A DNA stretch of 64,000 bases from an uncultured Gammaproteobacteria bacterium (GTDB lineage Bacteria; Pseudomonadota; Gammaproteobacteria; Steroidobacterales; Rariloculaceae): assembly GCA_963841645.1 (NCBI GenBank), contig CAWJDS010000018.1, forward strand, positions 68,881-132,880. Direction: 5' to 3'. Shown here one piece after another: positions 1 to 64,000 of the stretch (positions within the stretch are counted from its first letter, which is position 1; each line of letters starts with the position of its first letter). The notes under the pieces are model-generated. The model did no database searches. It saw only the letters and a program-made list of their open reading frames with translations, and was not told the DNA's origin. The position numbers and the translations under genes were made by a program.

Positions 1-1082
1 GCATCGCGAAGATGGGCGACATTCGGACGGTCGGCCGGATCGGCACGAAGGCGCTCGGCTGGTTCCTGTTCGCATCGCTCGTTTCGTTGACGCTCGGGCT
101 CGTGCTCGTAGACCTGCTCGAGCCCGGCAAGGCGATGCATCTCGCGATTCCGGCCGGCGACGCTGCGACCGGGCTCAAGCCCGGCGGGCTCTCGCTCGAG
201 GATTTCATCGCGCACACGATCCCGACCAGCGTCGTCGACGCGATGGCGCGCAACGAGATCCTGCAGATCGTCGTCTTCTCGGTGTTTTTCGGCATCGCGA
301 TGACCGCGCTCGGCGAGCGCACGAAGATCGTGCTCGAGGGTCTCGAAGGCGTTTCGCTGATCATGCTGCGTGTGACGGGCTACGTGATGCTCTTCGCGCC
401 GCTCGCCGTATTCGGCGCGCTCGCGAGCACGGTCGCGCAGGAAGGACTCGGCGTCATCAAGGTGTACGGGCTGTTCGTGGGCGAGTTCTATCTCGGCATC
501 CTGATCTTGTGGGTCGTGCTGACGTTTCTCGGCTCGTTGTTCGTCGGGCCGCGCGCGATCGAGCTCGTGAGGCGCGTGCGCGAGCCCGTGGTGCTCGCGT
601 TCTCGACTGCGAGCTCCGAAGCGGCCTATCCGAAGACGCTCGAGGAGCTCGAGCGATTCGGCGTCAGCAATCGCATCGCGAGCTTCGTGCTGCCGGTCGG
701 CTATTCGTTCAATCTCGACGGCTCGATGATGTATTGCACGTTCGCGGTGATGTTCATCGCGCAGGTGTACGGCATCGATATCTCGATCGGTCAGCAGATC
801 GTGATGGTCGCCATCCTGATGCTCACGTCGAAGGGCATGGCGGGCGTGCCGCGCGCGTCGCTGGTCGTCATCGCCGCGACGCTCGCGCAGTTCGACATAC
901 CGGCGGCCGGGCTCGTGCTGCTGCTCGGCGTCGATCACTTCCTCGACATGGGCCGCTCCGCCACCAACGTCGTCGGCAACAGCATCGCGACGGCCGTCGT
1001 CGCGCGCTGGGAAGGGGAGCTCCGACGCGACGATAAGCCCGCGCTCGCTGCGATGAGCGCTCCGGGCAGGGCCGAAAACTAG
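1..1082 (+). CDS. dctA: C4-dicarboxylate / dicarboxylate:cation symporter (DctA family), 5' end cut by window edge
   Basis: ORF 12..1082 stays open back to the window edge. Polytopic membrane protein with conserved DAACS blocks (PVGYSFNLDGS, LTSKGMAGVPRASLVV, DMGRSATNVVGNS). Roughly 70 N-terminal residues should lie upstream. Confidence 0.9.
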   Translation, partial: IAKMGDIRTVGRIGTKALGWFLFASLVSLTLGLVLVDLLEPGKAMHLAIPAGDAATGLKPGGLSLEDFIAHTIPTSVVDAMARNEILQIVVFSVFFGIAMTALGERTKIVLEGLEGVSLIMLRVTGYVMLFAPLAVFGALASTVAQEGLGVIKVYGLFVGEFYLGILILWVVLTFLGSLFVGPRAIELVRRVREPVVLAFSTASSEAAYPKTLEELERFGVSNRIASFVLPVGYSFNLDGSMMYCTFAVMFIAQVYGIDISIGQQIVMVAILMLTSKGMAGVPRASLVVIAATLAQFDIPAAGLVLLLGVDHFLDMGRSATNVVGNSIATAVVARWEGELRRDDKPALAAMSAPGRAEN

Positions 1083-1125
1083 ATAGCCGCTCGGGCGCTC
1101 GCGGAGGCTGGCCGAAGCTCGCGGC

Positions 1126-3137
1126 CTAGGTGTGCAGGAACTTGCGCGCGCGGCCGAGCGCCATCAACGGAAAGTAGTGCCGATAGAGGTTGTAGTTCAG
1201 CATGAAGCCGCGCTGCAGCTCAGTGCCTTGCGCGATTCGCTCGAGCGTACGCTTGTCGCGAAAGTCCATTCGTTCGCCGAAGCCGTAGCCCGGGAAGCCC
1301 GTGCCCGTGTAGTACGGCTCGTCCCACGTACCGTCGTCACGCTGTCGCGCGACGAGGAACGCGACGCCGCGCCGAATCTCGCGCTCGTGGGCGCGGTCGC
1401 CGGTCGCGATGAGCGCGAGCAGCGCCCATGCGGTCTGCGACGCCGTGCTCGGGCCGCGTCCGCGCAGCGCGTCGTCCATGTACGACGCGCACGTCTCGCC
1501 CCAGCCGCCGTCCTCGTTCTGGTGAGCGCGAAGCCAATCGGCCGCGCGGCGCACGAAGTCCTGCGACATGTCCTCGCCGAGCGCCGCGAGCGCGGGCAAC
1601 ACGGCGGCGGTGCCGTAGATGTGATTGACGCCCCAGCGGCCGAACCAGCTGCCGTCGGATTCCTGCTCGGAGCGGAGGAAGTCATAGCCGCGCTTGACTG
1701 CGCGGTGGTGGCGATCGAAGCCGAGGCTCGCCGAGCGCTTCGAGCACGTGCGCGGTCACGTCCGCCGACGGCGGATCGAGCGCCTCGCCGAAGTCGCAGA
1801 ACGGGATCTTGGTGATGATCTTCCAGTCGTTGTCCTTGTCGAACGCCGCCCAGCCGCCGTTGCTCGATTGCATCGCGAGCGTCCAGCCGAGCGCGCGATC
1901 GATCGTTGCGCGGATCCGCGGCTCGTCGAGCAGCGCGCGCGGGAGGCGCGCGAGCATCATCAGCGCGACGGCTGTGTCGTCGATGTCGGGATAGTGGAGA
2001 TTGGCGCGCTCGAACGCCCAGCCGCTCGGCTCGACGCCTTTGACCTTCTTCGCCCAGTCGCCGCGGTAGCGGACTTCGTTCGCGAGCACCCAATCGAGCG
2101 CCTGCTGCATGGCGGGCGTGAACTCGCGATCGCAGTCCTGCATCGCGAGCAGCGTCAGCAGCGTGTCCCAGACCGGCGACTCACTCGCCTGGATGTGCAG
2201 CGTTCCGCCGCGCTCGTACGCGAAGTGCGAGTCGAGCGCCGCGAGCCCCTTCGCCATCACGGGATGATCGAGCTCGTAGCCCTCGACGTTGAGGGCCATC
2301 AGGCTGTAGATCCACGGCGGTTGAATTCCGCCCCACACGCCGTCCGCGTCCTGGTGGCGCACGATCCAGCCGAGGCACGCGTTGATCGCGGTCTCGCGGC
2401 CCGGCGTGAGGCCGATCTTTTGATAAATGTGCAGGACGCGGTCGGAGAGCAGGAACAACCGCCGCCACGAGAGCCACGAGCCGCGCCGCGGCAGTCGGTA
2501 GTTCATCTTGTCGCGGCCGTCGGGAAACAGCTCGTCGAGCCGCCGGTCGGGCGGCAGCGGCCGCACTGCGCGGCGCGCGGACAGCACCGCGAGCGGCATG
2601 CAGCGTCGTGCGCGCCCAGCTCGCGAAGTTGTAGATGTTGAATGGATACCAGCGCGGAGTCGCGATGACTTCCGGCGGCAGGTTCGGCGTCGCGCTCCAC
2701 GGCCACTCGCCGAGCAGCGCGAGCCAGTACTTCGTGAACACGCGTACTTGCGATAAGCCGCCGTGCTCGAGGATCCAGCGTCGCGCGCTCACGAGCGGCG
2801 GCGAATCGGGGCTCATCCCGACGCAGCGCAGCGCCGCGTAGCACTCGACCGTGCTGTTGATGTCGCCGTTCGGCGCTCCGTAGTAGATCTCCCACGAGCC
2901 GTCCGAACGCTGTGCGTTGAGCAGCGTGCCGACCAGGTCCTGTTCGCGCGGATGCCGGATGCCGAGGAAATGCATCGCGAGCAGCCACTCCGCCTCCATG
3001 CAGTAGCTCGACTCGAGCATCCCGACCCAATAGCCCTCGGGTCGCTGATCGCGGTCGAGCCAATCCGTGGCCTTTCGAATGGCCGCGGCGAGCTGATGGG
3101 AGGCGTCTTCGAGGAGTCTCGGAGCGGACGCGGCCAA
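1126..3137 (-). CDS. shc: squalene-hopene cyclase; reading frame interrupted by two +1 breaks (near 2600 and 1725)
   Basis: Three minus-strand ORF pieces read consecutively as one cyclase. QW-type repeats are present (DGSWE, DGVWGG, NGGWAAF, DGSWFGRWG, DGGWGE, DGTWDE), as is the catalytic DxDDTA motif (YPDIDDTAV). The TTG start at 3137 is tentative. Confidence 0.9.
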
Positions 3138-3305
3138 AGGTGTACCGGCTGGCGTGCGTTATTGCAGCCGCGGATTATCGCACAGCCGCCGGGGGCGTCG
3201 CTGACCGGTCGGTAGACCGGCCGCGCTCCTGCGCCGGACGGCCCGTTGCGCGGCTTCCCGGGATCGAAGAGCATCGGGCCTCTGCTTGGGTTACGAGCCC
3301 CGCCG

Positions 3306-3698
3306 ATGCGAGCTTTCCGCACGCTTGCCCTGGCCGCCGCCGCGGCCCTTCCCGTCGCGTGCGCAGTCACGACGGCGGACGGCACGCGTCTCGGTCTCAC
3401 GTCGAGCGAATTTCGCGCCTACGTCGAGCGAGTGTTTCGGGATCAGAACAAGGTCGCGAGCGATCTCGCGTTCGCCCTCGACGACGCGACAGCGTCAGGC
3501 GGCTCGGCGCCGCCCGAGCTCGCCGCTGCGGAAGACGCGCTGCTCGAGGCCTGTTCCGGGCTGAACGAGCTCGCGACGTCGCGCCGCGACCAAGCGGATC
3601 TCGGTGTTCGCAAGAGCGCGAGCGCGGCGCGGCGCGCGCCGGATTGCGAGCGCGCGACACAGGCAGCGCAAACGGCGCTGCGCGAGCACGCGCGCTAG
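3306..3698 (+). CDS. hypothetical lipoprotein
   Basis: Internal ATG of ORF 3246..3698 gives a signal peptide plus lipobox (MRAFRTLALAAAAALPVAC). The coding-like frame is divergent from shc. No recognisable domain. Confidence 0.55.
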   Translation: MRAFRTLALAAAAALPVACAVTTADGTRLGLTSSEFRAYVERVFRDQNKVASDLAFALDDATASGGSAPPELAAAEDALLEACSGLNELATSRRDQADLGVRKSASAARRAPDCERATQAAQTALREHAR

Positions 3699-3714
3699 CC
3701 GGGCAACGAGTGGT

Positions 3715-4245
3715 CTAGAGGCCCGGCGGCAGAAGCCGGCCGACGGCGATCAGCTGCGCTTGATAATACGGAGCGTCGATACGCGCGACGCTGACTTGCC
3801 GCCCCGTCTCGGGCGCGTGGACGAAAAGGCCGTCGCCAAGATAGATGCCGACGTGCGAGAGCTTCGCTTGATCCTGGAAGAAGAAGAGATCGCCCGCGCT
3901 CGCATCCGCGAGCGCGATCTTGTGCGCGGCTCGGAACTGATCCGCGGGCGTGCGCGGTATCGGGTAGCCCGCAAGGTCGTAAGCGTAAAACGCGAGCCCG
4001 CTGCTATCGAAACCTGCCACCGGATCGGTCCCGCCGAGCCGGTAGCGCGCGCCGACCATGTCCGCCGCGAGATCCGCCACGGCGCCGCCGCGGGTCAGTA
4101 CGGGCTTGTCGTCCGTGACCGCGGCGCGTGGCGCGACGATGGGAGACGGCGCCGCTGACTCGGTCGACGGCGCGCTCGCGCAACCCGCGCCCAGCACCGC
4201 GGTCGCAAGCAACGCACCAATAAATCTATAAACCCGCAACGACAT
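3715..4245 (-). CDS. NlpC/P60 (C40 peptidase) family lipoprotein with Ser at the expected catalytic Cys position
   Basis: Lipobox LGAGC. NlpC/P60 core: YRLGGTDPVAGFDSSGLAFYAY ... SHVGIYLGDGLFVHAP. The canonical DCSG is DSSG here (codon AGC). Confidence 0.85.
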   Translation of the reverse strand: MSLRVYRFIGALLATAVLGAGCASAPSTESAAPSPIVAPRAAVTDDKPVLTRGGAVADLAADMVGARYRLGGTDPVAGFDSSGLAFYAYDLAGYPIPRTPADQFRAAHKIALADASAGDLFFFQDQAKLSHVGIYLGDGLFVHAPETGRQVSVARIDAPYYQAQLIAVGRLLPPGL

Positions 4246-4303
4246 GGTGTTCAGTTTGCACGGCGGCGACTGAATCGCGGCTGAACGCCCGTCGCGCCGA
4301 CGC

Positions 4304-5308
4304 TCAACGGTCGAGCCAGGGCGGTGTCGGTAGACCCTTCGAGCGGAGGAACGCAGGGTTGTACAGCTTCGACTGGTAGCGAGAGCCCGAGTCGCAAAGG
4401 ATCGTGACGATCGTCTTCCCGGGCCCGAGCTCGCGCGCGAGCCGGATCGCGCCCGCGACGTTGATGCCCGTCGAGCCGCCGAGCAGCAGGCCTTCGGTCT
4501 GCACGAGATCGAAGCAGATCGGCACCATCTCCTCGTCCGGGATCTGAAACGCGTCGTCTATTTTTGCGCCCGACAGATTGCCGGTGACGCGGCCCTGGCC
4601 AATGCCTTCGCTGATCGAGCTGCCGCTGCCTTTGAGCTCGCCGGTCTTGATCCAGCTGTATATCGACGCGCCGATCGGATCGGCCGCCGCCGTCACGATG
4701 CTTGGGTTCTTGTGCTTCAGGAACTCGCTCACGCCCGCGAGCGTGCCTCCCGTGCCGACGGCGCACGTGAAGCCATCGATCTTGCCGTCCGTCTGTTGCC
4801 AGATCTCGGGACCGGTGCTCTGGGTGTGGCCGTCGCGGTTCGCGGTGTTGTCCCACTGGTTCGCGTACAGCACGCCGTGCGGCTCTTTGGCAGCGAGCTC
4901 CTCGGCCGTGCGCTTCGCGATGTGCACGTAGTTGTTCGGATCCTTGTACGGCACCGCGGGCACTTCGCGGAGCTCGGCGCCGCAGAGCCGGAGCGCATCC
5001 TTCTTCTCTTGCGACTGCGTGTTCGGCATCAGGATCAGCGTTCGATACCCGCGCGAGTTGCCGACGAGCGCGAGGCCGATCCCCGTATTGCCGGCTGTGC
5101 CTTCCACGATCAGCCCGCCGCGCTCGATTACGCCGCGTCGCTCGCCGTCGAGCACCATGTACTTCGCCGCACGATCCTTGACCGAGCCGCCCGGATTCAG
5201 AAACTCGGCTTTGCCGAGGATCGTGCAGCCGGTGAGCTCGGAGGCCTTGCGTAATTTGATCAGCGGCGTGTTGCCGACCGCGTCGACGAAGTCGGAGCGA
5301 ATTTCCAT
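4304..5308 (-). CDS. PLP-dependent cysteine synthase / cystathionine beta-synthase family protein
   Basis: Motifs GNTPLIKL, PGGSVKDRAA (PLP lysine), GNTGIGLA, AVGTGGTLAG. Start moved to the internal MEIRSDF so it does not overlap the next gene. Confidence 0.85.
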   Translation of the reverse strand: MEIRSDFVDAVGNTPLIKLRKASELTGCTILGKAEFLNPGGSVKDRAAKYMVLDGERRGVIERGGLIVEGTAGNTGIGLALVGNSRGYRTLILMPNTQSQEKKDALRLCGAELREVPAVPYKDPNNYVHIAKRTAEELAAKEPHGVLYANQWDNTANRDGHTQSTGPEIWQQTDGKIDGFTCAVGTGGTLAGVSEFLKHKNPSIVTAAADPIGASIYSWIKTGELKGSGSSISEGIGQGRVTGNLSGAKIDDAFQIPDEEMVPICFDLVQTEGLLLGGSTGINVAGAIRLARELGPGKTIVTILCDSGSRYQSKLYNPAFLRSKGLPTPPWLDR

Positions 5309-5345
5309 CGAAAGGACTTGCGCGTTCAGCTGCGGTTCAGCGCGC

Positions 5346-5795
5346 CTATTGCACGGTGATGGTGATTTTTTCGGAATGAACCGGCGGCTGATGGGGGACA
5401 TGGTTCGCATCACCGAGCACGAGCTGCAACGTGTGCTGCCCCGGCGGCAATGTGAGCTCGACCTCGGTCTGTCCCGCGCCGAAATGGCGATGCTTATCGT
5501 CGTTGGGGATCGGCAGATTATCGGGCGGCAGATCGGTGTCGATCAGCAGGTGGTGGTGGCCGGTGTTCGCGTTCGTTACGCCGGCAGGCGCGACGCCCAT
5601 CCCCTTGAGGCCGAAGCGGACGGTGAACGGCGAGGTCACTTTGGCCCCATTCTGCGGCGCGATGAAATATTCCATCGCGCCCGCGGGCGAGGCGGTGCGT
5701 GGCAATGCGGCCGGCGCGGGAGTGGCGTTTTGAGCCTGACTCAGCGCGGGAAGAAACAATAGAAGAAGGCTGCAAATCGGTGCTATGGTTCTCAT
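5346..5795 (-). CDS. secreted DUF4399-like protein
   Basis: Signal peptide MRTIAPICSLLLLFLPALSQA. The remainder (GHHHLLIDTD...HFGAGQTE..L.L.PG.HTLQLVLGD) matches my recollection of the DUF4399 family. Start taken at an internal ATG. Confidence 0.6.
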   Translation of the reverse strand: MRTIAPICSLLLLFLPALSQAQNATPAPAALPRTASPAGAMEYFIAPQNGAKVTSPFTVRFGLKGMGVAPAGVTNANTGHHHLLIDTDLPPDNLPIPNDDKHRHFGAGQTEVELTLPPGQHTLQLVLGDANHVPHQPPVHSEKITITVQ

Positions 5796-6018
5796 GCCGT
5801 TGCCCCTAGTCGATGTTGTGAGTGTGCTCGTGCGAGCGGCACATAGTATCAGGTGCCACACCGGTCAACCCGGCCGGTGCCGTGGGCGTTATGGAATGTT
5901 TTCGGCTGCGCCGCCCGCTCGACGCGTAAAGTGAACTTCGCGCGACCGTCGAGTAACTAAAGGTGAAACCCACTCCGACACTGCGAACGACCTCGACTGA
6001 GATCGAGGGAGGACAATC

Positions 6019-7677
6019 ATGGAACTGAAGGTCATGCGCTCGGTGCTCACAGGCGCCGCGCTGCTCGGATTAATTGCCTGCAGCAGCCAGCAAACCGTCG
6101 GTCCGCAGGGAAGCAGTGGTGCGAGCATTCCGATGCCGTCGTCGGGCGGATCGAGCGGTGGATCGCAGTCCTCGTCCGGCGGTGGATCGCAGGGCGGTTC
6201 GAAGTCTTCATCGAGCGGTGGCCCGTCAGGCGGCGGCGGCTCGCAATCTTCATCGGGCTCTCAGGGCGGCTCGTCCGGCTCGCAAGGCGGCTCTTCGGGA
6301 GCACAGGGCGGCTCTTCCGGTGGCGGCTCGCAGGCCGGCGGTTCGTCACGATCGTCGGGCGGCTCGTCCGGAGCGCAAGGCGGTTCTTCTGGCTCACAGG
6401 GCGGCTCGTCCGGCGGTGGTTCGCAGGCCGGTGGTTCGTCCCGCTCCTCCGGCGGCTCGTCGGGCTCATCGGGCGGCTCGTCCGGTTCAGCGGGCTCAGG
6501 CGGCACCGTAGGCGCGGCCGGCTCGGCGTCCGGGCAAGGAGGCTCGCCGTTCCCGACCAGCTCCTCTGGAGGCGGCGGCTCGTCGGCCTCGACCGGCTCG
6601 CGCGGCGCCCAGGGCGGCGCGCAAGGCTCGGGCGGCGCGGGCTCGCAGAGCTCGACGTTCCCGACCGGGACCAGTGGCGGCAGCGGCGGCTCGCAGAACC
6701 CGTTTCCCACGGATAGCTCTGGCGGCGGTGGCGCCGCGGGCGGATCTCAGGCGGGTGGGGCCGGCGGATCGCAAGGCGGCTCGAGCGGTGCGCAGGGCGG
6801 CGGCGCCCAAGGTGGCGGCTCGAGCGGCGCGGGCGGAGGCTCAACGGCAGGCACGCAGGCGGGCGGTGGCGCTTCAGGCGCCGGCGGTTCGGGTTCGCCC
6901 GGCTCCGGTGGCACCGTAGGCGCTGCGGGCTCGGCGGGCGGTCAGGGCGGCTCGGCCTTCCCGACCGGCGGCGGGAACGGCGCCGGTGGCGGCTCGGCTG
7001 ACGGCCGTAGCGCGCAGAACGGCGGCGGTCTCGGCGGGGCGGGCGCGGCGGGTGGCGGCGCAGCGGGTGGCGGCGCAGCGGGCGGTGGCGCAGGCGGCAG
7101 CGGAGCAGCCGGCGGTGGCGCAGCGGGCAGCGGGTCGGGCGGCGGCGGCGGCGACAGCCCGTTCGGCGACGCTCAGGCTGCGAATGGCGCAGGCGGCAGT
7201 GGTGCCGGCCAGGAATTCGATAAGTCGCTGGGCGGCTTCGACGCGCGTATGGGCAAGGAGCAAGACGCAGTCGCGCGGGCCGGCGGCGGCACGGCAGCGG
7301 ATCAGGTGCTCAAAGAGGCGGGCCAGGCCGGCGGCGGTGACGCAGCGGGCGGCGGTGCGCCAGCCGGTGGAGCAGCCGGTGGCACGGCCGCCGCGGGCGC
7401 CGGCGGGTCCGGGCAAGGCGGCCAGGCCGGCAACGGTGCCGCTGGCGGCTCGAGTGCCGTCGGCGGACAGCAGGGCGGCGGCGCGGCCGGTGCGAGCAAG
7501 AACCGCAACGACGACGCGGGCCCCGACAAGGCTGCCGCGACGGTGCAGGGCTGCAACGATACCGACAAGGTCGCGCGCCAGCTTTGCGAGGCGGCGACCG
7601 CGGAGAACGATCCGTTCCTCCGCGCTTCGCTCTGGGAAGAATATAACCAGTACAAGAAGATCGTTGCGCGCCAGTAG
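6019..7677 (+). CDS. lipoprotein with an approximately 480-aa Gly/Ser/Ala low-complexity region and a short structured C-terminal domain (operon gene 1)
   Basis: SD-like GAGGGAGGA lies 5 nt upstream of the ATG. Lipobox LLGLIAC. Long GGSSG[AS]QGG repeats with periodic [SP]FPT motifs. Non-repetitive C-terminus: CNDTDKVARQLCEAATAENDPFLRASLWEEYNQYKKIVARQ. Confidence 0.7.
   Translation: MELKVMRSVLTGAALLGLIACSSQQTVGPQGSSGASIPMPSSGGSSGGSQSSSGGGSQGGSKSSSSGGPSGGGGSQSSSGSQGGSSGSQGGSSGAQGGSSGGGSQAGGSSRSSGGSSGAQGGSSGSQGGSSGGGSQAGGSSRSSGGSSGSSGGSSGSAGSGGTVGAAGSASGQGGSPFPTSSSGGGGSSASTGSRGAQGGAQGSGGAGSQSSTFPTGTSGGSGGSQNPFPTDSSGGGGAAGGSQAGGAGGSQGGSSGAQGGGAQGGGSSGAGGGSTAGTQAGGGASGAGGSGSPGSGGTVGAAGSAGGQGGSAFPTGGGNGAGGGSADGRSAQNGGGLGGAGAAGGGAAGGGAAGGGAGGSGAAGGGAAGSGSGGGGGDSPFGDAQAANGAGGSGAGQEFDKSLGGFDARMGKEQDAVARAGGGTAADQVLKEAGQAGGGDAAGGGAPAGGAAGGTAAAGAGGSGQGGQAGNGAAGGSSAVGGQQGGGAAGASKNRNDDAGPDKAAATVQGCNDTDKVARQLCEAATAENDPFLRASLWEEYNQYKKIVARQ
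6265..6450 (+). repeat. 93-bp tandem duplication (2 copies, 78/93 identical) inside the Gly/Ser-rich lipoprotein gene
   Basis: Copies at 6265-6357 and 6358-6450 aligned by hand, 15 mismatches, in frame (31-aa unit). A second dispersed ~66-bp repeat encodes GSGGTVGAAGSA.GQGGS.FPT near 6487 and 6904. Confidence 0.8.
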
Positions 7678-7695
7678 GCGCGCCGAGGGTCCGAT

Positions 7696-9186
7696 ATGCG
7701 CCGCGTCGCGATAACTTTCGTCGCAGGGTTGTCATTCATTGCGGGCTGCACGAGCACCGAGGTGCTCGTCGCGCACTCGGTCGCGCTCGAGAAGAGCACG
7801 ACCGAGATCGCCGAGAATCAGCTGCTCGACGTCGGCGTCACGGTGTTCGACTCGGGCGTGCCCGAGGGAGAGGTCGACAAAGACGTCCTCGAGCACCTGA
7901 TCAAGGAAGGCACGTTCGTGCAGATCCGCAGGAGCGAGGCGATCTACATGGCCGTCTTGCTCCGCAACACGCTCCAGAAGAGCGCGAATTGGGGCACGGT
8001 GTGGGTCACGCCGAAGGATTCGACTGCGGCGGATCTGAGCGTCGATGGCAAGATCCTGCATTCCGACGGCGACTACTTCCAGCTGCACGTCAAAGCCACC
8101 GATGCGACGGGTCACCTCTGGATCGACAAGACGTACCAGATGTCGACCGCCGCCGGCGCGTTCAATCGCCAGCGTTACCCCGACCTCGATCCGTACCAAG
8201 ACGTGTTCAACGAGGTCTCGAACGACCTCGCGAAGGCGCGCAAGGGCCTGTCGGCGAAAGACACGCAAACGATTCGAACCACCGCAGGGTTGCGCTACGC
8301 GGCCGACCTGAGCCCCGAGGCGTTCAACGGTTACGTCGTCGACAACAAAGGGCAGTACAAGATCAATCGCCTGCCGGCCGACGGCGACCCGATGTACGAC
8401 CGCACCGAGCGCGTGCGCCAGCGCGAGCGCCTGTTCCTCGATACGATCGACGAGCACTACGACCAGTTCTACAAGGACGCAAGCACGCCCTACAACGGCT
8501 GGCGCGAGAGTGCGCGCGAGGAGTCGATCGAGGTCAAGGAGCTGACGAAGTCCGCGCATTGGCGCACCGGCATGGGCATCGCGTCGATCCTCGCGTCGGT
8601 CGTCTACGGCAGCAGCCACGGCGGCGAGTTCACCGAGCGCATGCTGCGCGACGCCGTGCTCTATATCGGCGTCGACATGCTGCGGACGAGCCAAGTCCGC
8701 AAGCAGGAAAAGCAGATCCACCAGCAGCAGCTCGAGGAGCTCAACGGCTCGTTCGACGACTCGATCAAGCCCGTCGTCGTCGCGATCCAAGGCACCGAGC
8801 ACCGGCTGACCGGCACCGCCGATGCGCAGTACAACGAGTGGCGCGACCTGCTGCGCCAAATCTTCATCGAAGAGAGCGGCTTCGTGCCGGACGACTTGAC
8901 GGTCTATGCGGGCGAAGTGGAGCCGGCCGCTCCACGTCAAGATCCGCTTCCCGGCCTCGCGTTGAAGTTGCCCGCCGGCGGCATACCGGCGGCTGCCGAG
9001 GCCGGGGCGGCCAATGCACCCACCGGTGCCGCCGCTGCGCCCGAGCAAGCATCCGAAGCCACTCCTGCGCCGGCGGAAGGCGCGAGCGCACCGGCGCCCG
9101 CGTCGCCGTCCGCGCCCTCGAGTGAAGCGGCCGCTCCCGCAGAATCTCCAGCCAATGCCACTTCGAGCGCCGCCAACGGGGGCTGA
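7696..9186 (+). CDS. hypothetical lipoprotein with Ala/Pro-rich C-terminal tail (operon gene 2)
   Basis: Lipobox SFIAGC. 496-aa intact ORF starting 18 nt after gene 1. Globular N-terminal ~410 aa with one Gly-zipper-like hydrophobic stretch (WRTGMGIASILASVVYGSS). The last ~80 aa are A/P/S/E low complexity. Confidence 0.7.
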   Translation: MRRVAITFVAGLSFIAGCTSTEVLVAHSVALEKSTTEIAENQLLDVGVTVFDSGVPEGEVDKDVLEHLIKEGTFVQIRRSEAIYMAVLLRNTLQKSANWGTVWVTPKDSTAADLSVDGKILHSDGDYFQLHVKATDATGHLWIDKTYQMSTAAGAFNRQRYPDLDPYQDVFNEVSNDLAKARKGLSAKDTQTIRTTAGLRYAADLSPEAFNGYVVDNKGQYKINRLPADGDPMYDRTERVRQRERLFLDTIDEHYDQFYKDASTPYNGWRESAREESIEVKELTKSAHWRTGMGIASILASVVYGSSHGGEFTERMLRDAVLYIGVDMLRTSQVRKQEKQIHQQQLEELNGSFDDSIKPVVVAIQGTEHRLTGTADAQYNEWRDLLRQIFIEESGFVPDDLTVYAGEVEPAAPRQDPLPGLALKLPAGGIPAAAEAGAANAPTGAAAAPEQASEATPAPAEGASAPAPASPSAPSSEAAAPAESPANATSSAANGG

Positions 9187-10018
9187 GCGCGACGCCGAGC
9201 CGGACGTCCCGTACTGCGCTGACGCTCCGCTGCGTTCGACGCGCGATTTGTTTGCGTCCGCCGGCTTGCGCCTCATCGAGAGGGTCGGCGTCGGCGGCAG
9301 CTCCGAAGTCTGGCGCGCGCTCGACACACGCGAGCGCAGTATCGCGCTGAAGATTCCCCTCTCCGGCGCACATGACTCGTTCGCGCGGCTCGAACGTGAG
9401 CACGACGTGCTCGCGGCCGCACAGCACGGCCACATCGTCGAGACGCACGGCCTCATCGAGCACGACGGCGTGTGCGCGCTCGCGCTCCAGTACTTACCCG
9501 GCGGCGACCTCGTTTCCCTCGCCGGGGTCGACCCGCGCCACTGGTTGCGGGCGGCATATGCCGTCCACGCTGCGCTCACGCATCTGCACTCGCTCGGTTA
9601 TGCCCACCGCGACGTGAAGGCGCGCAACGTGCTGTTCGATGCGCGCGGACGCGCGCGCCTCATCGACTTCGCCTCCGCCTTGCCGCTCGGTGCTCCGGCG
9701 CAATACGGCGGCACCACGGCCGCACACCGGCGGTCTGGACGCAACCCGATTGTCACGGCCGCGGACGACGCTTATGCGTACGCGGTTCTGCTGTACGAGC
9801 TCATTGCGGGCCGGCTGCCGTACGGTCCCGCAGGCCGGCAGCCCGTGTCGCGCACGCGCCTCGCGCCTCCCGGGGGGCGCAAGGGCCCCGCGGCGGCGCT
9901 GGCCGCCCGAGTCCGCGACGTGCTCGAAGCCGATCCTAGGCGTGCGCCAGGACTTTCAGTCTTTGCGGATGTCTTAGAATCTGCCATTCCGGCCGACCTC
10001 GAGCCGGCCGAGATCTGA
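9155..10018 (+). CDS. Hanks-type Ser/Thr protein kinase-like protein (operon gene 3)
   Basis: Motifs GVGGSSEVW (G-loop), IALKIP (beta3 Lys), HRDVKARNVLF (catalytic loop), LIDFASA (DFG variant DFA), YAYAVLLYELIAGRLPY. The start is uncertain: ATG 9155 overlaps gene 2 by 32 nt, and the alternative is TTG 9248. Confidence 0.75.
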   Translation: MPLRAPPTGAERDAEPDVPYCADAPLRSTRDLFASAGLRLIERVGVGGSSEVWRALDTRERSIALKIPLSGAHDSFARLEREHDVLAAAQHGHIVETHGLIEHDGVCALALQYLPGGDLVSLAGVDPRHWLRAAYAVHAALTHLHSLGYAHRDVKARNVLFDARGRARLIDFASALPLGAPAQYGGTTAAHRRSGRNPIVTAADDAYAYAVLLYELIAGRLPYGPAGRQPVSRTRLAPPGGRKGPAAALAARVRDVLEADPRRAPGLSVFADVLESAIPADLEPAEI

Positions 10019-10043
10019 TCCAAGCAACAAGCGTCGAACGCCA

Positions 10044-11552
10044 GTGGAGCCGAGCCAAGCACAACACGAAGAGACCGTAGTCCCGATCAAGCCGGGGCTA
10101 CGTGCCGCGCGTGCGGACACGGCTGCGGCTGCCGCGACCGCGGTACAGCTGCGGACACGCACGCCGTTTTGGCAGTACCTCGCCGGCGCGCTGCTGATCG
10201 CGGCCGCGGTGTTCGTCTTCGCCTTGTTCCCGCGCCTCATGCAGCCGGCGCCCGACCGGCCGGCCGCTGCCACGGCGCCGCAGCCGAGCGCGCCCGACGC
10301 GCCACAGCTGTCTGCCGAAGAGCTCGCCAGGCTCAAGTCGCAGGCCGACTCGCTGCTCGCGAAGCTGCTGTCGCAGCAGAGCCAGCTGGATGCGCTGCAC
10401 GTCGATTCCTGGGGCGGCGACCAATACGCCCATTACAAGGAGCTCGGCAACGCGGGCGAGGACGCGTTTCTCGCGAACGACTTCGCGAAAGCGGTCGCGA
10501 AGTACACGGACGCGACCACCGTGGGCTCCGAGCTGCTCTCCCGATCGGGGGAGATCGTGCAGCGCGCGATCGCGGCGGCACAGGAAGCATTCGCGGCCGC
10601 GAACGCCGAGGTCGCGATCGCGCAGTACGACGTCGTGCTCGGCATCGAGCCCGAGAACGCGACCGCCAAGGCCGGGCGCGCGCGCGCGGAGCGTCTGCCG
10701 GAGGTCCTTACGCTCGTCGAGCGCGGCAATACGGAGCGTGACGCGGGTGAGCGGCAGAAGGCGATCGCGACTTATCGCGAGGCGCTCGCGATCGATCCGC
10801 GCTGGGAACCCGCGAGCCGCGCGCTCGCGGCTGTGACCGCCAACGTGCGCGACGCGGACTTCGAGCTCGCGATGTCGCAAGGCTCGAAGGCACTCGCGGC
10901 GGAGAGCTACGCGGAGGCGCAGAAGCAATTCCAAACCGCGCTCGCGCTGCGCCCGCAGGCGCACGAGGCGCAGGACGGACTCACCCAGGCGCAGGAGGGC
11001 GAGAGGCTCGGCAAGATCGCGCTCACCGAAGCCCGCGCGCTCGCATTCGAGCGCCGCGAGCTCTGGGACCAAGCGATCGGGCAGTACAAGGGCGCGCTCG
11101 CAGACGATCCGACCCTCGTGTTCGCAAGGACGGGCCTCGAGCGCTCGGAGCTGCGCGCGGGCCTCGACGCGAAGCTCCGCAACTTGATCGACAATCCGAC
11201 GCTGCTGTTCGGCGACACGGTGCTAGCCGACGCGCGCAAGCTCGTCGTCGAGGCGCGCGGCATCGCCGAGCCGGGGCCGGTGCTGACCGACCAGATCGGC
11301 AAGCTCGACCGCCTCGTGACGCTCGCGGCGACGCCGATCGCCGTGCGCCTCACGTCGGATCAGCACACCGAGGTTACGGTTTATCGCGTCGGTGCGCTCG
11401 GCTCGTTCACGGCCAAGGAGCTCCAGCTCCGACCCGGGACGTACACGGCGATCGGCAGCCGCAACGGCTTTCACGACGTGCGCCAAACTTTCACGGTCGT
11501 GCCGGGTCGAACTCTGCCGCCGATCAGTGTGATTTGCAGCGAACCGATCTGA
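10044..11552 (+). CDS. membrane-anchored TPR-repeat protein with C-terminal beta-sandwich (PEGA-like) domain (operon gene 4)
   Basis: GTG start. One TM helix (FWQYLAGALLIAAAVFVFALF). Repeated TPR-like helical pairs (AIAQYDVVLGIEPENATA, AIATYREALAIDPRWEPA, AQKQFQTALALRPQAHEA, AIGQYKGALADDPTLVFA). The C-terminus VTVYRVGALG..LQLRPGTYTAIGSRNGFHDV is PEGA-like. Confidence 0.75.
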   Translation: MEPSQAQHEETVVPIKPGLRAARADTAAAAATAVQLRTRTPFWQYLAGALLIAAAVFVFALFPRLMQPAPDRPAAATAPQPSAPDAPQLSAEELARLKSQADSLLAKLLSQQSQLDALHVDSWGGDQYAHYKELGNAGEDAFLANDFAKAVAKYTDATTVGSELLSRSGEIVQRAIAAAQEAFAAANAEVAIAQYDVVLGIEPENATAKAGRARAERLPEVLTLVERGNTERDAGERQKAIATYREALAIDPRWEPASRALAAVTANVRDADFELAMSQGSKALAAESYAEAQKQFQTALALRPQAHEAQDGLTQAQEGERLGKIALTEARALAFERRELWDQAIGQYKGALADDPTLVFARTGLERSELRAGLDAKLRNLIDNPTLLFGDTVLADARKLVVEARGIAEPGPVLTDQIGKLDRLVTLAATPIAVRLTSDQHTEVTVYRVGALGSFTAKELQLRPGTYTAIGSRNGFHDVRQTFTVVPGRTLPPISVICSEPI

Positions 11553-11571
11553 TCAGGCAGGAAGAAGCACG

Positions 11572-14028
11572 ATGGGCGCAAGCAATGTAGCGCGCGACTC
11601 GGTCGTGACGATCGAGCACCTCGGACGGACCCGCGAGCTCCCGGCGAGCGCGCTGCCGGCCACGATCGGCGGCGACACGGCCGCGACCATGAGGATCAAC
11701 GGCCTGCCCGGCTTGATCGAGATTCGCGAGCACGACGGCGCGTTCTTCGTCGCCGCGGGACGAGGAGCGCGCAATTTGCGCGTCGACGGCGCGCCCGTCG
11801 CCGGCACGCGCGAGCTCAAGGACGGCGACGTGATCGCGTTCGATCGCGCGCGCTTGGCGTGCCGGATCGACGGCGGCCGGCTCGCCATCGCAATCGAGAC
11901 GCTCGTGACCGCGGGCGACACGGCGCCGCCCGACCTCCGTGAGGACGCGGCCGGCGACGACGTAGACGGCGATGTCGGCCAGACGATCGTGAAGCCCGTC
12001 GCGTTCAAGTTGCCGCCCGTCGTCGGCGCCGGCGCGAAGCCGGGCGCCTCGAGGGCGGTGACGATCGGCGCGCGGCGTCGTGCTCGCGTTGCTCGCGGTC
12101 TTTGCGTGGTTCGCGTTCACGGCGAAGTCCGTCGCATTGAATTTGGATCCCGAGCCCGAGGCGATGAGCCTGCCGGGCACGCTGTTCAAGATCCGCTACG
12201 GCGATCAGTACTTGCTGCATCCGGGCTCCCATCGCGTCGCCGCGACGCTCAAAGGCTATTACCCGCTCGATACCCAATTCGAGGTGACGAGCGCGTCCGG
12301 TCAAGTGATCGACCTCAAGCTCAAGAAGCTGCCGGGGCTGGTCACCCTGACGACCGAGCCCGAGGCTATGGCGCGCGTGCTGCTCGACGGCATGCCGCTC
12401 GGCGAGACGCCGCTCAAGGACGCGGAGATCACGCCCGGCGTCCACCGCCTCGAGCTCAGCGCCGACCGATTTTTGCCTCAGGTCGTCGAGATCGACGTAC
12501 GCGGCGCCGCCGAGCGCCAATCGCTCGTCGCGAAGTTGACGCCGAACTGGGCGCCGGTGTCGCTCGCGACGCAGCCGCCCGGCGCGACCGTGCTCGTCGA
12601 CGGTGCCGACGTCGGCGTCACGCCGCTCGAGATGCAGATCACCGCGGGCGAGCGGCAGATCGAGGCGCGCCTGAGCGGCTACAACGCGTGGACGAACAAG
12701 GTCATCGTGAGCGCCGGCACGCCGCTGCAGCTGCCCGACGTGAAGCTCGCGCTCGCCGACGGCCGCGTCGACATCGTGAGCAACCCGGCCGAGGCCAACG
12801 TGAGCATCGACGGAGAGTATCGCGGCCGCTCGCCGCTCACCGTCAAGCTCACGCCGGGGAAAGCGCACGAGCTCACGCTCACTAAGCCCGGGTACGAGAC
12901 TGCGACGCGGAGCCTCTCGATCGCGGCCGACAGCGGCCGAAAGCTCGCGATCGATCTCGTCGCGCAATACGGAGAGGTGCAGGTCGAGAGCACGCCGGTC
13001 GGCGCGGATGTTTGGGTCGACGGCGAGCGGCGCGCTGCAACGCCCGTGACGCTCTCGCTCACGGGGGTTAGCCACGAAATCGAGATCCGGCGCACTGGCT
13101 TCGCGAACGCGCAGCAGCGCGTGACGCCGCGCCCCGGCTTCCCGCAGAAGCTCGACTTCGACCTCACGGCGCTCGATCAGAGCACGGGCGGCGGATACCC
13201 GACCGTGCGCAAGACGGGCGCGGGCCAGGAGCTCAAGGTGATTCCGTCGGGCCAATTCACGATGGGCTCGTCGCGGAGCCAGCAAGGCCGGCGCGCGAAC
13301 GAGGTGCTGCGGCCCGTGCGTCTCACGAAGGCGTTCTATCTCGGGGTCCGCGAGGTTACGCAATACCGATTTCCGCGCATTCAAGCCCGATCACAAGTCC
13401 GGCGAGTTCGGTGGCAAGACGCTCGACGAGGGCGACCAGCCGGTCGTGCGCGTGACGCCCGAAGAGGCGATGCAGTACTTGAATTGGCTCAGCATCCGCG
13501 ATGGGCTCCAGCCCGTCTACGAGCAAAAGAACGGCGTCTGGGCCGCGGTGCGACCGCTGCGCGGCGGCTATCGGTTGCCTACCGAGGCCGAGTGGGAATG
13601 GGCCGCGCGCTACGCGGGCCGCGACTCCGCGCTGTTGTATCCGTGGGGCGCCGACTGGCCGCCGCCCGATCGCTCCGGAAACTGGGCCGACGTCTCGGCG
13701 CGCAACATGCTGCCGACGATATTGGTCACCTACAATGACGGCTTCCCGGTCAGCGCGCCGAGCGGAACGTTCGAGCCGAATCCCGTCGGTATCCGCGACC
13801 TGGGCAGCAACGTCGCTCGAGTGGATCCAGGACTTCTACGTGCCCGACATCACGGAGAACGTGAAGCTCGTGGAGGATCCGCTCGGGCCGGAGACCGGCC
13901 AGTTGCACGTGGTGCGCGGCGCGGGCTGGCGCAGCGCGACCGTGCAGGACCTGCGCATGGCCGCGCGAAGCTACGGCACGGATGCGCGCGAGGACATCGG
14001 CTTCAGGATTGCGCGCAATCTCGAGTGA
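11572..14028 (+). CDS. FHA domain - TM - PEGA repeats - formylglycine-generating-enzyme (SUMF1/FGE-sulfatase)-like domain protein (operon gene 5); three +1 frame breaks (near 12070, 13361, 13816)
   Basis: N-terminus is FHA-like (IGGDTAATMRI..LIEIREHDGAFFV..RNLRVDGAPV..LKDGDVIAF). TM helix VVLALLAVFAWFAF. Four to five PEGA units (e.g. ATVLVDGADVGVTPLEMQI, ANVSIDGEYRGRSPLTVKL, ADVWVDGERRAATPVTLSL). C-terminal FGE-type motifs: FTMGS, RLPTEAEWEWAAR, NVAEWIQD, VVRGAGW. Confidence 0.8.
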
Positions 14029-14092
14029 TCTCGATGCTCGGAACGAAGGACAACGGAATCGTCGCCCGCGCCCGGGCGCGATGGAGGCGACC

Positions 14093-14440
14093 ATGAACAT
14101 TGCACGAGTCTTTGCCGTCGCGATCACGCTCGGCGTGCTCTCGACCGCGTCGTCGCAGGAGACGCAGAAACAGGAAGCGCCGCAAGCTGCCAAACCGGCG
14201 GCCGACGCGCCGGCGAACGCGCCGCAAGCGCCGGCCGGCAACGCGGCGCAGACGCCGGGCGCGCCGTCCTCGGGCGCCTCGCAGCCGGCCACGGGAGCTC
14301 AAGCGCCCGCTTCAACCGCGTCTCCGCCCCCGCCTCCCTCGGCGGCCACCGGCAAGACCGGCGTGATCAAGGACAACGAGTTCATCCCGACGGAAGAGAT
14401 CCAGCCCGACGAAGCCGTGACGTTCCCGGTCGACATCTGA
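14093..14440 (+). CDS. small secreted Ala/Pro/Gln-rich protein with conserved-looking C-terminus (operon gene 6)
   Basis: Signal peptide MNIARVFAVAITLGVLSTASS. Low-complexity middle. C-terminus GVIKDNEFIPTEEIQPDEAVTFPVDI. The stop is 11 nt before the next start. Confidence 0.55.
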   Translation: MNIARVFAVAITLGVLSTASSQETQKQEAPQAAKPAADAPANAPQAPAGNAAQTPGAPSSGASQPATGAQAPASTASPPPPPSAATGKTGVIKDNEFIPTEEIQPDEAVTFPVDI

Positions 14441-14451
14441 CGAGCTGACGG

Positions 14452-15835
14452 ATGCGCACTCTCGCGATCGAGTTCAACGACGCCGGCATCGCGATCGCGG
14501 ACGCGCAGTCCGTGCTCGCGATCGAGCCCGGCTACGCGGTCGTCGAGGGCACCAAGATCATCACGGGCCGCGACGCGGTCGCGAAGGCGCGGCTCAATCC
14601 GCGTCAGGCGAGCAATCGCTTCTGGAATGCGATGAGCCTGGAACGCGGCTCCGCCGGCAGCGAGATAACGCAGAGCGCCGCGGAGCTCGCGTTCGCGCAG
14701 ATCGATTCGCTCTGGAAGCGCTTCGGCGGCGGCGCCGACAACGCGGTGCTCGTGGTCCCGGGCCACATCCGCGGCGAGCAGCTGGGTCTCGGCCTTGGGC
14801 TCGCGAACGAATGCGGCATCGATGTGCGCACGATCGTCGCGACGGCGGTGGCTGCGAGCGTGCGGCCATATCCGGGCCGGCAGCTGCTCTACGTCGATGC
14901 GGGCCTCTATCGCGTTGCCGCGACGCTGATCGAGCAGGGCAGCGAAGCGATCGTGAGCTCCGAGCAGAGCGTGATCACCACGGGCCTCGCGAGTCTCACG
15001 GAAGGCTTCGCGCGCCGAATCGCCGAGCTGTTCGTGCGGGCGACACGGTTCGACCCGCTGCACAAGGCCGAGACCGAGCAGATGCTCTACGACCGTTTGC
15101 CCGGCTGGCTCGAGCGGCTGCGCGATCAGGACCGGATCGAGATCACGCTGCCGCAGCACGGCGAGGAGCAGAAGATCACGCTCGACCGCGACGCGCTGCG
15201 TTCCGTTACGGCCGGGTTCAACCGCGCGCTCGTGCAGCTCATCGCATATTTCCGCCAGCCGGGCCAGAGCGTCGTGATCCAGGTGTCCGCGCATCTCGCG
15301 TCGCTGCCCGGAATCGCGGCGGAGCTCGCGCGCCTCGACGACGCGCACATCGTGCCGCTGCCTCCGGGGCATGCGGCGCGCAGCGCGTTGCTGAAGCCCG
15401 AGCTGATCCAGGCGCAGCAGGGCCAGGTGAAGCTCTTGAAGAGGCTCGGTTGGCGCGAGCCGCCGGCCGACCCGTCGGCGTCGGGTGCCCAGCCGGCGCC
15501 GGTCACCGCTGCATTGCACGAGTTTCCGCCGACGCACGTCGTTTACGCGGGCATCGTGTATCCCATCGGGGCGCGCGGGCTCGTCGTCGGCCGCGAGCCG
15601 GTCGACGGCCGGCGCACGATCGTCGTCGCGAGCCAGGCGAACGGAGTGTCGCGCGCGCATTGCGAGCTCGTCGTGCGTGACGGCGAGCTCAAGCTCATCG
15701 ATCTCTCGCCGCTACGGCACCTTCGTGAACGAGAAGAAGGTCGCCGGCGAGACGACGCTGCAACGCGCCGACGTGATCCGGATCGGCTCGCCGGGCGCCG
15801 AGCTCCAGGTCGTCAGCGTGGAGCCCGCGCAATGA
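14452..15835 (+). CDS. Hsp70/actin-fold-like protein with C-terminal FHA domain (operon gene 7); one +1 frame break near 15707
   Basis: N-terminus MRTLAIEFNDAGIAIAD...VVPGHIRGEQLGL...LLYVDAGLYRV resembles a degenerate Hsp70/ASKHA layout (weak call). C-terminus is a clear FHA: GLVVGREP...GVSRAHCELVVRDGELKLIDLS/RYGTFVNEKKV..ADVIRIG. Confidence 0.7.
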
Positions 15836-16939
15836 AGCAGCGCCGCCGCGAGCTCAACATCTTCTCGATGTCGTTCCTCGACGCGATCACGGCCGGATTT
15901 GGCGCCGTCGTGCTGCTGTTCATGCTCGTGAACCAGAATGCGCTCGTCGACACGCAGACCGCGATCAAGGCCACGGAGGCCGAAGCGCAGCGCTGGGAGC
16001 TCAAGGTGCTCACGGGCCAAAAGAACCTCGTGCAGATCAAGGAGCTGCTCCAGAAGCAGCTCGAGCAGTGGACCGCGCTCAAGGCGCTGCGCCAGAACCT
16101 CGTGAGCGAGGTGACGGAGACGACAGACGAAGCTCGCGACGCTCACCGAGGACTCCGCGGCGCGCAAGGCCGCAATCGAAAAGCTGCAAGGCCGACCTCG
16201 CGTCGCTCGAGACCGAGACGAACAGCATGAAGGCCGCGGCCGCCAAGCCTTCGAAGAACAACGACGGCGATCGCATTCGCGGGTTCGAGGGCGAGGGGCA
16301 TCGGCAGTACCTGACCGGCCTGCGGATGGGCGGCTCGCACGTGCTGATCCTCGTCGACGCCTCGACGAGCATGCTCGACCGCACGATCGTCAACGTGATC
16401 CGGCGGCGCAACATGCCGCCCGACCAGCAGCGCAAGTCGCCGAAGTGGCAGCAGGCCGTCAACACGGTCGATTGGCTCACGACTCAGATCAAGCCCGGCA
16501 CGAACGTGCAGATCATCGCGTTCACCGATAAAGCGATCACGCTCACGCCGAATACGGACGGCAAGTGGATCACGCTCACCGACGGCAGCGAGCTCGACGC
16601 GGCAATGACCTCGCTCAAGGGCATGGTGCCGAAAGGGCCGACGAGCCTGCACGCCGCGTTCACGGCTGCGCGGATGCTCGAGCCGAAACCCGACAACATC
16701 TACCTGATCACCGACGGCTTGCCGACGATGGGCGAGATCGTGCCCGCGCGCCAGGGCGCGACGGGCCGCGAGCGGCTCGATCACTTCAACCGAGCCGTGC
16801 GGCAGCTGCCGGTCGGCGTCGCCCGTGAACATCATCCTGCTCGCCGATGGAAGGCGATCCCGCGGCCGCGCCCGCGTTCTGGGTGCTCGCTTTGCGGACC
16901 GGCGGCTCGATGCTCGCGCCGTCCGAGGATTGGCCATGA
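15832..16939 (+). CDS. TM - coiled-coil - von Willebrand factor A domain protein, paralog 1 (operon gene 8); four +1 frame breaks (near 16128, 16190, 16818, 16845)
   Basis: ATGA overlap with gene 7. N-terminus MKQRRRELNIFSMSFLDAITAGFGAVVLLFMLV. Heptad-rich segment. vWA with MIDAS VLILVDASTSM, then IYLITDGLPT. The reconstructed end ...PMEGDPAAAPAFWVLALRTGGSMLAPSEDWP stops at 16937-16939. Confidence 0.8.
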
Positions 16940-17950
16940 AACGCCGCCGCGAGCTCGAAGTGTTCAGCATGTCGTTCCTCGACGCGATCTGCTGCGGCTT
17001 CGGGTCGATCATTCTGCTGTTCATCATCAGCCGCAACAGCGGAGCCGATTCGTCTCGAGCAGAGCCAGAAGGACCTCTCGGGCGTGATCGCGCAGTACCA
17101 GCAGGAGCTCAACGAGATCCTCGGCGAGACCGATATCGTGCGCCGCGACGAAGCGACGACCGCGAGCGACCTGCGCACGGATCAGCGCAAGGTCGAGGAC
17201 CTCAAGGGCCAGCTCGACAAGATTCGCGCCGAGGTGCTCTCGACCACGAAGGACACGACGTTCTCGAACGAGATCGAGGGCAAGCTCGCGACCGCGAAGC
17301 AGAGTCTCAGCGACGACATGAAGAAGCTGCTCGCCGACTACAAGCCGCCGCTCGACGAGTACAAGGTCGGCGGCATCCCGGTCGACAGCGAGTACATCGT
17401 GTTCCTCGTCGACACGTCGGGCAGCATGCAGCAATACGCCTGGGACCGGATGCTCGAGGAGGTGCGGCAGACGCTCCAGGTCTATCCGACCGTCAAGGGC
17501 ATCCAGGTGATGGACGACGAGGGCGCGTACCTCTTCAAGAGCTACCGCAACGAGTGGATTCCCGACACGCCGTCGCGCCGCCAGGCGATTCTCGACGCGA
17601 TGAAGAACTGGCACTCGTACTCGGACTCGAGCCCGCGCGAAGGGTATCCTCGCGGCGCTCGACGTGTTCGCCGATGGCCAACAAGAAGATCTCGCTCTAC
17701 GTGTACAGCGACGACTTCGCGGTCGGCAAGGTGAACTCGATCGTGCGCGAGATCGATCGGCGCAACAAACCGGACGCGAACGGCAAGCGGCTCGCGCGGA
17801 TTCACGCGGTCGCGTTTCCGACGATCTACGAGGCGACCGGCGGCGACATGTACACCGAGGCGGACTTCGCGGTGCTGCATGCGCGCGATCTGCCAGCGCA
17901 ACGGCGGCACGTTCGTCGCGTTGCCCGCGCGCCGCGACATGGGCCGCTAG
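16936..17950 (+). CDS. TM - coiled-coil - von Willebrand factor A domain protein, paralog 2 (operon gene 9); four +1 frame breaks (near 17043, 17650, 17680, 17877)
   Basis: ATGA overlap with gene 8. N-terminus MKRRRELEVFSMSFLDAICCGFGSIILLFIIS is near-identical in pattern to paralog 1. Coiled coil, then vWA MIDAS IVFLVDTSGSM. Reconstructed end ...MRAICQRNGGTFVALPARRDMGR, TAG at 17948-17950. Confidence 0.8.
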
Positions 17951-18018
17951 CGCGCGATCGGTCGATCGGACAGCCTGGGCGCCGACTGCCGCGCGACCGC
18001 TGCCGCTGGCCGTTGCGC

Positions 18019-19333
18019 CTAGGTCGGGTTCTCGAGGCTGAAGCGCGCCTTCTCGTCGTCGTACGCGAAGAGCTCCGCGTAGCGGCCCCAGGCTGATGAT
18101 CGCGCGCAGCGTCTGCTCGGCGGCTTCGGGCGTCATGTAGTCCTCGAGCTCGTCGAAGAAACGGCTCATCGGCGCGACGTGCGACGCGCGCTCGTCGAGC
18201 ACGCGGCGGACGTGCGCCGCGAGCGGTACGTAGGCGAGCAGCTGCCGCGCGAAGATCTTCTTGCGCTCGTCGAGCGCCGCGCGCGCGAACGCAGGCCCCG
18301 CGTCGAGCAGCCGGATGTCGCCGCCCTCGAGCTGCGGCGAAGCGCAGCATCTGCAGCGTCTCGGCGACCGGGAAACAGCTCGTCGATCTCCATCTGCAGG
18401 CAGGAAGCGATCTCCGGCAGGTCGGCTTTGCCGTTGAACGGCTCGCTCGCGAGCGTCTCCATGAGGCCCGACAGCAGGTTCGACGACACGCGCGGCAGCA
18501 CCGTGCCGAGTCCCTGGCCCGGCAAGCCCTCGGGCTCGCGCGCTCGGGCGCATGGCGGCGCGAGCGTCATCTCGACGTAGATGCGCTCGACGAGCGCGCG
18601 GAAGCTCGGGTCGAGACGATTCCGCGGCTGCGGCAGCGTCACCTGGATCTCGGTCAGGATGCGCCCGGGATTGCGTGCCGAAGATCGAGGATCCGGTCGC
18701 ACATCAGCACCGCTTCCTCGATGTTGTGCGTCACGAGCAGCACGCCCTTGATCGGCATGCGCCCGTCGGCACCAGAGATCGAGGAAGTCGGTGCGCAGCG
18801 TCTCCGCGGTCAGCACGTCGAGCGCCGAGAACGGTTCGTCCATCAGCAGGATGCTGCGGATGCACGACGAGCGCGCGCGCGAAGCCGACGCGCTGGCGCA
18901 TGCCGCCCGAGAGCTCGCGCGGATACGCGGACTCGAAGCCGTCGAGGCCGATCAGGTCGATCGCCGCGAGCGAGCGCTTGCGGATCTCCGCGCTCGGCAC
19001 GCCGCTGCGCCTCGAGCCCGAGCGCCACGTTCTCGTAGCACCGTGAGCCACGGGAACAGCGCGAAGCTCTGGAACACCATCGCGATCCCGAGCGGCGGAC
19101 CGTCGATCGGCTCGCCGCGATACGCGAGCGCTTCCGGCGCTCGGCTGCGACAAGCCCGGCGATCAGCCGCAGCAGCGTGGACTTGCCGGACCCCGAGCGT
19201 CCGAGCAGGCCGACGATCTCGCCCTCGTGCATGCGAAGGTTCACGCCGTCGAGCACGAGCAGCTCGCCGCCGTCGGGCGCGGAAACGCCTTGCGGACGTC
19301 GTCGACGTCTGCAGCAGGCGGTACGGCGTTCAT
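18019..19333 (-). CDS. ABC transporter ATP-binding protein (nitrate/sulfonate/bicarbonate type) with C-terminal AAA-associated domain; multiple frame breaks
   Basis: Pieces read in order: [40 protein letters not shown] (Walker A), [15 protein letters not shown] (signature), MDEPFSALD (Walker B). The extra domain is ...[23 protein letters not shown]...[12 protein letters not shown]...[28 protein letters not shown]. Confidence 0.8.
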
Positions 19334-19343
19334 CGCGCGTCCC

Positions 19344-21082
19344 TCAGCCGAGCCGGAACTTGCGCTCGGCGTAGTCGTACAACGGCCTCCAGAAGCACGC
19401 GGTTGATCACGACGACGAACAGACACATCGTCGCGATGCCGAGCACGATGCGATGCAGGTCGCCGGCCGCCGTCGCGTCGGCGATGTACGCGCCGAGGCC
19501 GTGCGCCTCGAGCTTCATGTCGCCCCAGCTCGCGACCTCGGCGACGATCGCCGCGTTCCACGAGCCGCCCGAGGCCGTGATCACGCCCGGTCACGTAGTA
19601 GGGGAAAACGCCGGGCAGCGCGACCTTGCGCCACCAGAGCCAGCCGCCGACCTGCAGGTTCTCCGCCGCGTAGCGCAGCTCGTTCGGCATCGCGCGTCGC
19701 GCCGACGATCACGTTGAACAGGATGTACCACTGCGTGCCGAGGATCATCAGCGGGCTGAGCCAGACGTTCGCGTCGAGATGCCAGGTGACGATGCCGTAG
19801 ACCGCGAGCGGGAACAGCAGGTTCGCCGGGAACGCCGCCAGGAACTGCGCGACCGGCTGCACGATCTGCGGCGCGCGCGGCCGCAGGCCGACCCAGACGC
19901 CGACCGGCACCCAGACGACGCTCGCGAGCGCGATCAGCACGAACACGCGCATCATCGTGAGCAGCGCGAGGCCGGCGACGCTCGAGCGCCTCGGCGAGCG
20001 ACGTCTCGCTCGATCAGCATCGCGACGATGTGCCAGCAGCGCGAACGCGAGCGCCGCGACGAGCACCGAGCACGAGCGCGAGCAGACCCGCCGCGGCGGT
20101 CGCGCCGCGGTTCGGCCGCGGCGCGCTTCGCCGGCACGTGCCGGCGCCGCGCGGCCCAGCGAACAGGGCGCGGAACGCGCCGCGCACGGCGCCGACGAGC
20201 CGCGAGCGGCGCAACACCGTCGAGCACCCACGACGTCGGCGCCGCGAGCCCCGGGTCCTGCTCGACGCGAAAGCGATCCACCCACGCGACGAGCGGCCGG
20301 AACAGCAGCTGGTCGTAGAGCAGGATCACGACGAGCATCGTGACGATCGCCCAGCCGATCGCCGCGAGGTTGCGCTGCTCGATCGCGAGCGCGATGTACG
20401 AGCCGATGCCCGGGCAGCGCGACACGTCGTGTTGCCGACGCTGATCGCCTCGGCGGCGACGACGAAGAACCAGCCGCCCGACATCGACATCATCATGTTC
20501 CAGACGAGCGCGGGCATCGCGAACGGCACCTCGAGCCGCCAGAACCGCATCCACGGCGCGAGGTGGAACGAGTCCGCGGCCTCGCGGAGCTCGGTGGGCA
20601 CGGTGCGCAGCGACTGGTAGACGCTGAACGCCATGTTCCAGGCCTGGCTCGTGAAGATCGCGAAGATCGCCGCGAGCTCGGCGCCGAGCACCCGGCCGCG
20701 CCCGAGCGTCAGAAAGAACACCACGGTGATCGAGATGAAGCCGAGGATCGGCACGGACTGCAGGATGTCGAGGATCGGCACCAGCAGCTTGCCGGCGCGC
20801 TCGTTCTTCGCGGCCCAGGTCGCGTAGCTCAGCGAGAACAGCAGCGAGACGGCGAGCGCCGCGAGCATGCGCAGCGTCGTGCGCGCCGCGTACTCGGGCA
20901 GGTGAATCGGGTCGAGCGACAGCGGCAGCGGCCTCGAGATGCGCGAGCGGCTCGAGCAGCTCGCGGCTCGTGCTCGCGAGGAACGCAACGAACCCGATCA
21001 CGAGCACGATCGCTACCGCGTCCCATGGCGTCGTCGTGAGGCGCCGCAGGCCGAAGAAGTCGACTTCTCGCGTGGAGCTCAA
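19344..21082 (-). CDS. fused double-domain ABC transporter permease; many frame breaks
   Basis: Fragments give two BPD-type permease halves. Examples: LLVPILDILQSVPILGFISITVVFF, EAADSFHLAPWMRFWRLEVPFAMPALVWNMMMSMSGGWFFVV. Second half: VWVPVGVWVGLRP...AQFLAAFPANLLFPLAV, LRYAAENLQVGGWLWWRKVALPGVFPYYVTG. Confidence 0.8.
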
Positions 21083-21268
21083 GAGAGGAGCCTCAATGAT
21101 CGGCTCGTCGAACGTATACGCAGCGCACGAACGCGCTCGGCGTTCTGTGTATCATTGGCGCCGTTTTTGTCGTCGAGTGGAACGCATTGGATTCGTCGGC
21201 ACGTCGCCGCCGGAAAACCGCTCGTTGGACAAGCCTAACCAGCGAACGTTACCGGAGCATCACGCGTC

Positions 21269-22051
21269 GTGAGCGACACTCTCCAGAACCTCCTGCTCGG
21301 CGTCATCGAAGGCATCACCGAGTTCCTGCCGATCTCGAGCACCGGCCACCTGCTCATCGCCCAGCATTGGCTCGGCCAGCGGTCCGAGCTCTTCACGGTC
21401 GCGATCCAGGTCGGTGCGATTCTCAGCGTCGTCGTGATCTATTGGCAGCGCCTGCTCGATCTCGTGTTGCGGTTTGGCCGGCCCGAGAACCGTGACTATT
21501 TCCTCAAGCTCGTGGGCTCGTTCCTGATCACCGGCGCAGGGGGCTTCGCCGCGAAGAAGCTCGGCTTGGAGCTGCCGGAGTCGCTCGCTCCGGTCGCGTG
21601 GGCGCTCGCGGTCGGCGGCGTGCTGATTCTCGTGATCGAGCGGCTGCTCGCGTCGGCCGCCCCGAACGAGACGCTGACCTGGAAGGTCGCGATCTGGGTC
21701 GCGATCGGCCAGATCGTCGCCGCGGTGTTCCCGGGCACTTCGCGCTCGGCGGCCGCGATCTTCGCCGCGATGCTCGCGGGCCAGACGTCGCGGCCGGCCG
21801 CGGCCGAGTTCGCATTCCTCGTCGGCATCCCGACGATGTTCGCGGCCGCGGGCTATGACCTCCTCAAGGCGCTACACGCGGGCGGCGGCGGTGAGGACTG
21901 GGGCGGGCTCGCGGTCGCGTTCGTCGCGTCGGCCGTGGTCGCGTTCGCGTCCGTGAAGTGGCTGCTCGTGTACATCCAGTCGCATCGCTTCACGGTGTTC
22001 GCGTGGTACCGGATCGCACTCGGCGCCGCGTTGCTCGTCTTCGTTCGCTGA
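21269..22051 (+). CDS. uppP: undecaprenyl-diphosphate phosphatase
   Basis: Intact 260-aa ORF with GTG start. BacA/UppP signatures GVIEGITEFLPISSTGHL and PGTSRSAAAI..A.LAG. Confidence 0.92.
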   Translation: MSDTLQNLLLGVIEGITEFLPISSTGHLLIAQHWLGQRSELFTVAIQVGAILSVVVIYWQRLLDLVLRFGRPENRDYFLKLVGSFLITGAGGFAAKKLGLELPESLAPVAWALAVGGVLILVIERLLASAAPNETLTWKVAIWVAIGQIVAAVFPGTSRSAAAIFAAMLAGQTSRPAAAEFAFLVGIPTMFAAAGYDLLKALHAGGGGEDWGGLAVAFVASAVVAFASVKWLLVYIQSHRFTVFAWYRIALGAALLVFVR

Positions 22052-22177
22052 GCTCTCCGCGAAGCGGCGCCATAATTCGTCAGAGGTTCGCTAGCGCTCG
22101 TGCGCGATCGGTCGCGGGTGCGTCAGCGCGGTTCGCTGTAATGCAAGCGTGTCCTAACACGCTTCGAGGAGCGAACC

Positions 22178-22919
22178 ATGAGAAAGCAGATTATCGTCCT
22201 GGCCGTCGGCGCGCTGCTCGCGCAGACGGGCTGGACCCGTGACAAGAGCGAAGACCCCAAGGCCCATCCCGACAAGGAGCAATCGATCGGTCTCGGCAGC
22301 GGCGCTGCGATCGGCGCGATCGCCGGTGGCCCCGTCGGTCTCATCATCGGCGCCGCGATGGGTGGCTGGCTCGGCGACCGATTCCATCACGAGCACGTGA
22401 CCCGCTCGGAGTCCGAGCAGCAGGCGAGCCCAGGCTCAGGCGCATGCCGCGTCGCTCGAGCAGCGCTTGAGCGGCACGGAGCAGCAGCTCGCGTCGAGCC
22501 ACGCCGAGCTCCAGAGCGAGCGCAACGCGCATCGCGACGACATCGAGCGCGCCGTGGCGCTCGACGTGCACTTCCGCACGGAGGACAGCACGATCGATGC
22601 CGGCGACGAGCAGCGGCTCGCGGAGCTCGCTTCGTTCGTGGCACCTCTCGACGGCACCGTGATCCGTCTCGATGGGCACACGGACGTGCGCGGCACGCAG
22701 AAGTACAACGACGCGCTGTCGACTGCGCGCGCCGAATCCGTACGCGACACTCTCGTGCGCGCGGGCATGCCGGCCGAGCGAATCGTCGTGACGGGCGAGG
22801 GGTCGGCCGACGCGACGGCGACCGATCAAGACGTCGACGGCATGGCGCTCGACCGGCGCGTGGCGGTCACGGTCGTCGGTCTCGACGACGCGAGCCGCGT
22901 CGCGCGCGAGACGCACTAG
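22178..22919 (+). CDS. OmpA-family protein with N-terminal glycine-zipper segment; one +1 frame break near 22427
   Basis: Signal peptide. Gly zipper GLGSGAAIGAIAGGPVGLIIGAAMGGWLG. Coiled linker. OmpA C-like domain FRTEDSTIDAG..L.ELA......IRLDGHTDVRGTQKYNDALSTARAESVRD.LV.AG...RI...G.G. Confidence 0.8.
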
Positions 22920-23057
22920 TTCCCGCTCCCCCGGCCGCGAGAGCGGCCTTCGTGGCCGGGGGCCGCCGCAGACGGAAGCGCGGTGGCCTCCGGCCATGCC
23001 TTTTCTCGGAAGGTCGCCCTGATCGAAAACGCGTCGCGACGGGGCGAGGGCCTTCCG

Positions 23058-23743
23058 TTAGGCGGCTTGGAACAGCGGCGCGAGAAGCGGAAGCATCTTG
23101 TCGCACCGGATGGCCGCGACAGCGCGGCAACCGCGACCGGCCCGACGAACCGTCGAATGGTCTGCGCGGTCTCTTCGAGCGATACGGGCTGCTCCTCGGA
23201 TTCGCTCACGACGATCGCCGCGGGTTCGCACGCCGCGCGCGCGCAGAGCCGCGACCGCCGTGAGCGTGTGGCTCAGCGTGCCGAGGTAACTGCCCGCGAC
23301 GAGTAACACCGGCGCGCCGAGCTCCACGATCCAGTCGAGCACGGTGTGCGTGTCGTCGAGCGGCACCATCACGCCGCCGATGCCCTCGATCAACGTGACG
23401 TCTGACGGCCGCGGCGTGCGGCAGAATTCGAGGAACTCGTCGAACGGAATCACGCGCTGCTCGCGCGCCGCGGCCATGTCCGGTGAGAGCGGCGCCACGA
23501 AGCGCCACGGCGATACCGAGTCGAGGTTCGCAGGCGTCGCGGCCAGGCCGAGCGCGTCGAGCAGCGCGCCGGTGTCTGTGGCCGCGACGTTCTTGGGATC
23601 GAAACCCGATGCCACGGGCTTCAGTGCGCAGCACGCTGCGCCGCGCCGCGCGCAGCTCCGCGACGAGCCTGCGCGGTGACGAAAGTCTTGCCGACGTCCG
23701 TGCCGGTCGCGGTCACGAACACCGTGGTCATCGGGCTAGCCAT
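23058..23743 (-). CDS. bioD: dethiobiotin synthase; frame interrupted several times
   Basis: N-terminus MTTVFVTATGTDVGKT (P-loop). The middle piece LKPVASGFD..., TLIEGIGGVMVPL, VLLVAGSYLGTLSHTLT lies immediately downstream of bioF on the same strand. Confidence 0.8.
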
Positions 23744-23757
23744 CGCGAATCGGCGAC

Positions 23758-25002
23758 TCATCCGCTGTTCGCGTCGCTCGGCTCGCGCAGCTCCGCGACG
23801 ATCGGTCGCACCGCGGCCGCGAGCGCGCGCACGCGCTCTTCGCGATGTGCGGCCGAGAACGTGAATCGCAGCCGCGACGTGCCGGCCGGCACGGTCGGCG
23901 GCCGGATCGCCGGGACGAGGAAGCCCGCGAGCTTGAGCTCGTCGCTCGCGCGCAGCGCGCGCTCGGCGCTGCCGAGCACGACGGAGACGATCGGGCTCTC
24001 GGCCGCGCGCAAGCCGAGCTCGGCCGTGAACAGGCGCGCGAGCGTGACCGGCCGGCGCACGAGATCGAGGTCCGCCGCGATCACGTCGAGCGCGCGGCTC
24101 GCGGCCGCGATCGTGCCCGGCGGCAAACCCGTCGAGTAGACGAAGCTGCGCGCGCGATTGCGCACGAGCTCGACGACGCTCGTGCTCGCGCAGAGATAGC
24201 CGCCGTACGCGCCCGCGGCCTTCGACAGCGTGCCCATCTGCAGCGGCACGTCGACTCGCGCGCCGTGCGCGAAGCTCGACCCACGGCCGTCGCCGACGAC
24301 ACCGAGCCCGTGCGCGTCGTCGCTCATGAGCCATGCGTCGTGCTCGCCGGCGAGCGCCGCGAGCTCGGGCAGCGGCGCGAGATCGCCCTCCATGCTGAAC
24401 ACGCCGTCGGTCACGACGAGGCAGTGCCGGTGCCGCGCGCGCTGCTCGGCGAGCAACGCGCGCGCGTGGGCGACGTCGTTGTGGCGGAACTCGACGACGC
24501 GCGCGCCGCTGAGCTCGGCGCCCGCGAGCAGGCAGCTGTGGCAGAGCTCGTCGAGCAGGATCAGGTCCGCGTTGCCGACGAGCGCGGGAATCGTGCCGAC
24601 GTTCGTGAGGTAGCCGCTGCCGAACACGACCGCGTCGTCCGTGCCTTTGAGCGCGGCGAGCTTGCGCTCGAGCTCTGCGTAGAGCGGGTGGTTGCCGTTC
24701 ACGAGACGCGACGAGCCCGCGCCGACGCCGTAGCGGCGCGTCGCGTCGAGGCTCGCCGCGATCACGTCGGGATGCTGCGAGAGGCCGAGATAGTCGTTGC
24801 ACGAGAACGACTCGAGCTCGCGGCCGTTCTGCGCGGCGCCGGTGGCGCTCGTGCGCTCGGTCGTCGCGAGGCGGCGGCGCAGGTGCCGGCGCTCGAGCGC
24901 CGCGAGCTTCGCTTCGGCGACTTCGTCGAGCGACTCGGGCGAGCGCGCGCTCTCGGCGTCGAGATCCGTCATTCGTCGCGGGCTCGAATCGGCATGCGGC
25001 AT
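23758..25002 (-). CDS. bioF: 8-amino-7-oxononanoate synthase
   Basis: Intact ORF. FSCNDYLGLS, GSGYLTN, DDAHGLGVVG, MGTLSKAAGAYGG (PLP lysine). The true start may be the internal ATG at 24972. Confidence 0.92.
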   Translation of the reverse strand: MPHADSSPRRMTDLDAESARSPESLDEVAEAKLAALERRHLRRRLATTERTSATGAAQNGRELESFSCNDYLGLSQHPDVIAASLDATRRYGVGAGSSRLVNGNHPLYAELERKLAALKGTDDAVVFGSGYLTNVGTIPALVGNADLILLDELCHSCLLAGAELSGARVVEFRHNDVAHARALLAEQRARHRHCLVVTDGVFSMEGDLAPLPELAALAGEHDAWLMSDDAHGLGVVGDGRGSSFAHGARVDVPLQMGTLSKAAGAYGGYLCASTSVVELVRNRARSFVYSTGLPPGTIAAASRALDVIAADLDLVRRPVTLARLFTAELGLRAAESPIVSVVLGSAERALRASDELKLAGFLVPAIRPPTVPAGTSRLRFTFSAAHREERVRALAAAVRPIVAELREPSDANSG

Positions 25003-25131
25003 TCTCGCTCGATGGGATGCGGTCTTTCCATTGCGCTGCGGGCGGTCGAACGAGCTCGTAAAGAAATCTCCGGTTACGAAAGCTTCAGGCGTGGCGCAGC
25101 ACGTTCGGCGCGCTCGCTCGCTTTCGTGCGG

Positions 25132-25903
25132 TCAGATGCCCGCGTACCACGACCACCCGTTGCGCAGCGGCCCGTAGGGACCGAGGTCGTCGAACTCGTC
25201 GGTCACGACGATCTTGCGCAGGTACTTCATGCTCTTGTAGCCGAGCTGCGTCTCGACGCGCGCGCGCAGCGGCGCGCCGTGCGCGATGGGCAGGTCGCGG
25301 CCGTTCATGCCGTACGCGAGGATCGTCTGCGGGTGCAGCGCGTCGAGCATGTCGATGCCGTCCGCGACGACGTCGTAACAATAGAATTGCACGAAGCGCG
25401 CGCTCGGGTTCACGCCCGACGCCTCGAGCACGGTGCGCAGCGGTACGCCGGTCCATTCGGCGATCGCGGACCACCCTTCCTCGCACGCGTGCCTCGTGAC
25501 CTGCGTGCGCGATGGGAGGCGCTTCAGAGTCCGCGAGCGAATAGCTGCTGGGCCGCGCGACGCTGCCCTCCACCGCAAGCCGCCAATCCGCGAAGCCGCC
25601 GCTGCGCAACCGCGCGTAGTCCTCGCCGTACTCGGCCGTGAAGAGCTCCTGGCGCGCGTCGCCGGGATCCGTCGTGCCGATGGCGGCGATCGACGTGATC
25701 TCGCTGCGCGCGTACTCCTTCGCGAGCGTACGCGCGGGCAGCAAGAGCCGATGTGCCTTGTAGGTGAGCACGTCGCCGATCCGCAGGAGGTTGCCGTAAG
25801 TCGGCGGCAGCTCGTCGGAGCAGCCCGCGAGCGCGAGCCCGCCGAGCGAGGAGACGCCCGTGATCAAGGCGCGGCGGCGCGTGATGAGCTTGGGCGAAGT
25901 CAT
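25132..25903 (-). CDS. molybdopterin-dependent oxidoreductase (sulfite-oxidase / MsrP-like fold), Tat signal; one +1 frame break near 25530
   Basis: Twin-arginine leader MTSPKLITRRRALITGVSSLGGLALAG. C-terminal part HACEEGWSAIAEWTGVPL...ILAYGMNGRDLPIAHGAPLRARVETQLGYKSMKYL. ATGA overlap with the upstream cytochrome b gene. Confidence 0.8.
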
Positions 25904-26702
25904 GGACCGAACGTCAGTGCGCGGAGTTGCCGGCCGAAGCCGGCGCGCGCGGTCATCAGCACGTGGCCGATCGCGAACGCCGCGACGAGCGCAAACGCGA
26001 AGAAGTGAATCGTGCGCGCCGATTGCGCGCCGCCCCAGACGCTCGCTAAGACCGGGTAGGCCGCCGTGATCGCGGGCGACATCGCGAGCCCTGTGACGAC
26101 GAGCACCGGCAGCGCAAGGAACACAACGCCGAAGTACGCGCATCTCTGGAGCGCTCCGTATGGCGGTCCTGGCGCGACCGCCGCTCCGCGCTTGCCGAGC
26201 CGCGCGACCAGGTCGCCCCAGAGTGCCGGTGGCGCGAGGTCACGAGCGCGCGGCACGAGGTCGCGTGAGGCGTGGCCGGTCAGCACGCCGGCGAGCGCGT
26301 ACGCGGCGCCGGTCGCGACGAGCAGCCATGCGGCGAGGAAGTGCAGGCTGCGTGCCCAACCGTTCTCGTTGTAGATCTCGTAGGTTCGGCTCGCGCTCAC
26401 GATGGGTGGCGTTCGACCGTCGGCGCGTGCGTTGCCGGCAGCCTCGGGCGAGAAGACGACGGTTTGCTCCCAGCCGCCGTGCCGATAGTTGCGGTTGATC
26501 GGCAGCTCGAGCAGCGCGGGCGTGAGGTCGTTGCCGGCCTCGCCCCAGTAGAGTCGCGGGTGCGCCATCAGCACGACGAAGCCGCTGACGCCGAGCGTGA
26601 GCACGCTCGCGGCGAGAAGCCAATGACAGAGACGGACCCAGCCCGCGTGCGCGGGGCGGTGCGGCGAGGACTGATCGAGCGGCCGCGTGTCCACGCGGCG
26701 CA

Positions 26703-26703
<1 letters not shown>
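25900..26703 (-). CDS. cytochrome b-type membrane subunit (Ni-hydrogenase/b561-like family)
   Basis: Intact 267-aa ORF. Four to five TM helices with conserved His residues (RLCHWLLA, SLHFLAAW, TIHFFAFALVAAFAIGHVL). Translationally coupled to the Moco oxidoreductase. Confidence 0.75.
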
Positions 26704-29203
<2,500 letters not shown>

Positions 29204-29235
29204 TTTGCTGCTGACCCCGAAATGAGAGTGGCCGG

Positions 29236-29264
29236 TATCTTGGGTCCCGGCGCGCTGTTTCAAG
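29236..29264 (-). promoter_or_regulatory. candidate sigma32 (heat-shock) promoter of lon
   Basis: Minus strand reads CTTGAAA - 13 nt - CCCAAGATA, ending 32 nt upstream of the lon ATG. The E. coli sigma32 consensus is CTTGAAA N13-15 CCCCATNT. Confidence 0.4.
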
Positions 29265-29411
29265 CGCGGCCCGGGGCCGTGTCTGGTCCTCAGTTTGGAC
29301 CGCGATGGTGAGATCCGTTGCGGCGAGCTAGCCCAGAGGACTAGTGCAAGCGCCGGGCCAAGGTAGGCACTTGGAGGGCTCGCGGAGCGGCAGCGCGTCT
29401 TGCCAGCGCGG

Positions 29412-31010
29412 TTAGCGGCGAGCGAGAGCGGCGAGCAGCGCCGAGACGTCGAGCGGCGCGGTGTCGGCACGCGGATCGCCGCGCGCTGCTCGTCGCGCGC
29501 CGAGCGGCTCGTGAGTCGGCGAGCTGGTGGTCGAGCACCTCGAGGTGGCTTCGGACGCGTCGCGGCTGCTCCGCCGCGCGAGCGGCGATCCGGCGCCGGA
29601 GCACTTCCTTGGGCGCTACGCAGTCGAGGATCGCGAAACGCGCGTTGTGCTGTTTCGCGATCCGCGAAAATGCGTCGCGCTCCGCCCGGCGCAGGAAGCG
29701 TCGCGTCGACGATCGCGTCGAATCCGTGGCGCAGCGCGGCGGCCGCGATCTCGGCGAGCCGCTCGTAGGTGCGCGCGGTCGAGCGCCGAGTCGTAGAGCC
29801 CTCCGCCGACGGCGGAGCCCGAATGCGCGCTCGCGGCGAGGCCGTGCAGGCGCTTGCGCTCGAGATCCGAGCGCACACGCAACGGCGCGCAAGCCGCCGA
29901 TGAGCGCCTCCGTCACGTGTGTCTTGCCGCTGCCCGAGAGGCCGTGCGTGATCATGAGCAGCGGCGCGCGCGGCGCGACGAGCGTCGCGCGCCGTCTTGA
30001 GGTACGGCGCGAGCGCGGAGTGGCCGGCCGTCCGGACTTCTGCGCCGCCTTGATGCGCGCGCGACCTTGGCGCGCACCAGGGCGCGATGGACGGGTAGAA
30101 GCGCAGCACGTCGAGCCCGTCGTAGTCGCCGCTCGACCTCGAGGTAGGCGATGAGGAAGTCGTACGCGAGGTCGGCGCGACCGTGCGCCATCGAGGTCCA
30201 TCGCGAGGAAGCTCACTTCGCTCATGACGTCGATTTCGCGCAGCGCGCGCGTCGAACTCGAGCGCGTCGAACGCGACGATCTCGCCGTCGAGCACGAGCA
30301 GATTCTCGAGATGCAGATCGCCGTGGCACTCGCGGTAGCGGCCGAGCGCGGCGCGGCTGCTCGATCGCCGGCGCGATCGACGCGGCTCGTTCGCTCGGTC
30401 CAGTCGCGCAGCGCGTCGAGCTCGCGCAGCTCGCGCGCCGGGGAGGCTCGCCCGGAGCTCGTCGACGTTCTCGCGAGCGGCGGCCGCGAGCGCGCTCGCC
30501 GCGGCCGGGCGGGGCTCGAGCGGCGGCAGCTCGGCGTGAAAGCGCGCGAGCCGCGTCGCCGAACGCACGTGAGCGGCTCGCGCGCGAGCGCGCCGCGCCG
30601 CGAGACGCCGGTCGAGCCGCGCGTCGGCGGGGAATTGCCGCATCTTCACCGCGTACTCGATCGCGGGCTCGTCGCCGACGCGCGGCGCGCTCGGCGATCG
30701 CCGCCGATCGGCACGACCGCAAGGTAGAGCTCGGTGCGAGGCGCCGGTTCAGCCGCAGCTCCTCGCGGCAGAAGTGAGGCGCCGCGCTCGAGCGTGCTGA
30801 AGTCGAGGAACGGAAACTTGACCGGCTTCTTGATCTTGTACGCGTAACTCGCCCGTCAGGAACACCCACGAGATGTGCGTCTCCGCGACGCGCACGGACT
30901 CGTCGACGTGGTGCGTCGTAGCAGGCCGGGTTCTCGAGCGCCGCGACGAGCGATCGCCTGCGTGCCGCCGTTCGTCCGTGCGCTCGTTTGCGCGTCATCG
31001 CTCGTCTCAT
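29412..31010 (-). CDS. bifunctional aminoglycoside-phosphotransferase-like kinase / P-loop ATP-binding protein; many frame breaks
   Basis: Fragments: AYKIKKPVKFPFLDFSTLE-type N-terminus, AVKMRQFPADARLD, CHGDLHLENLLVLDGEIVAFDALEF (APH catalytic loop), then LLMITHGLSGSGKTHV (Walker A). Reconstructed end DTAPLDVSALLAALARR, TAA at 29412-29414. ATGA overlap with the upstream PMM gene. Confidence 0.75.
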
Positions 31011-32379
31011 CCGGGCTCGCCGCCGAGCAGCTGCGAGCAGCTCCGTCGGTCGTCGCGCGCATCAGCGCGTCGTCGCCGCGGCTCTCGACGTTCAAGCGCA
31101 GCAGCGGCTCGGTGTTCGAAGCGCGCAGGTTGAAGCGCCAGTCCGCGAACTCGACGCTCGAGCCCGTCGGTACGCGTTCGACGCGAGCGCGGCCGGCGGC
31201 GTAACGCGCTTCCGACCGCTGCGATCGCGGCCTGCGCGTTCGGGCACCTTGCGATTGATCTCGCCGCTCGCGGGGAAGCGCCGCATGCGCTCGCCGACGA
31301 GCTCCGCGAGCGACTTCTTGCTGTCGACTCATGAGCTCGGTCACGAGGAGCCACGGGATCATGCCGCTGTCGGCGTAGGAGAACTTGCGGAAATAGTGGT
31401 GCGCGCTCATCTCGCCGCCGTAGACGGCGTCGACCTCGCGCATCTTCTGCTTGATGAACGCATGGCCCGACTTGCTCTGCACGGCCTCGCCGCCCGCCGG
31501 CGGCGACGATGTCGAGCGTGTTCCAGGTGAGCCGCGGGTCGTGCACGATCCGCTCGCCGGGCGATCTTCTTCGAGAAACTCTGGGCGAGCATGCCGACGA
31601 TGTAGTAGCCCTCGATGAAATCGCCGTGCTCGTCGAAGAAGAAGCAGCGGTCGTAGTCGCCGTCCCACGCGATCCCTAAGTCGGCGTGCTCCGTACGCAT
31701 ACGCTCGATCGTGACCTTGCGATTCTCCTCGATCATCGGGTTCGGCACGCCGTTCGGGAACGTGCCGTCGGGCTCGTGGAAGACCTTCACGAACTTGAAC
31801 GGCAGGTGCGGCTCGAGCAGATCGATGATCGGTCCGGCGCCGCCGTTGCCGGCGTTCACGACGATCTTGAGCGGCGCGAGCTCGGCGCGATCGACGTACG
31901 GACAATAGATGCGCGATGTAGTCCGGTTTGACGTCGACGGTGCGCACCGATGCCGCGCCGCGTGGCCGGCGCGAATTCGCCGCGCTCGGCGAGCGCGCGG
32001 ATGTCCTTGAGGCCCGTGTCGGCGCTGATCGGCCGCGATTCCTCGCGCACCATCTTCATGCCGTTGTAGTCGGGCGGATTGTGGCTCGCCGTCACCATGA
32101 TGCCGCCGTCGAGCCTGCGGTTGAACGTCGCGAAGTAGACGAGCTCGGTGCCGCCGACACCGATGTCGAGCACGTCGACGCCGGAGTCGGTGAGACCGCG
32201 CGCGACCGCGGTCGCGAGAGCGCGGGCTCGACAGCGCGGATGTCGCGGCCGACCGCAACGGTCTTCGGCTTGACGAACGCCGCGTAGCCGCGACCGATGC
32301 GATAGGCGATGTCCTCGTCGAGCTCCGACGGGACGCGGCCGCGAACGTCGTAGGCCTTGAAGCAGCTGATCTTTTTCAC
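31007..32379 (-). CDS. phosphomannomutase/phosphoglucomutase; several frame breaks
   Basis: GTG start [14 protein letters not shown]. Active-site loop [34 protein letters not shown] (Mg site). [29 protein letters not shown]. Confidence 0.85.
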
Positions 32380-32516
32380 ATGAGACCCGATCCTGAAGAC
32401 GGCCCAGTATACCGAGCGCGCGCCGAAGTGATTTTCAACCCGTCTCACGCAATCGCGGCGCGGCGGCGCGAATCGCATTCGCATACCATTCGGCCATTCA
32501 CCCGGACGAGGAGGCG

Positions 32517-33777
32517 ATGAGCACGCAGCACCTTTGGCTGCCGTACAGCCAGATGCAGACTGCGCCCGAGCCGCTGCTCGTCGAGCGGACGGATGGCGTG
32601 CGGCTGTACCTTGCGGACGGCCGCTCTTTGATCGACGGCATCGCGTCGTGGTGGACGGCGTGTCACGGCTACAACCACCCGCACATCCGCGCGGCGGTGC
32701 AGGCGCAGCTCGAGCGCATGCCGCACGTGATGCTCGGCGGCCTCGCGCACGCGCCCGCGCTCACGCTCGCGCGCCGGCTCGCGGACCTCCTACCCGGCGA
32801 GCTCGAGCACGTCTTCTTCACGGAGTCGGGGTCGGTCGCCGTGGAGGTCGCGATGAAGATCGCGCTCCAGTTCCGCTTCAATCGCGGCGAGCGCGCGCGA
32901 ACCCGCTTCGTCGCCTTCGAGCACGCGTATCACGGCGACACGCTGGCCGCGATGTCGGTTTGCGATCCGGAGGAGGGGATGCATCGCCTGTTCGGCGAAG
33001 TGCTCGCTCGGCAGGTCATCGCGCCGCTACCGGTCGACCGCGAGAGCGCGTCGCGTTTCGAGCAGCATGGTCGCCGCGCACGCGTCCGAGCTGACGGCGA
33101 TCATCGTGGAGCCGCTCGTGCAGGCAGCCGGCGGAATGAAGTTCCACTCGCCCGAGACGCTTGCGCAGATTGCTGCCGTCGCACGACGCCACGATCTACT
33201 ACTGATCCTCGACGAGATCGCGACGGGGTTCGGCCGCACCGGCACGTTGTTCGCGTGCGAGCAAGCGGGCGTCGTGCCTGACCTGATCACGCTGTCGAAG
33301 GCGCTCACGGGCGGCACGCTGCCGCTCGCGGCGACGGTCGCGTCGACGCGCGTCTACGGCGCTTTCTTGAGCGACGATCCCGCGCTCGCGTTGATGCACG
33401 GGCCGACGTTTGCGGGCAATCCGCTCGCCTGCGCGGCCGCCAACGCGTCGCTCGATTTGTTCGAGCGTGAACCGCGTCTCAAGCAAGCCGCCGCGATCGG
33501 CGCGCAGCTTCGCGACGGGCTCGAGCGAGCCCGCGGTCTCCCGGGCGTTCGCGACGTGCGTGTGCTCGGCGCGATCGGCGTCGTGCAGCTTCAGCGCGCG
33601 CCGGCCCGGCTCGACGCGCTAAGGCGCCGGTTCGTCGACCACGGCGTTTGGATCCGACCGTTCGGCGACGTCATCTATTTGATGCCGCCGCTCACGATCG
33701 ATCAGGGCGATCTCGCAACGCTTGTGACGGCAATCCCGCGCGTCATCGAACTATCTCGGGCGGCTAACGAGTTCTGA
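32517..33777 (+). CDS. bioA: adenosylmethionine-8-amino-7-oxononanoate aminotransferase; one +1 frame break near 33065
   Basis: HLWLPYSQM, SWWTACHGYNHP, FFTESGSVAVEVAMK, ILDEIATGFGRTG, ITLSKALTGG (PLP lysine), HGPTFAGNPLACAAA. Confidence 0.9.
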
Positions 33778-33989
33778 GACGTACGCACAGGCGAGCCTCG
33801 CCGATGCGCCATATTATGGAATGCACTCGCCTCCGCACCATTTCGGAGCGATGATGCGCGCGCCGAGGGTGCGCTGGAACGGGGTACTCAGCGAACCGCG
33901 CCGTGGCACAGGGCTCTTGGGCGGCCGCTGATTGCCGAGCTTCGGGACAGCTCGGGTTGCGCGCGGATCGAAATTTGGGAGACACCGTT

Positions 33990-36453
33990 ATGCACGAGCG
34001 TAATCGACACATTGCTCATCGGCGCCGGAGCTCGATGTTGCGCCGCACACCGCTCGCGGCCGCCGTGTCGGCCGTGCTCGCGGCCACGGCCCTGCCGACC
34101 ATCGCGCTCGCGCAGGACGATCAAGGAGCGGCCGTCGAGGAAATCGTCGTGACCGCCACGCGGCGCGAGCAGAACATCCAAGACATCCCGATCAACATTG
34201 CGAGCTTCGACGGCAATGCGCTCGAAACCCGCGCGATCACGGATCTCGCCGTGCTCGGCCGAAACGTGCCGGGGCTCTACGTTGTCGATCAGGGCAAGCG
34301 ATCGGCGAACCAGATCGTCGTGCGCGGCTTGAGTCTCACGACGGTCGACAAGCCGGATCTCATCGGCAACAACGGCGGCAATGTCGTCTCTACCTATGTC
34401 GGCGACATCCCGCTCTACGTCGATCTCGCGCTGAACGACATGCAGCGCGTCGAAGTGTTGCTCGGGCCGCAGGGCACGTTGTACGGCTCCGGTACGCTCG
34501 GCGGCGCGATCCGCTACTTGCCGAACCGCCCACAGCTCGAGCAGAGCGAATTCGAGTTCCGCGCGAGCACGTTCGATCTCGCGGAAAGCGACACCTTCGG
34601 CTATCGCAGCGGCGTGACGGCGAACGTGCCGATCGGCGACAAGCTCGCGCTGCGCGTCAATGCCGACTACTACAACGATCCGGGCTTCATCGACAGCCCG
34701 TATCTCGTGCGCCAGGTCGGCGTGTCCGACCCAGAGCCGAATCTCGCCGATCCGGCCGCCGTGGCCGCGAATCTGTATCGGAAGAACGATACGAACACGG
34801 AGGAGACGGACTCGGCGCGGGTGGCTTTGCGCTGGCGCCCGACCGACGCGATCGACGCGAATCTCTCCTACTACTACCAAGACATGGATATCGGCGGCCG
34901 CACGGAGAACCACGTGCGTCGCGTTCGGCACCGGCAAGTACCAGGAAGCGAACCGCGTGCTCGAGCCGAACGAGCGCACGAACAAGCTTGCCGCGCTCGA
35001 GATCAACGCCGACCTCGGCTTCGCGACGCTCACGTCGGCGACGGGCTACTCCACGTTACAACGAGGTCGGCCAGCGCGACCAGACCGACTTGCTGATCAC
35101 TCTCGAGTACGGCTACGAGGCGTTCCCGAGCTTCACCGCGTACACGCACGACACGCAGCAGGACCGCAATTTCAGCCAGGAGCTGCGGCTCGTTTCGAAC
35201 AGCAAGGGACCGCTGAACTGGATCGGCGGCCTGTTCTATTACTCGCGGAACCTGCGCAAGCTCAGCGAGGAGTTCACGCCGCACTACGACGAGTTCAACG
35301 GCTTCTCTCGGCCCGACTCGCTCGAGTACATCAGCTACGAGGAGGACGACCTCACCGAGAAGGCCGCGTTCGGCGAAATCGGCTACGACATCACGGACAA
35401 ATGGCAGGTCACGGTCGGCGGGCGTTGGTACAAGTACGACCTGTCGATCGACAGCGACTACGACACTCCTCTGTTCAACACGGCATTCGGCGCCCCGCCC
35501 GATGCGATCACCTTCAGGCATTCGCACGATGCGCAGAGCGACAGCGGCTCGCTGTACAAGATCAACACGTCGTATCACTTCACGAACGATTTGATGGGCT
35601 ACGTCACCATCAGCGAAGGGTTTTCGGATCGGCGGATCGAACGGCATTGCTGCGTGCACGGCGGACGATCTCGCGAGCGGCGCCCAGGTGCGTCTGCGCG
35701 CTGCCCGACGAGGTCCAGTACTTCCCCGACACGACGACGAACTACGAGGCTCGGCGTCCGGAGCCAATGGCTCGACCGGCGGCTCACGTTCAACGGCGCG
35801 CTCTATTACATCGACTGGAAGGACCCGCAGCTCGCCACGCTCACCGAGAACGGCGCGCTGCCGATCGTCACGAACGGCGACGGTGCTCGGAGCAAGGGCA
35901 TCGAGCTCTCGCTGAGTGCGAGGGTTACGCCGCGGATGACGGTGGGTGCTAGCTACTCGCACACGACGGCCGAGCTCTCCGCCGTGGCGCCTCGATGCTG
36001 CGCGGGTCTAGACGCCGCCGGGCTTCGCTCCGACCGGGACTCGTAGACGGCCAACCGGGCGATCGCCTGCCGGGCTCGCCGCAGGACCAGGGGACGCTCA
36101 CGTTCGGCTACAACTTGCCGCTAAGCGCCGGCCGCAACATCGACTTCAACTACGGCGTCTCGGCGATCGGCGACGTGATCACGACGATCGGCGAGCGCGC
36201 GGGCGGGCAACATCTCGGCGGCTACGCGGTGCACACCGCGTCTGCGATTCTGCACGGCAATCGCTGGACGGCCGGCGTGTATGGGCAGAACCTGCTGAAC
36301 AAGTTCGCGATCACTGGCGTGCGTTCGCGGCAGGCGTTCGTGCAGACGGTTACCGACATCAACGGCGATCCCGTGCACGTGCGCGCCTACGCCGAAGAGA
36401 TGCTCCGACCGCGCGAAATCGGCCTGAAGTTCACCTACTCGCTCGGCGAGTGA
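33990..36453 (+). CDS. TonB-dependent receptor; at least ~7 frame breaks
   Basis: Signal peptide. TonB-box/plug IVVTATRREQNIQDIPINIASF, VEVLLGPQGTLYGSGTLGGAI. Barrel strands. C-terminal IGLKFTYSLGE. The alternative start is 34035. Confidence 0.85.
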
Positions 36454-36474
36454 CGTCGGCTATGATTCGGGGGC

Positions 36475-38059
36475 ATGACCGCTAGCGGGATTGCCCCCGA
36501 CCTCTCTGCGCTCCAACGCGAAGCCGAGCTCGCCTTCGATCGACGCGACTTCAAGCGCGCGCACGAGATCTGCATCGAAATTCTCAGCAGCGGATCCGAG
36601 CCGCGCCGCCGCGCTTTTTTTGCTCGCGATGATCGCGGCCGAGCACGGCAACTTCGGCAAGGCGCTCGAGGTGATCGATCTCGCGCTCGCGCGCGACGCG
36701 ACGAAACCCGAGTATTACGCGCAGCGCGGCCGCTGTCTGATCGCGTTGCACCGGCCCCGCGACGCGTTCGAGTCTGTACAGCGCGCACTTGCGCTCGAGC
36801 CGCAGGCTGCGCTCACGCTCGACACGATCGGCGTCGTGCTCACGCGTGCGGGCGCGCACGCCGAGGCGCTCGAGCCGTTTCGACGCGCGGTCGCGCGCGA
36901 CTCGGGCAAGGCGCAGTACCACTACAACCTCGGCGCGTCGGAGCAGTTCGTCGGCGATTTCGCACGCGCGGCGGAGGCCTATCGCCGCGCGCTCGAGATC
37001 GATCCAAAGCACCATCGCGCGTGGTCGGCGCTCGCCCAGGTCTCGAAGGCGTCGTTCACGACCGAGGAGATCGCGGAGATCGAGCGCCAGCTCGCGGCGG
37101 AGCCCAAGCGAGGACGCTGAGCTGCATCTCAATCACGCGCTCGCGAAACAGGCCGAGGACCTCGGCCGCTACGCGGATGCGTTTCGCTATCTCGAGCGCG
37201 GCAAGCGGCGCAAGCGCGCTGCGCACGCGCGATCGTTTGCCGCGCACGAGGCGCTGTTCGACGCCGCGGCGCGGACCGCGCCACTGCGGCGGACGGGCGC
37301 GGCTTCGATTCCGCGGAGCCGATCTTCATCGTCGGCATGCCGCGCACGGGCACGACGCTCGTCGAGCGCATCCTGTCCAGCCATCCGGCCGTGTTCTCGG
37401 CCGGCGAGCTCACGAATTTCTCGCTCGCGGTGAAGCGCGCTACGGGGACGCCGTCCAATCGCGTGCTCGACGCCGAGACGCTCGTGGCGGCCGCGAGCGT
37501 CGATCCTCGCGCGCTCGGCGCGGCGTATGTCGACAGCACGCGGCCGAGAACGGGCCATACGCCGCGCTTCGTCGACAAGATGCCGCTGAATTTCTTCTAC
37601 GTGGCGCTGATTCACCGCGCGCTGCCGAACGCGAGGATCATTTGCCTGCGGCGCAACGCGCTCGACGCGTGCTTGAGCAACTATCGGCAGCTCTTCTCGA
37701 CCGCGTTCGCGTACTACGACTACGCGTTCGATCTGCTCGACACGGGCCGCTACTACGTGCGCTTCGACGCGCTAGCTCGCCTCTGGCGCGCCACCATCCC
37801 CGAGTCGAGCTACACCGAGGTCCGCTACGAAGACATCGTCGAGCACACCGAGCGCGAAGCCCGCCGCCTGCTCGCCTTCTGCGACCTAGACTGGGACCCT
37901 CGCTGCCTCGCGTTCGCCGACAACGCAGCGCCCGTCGCAACCGCTAGCTCGGTGCAGGTGCGCCAGCCGATCTACCGCACCGCCCTCGCTCGCTGGCGCC
38001 ACTACGAGAAGGAAATTGAGCCGTTACGTCGCCTGCTAGCTGACGGCGGCGTGCTCTGA
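36475..38059 (+). CDS. TPR-repeat / sulfotransferase fusion protein; about three frame breaks
   Basis: TPR units (ALEVIDLALARDATKPEYY, AFESVQRALALEPQAA, AAEAYRRALEIDPKHHRAW). Then a sulfotransferase PAPS loop (IFIVGMPRTGTTLVERIL) and RFVDKMPLNFFYV...ICLRRNALDAC. Confidence 0.8.
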
Positions 38060-38395
38060 GCGCCAGCCTAGCGCGGTTCTTCCAGCGGCGCCTCGGCAAA
38101 AGCTATTAATTTCAACTGCTTGCAGAGCGCGCAAACCGACAGCGGCTCGCAATCGAAGATCGATACGTCCTAGATTCCGCGGTTCTCGCGGGAGGTTAGG
38201 GGGGCTAATGAGCTCCGAGGCGCCTCCAGATGCGTCGGTCGGCGCATTTGAAAATGATGCGGGGCACTCGCTTCCGGACCGTTTCGGAGCGATTATCCGC
38301 ACGTAACGAGTTAACAAAAGTTGGTTGTATTCCTGGGAAAATCGACTAGAAACAAAAACTTTAGCGTTGCCAATCAGCACTGGGGAGGCATCAAC

Positions 38396-41300
38396 GTGAA
38401 CAAGAAGCCACTAACCGGTCTTATTGTGTCGATAGTGACGGATTGCGCGACCGTCTGTCGCGCCTTGGCCCTCGCCTGCATCCTGCTCCCGGCCCTCTCC
38501 TGGGCCCAGGGACAGCAGCCTCAAGCGCCTGTCGAGCAAATCGTCGTCACGGGCACGCGCTTGCCTAACCCGAACCTGATCAGTACGAGCCCGATTCAGG
38601 TCGTCAATGCCCAAGAGATCTCGATCTCGGGCAAGAACGACATCGGCGACCTCCTTCTGACGCTACCTCAGGCGTTCACCAACGACCTCGGTCAGGATCT
38701 CGGCAACAAGACGAGCGGCTTGACCACGGCCGGCGGTGTGTCGACGGCCGACCTGCGTGGACTCGGGCCGAATCGGACACTCGTGCTCGTGAACGGCCGG
38801 CGGCTCGGCACCGGCTCTCCCTACACGATCATCCAGTCGCCTGCGCCGGACCTCGATCAGATTCCGCCGCGGCTGATCGAGCGCTTGGAGGTGGTCACGG
38901 GCGGTGCCTCGGCCGTCTACGGTGCCGATGCCGTCGCCGGCGTCGTCAACTTCATCACGAAAAAGAACTACGAGGGCATCGAGTTCGAGGTGTCGTCGGG
39001 ATTCAACTGGCACGACAACGACAGCGCGCTGCCGCAGTCCCTCGCCACAGACGCGGGCTTCACGCCGCGGACCGGCGACATCACTGATGGACACAACTAC
39101 AGTTACAGCTTGATCGGCGGTGCGAACAGCGCCGACGGCCGCGGCAATTTCACCGTCTACCTCGGCTACCAAACGCAAGACGGCGTCAGGTCCGGTAATC
39201 GCGACTACGGTTCCGGTCAGCTGTTCACGGATAGCGACGCGAACAACGTACCGACGGGCGACGTCTTCATGAGCGGATCGGGGAACTCGAATCGGTTTAC
39301 GCCGGTAGGCGGCACCGGCGCGGGCAAAGCCTGGAGCGTGCTCGGAAACCAATTCATACCGCGTGGGAGCGCCGCTACGACGCCGCCGGCGGTCTTCAAC
39401 TCGCAGCAGTACATCTTCATGACCCGGGAGTACAACCGATACAACGCCGGCCTGCTCGGGCACTACGACCTCAACGACAACGTGCAGCCGTATGTGGAAT
39501 TCGGCTTCATGAACGACAGGAGCCATCAGGAGATCGCGCCGTCGGCTCTGTTCGAGAACAGCAATCCGCTCACGGCCGACAACAAATATCTGATCAACTG
39601 CACCAACCCGCTGCTGAGTGCGCAGGAGCAGAGCACCATCTGCACACCCGCACAGATCGCTGCCGATACGGCGACCCCGGGATCGCCGGCGGGGTCGGCG
39701 AGCGTGAACATCGGCCGCCGCAACATCGAGGGCGGCGGACGCACGTCCGACTACGAGCACACGAACTATCGCGGCGTCGCGGGCGTCAGGGGCGAGATCG
39801 GCCCCGCGTGGCGCTACGACGCGTACGGCCAGTACTACTACGTGCAGTTCTACAACACCAACAACCGCTACCTGAATTTCGCGCGGATCACGAACGCGCT
39901 CCAGGTCAAGACCGGCGCGGGCGGGGTTCCCGAGTGCATCAGCGGCCCGCCGTGCGTTCCCTACAACATCTTTGCCGACGGCGGCGTGACGCAGAACGCC
40001 CTCAGCTATCTCTACACGGACGGCACGGGCTACGGCACGGACACGCTGCGCACGGTGCACGCCGATTTCACGGGCGACCTCGGCGAGTACGGCGTGAAGA
40101 TCCCGAGCGCGACACAGGGGCTGTCGATCAACGTTGGCTACGAGACTCGAGACGAACATCAGAGCTTCAAGCCGGACGAGGCCGAGCAGAGCGGCCTGCT
40201 CTCCGGATTCGGTGGCGCCGCGGTGGCCATCGACGAGTCCATCGATGTCAAAGAGTACTTCGCCGAAGTACGCGTTCCGATCATCCAAGAAAAGAAGGGA
40301 GCACAGGATCTGAGCATCGACGCCGGGTACCGCACGTCGGATTACTCGACGAGCGGCACGGCGGACACCTGGAAGTTCGAGGTTCAGTACGCGCCGGTCA
40401 ACAGCGCACGGCTGCGGGCGTCCGTGAACAGGGCGATCCGCGCGCCGAGCATCATCGAGCTCTTCAATCCGCAGAACGTCGGCAAGATCACGAGCGGCCC
40501 CGACCCGTGCGCCCCGACGCTCGATTCCAATAACAATCTCGTTCCCGCCAGCAGGACGTTGCAGCAATGTCTGCGCACCGTGAGCGCGAGTCAGGCCGCG
40601 GCGTTCACAGCCGCGTACGGCAATGGCGGCACGACCAACACGATTCCACAGGGCACGGCGAGTCAGCTGTCGCAGGTCCAAGGTGGGAATACAAACCTGA
40701 TACCGGAGACCGCGGACACGTACAGCCTCGGCGTCACGCTCACGCCCCAGCGGTTGAACCGATTCACGGCCAGCGTCGACTATTGGCACATCAAGATCGA
40801 CGATCTGGTCAATGTGATCCCGGCCAGCTTCATCCTCACGGGTTGCCCGGACACAGGAGACCCGGTGTTCTGCAGTCTGCTGTCCCGCCAGCCCCAAACC
40901 TTCACGCTGGACGGCGCGAGCGTGGCAACCGGCGGCTACATCATTCAGACGAGTCAGAACATCGCTTCCACGCAGACCAGTGGCATCGACGTGCAGGGCA
41001 ACTACCGGGTCGACTTTGACCGTCGCGGCTCGCTGAACTTCACGCTCGCGGCCTCTTACATGCTGAGCCAAGAGACCACGCCGTACCGCGGCTCGGGCAC
41101 CTACGACTGCACCGGTCTGTTCGGGTTCACGTGCCAGACGGTCAACCCGGTGTGGCGACACGTCTTCCGGGCGACGTGGCAAACGCCGTCGCGAGTGTCG
41201 GTAACGGGCAGTTGGCGCTATTTCGCCGAGGTGAAGGAAGACAACAACGATTCGCAGACGCTACTGCACAACTCGGTGTTCGCCGGTTACGACCCGTTCA

Positions 41301-41509
41301 ACGCGAAGATTGGCGCGCAAAACTACTTCGATGTCGCCGCGTCGTTCCAAGTGAAGAAAGTCGAGCTGCGAGGAGGCATCAACAACATCACGGACAAGAT
41401 TCCTCCGTTCCTGGGATCGGAGATCGTGAGCGGCGGTGCTGCGAACACGTATGGGACCTATGACATGTTCGGTCGCCAGTTGTTCTTTGCCGTCAACGTG
41501 AAGCTCTGA
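38396..41509 (+). CDS. TonB-dependent receptor (intact, lower GC than neighbours)
   Basis: GTG start 8 nt after GGGGAGG. Signal peptide. IVVTGTRLPNPN TonB box/plug. LEVVTGGASAVYGADAVAGVVNFI. 22-strand-size barrel. Terminal FFAVNVKL. Confidence 0.92.
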   Translation: MNKKPLTGLIVSIVTDCATVCRALALACILLPALSWAQGQQPQAPVEQIVVTGTRLPNPNLISTSPIQVVNAQEISISGKNDIGDLLLTLPQAFTNDLGQDLGNKTSGLTTAGGVSTADLRGLGPNRTLVLVNGRRLGTGSPYTIIQSPAPDLDQIPPRLIERLEVVTGGASAVYGADAVAGVVNFITKKNYEGIEFEVSSGFNWHDNDSALPQSLATDAGFTPRTGDITDGHNYSYSLIGGANSADGRGNFTVYLGYQTQDGVRSGNRDYGSGQLFTDSDANNVPTGDVFMSGSGNSNRFTPVGGTGAGKAWSVLGNQFIPRGSAATTPPAVFNSQQYIFMTREYNRYNAGLLGHYDLNDNVQPYVEFGFMNDRSHQEIAPSALFENSNPLTADNKYLINCTNPLLSAQEQSTICTPAQIAADTATPGSPAGSASVNIGRRNIEGGGRTSDYEHTNYRGVAGVRGEIGPAWRYDAYGQYYYVQFYNTNNRYLNFARITNALQVKTGAGGVPECISGPPCVPYNIFADGGVTQNALSYLYTDGTGYGTDTLRTVHADFTGDLGEYGVKIPSATQGLSINVGYETRDEHQSFKPDEAEQSGLLSGFGGAAVAIDESIDVKEYFAEVRVPIIQEKKGAQDLSIDAGYRTSDYSTSGTADTWKFEVQYAPVNSARLRASVNRAIRAPSIIELFNPQNVGKITSGPDPCAPTLDSNNNLVPASRTLQQCLRTVSASQAAAFTAAYGNGGTTNTIPQGTASQLSQVQGGNTNLIPETADTYSLGVTLTPQRLNRFTASVDYWHIKIDDLVNVIPASFILTGCPDTGDPVFCSLLSRQPQTFTLDGASVATGGYIIQTSQNIASTQTSGIDVQGNYRVDFDRRGSLNFTLAASYMLSQETTPYRGSGTYDCTGLFGFTCQTVNPVWRHVFRATWQTPSRVSVTGSWRYFAEVKEDNNDSQTLLHNSVFAGYDPFNAKIGAQNYFDVAASFQVKKVELRGGINNITDKIPPFLGSEIVSGGAANTYGTYDMFGRQLFFAVNVKL

Positions 41510-41537
41510 TCGTCTAGCCGCGGATCACCTCACGAGA

Positions 41538-41569
41538 GGGCTGGCGCTGAAGGGCGCCAGCCCTTTTTT
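41538..41569 (+). terminator. Rho-independent terminator after the TonB-dependent receptor
   Basis: Perfect 10-bp stem: GGGCTGGCGC (41538-47) and GCGCCAGCCC (41554-63). 6-nt loop, followed by TTTTTT (41564-69). Confidence 0.85.
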
Positions 41570-41629
41570 CGGGCGTCGCATCGCGCCGCCCGTTAGAGGC
41601 GTGTGAGCGGATCGCAGTCGGCCATCCGC

Positions 41630-41983
41630 TCAAGATCGGCCCGCGCGTCCGCTCTCGGCCCGATGTAGAGCGGCCAACGTCGGCAACTTCGCGTCGTCGA
41701 CGGCCGTGCCGAGGACTTGCCGGTAGCAACTCTTCGCCGCCATCGCCTCGGCGAGCGACCGCCGCTCGCCCACGTTGCATACCGATCGAGACGCCGCGCG
41801 CAAACGCGCGTACAACTCTTCCACTGCCGCGGGCGTATTGAGATCGAGATCGGCGTAACGTACCGTGACGTTCGCAATGTTCACGACACTCTCAACCGTT
41901 TCCGCAGCCACGCCGAGTGAACCGCACGTCAGTGCGCCCAACGCCACTACCGCGGGCGCGCATTTTGCGATGCTTCTGAACAT
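41630..41983 (-). CDS. UrcA-family secreted protein
   Basis: The last 117 codons of ORF 41630..42583 from ATG 41983. Signal peptide. VTVRYADLDLNTPAAVEELYARLRAASRSVC...AKSCYRQVLGTAV matches the UrcA pattern as I remember it. Confidence 0.7.
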   Translation of the reverse strand: MFRSIAKCAPAVVALGALTCGSLGVAAETVESVVNIANVTVRYADLDLNTPAAVEELYARLRAASRSVCNVGERRSLAEAMAAKSCYRQVLGTAVDDAKLPTLAALHRAESGRAGRS

Positions 41984-42125
41984 GATGCCTCCCGAAAGAT
42001 GCTGACTTCGACGTCCAGACCCGTCGTGCAAGGACTGGGTTTGGGCGCGCGTATTGTGCTCCGTAGCGCAGCGGCGGCAATTCGATTGTCTGAAGCATCG
42101 TTCAGTTGTTCTGAAGCGGGGAGAC

Positions 42126-43073
42126 ATGAAAAAAAAGACACAGAAGGAGAGACCTTCGGCGCGTTCCGCGCGCTTACCGTTGAATGCAGTCCGCGTGTTC
42201 GAAGCGGTCGCCGCCCAACGCAGCTTCAGCGCGGCGTCCGACGCGCTGCACGTCACGACGGCGGCGGTCAGCATGCAGATCAAGTCGCTCGAGCAATACC
42301 TGCAGGTGCGCTTGTTCCGCAGGAATCGACGCGACGTGCAGCTGACGGCCGAGGGCGAGTCGCTGCTGCCGTTCGTGCGCCGCGGCCTGGACGAGCTGGA
42401 GCTCGGCTTTCGTGCGGTCAAATCGGCGCGCGGCAGCGCGCTCGTCATCAGCGTGCTCGGTTCGTTCCTACAAAGGTGGTTGCTGCCGCGTCTCCCGGAT
42501 TTTCGGACAGCGCATCCGAAGATCGACTTGCAGATCCGCGCCTCGACGGCGATCGCCGATTTCGCGCGCGACGACGTGCACATCGCGATTCGCTTCGGCC
42601 GCGGTGGTTGGCCCCGACTTCATGCGGAACGGTTGATGGACGATTGGCTCGTGGCCGTCTGCACTCCGGAGCTGTTGAAACGCTACGGTCGTCTGCGCGG
42701 TCCCGGACACACGGGCGACTATCCTCTCGTGCACAGCTCGAGCGAGCCGTGGGCGATATGGCTCACGGGCAACGACGAGGACAAGGAGCTGTGGCCGATG
42801 ACGGGCACGGCTTTCGACGACTCGGTCGCCGTCGCGCACGCCGCCGAGCATGGACAAGGTCTCGCGCTCGTGCGCTGGTCTCTCGCCGCTGACCAGATTG
42901 CGGAAGGGCGAGTCGTGCTCGCGCATCCGCAAGCGCTGCGATTCGCTCGCAGCTACTACTTCGTCTGCCCCGAACCGTATCTGACGCTGCCGAAGGTCGC
43001 GGCGTTTCGCGACTGGATGCGCTCCGTTGCCGAGTCGTCTCCGAAGCCGCTTCGCTCGGAGCCCCGACCGTGA
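42126..43073 (+). CDS. LysR-family transcriptional regulator (GcvA-like)
   Basis: wHTH LPLNAVRVFEAVAAQRSFSAASDALHVTTAAVSMQIKSLEQYL plus a LysR substrate-binding domain. Start at the internal ATG (MKKKTQ). Confidence 0.9.
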   Translation: MKKKTQKERPSARSARLPLNAVRVFEAVAAQRSFSAASDALHVTTAAVSMQIKSLEQYLQVRLFRRNRRDVQLTAEGESLLPFVRRGLDELELGFRAVKSARGSALVISVLGSFLQRWLLPRLPDFRTAHPKIDLQIRASTAIADFARDDVHIAIRFGRGGWPRLHAERLMDDWLVAVCTPELLKRYGRLRGPGHTGDYPLVHSSSEPWAIWLTGNDEDKELWPMTGTAFDDSVAVAHAAEHGQGLALVRWSLAADQIAEGRVVLAHPQALRFARSYYFVCPEPYLTLPKVAAFRDWMRSVAESSPKPLRSEPRP

Positions 43074-43108
43074 ATAGGGCGTGCTCTGATCCGCCGGCCA
43101 GAACGCCG

Positions 43109-44964
43109 CTAGAACGACTCGGACTGGTCGGGCTCCGGCGGCTTGCCGAGATGGTAGCGGTTCGGGATGAAATCGCCGGTGATCATCTCGAGGTACGAGA
43201 GGCCGGGTCCGACCATCGGATAGACGCCGGCCTCCGGATCGATCACGACCTCGAGGAACGCGGCGCCCTTGAAGCTCAGGAACTCCTCGAGCACTCGCGG
43301 CACGTCTGCCTTCTTGTCGAGGCGCTTCGCGTAGCCGAAGCCGTCTGCCTGCGCGGCCTTCACGAAGTCCTTCTTGCGCAGCGACTTGTCGCTCGCGGAC
43401 AGGCGGCCCTTGAAGAACAGCCGCTGCCACTGCATGACCATGCCGTCGCCGAAGTTGTTCAGCACGACGATCTTGATCGGTAGACCATAAGTCGTGACGG
43501 TCTCGAGCTCGCCGAGATTCATGCGGATGCTCGCGTCGCCGTCGACGTCGATCACGAGCTTGCCGCGGCTGCGCGAACTGCGCGCCGATCGCGGCCGGCA
43601 GGCCGAAGCCCATCGTGCCCATGCTTCCCGACGTCATCCACAGGCGCGGCTCGCGGAAATCGAAGTACTGCGCGGCCCACATCTGATGCTGGCCGACGCC
43701 GGTCGAGATGATCGCCTCGCCGCGCGTGATCTTGTTCATCGTCTCGATCACGTATTGCGGCTGGATCAACTGGCTTTCGCGGTCGTAGTTGAGCCGGTAC
43801 GTGGACTTGAGATCGCGCAATCTCCGTGTGCCACGCGCCGAAGTCCGCGTTGAAGCCGGTGCGGCGGCCGTACGCGACGAGCGCGTCGAGCGCTAGCCCA
43901 AGCAAGCCCACGTGGTGCCAGTCGGCTTTCTTGACCTTGTGGATCTCGGACGGATCGATGTCGAAGTGCAGCACGCGCTTCGCCTTCGCGCGCGAACTTC
44001 TTGCGGCACGGCCGCGACGCGATCGTCGAAGCGCGCGCCGAGCGCGATCAGAAGATCGCAGTCGTCGACAGCGTAGTTCGCGCTCGCGGTGCCGTGCATG
44101 CCGAGCATGTGCAGCGACAGCGGTTGCGTCGTGTCGAACGCGCCGAGGCCCATCAGCGTGGTGGTCACGGGAATCTTGAACGCGCTCGCGAGCGCGCGCA
44201 GCGACGCGCTCGCGTTGCCGTTGATCACGCCGCCGCCGGCATAGATCAGCGGCCGTTTGCTCTCGCCGAGCATCGCGAAGAATTGCGCGCAGCGATCTTC
44301 GGAGAGCGCGTTGGCTCTCGACGGCCGCGAGCCGCCGCCGGTAGCCGGGGATCGGCAAGTAGCTGTCGCCATGGAACGTGCCGATCCAGTTCTGCACGTC
44401 CTTCGGCACGTCGATCACGACGGGACCGGGGCGGCCGGTGCGCGCGATCTCGAACGCCGTGCGCATCGTTGCCTCGAGCCGCAGTGGATCGGTCACGAGG
44501 AACACGTGCTTCGCCACCGAGCCCATGAGCGCGCTGACCGGCGCTTCCTGGAACGCGTCGGTGCCGATCGAGCCGGTCGCGACCTGGCCGCAGATCACGA
44601 CGATCGGAATCGAGTCGGCCATGCAATCGCGCACGGGCGTCACGCAGTTCGTCGCGCCGGGCCCGGACGTGACCATCACGACGCCGACGCGCCCGCTCGC
44701 GCGCGCGTAACCTGCGGCCATGAAGCCCGCGCCTTGCTCGTTCGCCGGCACGATCAGCGGCATCGGCTCGACGCCGTCGCGCGTGTGCGCCGCGTTGTAG
44801 CGGAACACCGCGTCGTACGTCGGCAGGATCGCGCCGCCGCTATAGCCGAAGATCGTCTCGACGCCCTCGTCCGCGAGCACCTGAATGATGATGTCGGCGC
44901 CGGCCATCTTCGTGCCGGCGAGCGGATGAGCGGCGCCTAGTTGCGGCTGAGTTTGGCTGTCCAT
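43109..44964 (-). CDS. ilvI: acetolactate synthase large subunit; about five +1 frame breaks
   Basis: [125 protein letters not shown]. Confidence 0.9.
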
Positions 44965-45101
44965 CGGGCGTTGAATCGCGAGTCGTCGGCCGCGCGAAAG
45001 TAGCGCGCGGCCCCGCGAGTTTTGACGAAAAATCCATGCGTTGCAATAGCGTGAGCCATGCGCCAACATGCACGGTCCGGCTCCGGCGCGCCCCATCGAC
45101 C

Positions 45102-45599
45102 ATGCGACATATCATCTCGATCCTGCTGCAGAACGAAGCCGGAGCGCTCGCCCGCGTCGCGAACTTGTTCTCATCGCGCGGCTACAACATCGAGAGCCTG
45201 AACGTCGCTCCGACGGCCGACGCGACGGTTTCGCGGCTCACGCTCGTCACGAGCGGCTCCGACAGCGTGATCGATCAGATCAGCAAGCAGCTCGGCAAGC
45301 TCGTCGACGTCGTCGAGATCGCGGACATGACGAGCGCCGATCACATCGAGCGCGAGCTCGCGCTGTTCAAGCTGCATGTAACGAACGGCGACGGCGACAA
45401 GCTCGCTGCGGCGCTGAAGCAATTCGAAGCGCGCGTGCTGAACGATCAAAGCGGTCACTACACGGTCGAGGTCGTCGGCGGCAGCCAAGAGATCGACCGG
45501 TTCCTGAAGCGCGTCGCGGGCATCACCGACGTCGTCACGGTCGTGCGCAGCGGCGCAATGGCCGTTTCGCGCGGCGCGCCCGCGCAGAGCCGTGGCTAA
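45102..45599 (+). CDS. ilvH: acetolactate synthase small (regulatory) subunit
   Basis: [38 protein letters not shown] (ACT domain), then ...ELALFKL.., intact. Confidence 0.9.
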
Positions 45600-46804
45600 G
45601 CGCGCGCGAGGCGCGTCCGCCGCGGCCGACGGCGGCGCGTCCGCAGCGCAGACGACCGACGGCGCGAAGCCGAACAACTCCGGAGTGGCTCGCGAGCACG
45701 CGCCGGCTCGTGATCAAGATCGGCTCCGCGCTGTTCGTCGACCAGGCGACGGGCACGCTCGATCGCTCGTGGCTCGAAAGCGTTTGCGCCGACGTCTCCG
45801 ATCTGCGCGCCGAGGGCAAGGAAGTCGTGATCGTGTCGTCGGGCGCCGTCGCGCTCGGCGCGCGCGAGCTCAAGCTCGATCCGCGCCGCGCGCGCCTCGA
45901 GGACAAGCAGGCGGCGGCCGCGACGGGACAGATCGTGCTCGCGCACGCCTATCAAGAGGTGCTCGGCGGTTTCGGGATCACCGCCGCTCAGGTGCTGCTC
46001 ACGCTCGACGACAGCGAGAGCCGGCGCCGCTACTTGAACGCGAGCAAGACGCTGCTCTCGCTGCTCGGTTACGGCGTGGTGCCCGTCGTGAACGAGAACG
46101 ACACGGTCGCGACGCAGGAGCTGCGCTACGGCGACAACGACAGGCTCGCGGCGCGCGTCGCGCAGATGGTCAGCGCCGAGTGCCTCGTGCTGCTCTCCGA
46201 CGTCGACGGCCTTTACACGGCCAACCCGCGCGTCGACGACACGGCGCGGCATATCGAGGAGGTCACGGAGCTCAAGCGCGAGCATCTGGGACATGGCCGG
46301 CGGGCCCGGCTCGAGCCACGGCTCTGGCGGGATGCGGACCAAGCTCGACGCTGCGCGGATCGCAGTCGGCGCAGGCTGCCGGATGGCGATCGCGAGCGGC
46401 CGCACCGCGCGGCCGATCGCCGAGCTGCGCGCGGGCGGCAAGGCCACGTGGTTCTTGCCGAGCGCGACGCCCGGCGCCGCGCGCAAGCAGTGGATCGCGG
46501 GCACGCTGAGCCCGAAGGGCGCCGTGCGCGTCGATCTCGGCGCGGAGCGCGCGCTCGCCTCGGGCCGGAGCCTGTTGCCGGCCGGTGTCGTGGGCGTCGA
46601 CGGCCAGTTCGAGCGCGGCGACGCGGTCCGCGTGCTCGGCCGCCGACGGCCGCGAGCTCGCGCGCGGGCTCGATCGCGTACGCGGCCGACGAGGCGCGGC
46701 TGATCGCGGGCAAGCAGACCGCGGGTATCGCCGATGTCTTGGGTTATCGCGGCCGGGATGAGATCATTCACCGCGACGACTTGGTGCTGATCGACACGAG
46801 ATAG
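45592..46804 (+). CDS. proB: glutamate 5-kinase; four +1 frame breaks (near 45695, 46290, 46637, 46665); start uncertain
   Basis: [73 protein letters not shown] end: GDAVRV.., [22 protein letters not shown]. Confidence 0.88.
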
Positions 46805-46808
46805 CCCA

Positions 46809-48100
46809 ATGAGCAGCGTAAAAATCGCAACCAAACCCGACCTGCGCGAGCAGATGTTCGAGGTCGGTCGGGCCGCGCGCGCGGCCGCTGAGCAGCTCGC
46901 CGAAGCGCGAGCGGACGTGAAGCGCGCGGCGCTCGAGGCGGCCGCGCAAGGAGCTGCGCGCGTCGGCGAAGACCGTGCTGCGCGCGAACGCGGATGACGT
47001 CGCCGACGCGAAGAGCGCCGGGTCTGTCGAGCGCGATGATCGATCGGCTCGCGCTCGAACGAGAAGCGGATCGAGGCGACCGCGGCCGGCCTCGAGGTCG
47101 TCGCGGCGCTCGAGGATCCGGTCGGCCAGATCGATCGCGTCGTGGGAGCGACCGAACGGGCTCAAGATCTCGCGCGTGCGCGTGCCGCTCGGCGTGATCG
47201 GCATCATCTACGAGAGCCGGCCGAACGTGACGGCGGACGCCGCGGCGTTGTGCCTGAAGGCGGCAACGCGGCGATCTTGCGCGGCGGCTCCGAGAGCGCG
47301 CGCTCGAGCGCCGCGATTCACGCATGCCTCACGCGCGCGCTCGTCGCGCACGGGTTGCCGGAGCACGCGGTGCAGATGCTGCCGACGCAGGACCGCGAGG
47401 CGGTGGGCATCATGCTGCGCGACATGGCGCGCTACATCGACGTGATCGTGCCGCGCGGCGGCAAGAGCTTGGTCGCGCGCGTGCAGCAGGACGCGCGCGT
47501 GCCCGTGATGAGCCATCTCGAGGGCATCTGTCACACCTATATACATGAGCGCGCCGATCTCGCGATGGCGCGCAAGGTCGACGCTGAACGCGAAGATGCG
47601 CCGCACGGGCATCTGCGGCGCGACCGAGACGATCCTCGTCGACCGCGCGTGCGCGGCGACGCATCTCAAGCCCGTCGTCGTCGATTTGCTCGAGGCGGGG
47701 TGCGAGGTCCGCGGCGACGCAGCGACCGTCGCGAGCGACCCGCGCGTCAGCGCCGCTCAAGACTCGGATTGGGGCAAGGAATTCCTCGACGCGATCGTCG
47801 CCGTGCGCGTGATCGACGGCCTCGACGAGGCGCTCGCGCACATCCGCCGTTACGGCTCGGCGCACACCGACGCGATCATCACGTCCGACGCCGGCCGCGG
47901 CCGAGCGATTCCTGAACGAGCTCGACAGCGCGATCGTCATGCACAACGCGTCGACGCAGTTCGCCGACGGCGGCGAGTTCGGCATGGGCGCGGAGATCGG
48001 CATCGCGACGGGCAAGATCCACGCGCGCGGCCCGGTCGGCGCGGTCGAGCTCACGAGCTACAAGTACCAAGTGCGCGGCAGCGGTCAGACGCGTCCCTGA
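46809..48100 (+). CDS. proA: glutamate-5-semialdehyde dehydrogenase; at least ~5 frame breaks
   Basis: Fragments: [112 protein letters not shown] at 48098-48100. Confidence 0.88.
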
Positions 48101-48141
48101 GCGCGTCCCTGAGCCTGGGCCAACTTCGAGCTGCCTCTTCC

Positions 48142-49729
48142 GTGGGCGCCCAGCGCGCGCTCTACGACGTGATCGTGATCGGCGCCGGCATCAATGGCGC
48201 TGCGATCGCGCGCGAGGCCGCGCTGTCCGGCCTTGCCGTGTTGCTCGTCGAGCGCGGCGACCTCGCGGCGGGCACGTCGAGCGCGTCGTCGCGACTGATC
48301 CACGGCGGGCTGCGGTACCTCGAGCACTTCGAGATCGGGCTCGTGCGCGAGTCGTTGAACGAGCGCGAGCGGCTGCTGCGCTTCGCGCCGCATCTCGTGG
48401 TACCGCTCGAGCTCTACATCCCGGTTTATCGCGCGCGCGCGCCGCAAGCGCTGGCAGATCGGGCTCGGCCTCACGCTCTACGACTGGCTCTCGGCCGATC
48501 GTTCGCTGCCGGGCCACACGCTGCTCGGCCGCGACGCGCTGCTCGAGAAGCTGCCGGGACTGAATCCCGCCGGGCTCGTCGGCGGCGCGAGCTACTTCGA
48601 CGCGCAGGCTCGCTATCCCGAGCGGCTCGTCGTCGAGAATGTGCTCGACGCGGCCGCGAACGGCGCCGTCGTGAAAACCTACACGCGCGTGACGCGAATC
48701 GTCGTCGAGGCCGGGCGTGCGACGGGCGTCGAGTGGCGCACCGCGGGCGGTGAGAGCGGCGCTGCGCGCGCGCGGCTCGTCGTCAACGCCGCGGGCCCGT
48801 GGGTCGACGAGGTGCTCGGCGATCTTCGCCACACGCGGCTGATCGGCGGCACGAAAGGCAGCCACCTGATCGCGCCGCTTTTTCCGGGCGCGCCGAGCGC
48901 GGGCGTCTACATCGAGGCCGGTAGCGACGCGCGGCCGTTGTTCATCTTGCCTTGGAACGGATTGCTGCTCGTCGGCACGACCGACGAGCGCGTGGATGAG
49001 CCGAGCGCGTGCCATCGACGCGCGCGAGCTCGACTATCTCGCGGCAGAAACCGAGCGCGTGTTCCCGGCCGCGGCCGGCCTCGAGTCCCGCGTGCTCTAC
49101 ACATACACCGGCGTGCGGCCGCTGCCGTATCAGCGCCGCGGCGCCGAAGGCTCGATCACGCGCCGCCACTTGATCCGTCGCCATCGCGCGGCGCGCGGCT
49201 TGTACTCCGTAGTCGGCGGCAAGCTCACGACGCATCGCGCGCTCGCGGAGGACGTGCTCGACGTGCTCCGCGCCCAGCTACCGGGCCTCGAGCGCGTGCG
49301 ACCGACGCGCGACGCGGCCGCTGCCCGGCGCGCTTGCGCCGAAGGAGCGCGACGAGCTGCTCGCAGACGTCGGCGCGGAGCTCGGCGCCGCGCAAGCCGT
49401 GCGCCTCTGGCACGTCTATGGAGGCGCGGCGAGACGGATCGCGGAGCTCGCGCGCGCCGATGCGGATCTCGCCGCCGCGATCGGCGGCAGCCCGGTGCTC
49501 GTCGCGGAGCTCGTCCATGCGTGGAAGGCGGAGTGGGCCTCGACGCTCGACGACTTCCTGCAGCGGCGCTGCATGGCCGGGCTCGATGCGGACTTTGGGC
49601 TTGGCGCCGCGGAATCTGCGGCTGGTTGGCTGGTGAGGCTCGGCTATCGCGGATGCTGCGCGCGCGGAGTCCGAGCTCTCGGACTACCGCGCGCTCGCGG
49701 CGCAACGATGCGCGCCGCGAGCGGCGTAG
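48142..49729 (+). CDS. glpD: FAD-dependent glycerol-3-phosphate dehydrogenase-like oxidoreductase; at least ~5 frame breaks
   Basis: [98 protein letters not shown] start. TAG at 49727-49729 after reconstruction. Confidence 0.85.
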
Positions 49730-49737
49730 TCGAGACG

Positions 49738-49982
49738 TTACTTCGAAGCGGCGGGCGTGGGCACCATCTCGACCTGGATGACGGGCGCCACGATTTGCAC
49801 GCGGGTTCGCGTGCAGCTCGGCGCTCGTCTCGGCCACGATCTCGTCCGTCATGTCCGACAGCATCTCGGCAGCAGGCTGCTTTGCCGTCACGACGATCTC
49901 TTCGACCTTCGGGTTGGACAGAGCCGGGGCCGCGACCGCGATCAGAGCGGCTGCGAGCAACGAAGCTGGTCAACGTCTTCAT
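49738..49982 (-). CDS. small secreted hypothetical protein; one or two frame breaks
   Basis: SD GGGAGA sits before ATG 49982. MKTLTSFV..AAALIAVAAPALSNPKVEEIVVTAKQPAAEMLSDMTDEIVAE... assembled from two minus-strand frames. Confidence 0.45.
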
Positions 49983-50139
49983 GTCTTTCTCCCAATGAGT
50001 CAAACGACTAATTGCCGGGGACTAACTACTGGCTCGAGATGCTACGCGCCGAGCGATAGTACCGGCTTGAAGAAAGCTGGAGATTGACAAAGGCGGCTAA
50101 AGGTTCGCGCGGCCGCCGCGGAGGCCTGTGACGCCGTTC

Positions 50140-50403
50140 TCAGGCGCCCTTTTCGTTCGCGCCGCGCTCGACGGGCTCGAAGCGCCCCGTCGGCCGATCG
50201 CCGTGTCGCGAGTACCGATGCTCGCTCGCCATGTCGGCGAGAGCGCGATCGCGCTCCTCGCGCGTGCGGTACCAGTGATGACGCTCCCAGCCCGCGCCGA
50301 GGATGCGCGCGAACGTGTCAGTGGCTGGCAGGGTCACTCGTATGCCGAACGGCTTCGGCACGTCGAGCGGCTCGTTCAAGTTGTGCTCGTGGACGATTTC
50401 CAT
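50140..50403 (-). CDS. small hypothetical protein, divergent from the large NTPase-WD40 gene
   Basis: 87 codons from an internal ATG (MEIVHEHNLNEPLDVPKPFGIRVTLPATDTFARILGAGWERHHWYRTREERDRALADM...). Composition is protein-like. No domain recognised. Confidence 0.45.
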   Translation of the reverse strand: MEIVHEHNLNEPLDVPKPFGIRVTLPATDTFARILGAGWERHHWYRTREERDRALADMASEHRYSRHGDRPTGRFEPVERGANEKGA

Positions 50404-50500
50404 TTCGTGGGCGCCGCGCGTCGAAAACGATTGCGGCCGCATCTTACCCGAACTGCGTCACGGCCGGACAACGCCGCGCCGCTGCTACAATCTCGCCGCC

Positions 50501-53500
50501 ATGGCTAGGGTCGTGCAAGCGGCTGAGTTTTTCGTGGTCGGAGGTCCGGTGCCGCCGGATCGGCCCTCGTACGTCGAGCGGGCTGCCGACCACGAGCTCA
50601 AGGCGGCGCTGCAGGCGCGGCGCCTCTGCTACGTTCTCGGAGCACACGGCACCGGCAAGTCGAGCTTGCTCGCGCGCGTGGGTCGCTCGTTGCGGACCGA
50701 TGGCGAGCTCGTGGCCGTCGTCGACATCGCGAGCCTCGAGGCGCGCGGCGAAGACTCGGACGTCGAGCGCTGGACGTATGCAATCGCGCACCGCGTCGTC
50801 CACGAGCTGCGCCTGAACGTCGACTTGCCGGGCTGGTGGCGGGAGCGCACCGCCGTCGCGCGTGAGAGTCGGCTCGCCGATTTCTTCTGGGACGTGGTCC
50901 TCACCAACACGACCGTGCCGGTCACGATCATGTTCGACTCGATCGAGCGCGCGGTCGAGCTGGCGTTCGGCCCCGAGCTGCTCACGGCGATCGACACTTG
51001 CTACGAGCGGCGCACGCGCGAGCCAGACTATGAGCGCCTCGCGTTCGCGCTCGCCGGCGTCGCGTCGCGCGAGCAGCTCGCCCGCCGCGCGAACGGGCGT
51101 TCTACGGCCGTACTGATCGAGCCTCAAGACTTCGCCCCCGAGGAGTCGTATGTGCTCGCACTGGGCTTCGGAGGAGAGCCGGGGCAAACGCAGGCGCTGA
51201 TGGACCGAGTCTGCGCATGGACGAACGGTCACCCGTATCTGACGCAGCTAGTCGCTCGCGCCGTCGAGAACAAGGGCGGCAACCTCGAGGACGTCGAGCG
51301 CGTCGTCCGCGAGCAGTTGCTCGTACCCGCGGCGCTCAACCAAAGTCCACTCGCCGCGACGCGCGAGCGGCTCACCGCGCGCCGACCCAACGCGCGCCGC
51401 GCACTCGGCATCCTGCACCGCGTCGCGCGCGGCACGAAGGTGGTGTTGCCGCGTGAGGCGGGCGTGCGCGACCTGCTGCTCTTGTCCGGCGTGGCGACAG
51501 TGAAGGGCGGCGTGCTCGGCTATCGCAACCGGATCGTCCGCGAGGCGTTCGGCACACGCTGGGTGAAGAGCGTCGCCCCGCTCGGTTGGCGGACCGTCGC
51601 AGCTACCGCCGCCGCCGTCGTGCTGCTCGCCGTAGCGGGCTTCGCGTACTGGAACTACGTGCCGCGGTACTACGAGCGCGTGCTGGTCGACGCGGGCGCG
51701 GATCCCGCCGCCGTCGACGCGGCCTATCACGGGTTGCACCGCTTGCCCGGCTTCGCGGCGCGTGCGGACGAGCTGCTCGCGGACGCGTTGCGCCGCCGCA
51801 GCAGCGATGCAACCAACGTCGGCGCGCTCGTGACGACCGACAGCGCGCTGCGCGCGCTGCCAGGGCAAGCGCAGGAGGCCGACCGGCTGCTCGCCGATTT
51901 CTGGCTGCGCAAGACGGCGACTGCCGCGGCGGCGGAGCAGCGTGACCCGGCGTTGCTGTTCGCGCTGCGTGCCGCGCTCGCGGGCGGCGGCGGCGCCGAG
52001 GAGGCGCGCGCGTGGGTCCGGGCGCTCGTCGGCGGCGACTACGCCGAGCTCTCCCGCACGTTCGACCTCGCGGCCGCGCCCGCGCGATGGGGCGTCGACT
52101 GGCAGGGCAGGCAGTTGCTCGCGATCGAGTCGACGCACGGCGTTCGGCGTGTGCCGCTTGCGCAGGGCGCGGGAGCCGTCGCCGAAGCGCCGCTCGCGCT
52201 CAGCGCGCTTGCCTACACGCCGCTCGAGCGTGCCCTGCGCGTCGAAGAGCAGGGCGACGCCGGCGAGCTCGAGCTCAGCGTCGCGGTTGCGCACCCCGCA
52301 AGCGCCGAGCTCACGTTGACCCTCACGGCGCCGAGCGGTGCGAGCGCGACGGTGCCGTTGCCGCAGGGTACCGGCGGGCGCGGCGAGTACTTCGTGTTTC
52401 CCGCGCAGCCCGGCACGCCGCTCGCGGCTCTTGCCGCGGAAGAACGGCGCGGCACGTGGAAGCTCGCGCTGATCGATCACCGCGAGGGTAATGCCGGCAG
52501 CCTAGCGGGCTGGGGGCTGCGGTTCGGCGCGCAGAGCGTGCGCGACGATCCCGACCAGCCCGTCGCGATTCCGGAGCCCGCGCGCACGACCGACGTGTCT
52601 TTCGACGTAAGCGACGACGATCGGTTCGCGCTCGTGCGGCCCACGACAACCGGTGCCGCGCCGACGCTATCCGTCTGGGATCTGGCAGCGGGCCGGCCGC
52701 AGGCCGACGTCGGTTTGCCGAGACCGCCCGAGCACGCACTCCTGAACGCGACGCATGCGCGAGTGCTCACCTCGGCCGGCGATCAGGTCACGCTTTGGAA
52801 CGCCGCGAGCGGCGCGCAAGTCGCGCGGATCGGGACGCAAACGGAGTTCGTGCTGCCGCCGGTGTTCTCGGCCGACGGCGGCTTCGTCGCGATCGCCGAG
52901 CGCGTCGAGGATTCGCCGCCGCTGCTGAGCCTGTTGCGCGCCGAGGACGGAACGCTGCTCGCGAGCGTCGCGGGCGTTACCGGCGCCGAGCGCTGGTGGC
53001 TCGGGCCGGGCGGGCGCTACTTCGCGCTGCTGGAGGCGGACAACGTCGTGCATGTGATCGACGCGCACCGCGGGACGGACCTCGCGAGCCTTACGCATGC
53101 GCGCGCGGTCGTTGCCGTGTTGCCGCTCCCCGACGGCGCGACATTGCTAACCATCGACGACGCGGGCGAGATGCGCGCGTGGAACGTCGCTTCGAGCGCG
53201 CCCGCGAACACGAGTGGAAGGACCCTTGGCACGACGGTGGCGACTGATGGCGTGAGCCTGTCCGCCGACGGCTCGCGGCTCGCGTACCCCGCCGGTCGCG
53301 GCGAGTTCGTGGTGCGCACGGTCGCTTCGAGCGCGCGCGTTGCGAGCGTCCTGATGAACGACGCGAGCGGCGCGCCGCGCGCGCGCTTGTCGCCCGACGG
53401 CTCCACTCTCGTGACGTCGAGCGCAGAGCACATTCGCGTCTGGTCCCTGCCGAAGAGAAGCGAGTCCGTGCCCTCGGCAGAGCGCGCGGCGGATCTCGAT

Positions 53501-54358
53501 GTGAGCGCGCTTGCGATCGACGGCTCGAGCGACGGCGTCGCGTTCGGCCGCCGCGACGGCGGAGTGAGCTTCGGCGATGCGGCGGACTCGACGCACCGCA
53601 CGACGCTGCTCGACGCCGCGGCCGACGGCGGGCCGCACGCGGTGGTGCGCGCGCTTGCGCTCGCGAGCTCACTCGGTCTCGTCGCGAGCGGCGGCGACGA
53701 TGGCGTCGTGCGGCTCGCAGCAGTCGCAACCTCATCGCCCGGCGTCGATCAGCCGCGGTCGTTCGATGCCGGCGACGGCGCGGTCACGGCAGTCGCGCTC
53801 GGCGCGGACGGCCGCCTCGTCGCGGCCGCGGCGAGATCGGCGGTGCATGTCTGGGACGCCGCGGACGGCGCGGTCGCGTTCACGATTCCGCGCGCGGCCG
53901 AGGCCGTCGCGCTCGCGCCCGGCGGCGGGCTGCTCGCGACGGGCGGCGCCGACGGCGCCGTGCAGGTTTGGCGGCGGAGCGGCGAGGCGCTAGGCGGCAC
54001 GCTAACCGTGCCGAGTGCCGTGCGCTGGATCGGCTTCGCGTCGGATGAGGTGCTCATCGCCGCGACCGACCATTGGCTGCACAGCTTCAGCGTCGGTCCT
54101 CGAGGCCTCGAGCCGCTGCACACGTGGCCCGCACCGGGCTCGCTTTCGGCGGCGCGCGGGTTCGCGGCGCTCGGTGCCGAACGAGTGCTTATCGAAGCCT
54201 TCGACGCGCGGGGCGAGCTGCGCCGCAGCGAGATCGATCTCGCCGCGGCCCAAAGCGGTGCCCCGGCCGTGGCTCCCGAGCTCTTGAGCCGCGACTGGTC
54301 CGCCGCGCTGGGGCTCGCGCTCGACGACGCGGGAGAGGTGGGTCCGGCCGGCCCCTAG
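50501..54358 (+). CDS. AAA/STAND-like NTPase - TM helix - proprotein-convertase P-domain - WD40-like beta-propeller protein (1285 aa, intact)
   Basis: Start at the ATG for MARVVQAAEFFVVGGPV. Walker A LGAHGTGKSSLL. Walker B-like VTIMFDSIE. TM VAATAAAVVLLAVAGFAYW. P-domain pattern LSVAVAHPASAELTLTLTAPSG...RGTWKLALIDHREGNAGSLAGWGLRF. Repeated blades: LSADGSRLAY, LSPDGSTLVTSSAEHIRVWSL, LVASGGDDGVVRL, LGADGRLVAAAARSAVHVWD, LATGGADGAVQVW. Confidence 0.85.
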   Translation: MARVVQAAEFFVVGGPVPPDRPSYVERAADHELKAALQARRLCYVLGAHGTGKSSLLARVGRSLRTDGELVAVVDIASLEARGEDSDVERWTYAIAHRVVHELRLNVDLPGWWRERTAVARESRLADFFWDVVLTNTTVPVTIMFDSIERAVELAFGPELLTAIDTCYERRTREPDYERLAFALAGVASREQLARRANGRSTAVLIEPQDFAPEESYVLALGFGGEPGQTQALMDRVCAWTNGHPYLTQLVARAVENKGGNLEDVERVVREQLLVPAALNQSPLAATRERLTARRPNARRALGILHRVARGTKVVLPREAGVRDLLLLSGVATVKGGVLGYRNRIVREAFGTRWVKSVAPLGWRTVAATAAAVVLLAVAGFAYWNYVPRYYERVLVDAGADPAAVDAAYHGLHRLPGFAARADELLADALRRRSSDATNVGALVTTDSALRALPGQAQEADRLLADFWLRKTATAAAAEQRDPALLFALRAALAGGGGAEEARAWVRALVGGDYAELSRTFDLAAAPARWGVDWQGRQLLAIESTHGVRRVPLAQGAGAVAEAPLALSALAYTPLERALRVEEQGDAGELELSVAVAHPASAELTLTLTAPSGASATVPLPQGTGGRGEYFVFPAQPGTPLAALAAEERRGTWKLALIDHREGNAGSLAGWGLRFGAQSVRDDPDQPVAIPEPARTTDVSFDVSDDDRFALVRPTTTGAAPTLSVWDLAAGRPQADVGLPRPPEHALLNATHARVLTSAGDQVTLWNAASGAQVARIGTQTEFVLPPVFSADGGFVAIAERVEDSPPLLSLLRAEDGTLLASVAGVTGAERWWLGPGGRYFALLEADNVVHVIDAHRGTDLASLTHARAVVAVLPLPDGATLLTIDDAGEMRAWNVASSAPANTSGRTLGTTVATDGVSLSADGSRLAYPAGRGEFVVRTVASSARVASVLMNDASGAPRARLSPDGSTLVTSSAEHIRVWSLPKRSESVPSAERAADLDVSALAIDGSSDGVAFGRRDGGVSFGDAADSTHRTTLLDAAADGGPHAVVRALALASSLGLVASGGDDGVVRLAAVATSSPGVDQPRSFDAGDGAVTAVALGADGRLVAAAARSAVHVWDAADGAVAFTIPRAAEAVALAPGGGLLATGGADGAVQVWRRSGEALGGTLTVPSAVRWIGFASDEVLIAATDHWLHSFSVGPRGLEPLHTWPAPGSLSAARGFAALGAERVLIEAFDARGELRRSEIDLAAAQSGAPAVAPELLSRDWSAALGLALDDAGEVGPAGP

Positions 54359-54465
54359 CGCCGATCTCGGGATTTTGGGCAAATCTGTGAACTGCCCGGT
54401 GGGGCTGGAGGCCCCGTCCGCGCTAACGTACGCACGTTTTGACGTAACCGACGAGTCAAACGCGC

Positions 54466-55086
54466 GTGTCTCAACCGGCCAATCCAATGCGTGCTCGCTG
54501 GATCGCAGTCGCCCGTTTCGCGGGTGTGCTCGCGGTCGCGGTTTGGGTCGCTGCGTGTCAGCAACCCAACAGGCCGCGCACGTACGAGTTTTTCATGGAA
54601 GACGGCCTCGCCAGGGAAGGCGTTCTCGCGCGTTGCAATCAAGATCGCAAAGCGTCGGTCGACGACCAGGAGTGCGAGAACGCGCGTCGTGCAGCCGCGG
54701 CAGTGGGGGCGACGGGCGAGCATGAGCGTACTCAGAACTACGAGCGCGAGTCGTCGCGCAAGCTCGAACAGCTTCGCGATCGCGCGGCTCGCCAGCAGCA
54801 GGCCGAGGAGCAAGCGGCTGCTGCCGCGAAGGCCGCCGAAAAAGACGCTTACGAGGCGCAGTGGCGCGACAAGAATGCCGCCGGGCAGGCTAACGGCGCG
54901 GGTCCGATCTCCGATGCGAGCAGCGGCGCCGACGAGCGCGAATCGTTGTCGCAGCTGCCGGCGCGGCCCGAGCTCAAGATCGCGGCCGTCGAGCCGCCGA
55001 AGGCCGACGTCCAACCGCAGAAACCCGAGATCGAGCACGCGGCGGTCATCCCGCGGCCGTTCCGCGATTCCTCACTCCAGCGCTAG
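54466..55086 (+). CDS. lipoprotein with EexN-like N-terminal module and charged coiled C-terminal half
   Basis: Lipobox VWVAAC (the alternative start is 54487). TYEFFMEDGLAREGVLARCNQD...DQECENARRAA. Then a Q/E/A/R-rich helix. Confidence 0.6.
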   Translation: MSQPANPMRARWIAVARFAGVLAVAVWVAACQQPNRPRTYEFFMEDGLAREGVLARCNQDRKASVDDQECENARRAAAAVGATGEHERTQNYERESSRKLEQLRDRAARQQQAEEQAAAAAKAAEKDAYEAQWRDKNAAGQANGAGPISDASSGADERESLSQLPARPELKIAAVEPPKADVQPQKPEIEHAAVIPRPFRDSSLQR

Positions 55087-55152
55087 GTCCTAGCGCACCG
55101 CACGCCCAACGACGAGACACGCCCGCGACCGGGCGTTGCGCCCACGCATGCG

Positions 55153-55950
55153 TCAGCGCGGCGTCTCGTCGAGCGGGTAGATCACTGCCTCTTCGGCGGA
55201 ACCGCCGCTGCTCGGCGCGCTCCCGTTCGTCGTGGTGGTCGTCGTCGTCGCGGGCGGCGCCGCGCCGGGTGTGCTCACTCCGTGCAGCGTGTCGATGAAT
55301 TGCCGCGCGGTGGCCGGTGTCGCGGCGGTCGTCGGCCCGAGCGCTGCGCGATCGTCGCCCGAGTAGAAGATCTTGTCGCCGTCCTCGTCGATGTCGAGCC
55401 GTGCACCCTCGAACGCGGCGCCGGCGTACAAGCCGCGGCTGCGCGTATAGATGTAAACCTGGGCTTTGCCCGTGATCGCGGCCGTCGCGCGTTTGCCGAG
55501 CGGGCCCGCGATGGCGGTCGCGTCGCCGCCCATCGTGAACTTGCCGCTCGCCATGTTCTTGACCGACTGCTCGTTCTCGAACACGAGCACGACGTCGGCC
55601 CACTCGGCGCCGAACTGGAGCCCGATGTTGCCGCCCGTGAGCGTGATGAACGCCGGATTGCTCCACTGGCCGTCCGCCTCGCGCACGCTGAGCACTCCGC
55701 GGCCGCGCCGCCCGCCGAGGAAGAAGCCGCCCCGCACGAGCGACGGTATCACCGCGACGCCGTGCGCGCGCTCGAGCAGTGCGGCCGGGATGCTCTTCTC
55801 GTCTTCGGCGGTGAACTTCACCAGCACCTCCGAAGCTCGGATGAGCCGGTCGCTGTCGGACGTCTCGGCGGCGCTCGGCCGAACGGTCGCGACCAGAGTC
55901 GCGGCCAGCAGTGCAAGACCGAAGCGATGAGCGATTCGCGCGGTGCGCAT
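55153..55950 (-). CDS. lipid-binding SYLF (Ysc84-like) domain protein
   Basis: The last 265 codons of ORF 55153..57837 from ATG 55950. Signal peptide. AHGVAVIPSLVRGGFFLGGRRGRGVL, WSNPAFITLTGGNIGLQFGAE, KFTMGGDATAIAGPLG, YIYTRSRGLYAGAAFEGA. Confidence 0.85.
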   Translation of the reverse strand: MRTARIAHRFGLALLAATLVATVRPSAAETSDSDRLIRASEVLVKFTAEDEKSIPAALLERAHGVAVIPSLVRGGFFLGGRRGRGVLSVREADGQWSNPAFITLTGGNIGLQFGAEWADVVLVFENEQSVKNMASGKFTMGGDATAIAGPLGKRATAAITGKAQVYIYTRSRGLYAGAAFEGARLDIDEDGDKIFYSGDDRAALGPTTAATPATARQFIDTLHGVSTPGAAPPATTTTTTTNGSAPSSGGSAEEAVIYPLDETPR

Positions 55951-56018
55951 CGTGTAATCTCGGGCGGTTACGATGCCGCGCATCTTAGCGCGTCCGCGCA
56001 GCGCTGCCACGCGCGACG

Positions 56019-57998
56019 CTAGAGCGCGAATCCGGGCGGAAGAGGGCAGTCGAGCGTCGCGGCGATCGCGCGGAACAACTCCTGCTCGTCGAGCTCGACT
56101 TTGCCGTCGGCGCGAATCGTCGCGAGCACGCCTCGTAGTAGCTTGAGCTTGGGCGCAGAGCGCAGACCGGCGAGCGCCGTGAGCGCGCCGTCGAGCTTCG
56201 CGAGATCGCGCGTCGCGGAGGGCGACTCGAACGAAGGAGCGTCGCCCGCGTCGGCCCAGCCGATCGCGGCGAGCCCCGCGGCATACGCCGCGCGCGCGGC
56301 CGACGCGTCCGCGTTGCCGAACGCGGCGACGGTCGCGAGCAGCGAGCGCACCGCGTCGCGCAGCGCGCTCTTGGTGACCGCGGCACGCGGCGCGGACGCT
56401 GCCGAGGTCGGCTGCGCGCGCAGGTAGGCCGCGAGCACGTGAATCAGCACGTAGTCGAACAGTCGCGGCTCGACCTCGAGCGCGGCGAGCTTGCCGAGCA
56501 AGTCGAGCAGATAGCGGATCTGCTCGGCCGGCCGGCGTTTGAGCGCCGGCAGCGCGAGCGCGACGATCGTCAGCCGCAAGCGCCGGTCCACTTGGCTCAG
56601 AGTGTCGTAGAGTCGCCGGCAGTCGTCCGAGCGTACGCCGCCGAGCTGCTGATCGAGCAGCGCGAATTGGCGATCGCGCGCGGGCGCGTCGGGCGCAACG
56701 GCGAGCGCGGCGACGAGCAACAGGCTCGAATCCTGCGCGCGTGCGGCCTCCTTGATTTGCTCCGGGATCGCGTCGCGCAAAGCTTCGCCGACGGCGGGCG
56801 CGACGATTTGACCGGCGCGCTCGCGCACCGGGTCCGATGAGGGCGGCATCGCGGCGAGCGCGGCGCTCACCGCGGCCGCGGTGCGCGCGGCGGCGTCGAA
56901 GCCGCCCTCGGCGCGCGCGGCCGCAATCGCGCGTTCGGCCGCGATCGCGGCGCCGGGTCCCGGCAGCGGCTCGGCCTTGGGTAAGTCGCGCGGGTCGAAG
57001 GACGGGTCGAGCGCCTTGATCCGTTCGATCAGCGGCGGATGCGTCGCGAACAAGCCTCCGAACGCGCCCGAGCCGCGCTCGAACAGCATGTGAGCGACCT
57101 CCTCGGTCTCCGCGTACTGGATCCGCGCGCCGTAGGCGGCGATCTTCTTGAGCGCTCCAGCCAAGCCCTGCGGCTCGCGCGTGAACTGCACGGCCGAGGC
57201 GTCCGCGAGCGCCTCGCGCTGGCGCGAGACTGCGGCCTTGATCAGGCGGCTCAGGAACACGCCGATCCAGCCGATCACGATGAGCGCGATGCCGACCACG
57301 ACCGCGATCGCGAGCGCGCTGTTGTCCTTGTTGCGGTTCGGCCGCGCGTAGCCGAGGCCGCGCAAGATGAAGCGGCCGGCGAGCGACAGCGCGAGAATGC
57401 CGAACGAGAGCCCTATCAGCTGCTGGTTGAGCCGCATGTCGCCGTTCAAGACGTGGCTGAACTCGTGCGCGATCACGCCTTGCAGCTCCGCGCGATCGAG
57501 GCGCTCGAGCGCGCCGCGCGTGACGCAGATCGCCGCATTCGCGTGCGTCGTGCCCGCCGCGAACGCGTTGATGCCGGCCTCGTGCTCGAGCACGAAGATT
57601 TCGGGCACCGCGACGCCCGACGCGAGCGCCATCTCCTCGACGACGTTTACGAGCCGCTGCTGGAGCGGGTCGGCGCCGCCGCCGGTCACCTGCGTCGCGC
57701 TCATCATCCGTGCGACGTCGGCGCCGCCGCCCGCGAGCGAAGCGGCTCGGTACACGCTCGCGAGCACCATGATCGCGAGCGTGACGGCCATAGCGGAGGC
57801 GAGCACGCCGAGATTCGCCGCGATCCAGCCGCTCCAACCACCGGTGCCGCCGTAGAGCGCATTCGGGTTCGCGTAGCGCAGCGCGAGCGAGAGCGCGAAC
57901 GTCGTCGCGAGCGCGCAGAGCACGAACGCGAGCAGGAACGCGCCGACGAGCACGCGGCTCGTGCGTCGCGTCTGCTCCTGGCGCGCGAAGAAGTCCAC
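56019..57998 (-). CDS. M48-family (HtpX-like) zinc metallopeptidase with ~330-aa C-terminal extension
   Basis: Intact 659 aa. TM helices. HEFSHVLNGD zinc motif. REALADASAVQFT. The long Ala-rich C-terminal domain ends RADGKVELDEQELFRAIAATLDCPLPP. Confidence 0.9.
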   Translation of the reverse strand: MDFFARQEQTRRTSRVLVGAFLLAFVLCALATTFALSLALRYANPNALYGGTGGWSGWIAANLGVLASAMAVTLAIMVLASVYRAASLAGGGADVARMMSATQVTGGGADPLQQRLVNVVEEMALASGVAVPEIFVLEHEAGINAFAAGTTHANAAICVTRGALERLDRAELQGVIAHEFSHVLNGDMRLNQQLIGLSFGILALSLAGRFILRGLGYARPNRNKDNSALAIAVVVGIALIVIGWIGVFLSRLIKAAVSRQREALADASAVQFTREPQGLAGALKKIAAYGARIQYAETEEVAHMLFERGSGAFGGLFATHPPLIERIKALDPSFDPRDLPKAEPLPGPGAAIAAERAIAAARAEGGFDAAARTAAAVSAALAAMPPSSDPVRERAGQIVAPAVGEALRDAIPEQIKEAARAQDSSLLLVAALAVAPDAPARDRQFALLDQQLGGVRSDDCRRLYDTLSQVDRRLRLTIVALALPALKRRPAEQIRYLLDLLGKLAALEVEPRLFDYVLIHVLAAYLRAQPTSAASAPRAAVTKSALRDAVRSLLATVAAFGNADASAARAAYAAGLAAIGWADAGDAPSFESPSATRDLAKLDGALTALAGLRSAPKLKLLRGVLATIRADGKVELDEQELFRAIAATLDCPLPPGFAL

Positions 57999-58015
57999 GC
58001 GTGCGAGCTAGACGC

Positions 58016-58603
58016 TCAGTTGAACGACACCTTGGGAGCCTCGCGCTTCGCCGGCTGCTCGACCTCGAGGAACTCGGCCGGCTTGAAGCCGAAGTTGTTC
58101 GCGACCAGGTTGGCCGGGAAGTTCTGGCACGCGTTGTTATAGGAGAGAACCGAGTCGTTGAACGCTTGGCGGGCGAACGCGACCTTGTTCTCGGTCGACG
58201 TGAGCTCTTCTTGCAGCTGCTGCATGTTCTGGCTCGCCTTGAGGTCGGGATAAGCCTCGGTGAGCGCGAACAGCCGGCCGAGCGTGCCGCCGAGCGTCGA
58301 CTCGGCCGCCGCGAGCTGCTTGATCGCCTCGGCGTCGGACGGGTCCGCGGCGGCCTTCTTCAACCCGGCCTGCGCCGCGTTGCGCGCGTTGATCACGGCC
58401 TCGAGCGTCGACTTCTCGTAAGTCATGTAGCCTTTCACCGTTTCGACGAGATTCGGGATCAAGTCGTAACGGCGCGTGAGCTGCACGTCGATCTGCGAGA
58501 AAGCGTTGCGCACTCGGTTGCGCGAGTTGACCAGGTTGTTGTACATCCCTACGGCCCAGAACACGATCAGCGCAAGGATGACCAACGTGACGATCAGGCC
58601 CAT
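58016..58603 (-). CDS. lemA: LemA family protein
   Basis: 195 codons from ATG 58603. N-terminal TM. NNLVNSRNRVRNAFSQIDVQLTRRYDLIPNLVETVKGY...AYPDLKA...FNDSVLSYNN. Lies 17 nt upstream of the M48 gene. Confidence 0.92.
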   Translation of the reverse strand: MGLIVTLVILALIVFWAVGMYNNLVNSRNRVRNAFSQIDVQLTRRYDLIPNLVETVKGYMTYEKSTLEAVINARNAAQAGLKKAAADPSDAEAIKQLAAAESTLGGTLGRLFALTEAYPDLKASQNMQQLQEELTSTENKVAFARQAFNDSVLSYNNACQNFPANLVANNFGFKPAEFLEVEQPAKREAPKVSFN

Positions 58604-58654
58604 CGAATTGCTCCTTAGGCGTACGGACGCGCGGAGAATACGCCGCGAATCCTC

Positions 58655-59651
58655 ATGCCGCCAATCGCGGCACCATTTCGCTACCGCGGCGCTGCTCGGC
58701 GCGTCGCTTGCGCTCGTCGCGGGCCGGGCGTCGGCCGGCTGGGTCGGCGACGCAATGGACCTCATGGGAACCCGCGTCTCGGTTGAGCTCTGGGACGACG
58801 ACGAGGCCCACGGCCGCAAGCTCGTGCAAGCGGTGATGGAGGACTACAAGCGCATCGACCGCGAGATGAGCACGTACAAGCCCGACAGCGAGATCTCGTT
58901 CGTCAACGACCACGCGGCCGAAAAGCCGATCCCGATCAGCGAGGAGCTCTTCAACCTGATCGACGTGTCGCTGCAATTCTCGGTCGCGAGCCACGGCGCG
59001 TTCGACATCACGTACGAGAGCGTCGGTTACATGTACGACTTTCACAAGCACGAGCATCCGAGCGAGGAGCAGATCAAGGAGCACCTGCCGGCGGTCGACT
59101 ACCGGCACGTCGTGCTCGAGCGCGGCGCGCGTACGATCGAGTACACGATGCCGGGCGTGCGGATCAACTTAGGCGGCATCGCGAAGGGCTACGTCGTGCA
59201 GCACGAAGCCGAGTTCTTGAAGGCGAACGGCATCGAGCACGCGCTCTTGAACGCCGGCGGCGACACGCGCGTGATCGGCGACCGGCGCGGCAAGCCGTGG
59301 ATCGTCGCCATCCGTCATCCCCGCGCCAAAGATCAGGTGATCACGCGGCTACCGCTCGTCGACGAGGCGATCTCGACGGCCGGCGACTACGAGCGCTTCT
59401 TCGAAGAGGATGGCAAGCGCTATCACCACGTGATCAATCCGCATACCGGCGAGCCGACCGAAGGGATCCTCACGGTTTCGGCGATCGGTCCGAGCGGCAC
59501 GATCACCGACGGGCTCGACACCGCGATCTTCGTGCTCGGCGTGAAGGAAGGGCTCGAGCTGATCAAGAAGTACCCGGGCTACGAGACGATCATCGTCGAC
59601 TCGAACGGGAAGATTTACTACTCCGAGGGCCTCGAGCCGGGACGCGAGTAG
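58655..59651 (+). CDS. apbE: FAD:protein FMN transferase (ApbE family); start region uncertain, possible frame break near 58675
   Basis: MGTRVSVEL, FSVASHGAFDIT, INLGGIAKGY, LLNAGGDTRV, EAISTAGDYERFF, YHHVINPHTGEP. No in-frame ATG precedes the signal-like HHFATAALLGASLALVAGRASA. ATG 58655 is in the adjacent frame, and an in-frame TTG lies at 58608. Confidence 0.85.
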
Positions 59652-59759
59652 TCCCGCTTCTATCGTTCCGGTAGCACCCCGCGCGTTCTTGCCCCACGTG
59701 CGTGCGCCGTCGCGGGCTATCGCTTAAGCTCCGCGCGAAGCCGTCGTGGAGCGCGTGCC

Positions 59760-60152
59760 ATGCGTCATTCCTGGAGCATTACCTTCCTTCTCGCAGGCCT
59801 GCTCGCGACCACCGGCGTGCTCGCGCACCACTCGGCGGTCGCCGAGTACGACCTCGATAAGCCGGTATCGATCAGCGGCACGATCAAGCGCGTCGAGTGG
59901 CAGAACCCGCACATCTGGTACTACCTCGACGTGAAGGAGAACGACGGCGGCCTCTCCGAGTGGGGCGTGTCGGGCGGCGCCCCGGGGCAATTGATGCGGC
60001 GCGGAATCACCAAGGATGTGCTCCAGGTCGGTGCCGTCGTGTCCGTCGAGGGTTTTCGGGCGCGTGACGGGTCGAAGAACATGACGGGGCGGCGCGTCAC
60101 GTTCGCGGACGGCCGCGACGTGTTCACCGCGGGACCCGAGCAGCAACGCTGA
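59760..60152 (+). CDS. secreted DUF6152-like protein
   Basis: Signal peptide ending AHHS. ISGTIKRVEWQNPHIWYYLDV...WGVSGGAPGQLMRRGITKDVLQVGAVVSVEGFRARDGS. Family assignment is from memory. Confidence 0.65.
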   Translation: MRHSWSITFLLAGLLATTGVLAHHSAVAEYDLDKPVSISGTIKRVEWQNPHIWYYLDVKENDGGLSEWGVSGGAPGQLMRRGITKDVLQVGAVVSVEGFRARDGSKNMTGRRVTFADGRDVFTAGPEQQR

Positions 60153-60168
60153 AGAGCGAGGAAGCACG

Positions 60169-60951
60169 ATGACGATTCGAGCCGAGTTGATCTTCGCGCT
60201 GGCTGCGGTCACGTTGGTCGTCTCGAGCGCTAAACTTGAGCAAGCCGCGGCGCAGGCGTCGTCCGAGATCCCTCGCGCGGCGGGCGGCAAGCCCGATTTC
60301 AACGGCATGTACGAGTGGCCGCGCGCGCTGCCGGGTGCGGCCACGTGCCGCTGCTCGGCCACGATCTTCGATCGCAAGAACTTCGCGCCGTTCCTTGCCG
60401 ACGGCGAGCCGTTCCTCGAGCCGCGTACCGGCGATCCGCGCCACGACGAGCCACGCGCGTTTTGCATGCCGGCCGGTTTCCCGTCCGGGATGCTGTCCGC
60501 GAACGCGATGCAATTCTCGCAGACACGCGATTACCTGATCGTCCTGCACGAGTTCCAGGGTATGAAGCGCGTCATCCCGCTCGACGGCAGGCCGCACAGG
60601 AAGGGAATCGAGCCGTCGTACTACGGCGACTCCGTGGGGCATTGGGAGGGCGACACGCTCGTCGTCGTCACTAAGAACCTCAAGCGCTGGTCGCTCGACG
60701 ACTACTACTACACCGATCCGAAAGAGTATCGGATGCACAGCGACGCGCTCACGGTCACCGAGCGCATCAGCTTCAAGAGCCCGACGCAGCTCCGTTACGT
60801 GATGACGCTCGACGATCCGAAGATCTTCAAGCAGCCATGGGCGCAAGAGTTCGAGATCACGGCACGTCCGGAGTGGAGCGAGCTCGGCCTGCTCGAATAC
60901 GTCTGCGAGGAGAACAACCGCTGCCCAGGCGGCGTTTGTAAGGCGAACTGA
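60169..60951 (+). CDS. secreted hypothetical protein
   Basis: Intact 260 aa. SD GAGGAAG. Signal peptide. Cys-containing termini (ATCRCSA ... VCEENNRCPGGVC). Starts 16 nt after the DUF6152-like gene. Confidence 0.6.
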   Translation: MTIRAELIFALAAVTLVVSSAKLEQAAAQASSEIPRAAGGKPDFNGMYEWPRALPGAATCRCSATIFDRKNFAPFLADGEPFLEPRTGDPRHDEPRAFCMPAGFPSGMLSANAMQFSQTRDYLIVLHEFQGMKRVIPLDGRPHRKGIEPSYYGDSVGHWEGDTLVVVTKNLKRWSLDDYYYTDPKEYRMHSDALTVTERISFKSPTQLRYVMTLDDPKIFKQPWAQEFEITARPEWSELGLLEYVCEENNRCPGGVCKAN

Positions 60952-60959
60952 GCCTTCGA

Positions 60960-61520
60960 CTAGCGGCGCGCGTACTCCGTAAAGACGTAATCCCTCGCCT
61001 TCGCGATCGTGTGGCAGCCGTAGCCGCACTTCGCGTCGTTCGATTGCGGCGGAGAATCCTGCGTCGTACCCGGCCTGAACGTGTCGGTTGCGACGTCGTA
61101 CTCGAACGCGCCGTATCCCCAGCCACCACTGTCCGCGAACCGCCTGCTGTCCTTCACCATGAAGTCGACGTTGGCGAGCTTGTCTGGCACCGTCGGATTC
61201 CCGGGGTTGGCGCTCTTCTTCGGTAGCCAATGGATCTTCGCCATCTTCGCGCCATCGGGAAACGGTTTGCCGTTGGCCGGAATGCCGGCCTCGAATGCCT
61301 CGATCATCTGCGGATTGCCGACGATTACGGCGACGAGGGGACCGTTCTCACTGATCGCGATCGTCTGCCAGCTCTCGTATCCCTTGAACTCGGAGAACGC
61401 GAGCCCGCCGGGGACCTTCAGCGAATATTTGTCCTTGCCCTGCGCGTAAATCGCGCCGATGCCCGACAACGCGACCAATACGCTCGCGGCAATCACCGAG
61501 TAAGAAGTTCCGTGTCTCAT
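60960..61520 (-). CDS. cytochrome P460 family protein
   Basis: Signal peptide. GYESWQTIA, KIHW, GGWGYGAFEY. C-terminal heme motif CGYGCH followed by DYVFTEY. Confidence 0.85.
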   Translation of the reverse strand: MRHGTSYSVIAASVLVALSGIGAIYAQGKDKYSLKVPGGLAFSEFKGYESWQTIAISENGPLVAVIVGNPQMIEAFEAGIPANGKPFPDGAKMAKIHWLPKKSANPGNPTVPDKLANVDFMVKDSRRFADSGGWGYGAFEYDVATDTFRPGTTQDSPPQSNDAKCGYGCHTIAKARDYVFTEYARR

Positions 61521-61701
61521 CGCAGATGCCTCCGAAGAAGTTGAGTCGTTCTGGTTTTGCCGTCCCTTACTCGGCGGGTCGAATCGGCGCGCCGAAGCGA
61601 CTCCGCGATTCTCTCACCAATATTCCCAGTTTTGGAAGCGCAGTTACGTCGCAACCTGCGCTATCGGCAGGCGCGGGAGCGGCGCGTGCGTTACGTGCGT
61701 G

Positions 61702-62415
61702 TTACGACGTTTTCGCGCTCGAATCGCGGCGCGCGCGGTCGATCGGTGTGACGTTACGTGCACCCTCATCGACGAAGTAGCGCCGCATCTTCATTGCGGC
61801 CCGAAGCTTTGCCGTCCGCACGTACGACTGGTAGAAGAGATCCTTCACGGCCTCGATCAACACGGCCGCCGCCTCGGGGCCGATGGTCGGTGGCCCGCTC
61901 GTGTCCCCGAACAGTGCCGCCTCGATCGCCCGGCCGGCCTCCGGTTCGACCTCGGCAATTTGCAGCACCTCGCGCAGCGACTCTTGCCAGCGTCGTCGCG
62001 TGGCCGAGTCTAGGTCCTTGAGCGCCGCGTCAACTGCGAGCCGAGACAACAATGCGAACGCGGTGTGGCAATTCGCCGTGTAGCAGTCGAATGCCTCGCG
62101 CAATAGCTTCTCGACGTCCCTGCCGAGATAGCTGAACTGAAACTTCTCGTGCGGCTTCTCGATCTCGACGAGATTGGCCGACAGCTCGACGCGCTCGGGC
62201 TCGAACGCGCGCACGGCGGCGCGCACGAAGCGCGGCTCGTTGCAGGCGGCGCAGCGAAACACGATCCCGACGTGCGTTGGCCGCGCCTGCATCACAGCGG
62301 CGAACGACGGGGTTGCGAGCGGCAAGAGTTGAGCGAGCGCGCCGCAGTGCGGGCACTCGCGGGTCGCGACTTCGCGTTGCTCGAAGTCGTTGTTCTTGTT
62401 TACATAAATCGGCAC
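61702..62415 (-). CDS. zinc-ribbon + DUF4145-like domain protein
   Basis: CPHCG...(26 aa)...CAACN zinc-ribbon pattern. C-terminal helical module REAFDCYTANCHTAFALLSRLAVDAALKDL is DUF4145-like. GTG 62415 (AAAGG upstream) is preferred over the Arg-rich extension to 62472. Confidence 0.6.
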   Translation of the reverse strand: MPIYVNKNNDFEQREVATRECPHCGALAQLLPLATPSFAAVMQARPTHVGIVFRCAACNEPRFVRAAVRAFEPERVELSANLVEIEKPHEKFQFSYLGRDVEKLLREAFDCYTANCHTAFALLSRLAVDAALKDLDSATRRRWQESLREVLQIAEVEPEAGRAIEAALFGDTSGPPTIGPEAAAVLIEAVKDLFYQSYVRTAKLRAAMKMRRYFVDEGARNVTPIDRARRDSSAKTS

Positions 62416-62529
62416 GGGGGGACCTTTTCTTTGCAGCCTACGCGATCGCGCGGCGCGTTGGAACGCGGCCACGAGTGAACGGCGCTAAACCGCCGGCTGC
62501 AAGCGTTGGCGCTGCCAGCGGGTGGTGCC

Positions 62530-64000
62530 TCAGCCGAGCCGCTTGTACCGGATCCGGTGCGGCTGGTTCGCGTCCTCGCCCTTGCGCCGCTTCAGGTCGT
62601 CGGCGTAGTCGGCGTAGTTGCCCTGGAACCAGACCACCTCGCTGTCGCCCTCGAACGCGAGGATGTGCGTCGCGATGCGGTCGAGGAACCAGCGATCGTG
62701 CGAGATCACGATCGCGCAGCCCGGGAACGACAGCAGCGCGTCCTCGAGCGCGCGCAGCGTCTCGACGTCGAGGTCGTTGGTCGGCTCGTCGAGCATCAGC
62801 AGGTTGCCGCCCGAGCGCAGCACCTTCGCGAGATGCACGCGGTTGCGCTCGCCGCCCGAGAGCAGGCCGACCTTCTTCTGCTGATCGGCGCCGCGGAAGT
62901 TGAACCGGCCGACATAGCCGCGCGAAGGCGTCTCGTACGTGCCGACGCGCAGGATGTCCTGGCCGTCGCTGATCTCCTGCCAGACCGTTTTGTCGTTGTC
63001 GAGCGTGTCGCGGCTCTGATCGACGTACGCGAGCTGAACCGTGTTGCCGGTGCGGATCGTGCCGCTGTCCGGCTCGAGCTGGCCCGCGAGCATTCGGAAC
63101 AGCGTCGTCTTACCGGCGCCGTTCGGCCCGATCACGCCGACGATGCCGCCGGGCGGCAGCGAGAACGACACGTTCTCGAACAGCACGCGGTCGCCGTACG
63201 CCTTCGAGATTTTGTCCGTCTCGATCACGAGGTCGCCGAGCCGCGGGCCCGGCGGGATGTAGATCTCGTTCGTCTCGTTGCGCGCCTGGAATTCCTTCGA
63301 CGTGAGCTCCTCGAAGCGCGCGAGTCGCGCCTTCGCCTTCGCGCGCCGCGCGCCGGGATTCGTGCGCACCCACTCGAGCTCGGTCTTGATCGCGCGCTGC
63401 CGCGCGGCCTCCTGCTTCTCCTCGATCTCGAGCCGCTTTTCCTTCTGCTCGAGCCAGGAGCTGTAGTTGCCCTGCCACGGGATTCCATAGCCGCGGTCGA
63501 GCTCGAGGATCCAGCCCGCGACGTTGTCGAGGAAGTAGCGGTCGTGAGTCACCGCGATCACGGTGCCGCCGAAGTCCTTCAGGAACCGCTCGAGCCACGC
63601 GACGGATTCCGCGTCGAGATGGTTCGTCGGCTCGTCGAGCAGCAACATGTCGGGATTGCTGAGCAACAGACGGCATAGCGCAACGCGTCGCCGCTCGCCG
63701 CCCGAGAGCGCCGTGACGTTCGCGTCCCAGGGCGGCAGCCGCAGCGCGTCGGCCGCGATCTCGAGCTTGCGCTCGAGCTCCCAGCCGCCGACCGAGTCGA
63801 TCTTGTCCTGGAGCTTCCCTTGCTCCTCGAGCAGCTTCGTCATCTCGTCGTCGCCGAGCGGTTCGGCAAACTTGTCGCTGATCTCGTTGAAGCGCTGCAC
63901 GAGCCCGAGCAAATCGGCGACGCCTTCCTCGACGATCGCCCGCACGTTCTTCTGCGGATCGAGCGCGGGCTCCTGCGCGAGAAACCCGATCTTGATGCCC
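62530..64000 (-). CDS. ettA: energy-dependent translational throttle ABC-F protein, N-terminus beyond window edge
   Basis: Two ABC cassettes ([26 protein letters not shown]; [40 protein letters not shown]). EttA-type linker and C-terminus [14 protein letters not shown]. The frame stays open to position 64000. Confidence 0.93.

Follow-up and report, generated by a model that had tools for sequence, protein, structure and literature searches.

Operon structure and frame breaks

Nine plus-strand genes fill positions 6019-17950 of the window, by which we mean the whole 64,000-nucleotide stretch that was analysed. They are listed here together with a downstream gene of interest:

6019-7677, plus strand: gene 1, lipoprotein, lipobox LIAC at 6070-6081, ORF intact
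7696-9186, plus strand: gene 2, highly conserved lipoprotein, lipobox IAGC at 7738-7749
9155-10018, plus strand: gene 3, short soluble Hanks-type Ser/Thr kinase (Pkinase, E 4e-23)
10044-11552, plus strand: gene 4, N-in bitopic protein, transmembrane (TM) segment 10167-10229 by hydropathy
11572-14028, plus strand: gene 5, degenerate FHA-like cytoplasmic domain (11602-11898), TM segment (12055-12124), four PEGA domains and an FGE/SUMF1-like domain (~13244-14025)
14093-14440, plus strand: gene 6, small secreted Pro/Ala-rich peptide with a conserved acidic end, EFIPTEEIQPDEAVTFPVDI-COOH (14378-14437)
14452-15835, plus strand: gene 7, cytoplasmic, with an Hsp70-NBD-like (ASKHA) domain and then a canonical FHA domain (~15529-15832)
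15832-16939, plus strand: gene 8, Asp-bearing TM helix (15862-15930; Asp17 at 15880-15882), coiled coil and periplasmic vWA domain with the MIDAS motif DASTS (16356-16370)
16936-17950, plus strand: gene 9, paralogue of gene 8, Asp-bearing TM helix (16963-17031; Asp16 at 16981-16983), coiled coil and vWA domain with DTSGS (17411-17425)
22172-22916, plus strand: OmpA-family peptidoglycan-binding protein (Gly-zipper + OmpA) in two frames, OmpA profile matches at 22142-23260 and 22401-22916

A first-pass annotation of the bare sequence had all nine boundaries and the junctions between them right, including the two ATGA overlaps at 15832-15835 and 16936-16939, both of which are present. The sharp edges that it described were also confirmed, with a divergent DUF4399 gene upstream (5346-5861, minus strand) and a convergent ABC ATPase gene starting about 68 nt past the operon.

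Genes 5, 7, 8 and 9 are broken as they stand. Compared with the nearest public contigs, the breaks amount to 12 single-base insertions, three in gene 5 (12073, 13360 and 13817), a single one in gene 7 (15707), four in gene 8 (16123, 16187, 16818 and 16842) and four in gene 9 (17039, 17645, 17682 and 17878). The breaks had been presumed removable, and deletion of the 12 insertions does yield nine uninterrupted ORFs of 552, 496, 287, 502, 817, 115, 460, 367 and 336 aa, in agreement with the intact orthologous operons of four relatives (L001, L003, L004 and L005). All 12 fall within 5.9 kb, in the part of the operon spanning genes 5-9, and genes 1-4 are free of them, as might be expected of a decaying pseudogene cluster with genuine frame breaks. 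We nevertheless regard decay as extremely improbable, given that all 12 lesions are +1 insertions, with no deletion and no nonsense codon among them, that full-length proteins are regained once they are removed, and that short-read-assembled close relatives are intact (dN/dS 0.13-0.31, see below). Moreover, unrelated housekeeping genes in the window carry the same type of lesion: the upstream squalene-hopene cyclase gene is broken by like insertions at 1731 and 2599, and the OmpA-like gene downstream of the operon is also split over two frames, so the insertions are attributed to window-wide sequence errors and not to decay of the locus.

Domain composition of the encoded proteins

Lipoprotein 1 contains a low-complexity linker of ~480 aa (70% Gly/Ser/Ala) and a conserved C-terminal domain of ~45-55 aa with two cysteines (7546-7674), whose profile turns up upstream of gene 2 at 58 loci; the protein had no Pfam or NCBIfam match, and its Gly+Ser+Ala content, put at about 75% in the first reading, measures 69.6%. 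In lipoprotein 2 an N-terminal alpha/beta domain and a long helical hairpin precede a Pro/Ala-rich tail. It has no Pfam match, and the best 120 of its 599 sequence matches (60-96% identity) are all unannotated. Its AF2 model (pLDDT 65) gives a hint that the N-terminal domain may be weakly TolB-N/LptE-like (Foldseek E 2e-3, TM ~0.2). The kinase gene starts 32 nt inside the end of gene 2 and, as read from the sequence, has its motifs intact, namely the catalytic Lys K66 (9341-9355), HRDxKxxN (9605-9628) and DFA (9665-9673). The periplasmic part of protein 4 comprises a helical/TPR region (TPR_2, E 4e-8) and a C-terminal beta-sandwich that is weakly CarboxypepD_reg/PEGA-like.

Profile and fold searches upheld the kinase, TPR, four PEGA, FGE-like, Hsp70-NBD-like with FHA and gene 8 vWA assignments, and the two proposed FHA domains and two proposed vWA domains fared unequally. 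The FHA domain of gene 7 is canonical (E 1.5e-11), with the GR...SRxH...N residues present and the R, S, H and N columns invariant in the alignment. At the N-terminus of gene 5, neither Pfam nor PDB profile searches found an FHA domain; its kinship with the FHA of gene 7 shows at the profile level only (hhalign 96%, E 2e-9), and the pThr-binding SxxH loop is deleted. The rest of protein 5 is clear, with four PEGA domains (E 5e-51) and an FGE-sulfatase match (E 8e-36 in the intact orthologue). Its FGE-like domain is cysteine-free, the sole Cys of the protein lying in the FHA-like domain, and in NCBIfam the domain matches GldK/PorK best (E 9e-27), with a score under the cut-off (94 vs 350 bits). 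Peptide 6 has no Pfam match, and the profile of its C-terminal motif was found at 78 loci, always between gene 5 and a MotA-like gene or gene 7.

The N-terminal 330 aa of protein 7 (AF2, pLDDT 89) match Hsp70 nucleotide-binding domains in Foldseek (E 1e-15 to 1e-17, TM ~0.7). ATP binding is only putative, since the glycine loops have diverged and the profile similarity to DnaK is marginal (hhalign E 0.078). Of the paralogous vWA pair, gene 8 gave a VWA_2 match at E 2e-8, whereas that of gene 9 is weak (E 7.5e-4) and under the Pfam cut-off. Each of the two opens with a nearly invariant TM helix; the gene 8 helix motif FS[LM]SFLD..CGFG is kept across phyla, and the helix Asp of both proteins is conserved in all loci except in gene 8 of L034 and L035, which also lack the MIDAS motif there. 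A Pfam search with E up to 10 found no sequence homology of these helices to ExbD/TolR. The trans-envelope topology inferred in the first-pass annotation agrees with the predicted TM segments, and the absence of T6SS core, PP2C, MoxR and DUF58 genes was borne out in the operon and in the window ORFs scanned.

Conservation of the cluster and loss of the channel gene

Homologues of these genes are strongly syntenic across genera and phyla. The order of genes 1-9 is retained in most of the 84 loci retrieved, far beyond chance, and is shared by loci titled Gammaproteobacteria (including Peristeroidobacter and the cultured Steroidobacter), Acidobacteriota, Desulfobacterales and 'Rhodospirillaceae' MAGs. 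Relatives are encoded by at least 422 stretches of GTDB species genomes, and clustering at 50% identity leaves 944 representatives of the gene 7 family at E<=1e-30. Neighbours common across species are DUF4399, PALP, NlpC/P60 and SHC on one side and OmpA, bioF and Lon on the other. In 41 related loci an OmpA-family gene comes after gene 9 or after the MotA-like gene; its counterpart in the window was probably once the neighbour of gene 9, from which it is now parted by the ABC ATPase gene (minus strand), a permease gene (20329-20997, minus strand) and BacA (21239-22048), the latter two identified by Pfam.

A MotA/TolQ/ExbB-family gene lies within the cluster in 70 of the 84 loci, across all phyla, either between genes 6 and 7 or after gene 9 (MotA_ExbB, PF01618, E 1e-12 to 1e-13), and the GxxGTV and Thr-bearing FNST motifs are kept in 69 of 72 MotA-like sequences. 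Neither tblastn nor profile searches found a MotA-like sequence in the 64-kb window. The copy studied here is a derived version from a sublineage that lost the channel gene in cis while keeping the TM Asp residues and all other genes, and these motor-less genes are under purifying selection, given dN/dS of 0.13-0.31 for a pair of motor-less genomes. Judging from the gene 7 tree, the MotA-like gene seems to have been lost or relocated independently at least two or three times.

The kinase is likewise an optional module, which some lineages have as a fusion with gene 4 and most Desulfobacterales loci lack, so that phosphorylation is not universal to the cluster. The two are joined in frame in L078, as confirmed by Pfam, and similar ORF lengths suggest the same for L053, L057 and L073; the kinase is missing in L058, L060, L061, L069, L070 and L076.

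The claim that the operon has no named counterpart is only partly true. In the literature searched we found no description of the full cluster, but pairs of 'TPH-vWA' (transpore-helix vWA) proteins encoded beside tolQ-like genes were published in 2025, with the prediction that such a pair makes up the dimeric part of a 5:2 proton motor (PMC12204202, section 8, Fig. 4c-d). Genes 8 and 9 with the MotA-like gene show that arrangement, and it is by arrangement that they are likened to the Idiomarina proteins of that study.

Possible function of the system

We consider it probable that the operon represents the form taken in one lineage by a widespread envelope-spanning system of about 10-11 genes, which is vertically conserved and has a proton motor and phospho-control. 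Since the cluster elsewhere normally carries a TolQ/MotA-type channel gene, the operon is most likely to represent a phosphorylation-regulated, proton-powered envelope machine, for which motor coupling, binding partners, phospho-gating and physiological role are what we infer from sequence. In the complete form, borne by most genomes with the cluster, the gene between genes 6 and 7 encodes a divergent TolQ/ExbB/MotA-type proton channel, and proteins 8 and 9 are predicted to form a dimer within the channel pentamer, in the TolR/ExbD/MotB position of a 5:2 proton-driven motor. On their coiled-coil stalks the metal-dependent vWA heads would reach into the periplasm, where proton flow could produce force, or a change of conformation, at the outer membrane or cell wall. 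Judging from domains and topology, the periplasmic and outer-membrane partners may be protein 5, with its PEGA domains and non-catalytic FGE-like module, the TPR protein 4, peptide 6 and lipoproteins 1 and 2, usually joined by an OmpA-type wall anchor. The Hanks kinase and the Hsp70-NBD-like protein 7 would make up a cytoplasmic control layer, in which the canonical FHA domain of protein 7 might read phosphothreonine and so control whether the machine assembles or is active, comparable to the gating of the T6SS by PpkA-Fha1.

The system comes nearest to the Tol/Ton/Agl motors and to the TagQR-PpkA-Fha1 sensing module of the T6SS, and the latter leads to a different view, in which the locus would be a motor-independent sensor of envelope stress or contact, along the lines of threonine phosphorylation in the T6SS. 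A membrane-associated kinase would be activated by outer-membrane lipoproteins and the periplasmic FGE-like module, as PpkA is by TagQ and TagR, protein 7 would pass the signal to some cytoplasmic output, and the MotA-like gene would be an accessory of other lineages. COG1262 is the FGE/SUMF1 family. TagR has been assigned to COG1262 (PMC13584744), and FGE-like domain, outer-membrane lipoproteins, Hanks kinase, FHA and vWA are all common to both systems; the window's lineage and at least two others also do without the MotA-like gene, with the rest under purifying selection. Such a sensor is nonetheless unlikely, since the MotA-like gene is so widely found inside the cluster, even kinase-less loci retain the TM Asp in proteins 8 and 9, the part dispensable in Desulfobacterales is the kinase itself, and no output domain or PP2C phosphatase was found. 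Of the phosphothreonine signalling machine first proposed, the self-contained trans-envelope kinase/FHA operon stands, but pure signalling does not fit the prevalence of the channel gene.

An apparatus for surface motility, adhesion or secretion, with vWA heads that would bind a ligand on the outer membrane or surface and so bring about movement or export, recalls Agl-Glt, with one TolQ-like protein, two TolR-like paralogues and a vWA adhesin, and the FGE-like GldK/PorK rings of the T9SS. The two stator-like paralogues are reminiscent of AglQ/AglS, the operon includes a long Gly/Ser-rich lipoprotein, gliding uses a vWA adhesin (PMC9946355), and GldK/PorK is the best NCBIfam match of the FGE-like domain. 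However, that match is far under its family cut-off, the cluster is small and self-contained, and the loci inspected hold no outer-membrane beta-barrel, secretin, substrate-like or GldL/M/N-type genes in or beside it, which makes this quite improbable. Anti-phage defence, whether Zorya-like (a MotAB-like sensor of envelope perturbation) or akin to TerY-P triads (vWA, kinase and phosphatase), seems more doubtful still. Conflict systems do contain vWA and kinase themes (PMC7159879), models of the PD-T4-6 and Mad6 kinases match gene 3 (E 1e-26 to 3e-27) and ZorA is a weak match of the MotA-like gene (E 8e-4), but these reflect generic kinase and MotA similarity, and none of the remaining genes has a match to the 5027 PADLOC models that rises above coiled-coil noise. 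The cluster lacks an effector (nuclease, protease, TIR etc.) and a PP2C, a search of 72,556 plasmids gave no homologue of gene 7, and the same chromosomal neighbours across species point to vertical inheritance and not to a defence island.

For the proton-powered machine that we favour, coupling to the proton-motive force is an extrapolation in this particular genome, because the motor gene is absent from the window. Given that the channel gene was lost from the cluster while the other genes and the Asp residues were retained, the window's sublineage may borrow a channel encoded elsewhere, or its system may act without a motor as a sensor or tether. Our guess at the role would be tethering, surveillance or maintenance of the envelope. 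Among the loci compared, the kinase is present only where protein 5 has the FHA-like N-terminus.

Gene structure of the operon and quality of the source assembly

The nine + strand genes that the first-pass annotation had placed at 6019-17950 were reproduced at the same coordinates by ORF listing and three-frame translation, as were breaks in genes 5, 7, 8 and 9. The region has a G+C content of ~69%, and its codon-position G+C changes frame repeatedly on the + strand. A base-by-base comparison with two related loci, L001 (a short-read metagenome contig with intact genes and 91.5% DNA identity to the window) and L003, traced each frame break to one inserted base. The 12 insertions are at 12073, 13360, 13817, 15707, 16123, 16187, 16818, 16842, 17039, 17645, 17682 and 17878, and their deletion yields nine ORFs without an internal stop:

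Gene 1, lipoprotein, 552 aa
Gene 2, lipoprotein, 496 aa
Gene 3, Hanks kinase, 287 aa
Gene 4, TM-anchored TPR protein, 502 aa
Gene 5, FHA-like/PEGA/FGE-like protein, 817 aa
Gene 6, secreted peptide, 115 aa
Gene 7, Hsp70-like protein with FHA domain, 460 aa
Gene 8, TM-anchored vWA protein, 367 aa
Gene 9, TM-anchored vWA protein, 336 aa

Lesions of the same kind were found outside the operon. The upstream squalene-hopene cyclase gene (1126-3070, - strand) is broken by single-base insertions at 1731 and 2599, the downstream OmpA-like gene (22142-23260, + strand) is read in two frames with an insertion near 22440, and the codon-position G+C profile shows frame switching in many genes over the whole length of the window. 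Since unrelated genes carry like lesions and the switching is window-wide, the breaks in the operon are attributed to sequence errors in the source assembly and not to pseudogenisation; the window as a whole has the appearance of an unpolished assembly prone to insertions. A search of Rfam found no RNA family in the window.

Conservation of the cluster and gene order

Genes 2 and 7 each gave ~600 matches at E <= 0.001; for each gene, the best 120 listed are 56-96% identical to the query and come from metagenomes or MAGs labelled Gammaproteobacteria. At E<=1e-30, a full HMMER scan with the gene 7 profile recovered 944 representatives of 50%-identity clusters, of which almost all are full length (~455 aa). 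When one genome per GTDB species was scanned, a gene 7 relative was found in at least 422 stretches, 80 of which were fetched. By tblastn and iterated profile searches, the order 1-2-(3)-4-5-6-7-8-9 is present in most fetched loci of sufficient length. Judging by record titles, the loci belong to Gammaproteobacteria (including the cultured Steroidobacter agaridevorans and Peristeroidobacter agariperforans, as well as Thioalkalivibrio and Ca. Rariloculaceae), Acidobacteriota, Desulfobacterales/Thermodesulfobacteriota and MAGs titled Rhodospirillaceae. The view that these genes form a syntenic unit is therefore decisively upheld, the order being kept across genera and phyla. Downstream of the cluster, 41 loci carry an OmpA-family gene, and the neighbours in the relatives are housekeeping genes, with no T6SS core genes.

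Proteins encoded by genes 1 to 6

The lipoproteins encoded by genes 1 and 2 have no family matches. The model of protein 2 is mediocre (pLDDT 65) and gives only a weak TolB-N/LptE-like hint, and a PDB sequence search with this protein returned nothing useful. Gene 3, which overlaps gene 2 by 32 nt, encodes a Hanks kinase (Pkinase E 4e-23) that has the catalytic Lys as well as HRDxKxxN and DFA, and gene 4 encodes a protein with a single TM segment, TPR repeats and a beta-sandwich at its C-terminus. The two genes are separate in the window's lineage. In the Steroidobacter locus L078 they are fused in frame as one 780-aa ORF (4053-6395; Pfam Pkinase at 15-236, TPR at 456-483), and ORFs of 743-810 aa at that position suggest the same fusion in L053, L057 and L073; the fusion makes this a receptor-type kinase.

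Gene 5 encodes four PEGA repeats and a domain of FGE-sulfatase fold (E 8e-36). The latter contains no cysteine, and hence no catalytic cysteine pair, which excludes a formylglycine-generating enzyme. In NCBIfam it comes closest to GldK/PorK, a ring lipoprotein of the T9SS, at a score far under the cut-off, and from its sequence we read the C-terminus as a non-catalytic FGE-like module, as in relatives of the GldK/PvdO type. The FHA domain that the first-pass annotation had assigned to the N-terminus of this protein survives at the profile level only: hhalign aligned this segment with the gene 7 FHA profile (96%, E 2e-9), but the SxxH loop is deleted, and neither Pfam nor a profile search of PDB sequences gave a match. 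The fold is thus probably FHA-like and degenerate, and phosphopeptide binding is doubtful. Both the kinase and this FHA-like N-terminus are absent in six Desulfobacterales loci, and in four others the kinase is missing from the cluster while the FHA-like domain of gene 5 is kept; the converse was never seen.

A small, secreted, Pro/Ala-rich peptide of the gene 6 type is present in 78 loci, so that it is not specific to one lineage. It ends in the motif [ED]F[IV]P[ST]E..xxDxxVxFP[VI]DI-COOH, which is suggestive of a peptide that docks onto a partner. In the window the extreme C-terminus (14378-14437) is acidic, reading ...EFIPTEEIQPDEAVTFPVDI-COOH, and is conserved across phyla, the rest of the peptide being of low complexity.

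Protein 7 combines an Hsp70-like fold with an FHA domain

The N-terminal 330 residues of protein 7 were modelled with a pLDDT of 89, and in Foldseek the model matched Hsp70 nucleotide-binding domains (NBDs) at E 1e-15 to 1e-17 with a TM-score of ~0.7 to NBD-only chains. At the sequence level the similarity is marginal, with no HSP70 Pfam match and an hhalign E of 0.078 against DnaK. In place of the Hsp70 substrate-binding domain, the C-terminus is a canonical FHA domain (E 1.5e-11), in which the R, S, H and N columns are conserved and which is retained in every case. A PilM/PilN-like arrangement of protein 7 with proteins 8 and 9 was considered and rejected, as Foldseek favours Hsp70 NBDs over PilM/FtsA and the MotA-like gene carried by most of the related clusters better accounts for the TM helix of proteins 8 and 9. 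The PilM analogy is kept only for the way in which protein 7 might bind cytoplasmic tails.

Proteins 8 and 9 are paralogous membrane-anchored vWA proteins

Genes 8 and 9 are paralogues, each encoding a TM helix (residues ~10-33), a coiled coil and a vWA domain with DxSxS (VWA_2 matches protein 8 at E 2e-8 and protein 9 at 7.5e-4). They are adjacent and ~28-36% identical in every locus covering both. The N-terminal helix follows the pattern FS[LM]SFLD[AVCI][IM]xCGFG, which is near-invariant between phyla, the aspartate (Asp17 in protein 8, Asp16 in protein 9) included; the latter is kept in all loci except in the gene 8 copy of L034 and L035. In that copy (~11382-12476) Ala replaces the TM aspartate and the MIDAS DxSxS is lost as well, the other paralogue keeping both. 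This pattern hints that the TM aspartate and the MIDAS site are functionally coupled and that one active subunit may suffice. No ExbD/MotB Pfam match was obtained with the N-terminal 45-48 residues of proteins 8 and 9 (E up to 10) or with the whole proteins (E up to 1), and a PDB sequence search with protein 8 gave nothing useful.

A channel gene in the related clusters and its loss from the window

The related loci carry an extra conserved ORF of ~270-295 aa between genes 5 and 7, which belongs to the MotA/TolQ/ExbB family (PF01618, E 1e-12 to 1e-13). Its top NCBIfam match is TolQ, with scores of only 19-26 bits where the cut-off is 221, and a PDB sequence search returned nothing useful. The gene is present in 70 of the 84 related loci at one of two positions, either between genes 6 and 7, the commonest arrangement and found in all phyla, or after gene 9 and ahead of the OmpA-family gene, as in the sister clade of the window's lineage. 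The motifs GxxGTV and FNST, which correspond to the Thr-bearing pore helices of TolQ/ExbB, are kept in 69 of 72 copies.

By tblastn and profile search, no MotA/TolQ-like sequence was found in the 64-kb window. In relatives the downstream order is gene 9, the MotA-like gene, OmpA, dethiobiotin synthetase (-), a bioF-like gene (-) and Lon (-), and in L004 and L005 OmpA comes immediately after gene 9. In the window the stretch downstream of gene 9 (17951-22916) contains:

ABC ATPase, - strand
20329-20997, - strand, permease
21239-22048, + strand, BacA
22172-22916, OmpA

Beyond OmpA come a bioF-like gene (-), cytochrome b561 (-) and Lon (-). A local rearrangement seems here to have replaced the slot of the motor gene. 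In a neighbour-joining tree of gene 7 the window falls inside a motor-less clade, sister to the clade with the MotA-like gene after gene 9, and other motor-less genomes (L004, L017) lie elsewhere in the tree; these separate places imply that the gene was lost or relocated independently two or three times. The window copy is a derived, motor-less one. The motor-less operons show no decay: in the comparison of L001 with L003 every gene has a dN/dS of 0.13-0.31 (gene 8, 0.14), and both aspartates are retained. In regard to a channel encoded in trans, none of the 120 best MotA-like homologues listed (down to ~74% identity) lies on the long contigs of the motor-less MAGs, and the five places inspected, for four of these homologues, all fall within a complete cluster.

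Comparison with known systems

The first-pass annotation knew of no named system with this composition. This holds for the combination as a whole, for which nothing beyond PMC12204202 was found in the literature searched, but the core formed by the vWA pair has been predicted there. That paper (Mol Biol Evol 2025; section 8, Fig. 4c-d) describes, by computational prediction, TM-tethered vWA proteins in heterologous pairs that adjoin tolQ-like genes without tolR/exbD and are widespread in Proteobacteria, with a TolR-like 'transpore helix' (TPH) whose Asp is predicted to face the Thr ring of the pentamer. The window shares the heterologous TM-vWA pair and the Asp in the TM helix, and 70 of the 84 related loci also share the tolQ-like neighbour and the lack of tolR/exbD, whereas the window copy has no tolQ-like gene. 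PMC12204202 is silent on the Hsp70-like/FHA, FHA-like/PEGA/FGE, kinase/TPR, small-peptide and lipoprotein genes. The cluster is a new and far richer version of this predicted TolQ-like + TPH-vWA kind, the likeness to its Idiomarina loihiensis seed family being drawn from the described features.

The 5:2 proton motors of Tol-Pal, ExbBD-TonB and MotAB resemble the complete clusters in their channel (a MotA/TolQ/ExbB member with Thr-bearing TM motifs), in a partner with a single N-terminal TM helix and an essential-looking Asp, and in the OmpA/Pal-type wall anchor that often adjoins the cluster. However, the cluster has neither the ExbD/TolR periplasmic domain nor a transducer of the TolA/TonB type; instead its dimer itself bears the coiled coil and the vWA domain, and a kinase/FHA/Hsp70-like layer is added. 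The Agl-Glt machinery of Myxococcus xanthus likewise combines one TolQ-like protein with two different TolR-like subunits, in a PMF-driven complex across the envelope to which TPR proteins, lipoproteins and the vWA protein CglB also belong. The cluster differs in being much smaller, in having no Glt homologues and in placing the vWA domain on stator-like subunits and not on an outer-membrane adhesin.

Among signalling systems, the T6SS TagQRST-PpkA-Fha1-PppA pathway of Pseudomonas aeruginosa has an overlapping set of parts, namely an inner-membrane Hanks kinase, an FHA reader, an outer-membrane lipoprotein, a periplasmic vWA domain and an FGE-like periplasmic protein (TagR), COG1262 being the FGE/SUMF1 family. 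TagR is listed as COG1262 (PMC13584744). The operon does encode both a Hanks kinase and an FHA reader (E 4e-23 and 1.5e-11), but it lacks T6SS genes, the PP2C phosphatase (PppA) and a TagST-type ABC module; its vWA domains are not on the kinase, and its FGE-like domain is anchored to the membrane and joined to PEGA repeats in one protein. The absence of T6SS, PP2C, MoxR and DUF58 genes noted in the first-pass annotation was corroborated for the operon and for the scanned ORFs of the window, which are housekeeping (ABC, BacA, OmpA, aminotransferases, Lon, TBDR, AHAS, M48/LemA, ApbE), and no cluster gene matched PP2C, AAA_3/MoxR or DUF58. These absences also separate the operon from TerY-P, with which it shares vWA and a kinase but not PP2C, and whose vWA is soluble where those of the operon are TM-anchored, and from the Bat/MoxR-vWA operons, which similarly pair vWA with TPR in envelope proteins but have a MoxR AAA+ ATPase and DUF58. 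In Sulfolobus, ArnA (FHA), ArnB (vWA) and the ArnC/D kinases form a system in which Ser/Thr phosphorylation couples FHA and vWA proteins to control a surface machine. The Arn system is nevertheless archaeal, cytoplasmic and regulatory, without membrane anchoring or a motor context, and the likeness is restricted to FHA, the PDB chain 5a8i being a weak match (E 0.09).

A role in defence is unlikely. PADLOC gave only generic kinase, MotA and OmpA matches, no Zorya-type or other effector gene was found in the cluster, the chromosomal context is stable, and the plasmid collection held no gene 7 homologue. The matches to Zorya, all in relatives, are weak and generic, to ZorA (E 8e-4) and to ZorB through its OmpA domain. 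An Aravind-type ternary/conflict system was also considered and rejected: the kinase weakly matches TCAD9, but nothing of this composition appears in the eLife 2020 paper and the operon has no MoxR/STAND gene.

A proposed PMF-driven envelope machine

The best-supported reading is that the cluster encodes a PMF-coupled envelope machine. Its motor would consist of a TolQ-like pentamer and a heterodimer of proteins 8 and 9, whose coiled-coil stalks would hold the vWA/MIDAS heads close to the wall or the outer membrane. Candidate partners in the periplasm are protein 5 with its PEGA array and FGE-like module, the TPR protein 4, peptide 6, lipoproteins 1 and 2, and OmpA; speculatively, the acidic C-terminus of peptide 6 could bind the MIDAS site or a TPR carboxylate clamp. 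The gate would be formed in the cytoplasm by protein 7, with its Hsp70 fold and FHA domain, together with the kinase. The domain vocabulary on the sensing side is the same as in T6SS TagQR-PpkA-Fha1. The first-pass interpretation, a trans-envelope phosphothreonine sensing or signalling machine, is partly supported, and its nine-gene observation is confirmed. As for physiological role, we favour, as an inference, envelope tethering, surveillance or maintenance.

In its full form the proposal is a tentative one, to which we give somewhat less than even confidence: an uncharacterised class of PMF-driven trans-envelope machines, present in hundreds of species of at least three phyla, in which a vWA-headed rotor/stator dimer sits in a TolQ-like 5:2 motor, the Hsp70-fold/FHA protein and a receptor-type Ser/Thr kinase gate it by threonine phosphorylation, the secreted peptide is a ligand, and the window's lineage has no dedicated channel gene. 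Under this proposal, that lineage would use a shared housekeeping TolQ/ExbB or a motor-independent mode.

The understood 5:2 proton motors are few (flagellar Mot, Ton, Tol, Agl, GldLM and Zorya) and each drives a major envelope process; the cluster is a compact and strongly conserved candidate for a further one. It is unusual in having force-transmitting vWA domains on the stator-like subunits themselves, and in uniting within one operon a kinase of the eukaryote-like type with an FHA reader and a protein of Hsp70 fold. If the model is true, phosphothreonine signalling would be tied directly to PMF-driven envelope mechanics. The interest is greater for the family than for the window's own copy. 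The cluster is testable since it occurs in cultured Steroidobacter and Peristeroidobacter, and the natural motor-less variants, that of the window included, offer a ready comparison for the motor's contribution.

Other features of the window

Three further regions of the window may be mentioned:

36479-41506, + strand, row comprising a TPR protein, a sulfotransferase (37121-38056) and a 1064-aa TonB-dependent receptor (38315-41506)
50282-54355, + strand, 1358-aa ORF with an AAA_35 (STAND-like) NTPase, a proprotein-convertase P-domain and WD40 repeats
56022-58843, - strand, LemA-family gene beside a gene for a 662-aa protein with an M48-peptidase domain

The architecture of the 1358-aa protein is of a type discussed for NTP-dependent conflict systems, and the gene is positionally unrelated to the operon. 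In the ORF list, the LemA/M48 pair is overlapped on the opposite strand by an ApbE-family ORF (58470-59648).

Follow-up and report, generated by a model that had tools for sequence, protein, structure and literature searches.

Bacterial cell biology at present pays much attention to ion-driven 5:2 motors, among them the flagellar stators, the Ton and Tol systems, the gliding/T9SS machinery and Zorya, and every new output module found for them has brought to light a new use of the proton-motive force outside the cytoplasm. The closest described relatives of the locus considered here are the "transpore-helix vWA" (TPH-vWA) pairs, which an AF3-based study predicted to form the dimer of a 5:2 motor (PMC12204202, 2025); this family is a computational prediction only. 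How does a locus compare in which two proteins of this kind are encoded directly after an Hsp70-like protein carrying an FHA domain? Such a triplet occupies positions 14452 to 17950 of the window (the whole stretch of DNA analysed, 64 kb long), and we read it, with a probability of roughly 0.6, as the cytoplasmic and "B-subunit" half of an envelope system of about ten genes arranged around a TolQ/ExbB/MotA-type proton channel. The vWA pair probably replaces the usual plug subunits of a TolQ/ExbB-type motor.

The three genes lie on the plus strand. Gene 7 (14452-15835) encodes a predicted cytoplasmic protein with an ASKHA domain resembling the Hsp70 nucleotide-binding domain (NBD; residues 1 to ~330), a linker and an FHA domain (residues ~360-455). 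It is followed by vWA1 (15832-16939), with a basic tail, an Asp-bearing transmembrane (TM) helix of the transpore type, a ~90-residue helix and a vWA domain whose MIDAS reads D-A-S-T-S...T...D, and by its paralog vWA2 (16936-17950), of the same architecture, with the MIDAS string D-T-S-G-S. The two ATGA overlaps first noticed in this co-directional triplet were both located: the vWA1 ATG (15832-15834) overlaps the TGA of gene 7 (15833-15835), and the vWA2 ATG (16936-16938) overlaps the TGA of vWA1 (16937-16939). The peptides quoted in the original prediction, MKQRRRELNIFSMSFLDAITAGFGAVVLLFMLV, MKRRRELEVFSMSFLDAICCGFGSIILLFIIS and AIEFNDAGIAIAD, were found in the translations, as were the MIDAS strings DASTS and DTSGS. 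Among related loci, gene 7 and vWA1 overlap in 60/67, and vWA1 and vWA2, by exactly 4 nt, in 56/63; judged from sequence, chance is excluded for both start/stop overlaps. They suggest translational coupling, but the stoichiometric co-translation that had been proposed does not follow from them. A census of other genomes, suggested as a check, found the triplet in all 76 related loci of sufficient length, and a MotA-ASKHA-vWA-vWA module occurs also at 29-37% ASKHA identity, with the FHA domain present or absent. The gene family has no curated family, name or phenotype. Proteins of the vWA1 type number more than 5,000 and the ASKHA domain forms ~1,460 clusters at 50% identity, plentiful in soil and marine metagenomes. 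As for the "unusual combination" originally seen here, its TolQ and vWA-pair part had already been published in 2025 as a prediction (PMC12204202), whereas the Hsp70-like/FHA partner beside the vWA pair is previously undescribed.

As the window stands, none of the three genes (0/3) is an open reading frame: nine 1-nt insertions interrupt 3.5 kb, with one frame change in gene 7 (15708), four in vWA1 (16123, 16186, 16818 and 16839) and four in vWA2 (17041, 17640, 17682 and 17878). The genes first recognised here are real, but that reading ran across all nine shifts and mentioned none of them. Are these insertions errors, or marks of decay? Each is an insertion relative to the closest relative, locus L001 (91% identical), and in independent Illumina soil-metagenome contigs and one metatranscriptome a base is missing at all nine sites, either exactly there or a few bases away. 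Because L001 and the independent Illumina contigs lack all nine, the insertions are most likely sequence or assembly errors rather than pseudogenisation; the same follows from the gene 7 orthologs, of which more than 600 are intact at ~460 aa, and from the neighbouring, unrelated genes of the window, which are frameshifted likewise. A decaying remnant, in which nine genuine frameshifts and the loss of the motor gene had left the system dead in this organism, would accord with so many 1-nt insertions, none of them in homopolymers, and with a window devoid of a TolQ-like gene. Such decay is nonetheless highly improbable in view of the comparisons just given (the extra base missing at 9/9 sites, the equally broken neighbours), of the stretches between insertions, which are 91% identical to L001 and contain no in-frame stops, and of the intact genes in relatives that have no motor gene.

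The Hsp70/actin-like layout claimed for gene 7 holds at the level of fold. When its AlphaFold2 model (pLDDT 86.3, pTM 0.70) was compared with the PDB by Foldseek, all 50 of the matches listed were Hsp70-family structures, with Hsp70 NBDs at E 1e-18 to 1e-15, and against isolated Hsp70 NBDs the target TM-score was 0.69-0.75 (rmsd ~4 Å); the model supports a two-lobed Hsp70/ASKHA-type fold for the N-terminal domain. Structure prediction and profile searches, both proposed as checks on this point, gave different answers: Pfam returned no Hsp70, MreB or actin family match for the N-domain, a PDB profile search with gene 7 retrieved FHA matches only, and hhalign against the NBD of Escherichia coli DnaK yielded a probability of 0.9%, so that, going by the model, the Hsp70 likeness is detectable at fold level only. 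Gene 7 has the overall four-subdomain ASKHA fold of the Hsp70 NBDs (DnaK, BiP, Ssz1), and its VLVVPG...EQ...A...G...V...AAA mirrors the Hsp70 segment VITVPAYFND..QRQATKDAG.IAGL.V.RIINEPTAAA, although identity is 10-16%. Both DxG aspartates (D10 and D149) are invariant in the alignment. Where Hsp70 has D-L-G-T-T, D-L-G-G-G-T and the adenosine-binding G-G, however, gene 7 has N-D-A-G, D-A-G-L-Y/H-R and Q-L-S, with Thr/Gly replaced in the phosphate loops (mapped by eye, guided by secondary structure); by this mapping, the degeneracy originally noticed in the first phosphate loop appears to extend to the ATP motifs across the gene 7 alignment. The substrate-binding domain of Hsp70 is also absent, an FHA domain standing in its place, and the gene 7 product is probably not a chaperone. 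That FHA domain deserves to be called textbook: Pfam FHA (PF00498) matches at E 1.4e-11 (45.1 bits against a cut-off of 20.7), and the phosphothreonine-binding residues G378, R379, S398, R399, H401 and N424 (motif G-R, S-R-x-H, N) are invariant in 27 sequences.

For the two downstream proteins, the vWA1 model, the alignments and hhalign agree with the original picture of paralogs built from an N-terminal anchor, a heptad-rich stretch and a MIDAS vWA domain. Pfam VWA_2 matches vWA1 above cut-off (E 7.6e-8) and vWA2 below it (21.9 versus 27 bits); hhalign nevertheless pairs the two over 307 columns (99.6%, E 4e-24), a sequence relationship by which they are full-length paralogs and vWA2 is homologous to vWA1. 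No locus of sufficient length lacks either of them. The AF2 model of vWA1 comprises a TM helix (13-34), a long helix (40-131) and a vWA fold (165-355), and Foldseek matched it to the vWA domains of CLCA1, BatB and CMG2. The MIDAS residues S177, S179 and D294 of vWA1 are invariant, with D175 and the Thr of GPTSL near-invariant; in vWA2, D159, S161, S163 and D258 are invariant and Ser replaces Thr. Conserved, too, are the tail motif R-R-E-x-N-V-F-S and the TM Asp, which is invariant in the alignment as D17 and is found in 68/70 vWA1 and 63/64 vWA2 sequences (131/134 together), including both window proteins.

Is this anchor, as was first supposed, ExbD/TolR-like? The HMM comparison put forward as a check failed: Pfam ExbD/TolR (PF02472) did not match the full vWA proteins, nor their N-terminal fragments at E <= 10. 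An anchor profile run against the PDB did not retrieve ExbD, TolR or MotB chains, the N-to-D spacing of the anchor motif is two residues off that of E. coli TolR, and the periplasmic alpha/beta domain of ExbD/TolR is absent, a long helix and a vWA domain being found instead. The idea is nevertheless correct in spirit, by context rather than by profile match, because the TM Asp is near-invariant, a MotA_ExbB gene is commonly adjacent and an ExbD/TolR-type motif occurs in none of the related loci. The Pfam MotA_ExbB gene (E 4.8e-13) adjoins the triplet in 67 of the 74 evaluable loci (91%), lying directly upstream in 56 and directly downstream in 11. The earlier statement that the operon includes no ExbB/TolQ/MotA-like partner therefore holds for the window and its closest clade, but not for these 67 relatives. 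In the relatives' TolQ-like proteins T189 and T222 are invariant and align with the threonines of the GTVWG and ATA motifs of E. coli TolQ, T145 and T178, which are essential to the pore; at 58-61% identity, moreover, the TolQ-like protein is the best conserved of the module between phyla.

No TolQ/ExbB/MotA gene was found in the 64-kb window (family HMM; tblastn with TolQ and TolR), and seven related loci have none within 10 kb. In a neighbour-joining tree of gene 7 the clades are uniform in motor-gene arrangement, and in the motor-less clade of the window the genes are intact and under purifying selection (dN/dS 0.26-0.69). In the window lineage we take the TolQ-like gene to have moved out of the locus, so that the motor would presumably be supplied in trans, and the motor-less clade offers a test set up by nature: can "B" subunits of this kind work with a motor whose gene lies in another place? 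The persistence of these genes without a motor is also what speaks for a static scaffold, in which the ASKHA protein would clamp the N-tails of two bitopic paralogs in the style of PilM-PilN-PilO or GspL-GspM, the coiled coils and periplasmic heads would build a platform in the inner membrane to carry a complex for adhesion or secretion, and the TolQ-like gene would be an accessory since shed by the window lineage. Those systems likewise encode an actin-fold cytoplasmic protein beside two paralogous bitopic proteins; the vWA pair shares the PilN/PilO-type layout (short N-tail, TM helix, coiled coil, periplasmic globular domain) and the PilM/N/O-like gene order, and its conserved tail motif fits as well. 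We regard such a scaffold as unlikely, however, given the charged Asp in mid-membrane, which the motor-less clade retains, and the adjacency and strong conservation of the motor gene. The comparison itself also falters, in that the fold of gene 7 is nearest to Hsp70 and not to PilM or FtsA, the periplasmic domains are vWA where those of PilN/PilO and GspM are of the ferredoxin-like type, and the vWA TM helices, unlike their counterparts there, contain an Asp and go together with a TolQ-like channel.

In the motor reading that we prefer, vWA1 and vWA2 would heterodimerise and insert their N-terminal helices, each with a protonatable Asp, into a TolQ-like pentamer at the position held elsewhere by ExbD, TolR or MotB. 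The ~90-residue helical stalks would lift the MIDAS vWA heads into the periplasm, where the heads would grip a partner, and proton flow would rotate or pull on whatever they hold; candidate partners are a small secreted protein with an invariant acidic C-terminus, a PEGA/FGE-sulfatase protein and an OmpA-like protein, all encoded nearby. In the cytoplasm, the FHA domain of gene 7 would dock on phosphothreonine made by the Ser/Thr kinase of the cluster. To judge from its position and domain content, the degenerate Hsp70-like domain may clamp or scaffold either the short basic vWA tails or the domain that the TolQ-like protein exposes to the cytoplasm, and so gate assembly or activity.

The surrounding cluster, of ~10 genes and common to Gammaproteobacteria and Myxococcota MAGs, is read from the plus strand and begins with a Gly/Ser-rich predicted lipoprotein (6019-7677) of which only the C-terminal ~40 residues are conserved; it belongs to no Pfam family, has tblastn counterparts in L001 and L002, and its C-terminal motif recurs in the Myxococcota loci L085 and L084. 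Next comes a conserved 496-aa protein with a lipoprotein-like N-terminus (7696-9186), without a Pfam or NCBIfam family, which is 91% identical to its L001 and 68% to its L002 counterpart; L084, L085 and L086 each have, at the corresponding place in the cluster, a gene to which it is 35-36% identical over ~400 aa. A Ser/Thr protein kinase (9014-10018, start uncertain; Pfam Pkinase E 6.5e-23) precedes a membrane-anchored TPR protein (10044-11552; Pfam TPR_2/TPR_11) whose beta-rich C-terminal domain is conserved. In L085 and L086 the C-terminal part of kinase-TPR fusions matches this protein at 37-39% identity, as does a separate gene in the same place in L084; the Myxococcota versions of the cluster have the kinase-TPR fusion together with a PP2C phosphatase. 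On this gene content, kinase signalling is part of the cluster. There follows a bitopic protein of ~815 aa (11572-14028) that combines PEGA repeats with a C-type-lectin-like domain of the FGE-sulfatase family; it is frameshifted in the window, where tblastn recovers it as pieces in three frames, and the Pfam PEGA and FGE-sulfatase assignments come from intact orthologs. Immediately before gene 7 stands the small secreted protein (14093-14440, ~115 aa), with a signal peptide, an Ala/Pro-rich linker and the invariant C-terminus ..FIPTEEIQPDEAVTFPVDI-COOH, a motif that at least 42 of 79 loci share, among them the distant L076, L080 and L084. The glycine-zipper/OmpA-like peptidoglycan-binding protein (22178-22919), likewise frameshifted and traced by tblastn (Pfam OmpA E 7.7e-17 for the L002 ortholog; NCBIfam PdsO/YiaD-like), is in most relatives encoded after vWA2 or a downstream motor gene, usually within ~0.4 kb; in the window an ABC-transporter cluster and uppP lie between it and vWA2.

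Could this gene content instead denote an envelope-surveillance or conflict system, in which a Zorya-like, wall-anchored MotAB-type complex would sense envelope damage or phage entry, with the FGE-sulfatase (FGS) and vWA domains as sensors, and in which the Hsp70-like/FHA protein and the kinase would relay the signal inward? The vWA, FGS, PEGA, OmpA and FHA domains all occur in the conflict systems of PMC7159879, the kinase matches MADS6/PglW-type defence kinases (E 1e-20 to 1e-8) and, weakly, TCAD9, and PADLOC matched the TolQ-like protein to ZorA and the OmpA-like protein to ZorB, in both cases weakly and below threshold. We doubt this explanation strongly all the same: PADLOC found no defence family at significance, no effector of the nuclease, TIR-domain or protease kind was seen in the conserved cluster, and PMC7159879 does not mention TolQ/ExbB systems. 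The cluster is, besides, chromosomally fixed beside bioF/bioD in L002 and the window, and the gene 7 tree is unlike that of mobile defence islands. Identity with Zorya (ZorAB) itself was rejected, as the ZorA matches are weak only (E 6e-4 to 7e-3), those to ZorB are driven by the OmpA domain, and ZorC, ZorD and ZorE are absent.

A bolder version of the motor reading is possible, and we put it forward tentatively: the cluster might encode a complete proton-driven machine of the envelope, of a class so far unrecognised, with a MIDAS-vWA heterodimer rotated by a TolQ-type pentamer, an ASKHA-FHA pseudo-ATPase as its dedicated subunit in the cytoplasm, and a Ser/Thr kinase/phosphatase switch to start and stop the motor. 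Cues picked up by the periplasmic PEGA/FGE-sulfatase sensor and by the small secreted protein could throw that switch, and in the window clade the vWA pair might be driven by a motor whose gene is not at the locus or which it shares with Tol/Ton, suggestions that are just as tentative. If true, gene 7 would provide the first case of an ASKHA protein working with a 5:2 motor, and the motor, if confirmed, would be one that eukaryote-like kinase signalling gates. Its dimer subunits would themselves bear integrin-like MIDAS adhesion domains, and the system would have a phosphothreonine-signalling layer and an Hsp70-fold subunit of its own.

Set against ExbB-ExbD, TolQ-TolR and MotA-MotB, the vWA pair shows the B-subunit plan of a basic tail followed by a single TM helix and, like ExbD, TolR and MotB with their essential Asp near the cytoplasmic end of that helix, carries an Asp there; the relatives' TolQ-like proteins share with the ExbB/TolQ/MotA partner the MotA_ExbB Pfam family and the conserved pore threonines, and the OmpA-like peptidoglycan-binding protein is a further likeness to 5:2 ion-driven motors. 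In place of the ExbD/TolR or MotB periplasmic domain, however, there is a coiled coil with a MIDAS vWA domain, the proposed dimer consists of two different paralogs, a TonB- or TolA-like transducer is absent, and a dedicated cytoplasmic ASKHA-FHA subunit is added. GldL-GldM/PorL-PorM, a 5:2-type motor whose bitopic dimer subunit spans the periplasm, resembles the proposed vWA motor, and the GldK/PorK ring finds an echo in the OmpA-type protein and in the FGE-sulfatase-family protein of the cluster (NCBIfam GldK/PorK-like, E 1e-26, below cut-off), a resemblance that may reflect the shared FGE-sulfatase domain alone; GldM has no homology with the vWA proteins, T9SS components are absent and the phyla differ. 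With the TPH-vWA family of PMC12204202, compared feature by feature rather than by setting sequences against its Idiomarina loihiensis reference proteins, the triplet has in common TM-helix-tethered vWA proteins in heterologous pairs, the conserved transpore-helix Asp and an occurrence in Proteobacteria, and its relatives add a tight synteny with a tolQ homolog in the absence of tolR/exbD and a Thr ring in the TolQ-like pore. An adjacent tolQ homolog, a feature of that family, is present in 67/74 relatives but lacking in the window and its clade, and the text of PMC12204202 is silent on such an absence, as it is on the Hsp70-like/FHA gene, the kinase, the TPR protein, the PEGA-FGE-sulfatase gene and the small secreted protein. 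The triplet is thus a variant of the published TPH-vWA motor prediction, to which the ASKHA-FHA subunit, the gene cluster and the motor-less lineage are new.

The three proteins described in the original prediction are visible in a three-frame translation of positions 14400-18100, but none of the three is a continuous ORF in this stretch of about 69% G+C: gene 7 (ATG 14452 to TGA 15833-15835) shifts frame near 15708, and vWA1 (ATG 15832 to TGA 16937-16939) and vWA2 (ATG 16936 to TAG 17948-17950) each change frame four times. Nucleotide alignment with L001, the nearest related locus (91% identical), reduces every one of these changes to a single extra base in the window, at 15708, 16123, 16186, 16818, 16839, 17041, 17640, 17682 and 17878, with a further insertion at 14446 in the spacer; none of these insertions, genic or at 14446, has a homopolymer context. 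Independent contigs aligned to the region, drawn from one soil metatranscriptome and three Illumina metagenomes of soil, are one base shorter at each of the nine genic sites or a few bases away from it. The genes for the PEGA/FGE-sulfatase protein (11572-14028) and the OmpA-like protein (22178-22919) and the ABC-transporter operon (18166-21082, minus strand) are likewise frame-split, as are genes of the kinase/TPR region in the long contigs L001 and L002 and, in L001, also the PEGA/FGE gene. Because L001 and the independent contigs lack the extra bases, the neighbouring genes are equally broken and gene 7 has more than 600 unbroken orthologs in databases (length about 460 aa), the frameshifts are, judging from these sequence comparisons, most likely assembly errors; with such errors allowed for, the three proteins are present and the observation is real. 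All analyses used frame-corrected window proteins together with intact orthologs. Contigs of metatranscriptome run X3 span most of the triplet (14400-17925) at 90-99% identity, which points to transcription of the triplet genes by close relatives in soil, although the contigs could stem from carried-over DNA.

A scan for relatives at one genome per species yielded 76 distinct loci, all from uncultured Gammaproteobacteria (several named Candidatus Rariloculaceae), and the triplet recurs in every locus long enough to show it. Both ATGA overlaps are present in the window; among the relatives, gene 7 overlaps vWA1 in 60 of 67 loci and vWA1 overlaps vWA2 by 4 nt in 56 of 63. Such conservation fits the translational coupling that had been proposed, but the fixed stoichiometry that had been read from it is not thereby proven.

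Alignments of 21 vWA1 and 19 vWA2 orthologs display a common plan of basic tail, hydrophobic helix (F-S-L/M-S-F-L-D-x-I/M-x-C-G-F-G-A), long helical segment and vWA domain, the last retaining D-x-S-x-S, a Thr/Ser and the final Asp in both families. With hhalign the two families match each other at 99.6% and E 4e-24 over 307 aligned columns. The monomer model of vWA1 contains a helix at residues 13-34, a second, unbroken helix at 40-131 and, at 165-355, an alpha/beta domain matching the vWA domains of CLCA1, BatB and CMG2; the N-terminal part of the model is of low confidence, as expected when a membrane helix is modelled alone. The reading as tandem, anchored vWA paralogs with a long helical stretch and MIDAS residues is supported by the alignments, the hhalign score and the vWA1 model. 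Among the 120 matches listed in a vWA1 profile search there were close relatives only and no wider taxa, and NCBIfam holds no curated family for vWA1, vWA2, the TolQ-like protein discussed below or the protein encoded by gene 7.

Does the membrane anchor belong with ExbD/TolR, as was first suggested? The HMM comparison proposed for this purpose gave no link: Pfam ExbD did not match the vWA anchors even at E <= 10, and a profile of 35 anchors searched against PDB sequences retrieved no ExbD, TolR or MotB chain. The phosphodiesterase 1B and NDUFB4 matches of that search were set aside as chance. Canonical ExbD/TolR motifs, sought by regular expression, were absent from the window and 79 loci, and the vWA anchors have two more residues between the conserved Asn and the Asp than E. 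coli TolR has (the TolR sequence used being an exact match to PDB). The transmembrane Asp itself occurs in 68 of 70 vWA1 and 63 of 64 vWA2 sequences. It is thus because of genomic context (this Asp, an adjoining MotA_ExbB-family gene and no ExbD/TolR motif in the loci), and not of a profile match, that the anchor is judged ExbD/TolR-like; the reading proved right on grounds other than those proposed for it.

That adjoining gene encodes a TolQ-like protein (Pfam MotA_ExbB, E 4.8e-13). In 56 loci it immediately precedes gene 7 and in 11 it immediately follows vWA2; in seven loci with both flanks visible it is absent. T189 and T222 are invariant in this protein and align with two conserved E. coli TolQ threonines (in G-T-V-W-G and A-T-A), namely T145 and T178, which are essential in the pore. 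For the window, the original statement that no ExbB/TolQ/MotA partner is present holds, since neither the TolQ-like family HMM nor tblastn with E. coli TolQ and TolR found a match within its 64 kb, but it does not extend to the 56 and 11 relatives in which the gene adjoins the triplet. In the cytoplasmic loop of the TolQ-like protein, an otherwise invariant LPEDTREY reads LPSDAREY in the downstream-motor clade (L010, L011, L016, L018, L021, L026, L030, L058, L059, L061 and L065, with the motor gene at about 13550-14340 in locus coordinates); the Thr of LPEDTREY could be a phospho-site for the FHA domain.

Neighbour joining of gene 7 proteins clusters the window with L001, L004, L005, L006 and L062, all motor-less, as sister group to the downstream-motor clade, in which the motor gene shares only about 44% identity with the upstream type. 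Of the arrangements, the upstream one is deep and ancestral, and two further loci, L017 and L022, appear to have lost the gene independently; from the tree and the three states (upstream, downstream, absent) the placement of the motor gene is therefore labile. One could take the triplet of the window's genome, broken in frame and with no motor gene nearby, for a dead remnant, a reading that we hold to be very improbable: the motor-less clade has unbroken genes that retain the Asp, with dN/dS of 0.26-0.69, against 0.03-0.49 in the other clades, where equally GC-rich lineages give similar values, so that motor-less and motor-bearing clades are both under purifying selection. Relaxed selection in the motor-less clade was considered and dropped as something that dN/dS cannot show, dS being compressed in these GC-rich genomes. 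The simplest reading is that the motor of the window's clade is supplied in trans.

The Hsp70-like fold first read in gene 7 is borne out by structure and not by profiles. Residues 1-360 have no Pfam match, a profile of 27 orthologs against PDB sequences found FHA proteins only, and hhalign of the family with the E. coli DnaK nucleotide-binding domain was not significant, its local alignment falling on the classic VITVPAYF...INEPTAAA segment. A 90%-identical ortholog gave an AlphaFold2 model of good confidence (pLDDT 86.3, pTM 0.70), and all 50 Foldseek matches listed against PDB are Hsp70-family proteins, with E 1e-18 to 1e-15 for Ssz1, Ssb, BiP and DnaK and, for isolated nucleotide-binding domains on the model, TM-scores of 0.69-0.75 at an rmsd of about 4 Å. 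Because Foldseek matches Hsp70 whereas sequence profiles do not, the predicted fold is a claim at the structural level only. Family alignment and a mapping of motifs by eye, guided by the secondary structure of the model, show the lobe aspartates D10 and D149 to be invariant, whereas N-D-A-G and D-A-G-L-Y/H-R replace the Hsp70 phosphate loops D-L-G-T-T and D-L-G-G-G-T, Q-L-S stands on the strand of the G-G adenosine motif, and the catalytic Glu of I-N-E-P-T is mostly Asp, or Ala in the window's clade. This suggests an atypical or inactive ATPase. The FHA domain at the C-terminus, the sole Pfam match in gene 7 (residues 378-445, E 1.4e-11, above cut-off), is as first described, and its pThr-binding residues G-R, S-R-x-H and N are invariant. 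The ASKHA domain family comprises 1,464 clusters at 50% identity (E <= 1e-3); its members are either about 450 aa long and carry FHA or about 350 aa long and lack it. A second FHA-like stretch occurs at 852-1163 on the minus strand of the window (33% identity over 110 aa to the FHA of a gene 7 ortholog). Folds and architecture were thus, on the whole, correctly read at the outset.

How might these parts work together? In the model we favour, with a probability of roughly 0.6, vWA1 and vWA2 would be the heterodimeric pore subunits of a 5:2 motor, their MIDAS heads would form its force-bearing or anchoring end, and the ASKHA-FHA protein encoded by gene 7 would act as a phosphothreonine-controlled cytoplasmic adaptor. 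Confidence is higher for membership in a system of TolQ-like and "transpore-helix vWA" (TPH-vWA) proteins and lower for the role of each part. That the triplet instead builds a static scaffold resembling PilM/N/O seems rather unlikely beside a MotA_ExbB gene that adjoins it in most relatives, and a surveillance or conflict system akin to Zorya appears slightly less probable again; PADLOC, which looks for defence systems, returned nothing meaningful.

The triplet belongs to a wider cluster. A soil contig at 29% ASKHA identity has the order MotA_ExbB, ASKHA, vWA, vWA; an FHA-less MAG contig has PEGA/FGE-sulfatase, a small gene, MotA_ExbB, ASKHA and vWA; and Myxococcota/Deltaproteobacteria MAG contigs run from two unknown genes, a kinase-TPR fusion, PEGA/FGE-sulfatase and a small gene to MotA_ExbB, ASKHA, vWA and vWA, followed in one contig by a PP2C phosphatase and a second kinase. 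The second kinase after the vWA pair in these clusters carries a PKD domain, and the regions concerned are 14906-17407 (minus strand) of locus L085 and 3646-5826 and 12210-17209 of L086. By tblastn, the window's 496-aa, TPR, PEGA/FGE, vWA1 and vWA2 proteins have counterparts in distant loci, conservation between phyla being highest for the TolQ-like protein of L002 (58-61% identity) and lowest for the ASKHA protein (32-42%). The window's cluster encodes its kinase (Pfam Pkinase, E 6.5e-23) and its TPR protein separately and showed no phosphatase. An FHA-like N-terminus suspected in the PEGA/FGE-sulfatase protein was dropped, Pfam giving no support.

The small secreted protein (window 14093-14440) is low-complexity except for its last ~19 residues, FIPTEEIQPDEAVTFPVDI-COOH, which hardly vary among the Gammaproteobacteria and Myxococcota versions of the cluster; the pattern F-I/V-P-S/T-E-E/Q-I/L-x-x-D-x-x-V/I-x-F-P-V/I/A-D/N-I-COOH recurs in at least 42 of 79 loci, the most distant included. 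The protein is a candidate ligand, for example by offering an acidic residue to the MIDAS site. An OmpA-like gene follows vWA2 or the downstream motor gene in most Gammaproteobacterial loci, typically at a distance of no more than about 0.4 kb; the window has it 4 kb farther along, past an ABC-transporter cluster (ATPase and permease, minus strand) and uppP (21269-22051), a block (18166-22051) that looks like a lineage-specific insertion or rearrangement. L001 has the ABC transporter in common with the window. Because bioF and bioD lie downstream both in the window (23758-25002 and 23058-23615, minus strand) and in the 58%-identical L002 (14450-16197), the position indicates a stable chromosomal cluster and not a mobile island.

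A literature search on vWA, FHA, ExbB and Hsp70 together found no paper covering the whole system (a Ferrigenium preprint proved unrelated), and none was found for the conserved Hsp70-fold/FHA subunit, for the kinase/PEGA-FGE/small-protein cluster common to two phyla or for the clade without an adjacent motor gene. The idea of TolQ with a vWA pair, by contrast, was already put forward as a prediction in 2025: TPH-vWA proteins occur mostly in heterologous pairs, AlphaFold3 places their helix within a TolQ-like pentamer, by the threonine ring, and they are proposed, with no experiment reported, to transduce force via rotation inside it (PMC12204202). Hsp70, FHA, DnaK or actin-like partners find no mention in that text. 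Compared by description, the vWA pair of the window agrees with this family in every descriptive feature except adjacency to tolQ.
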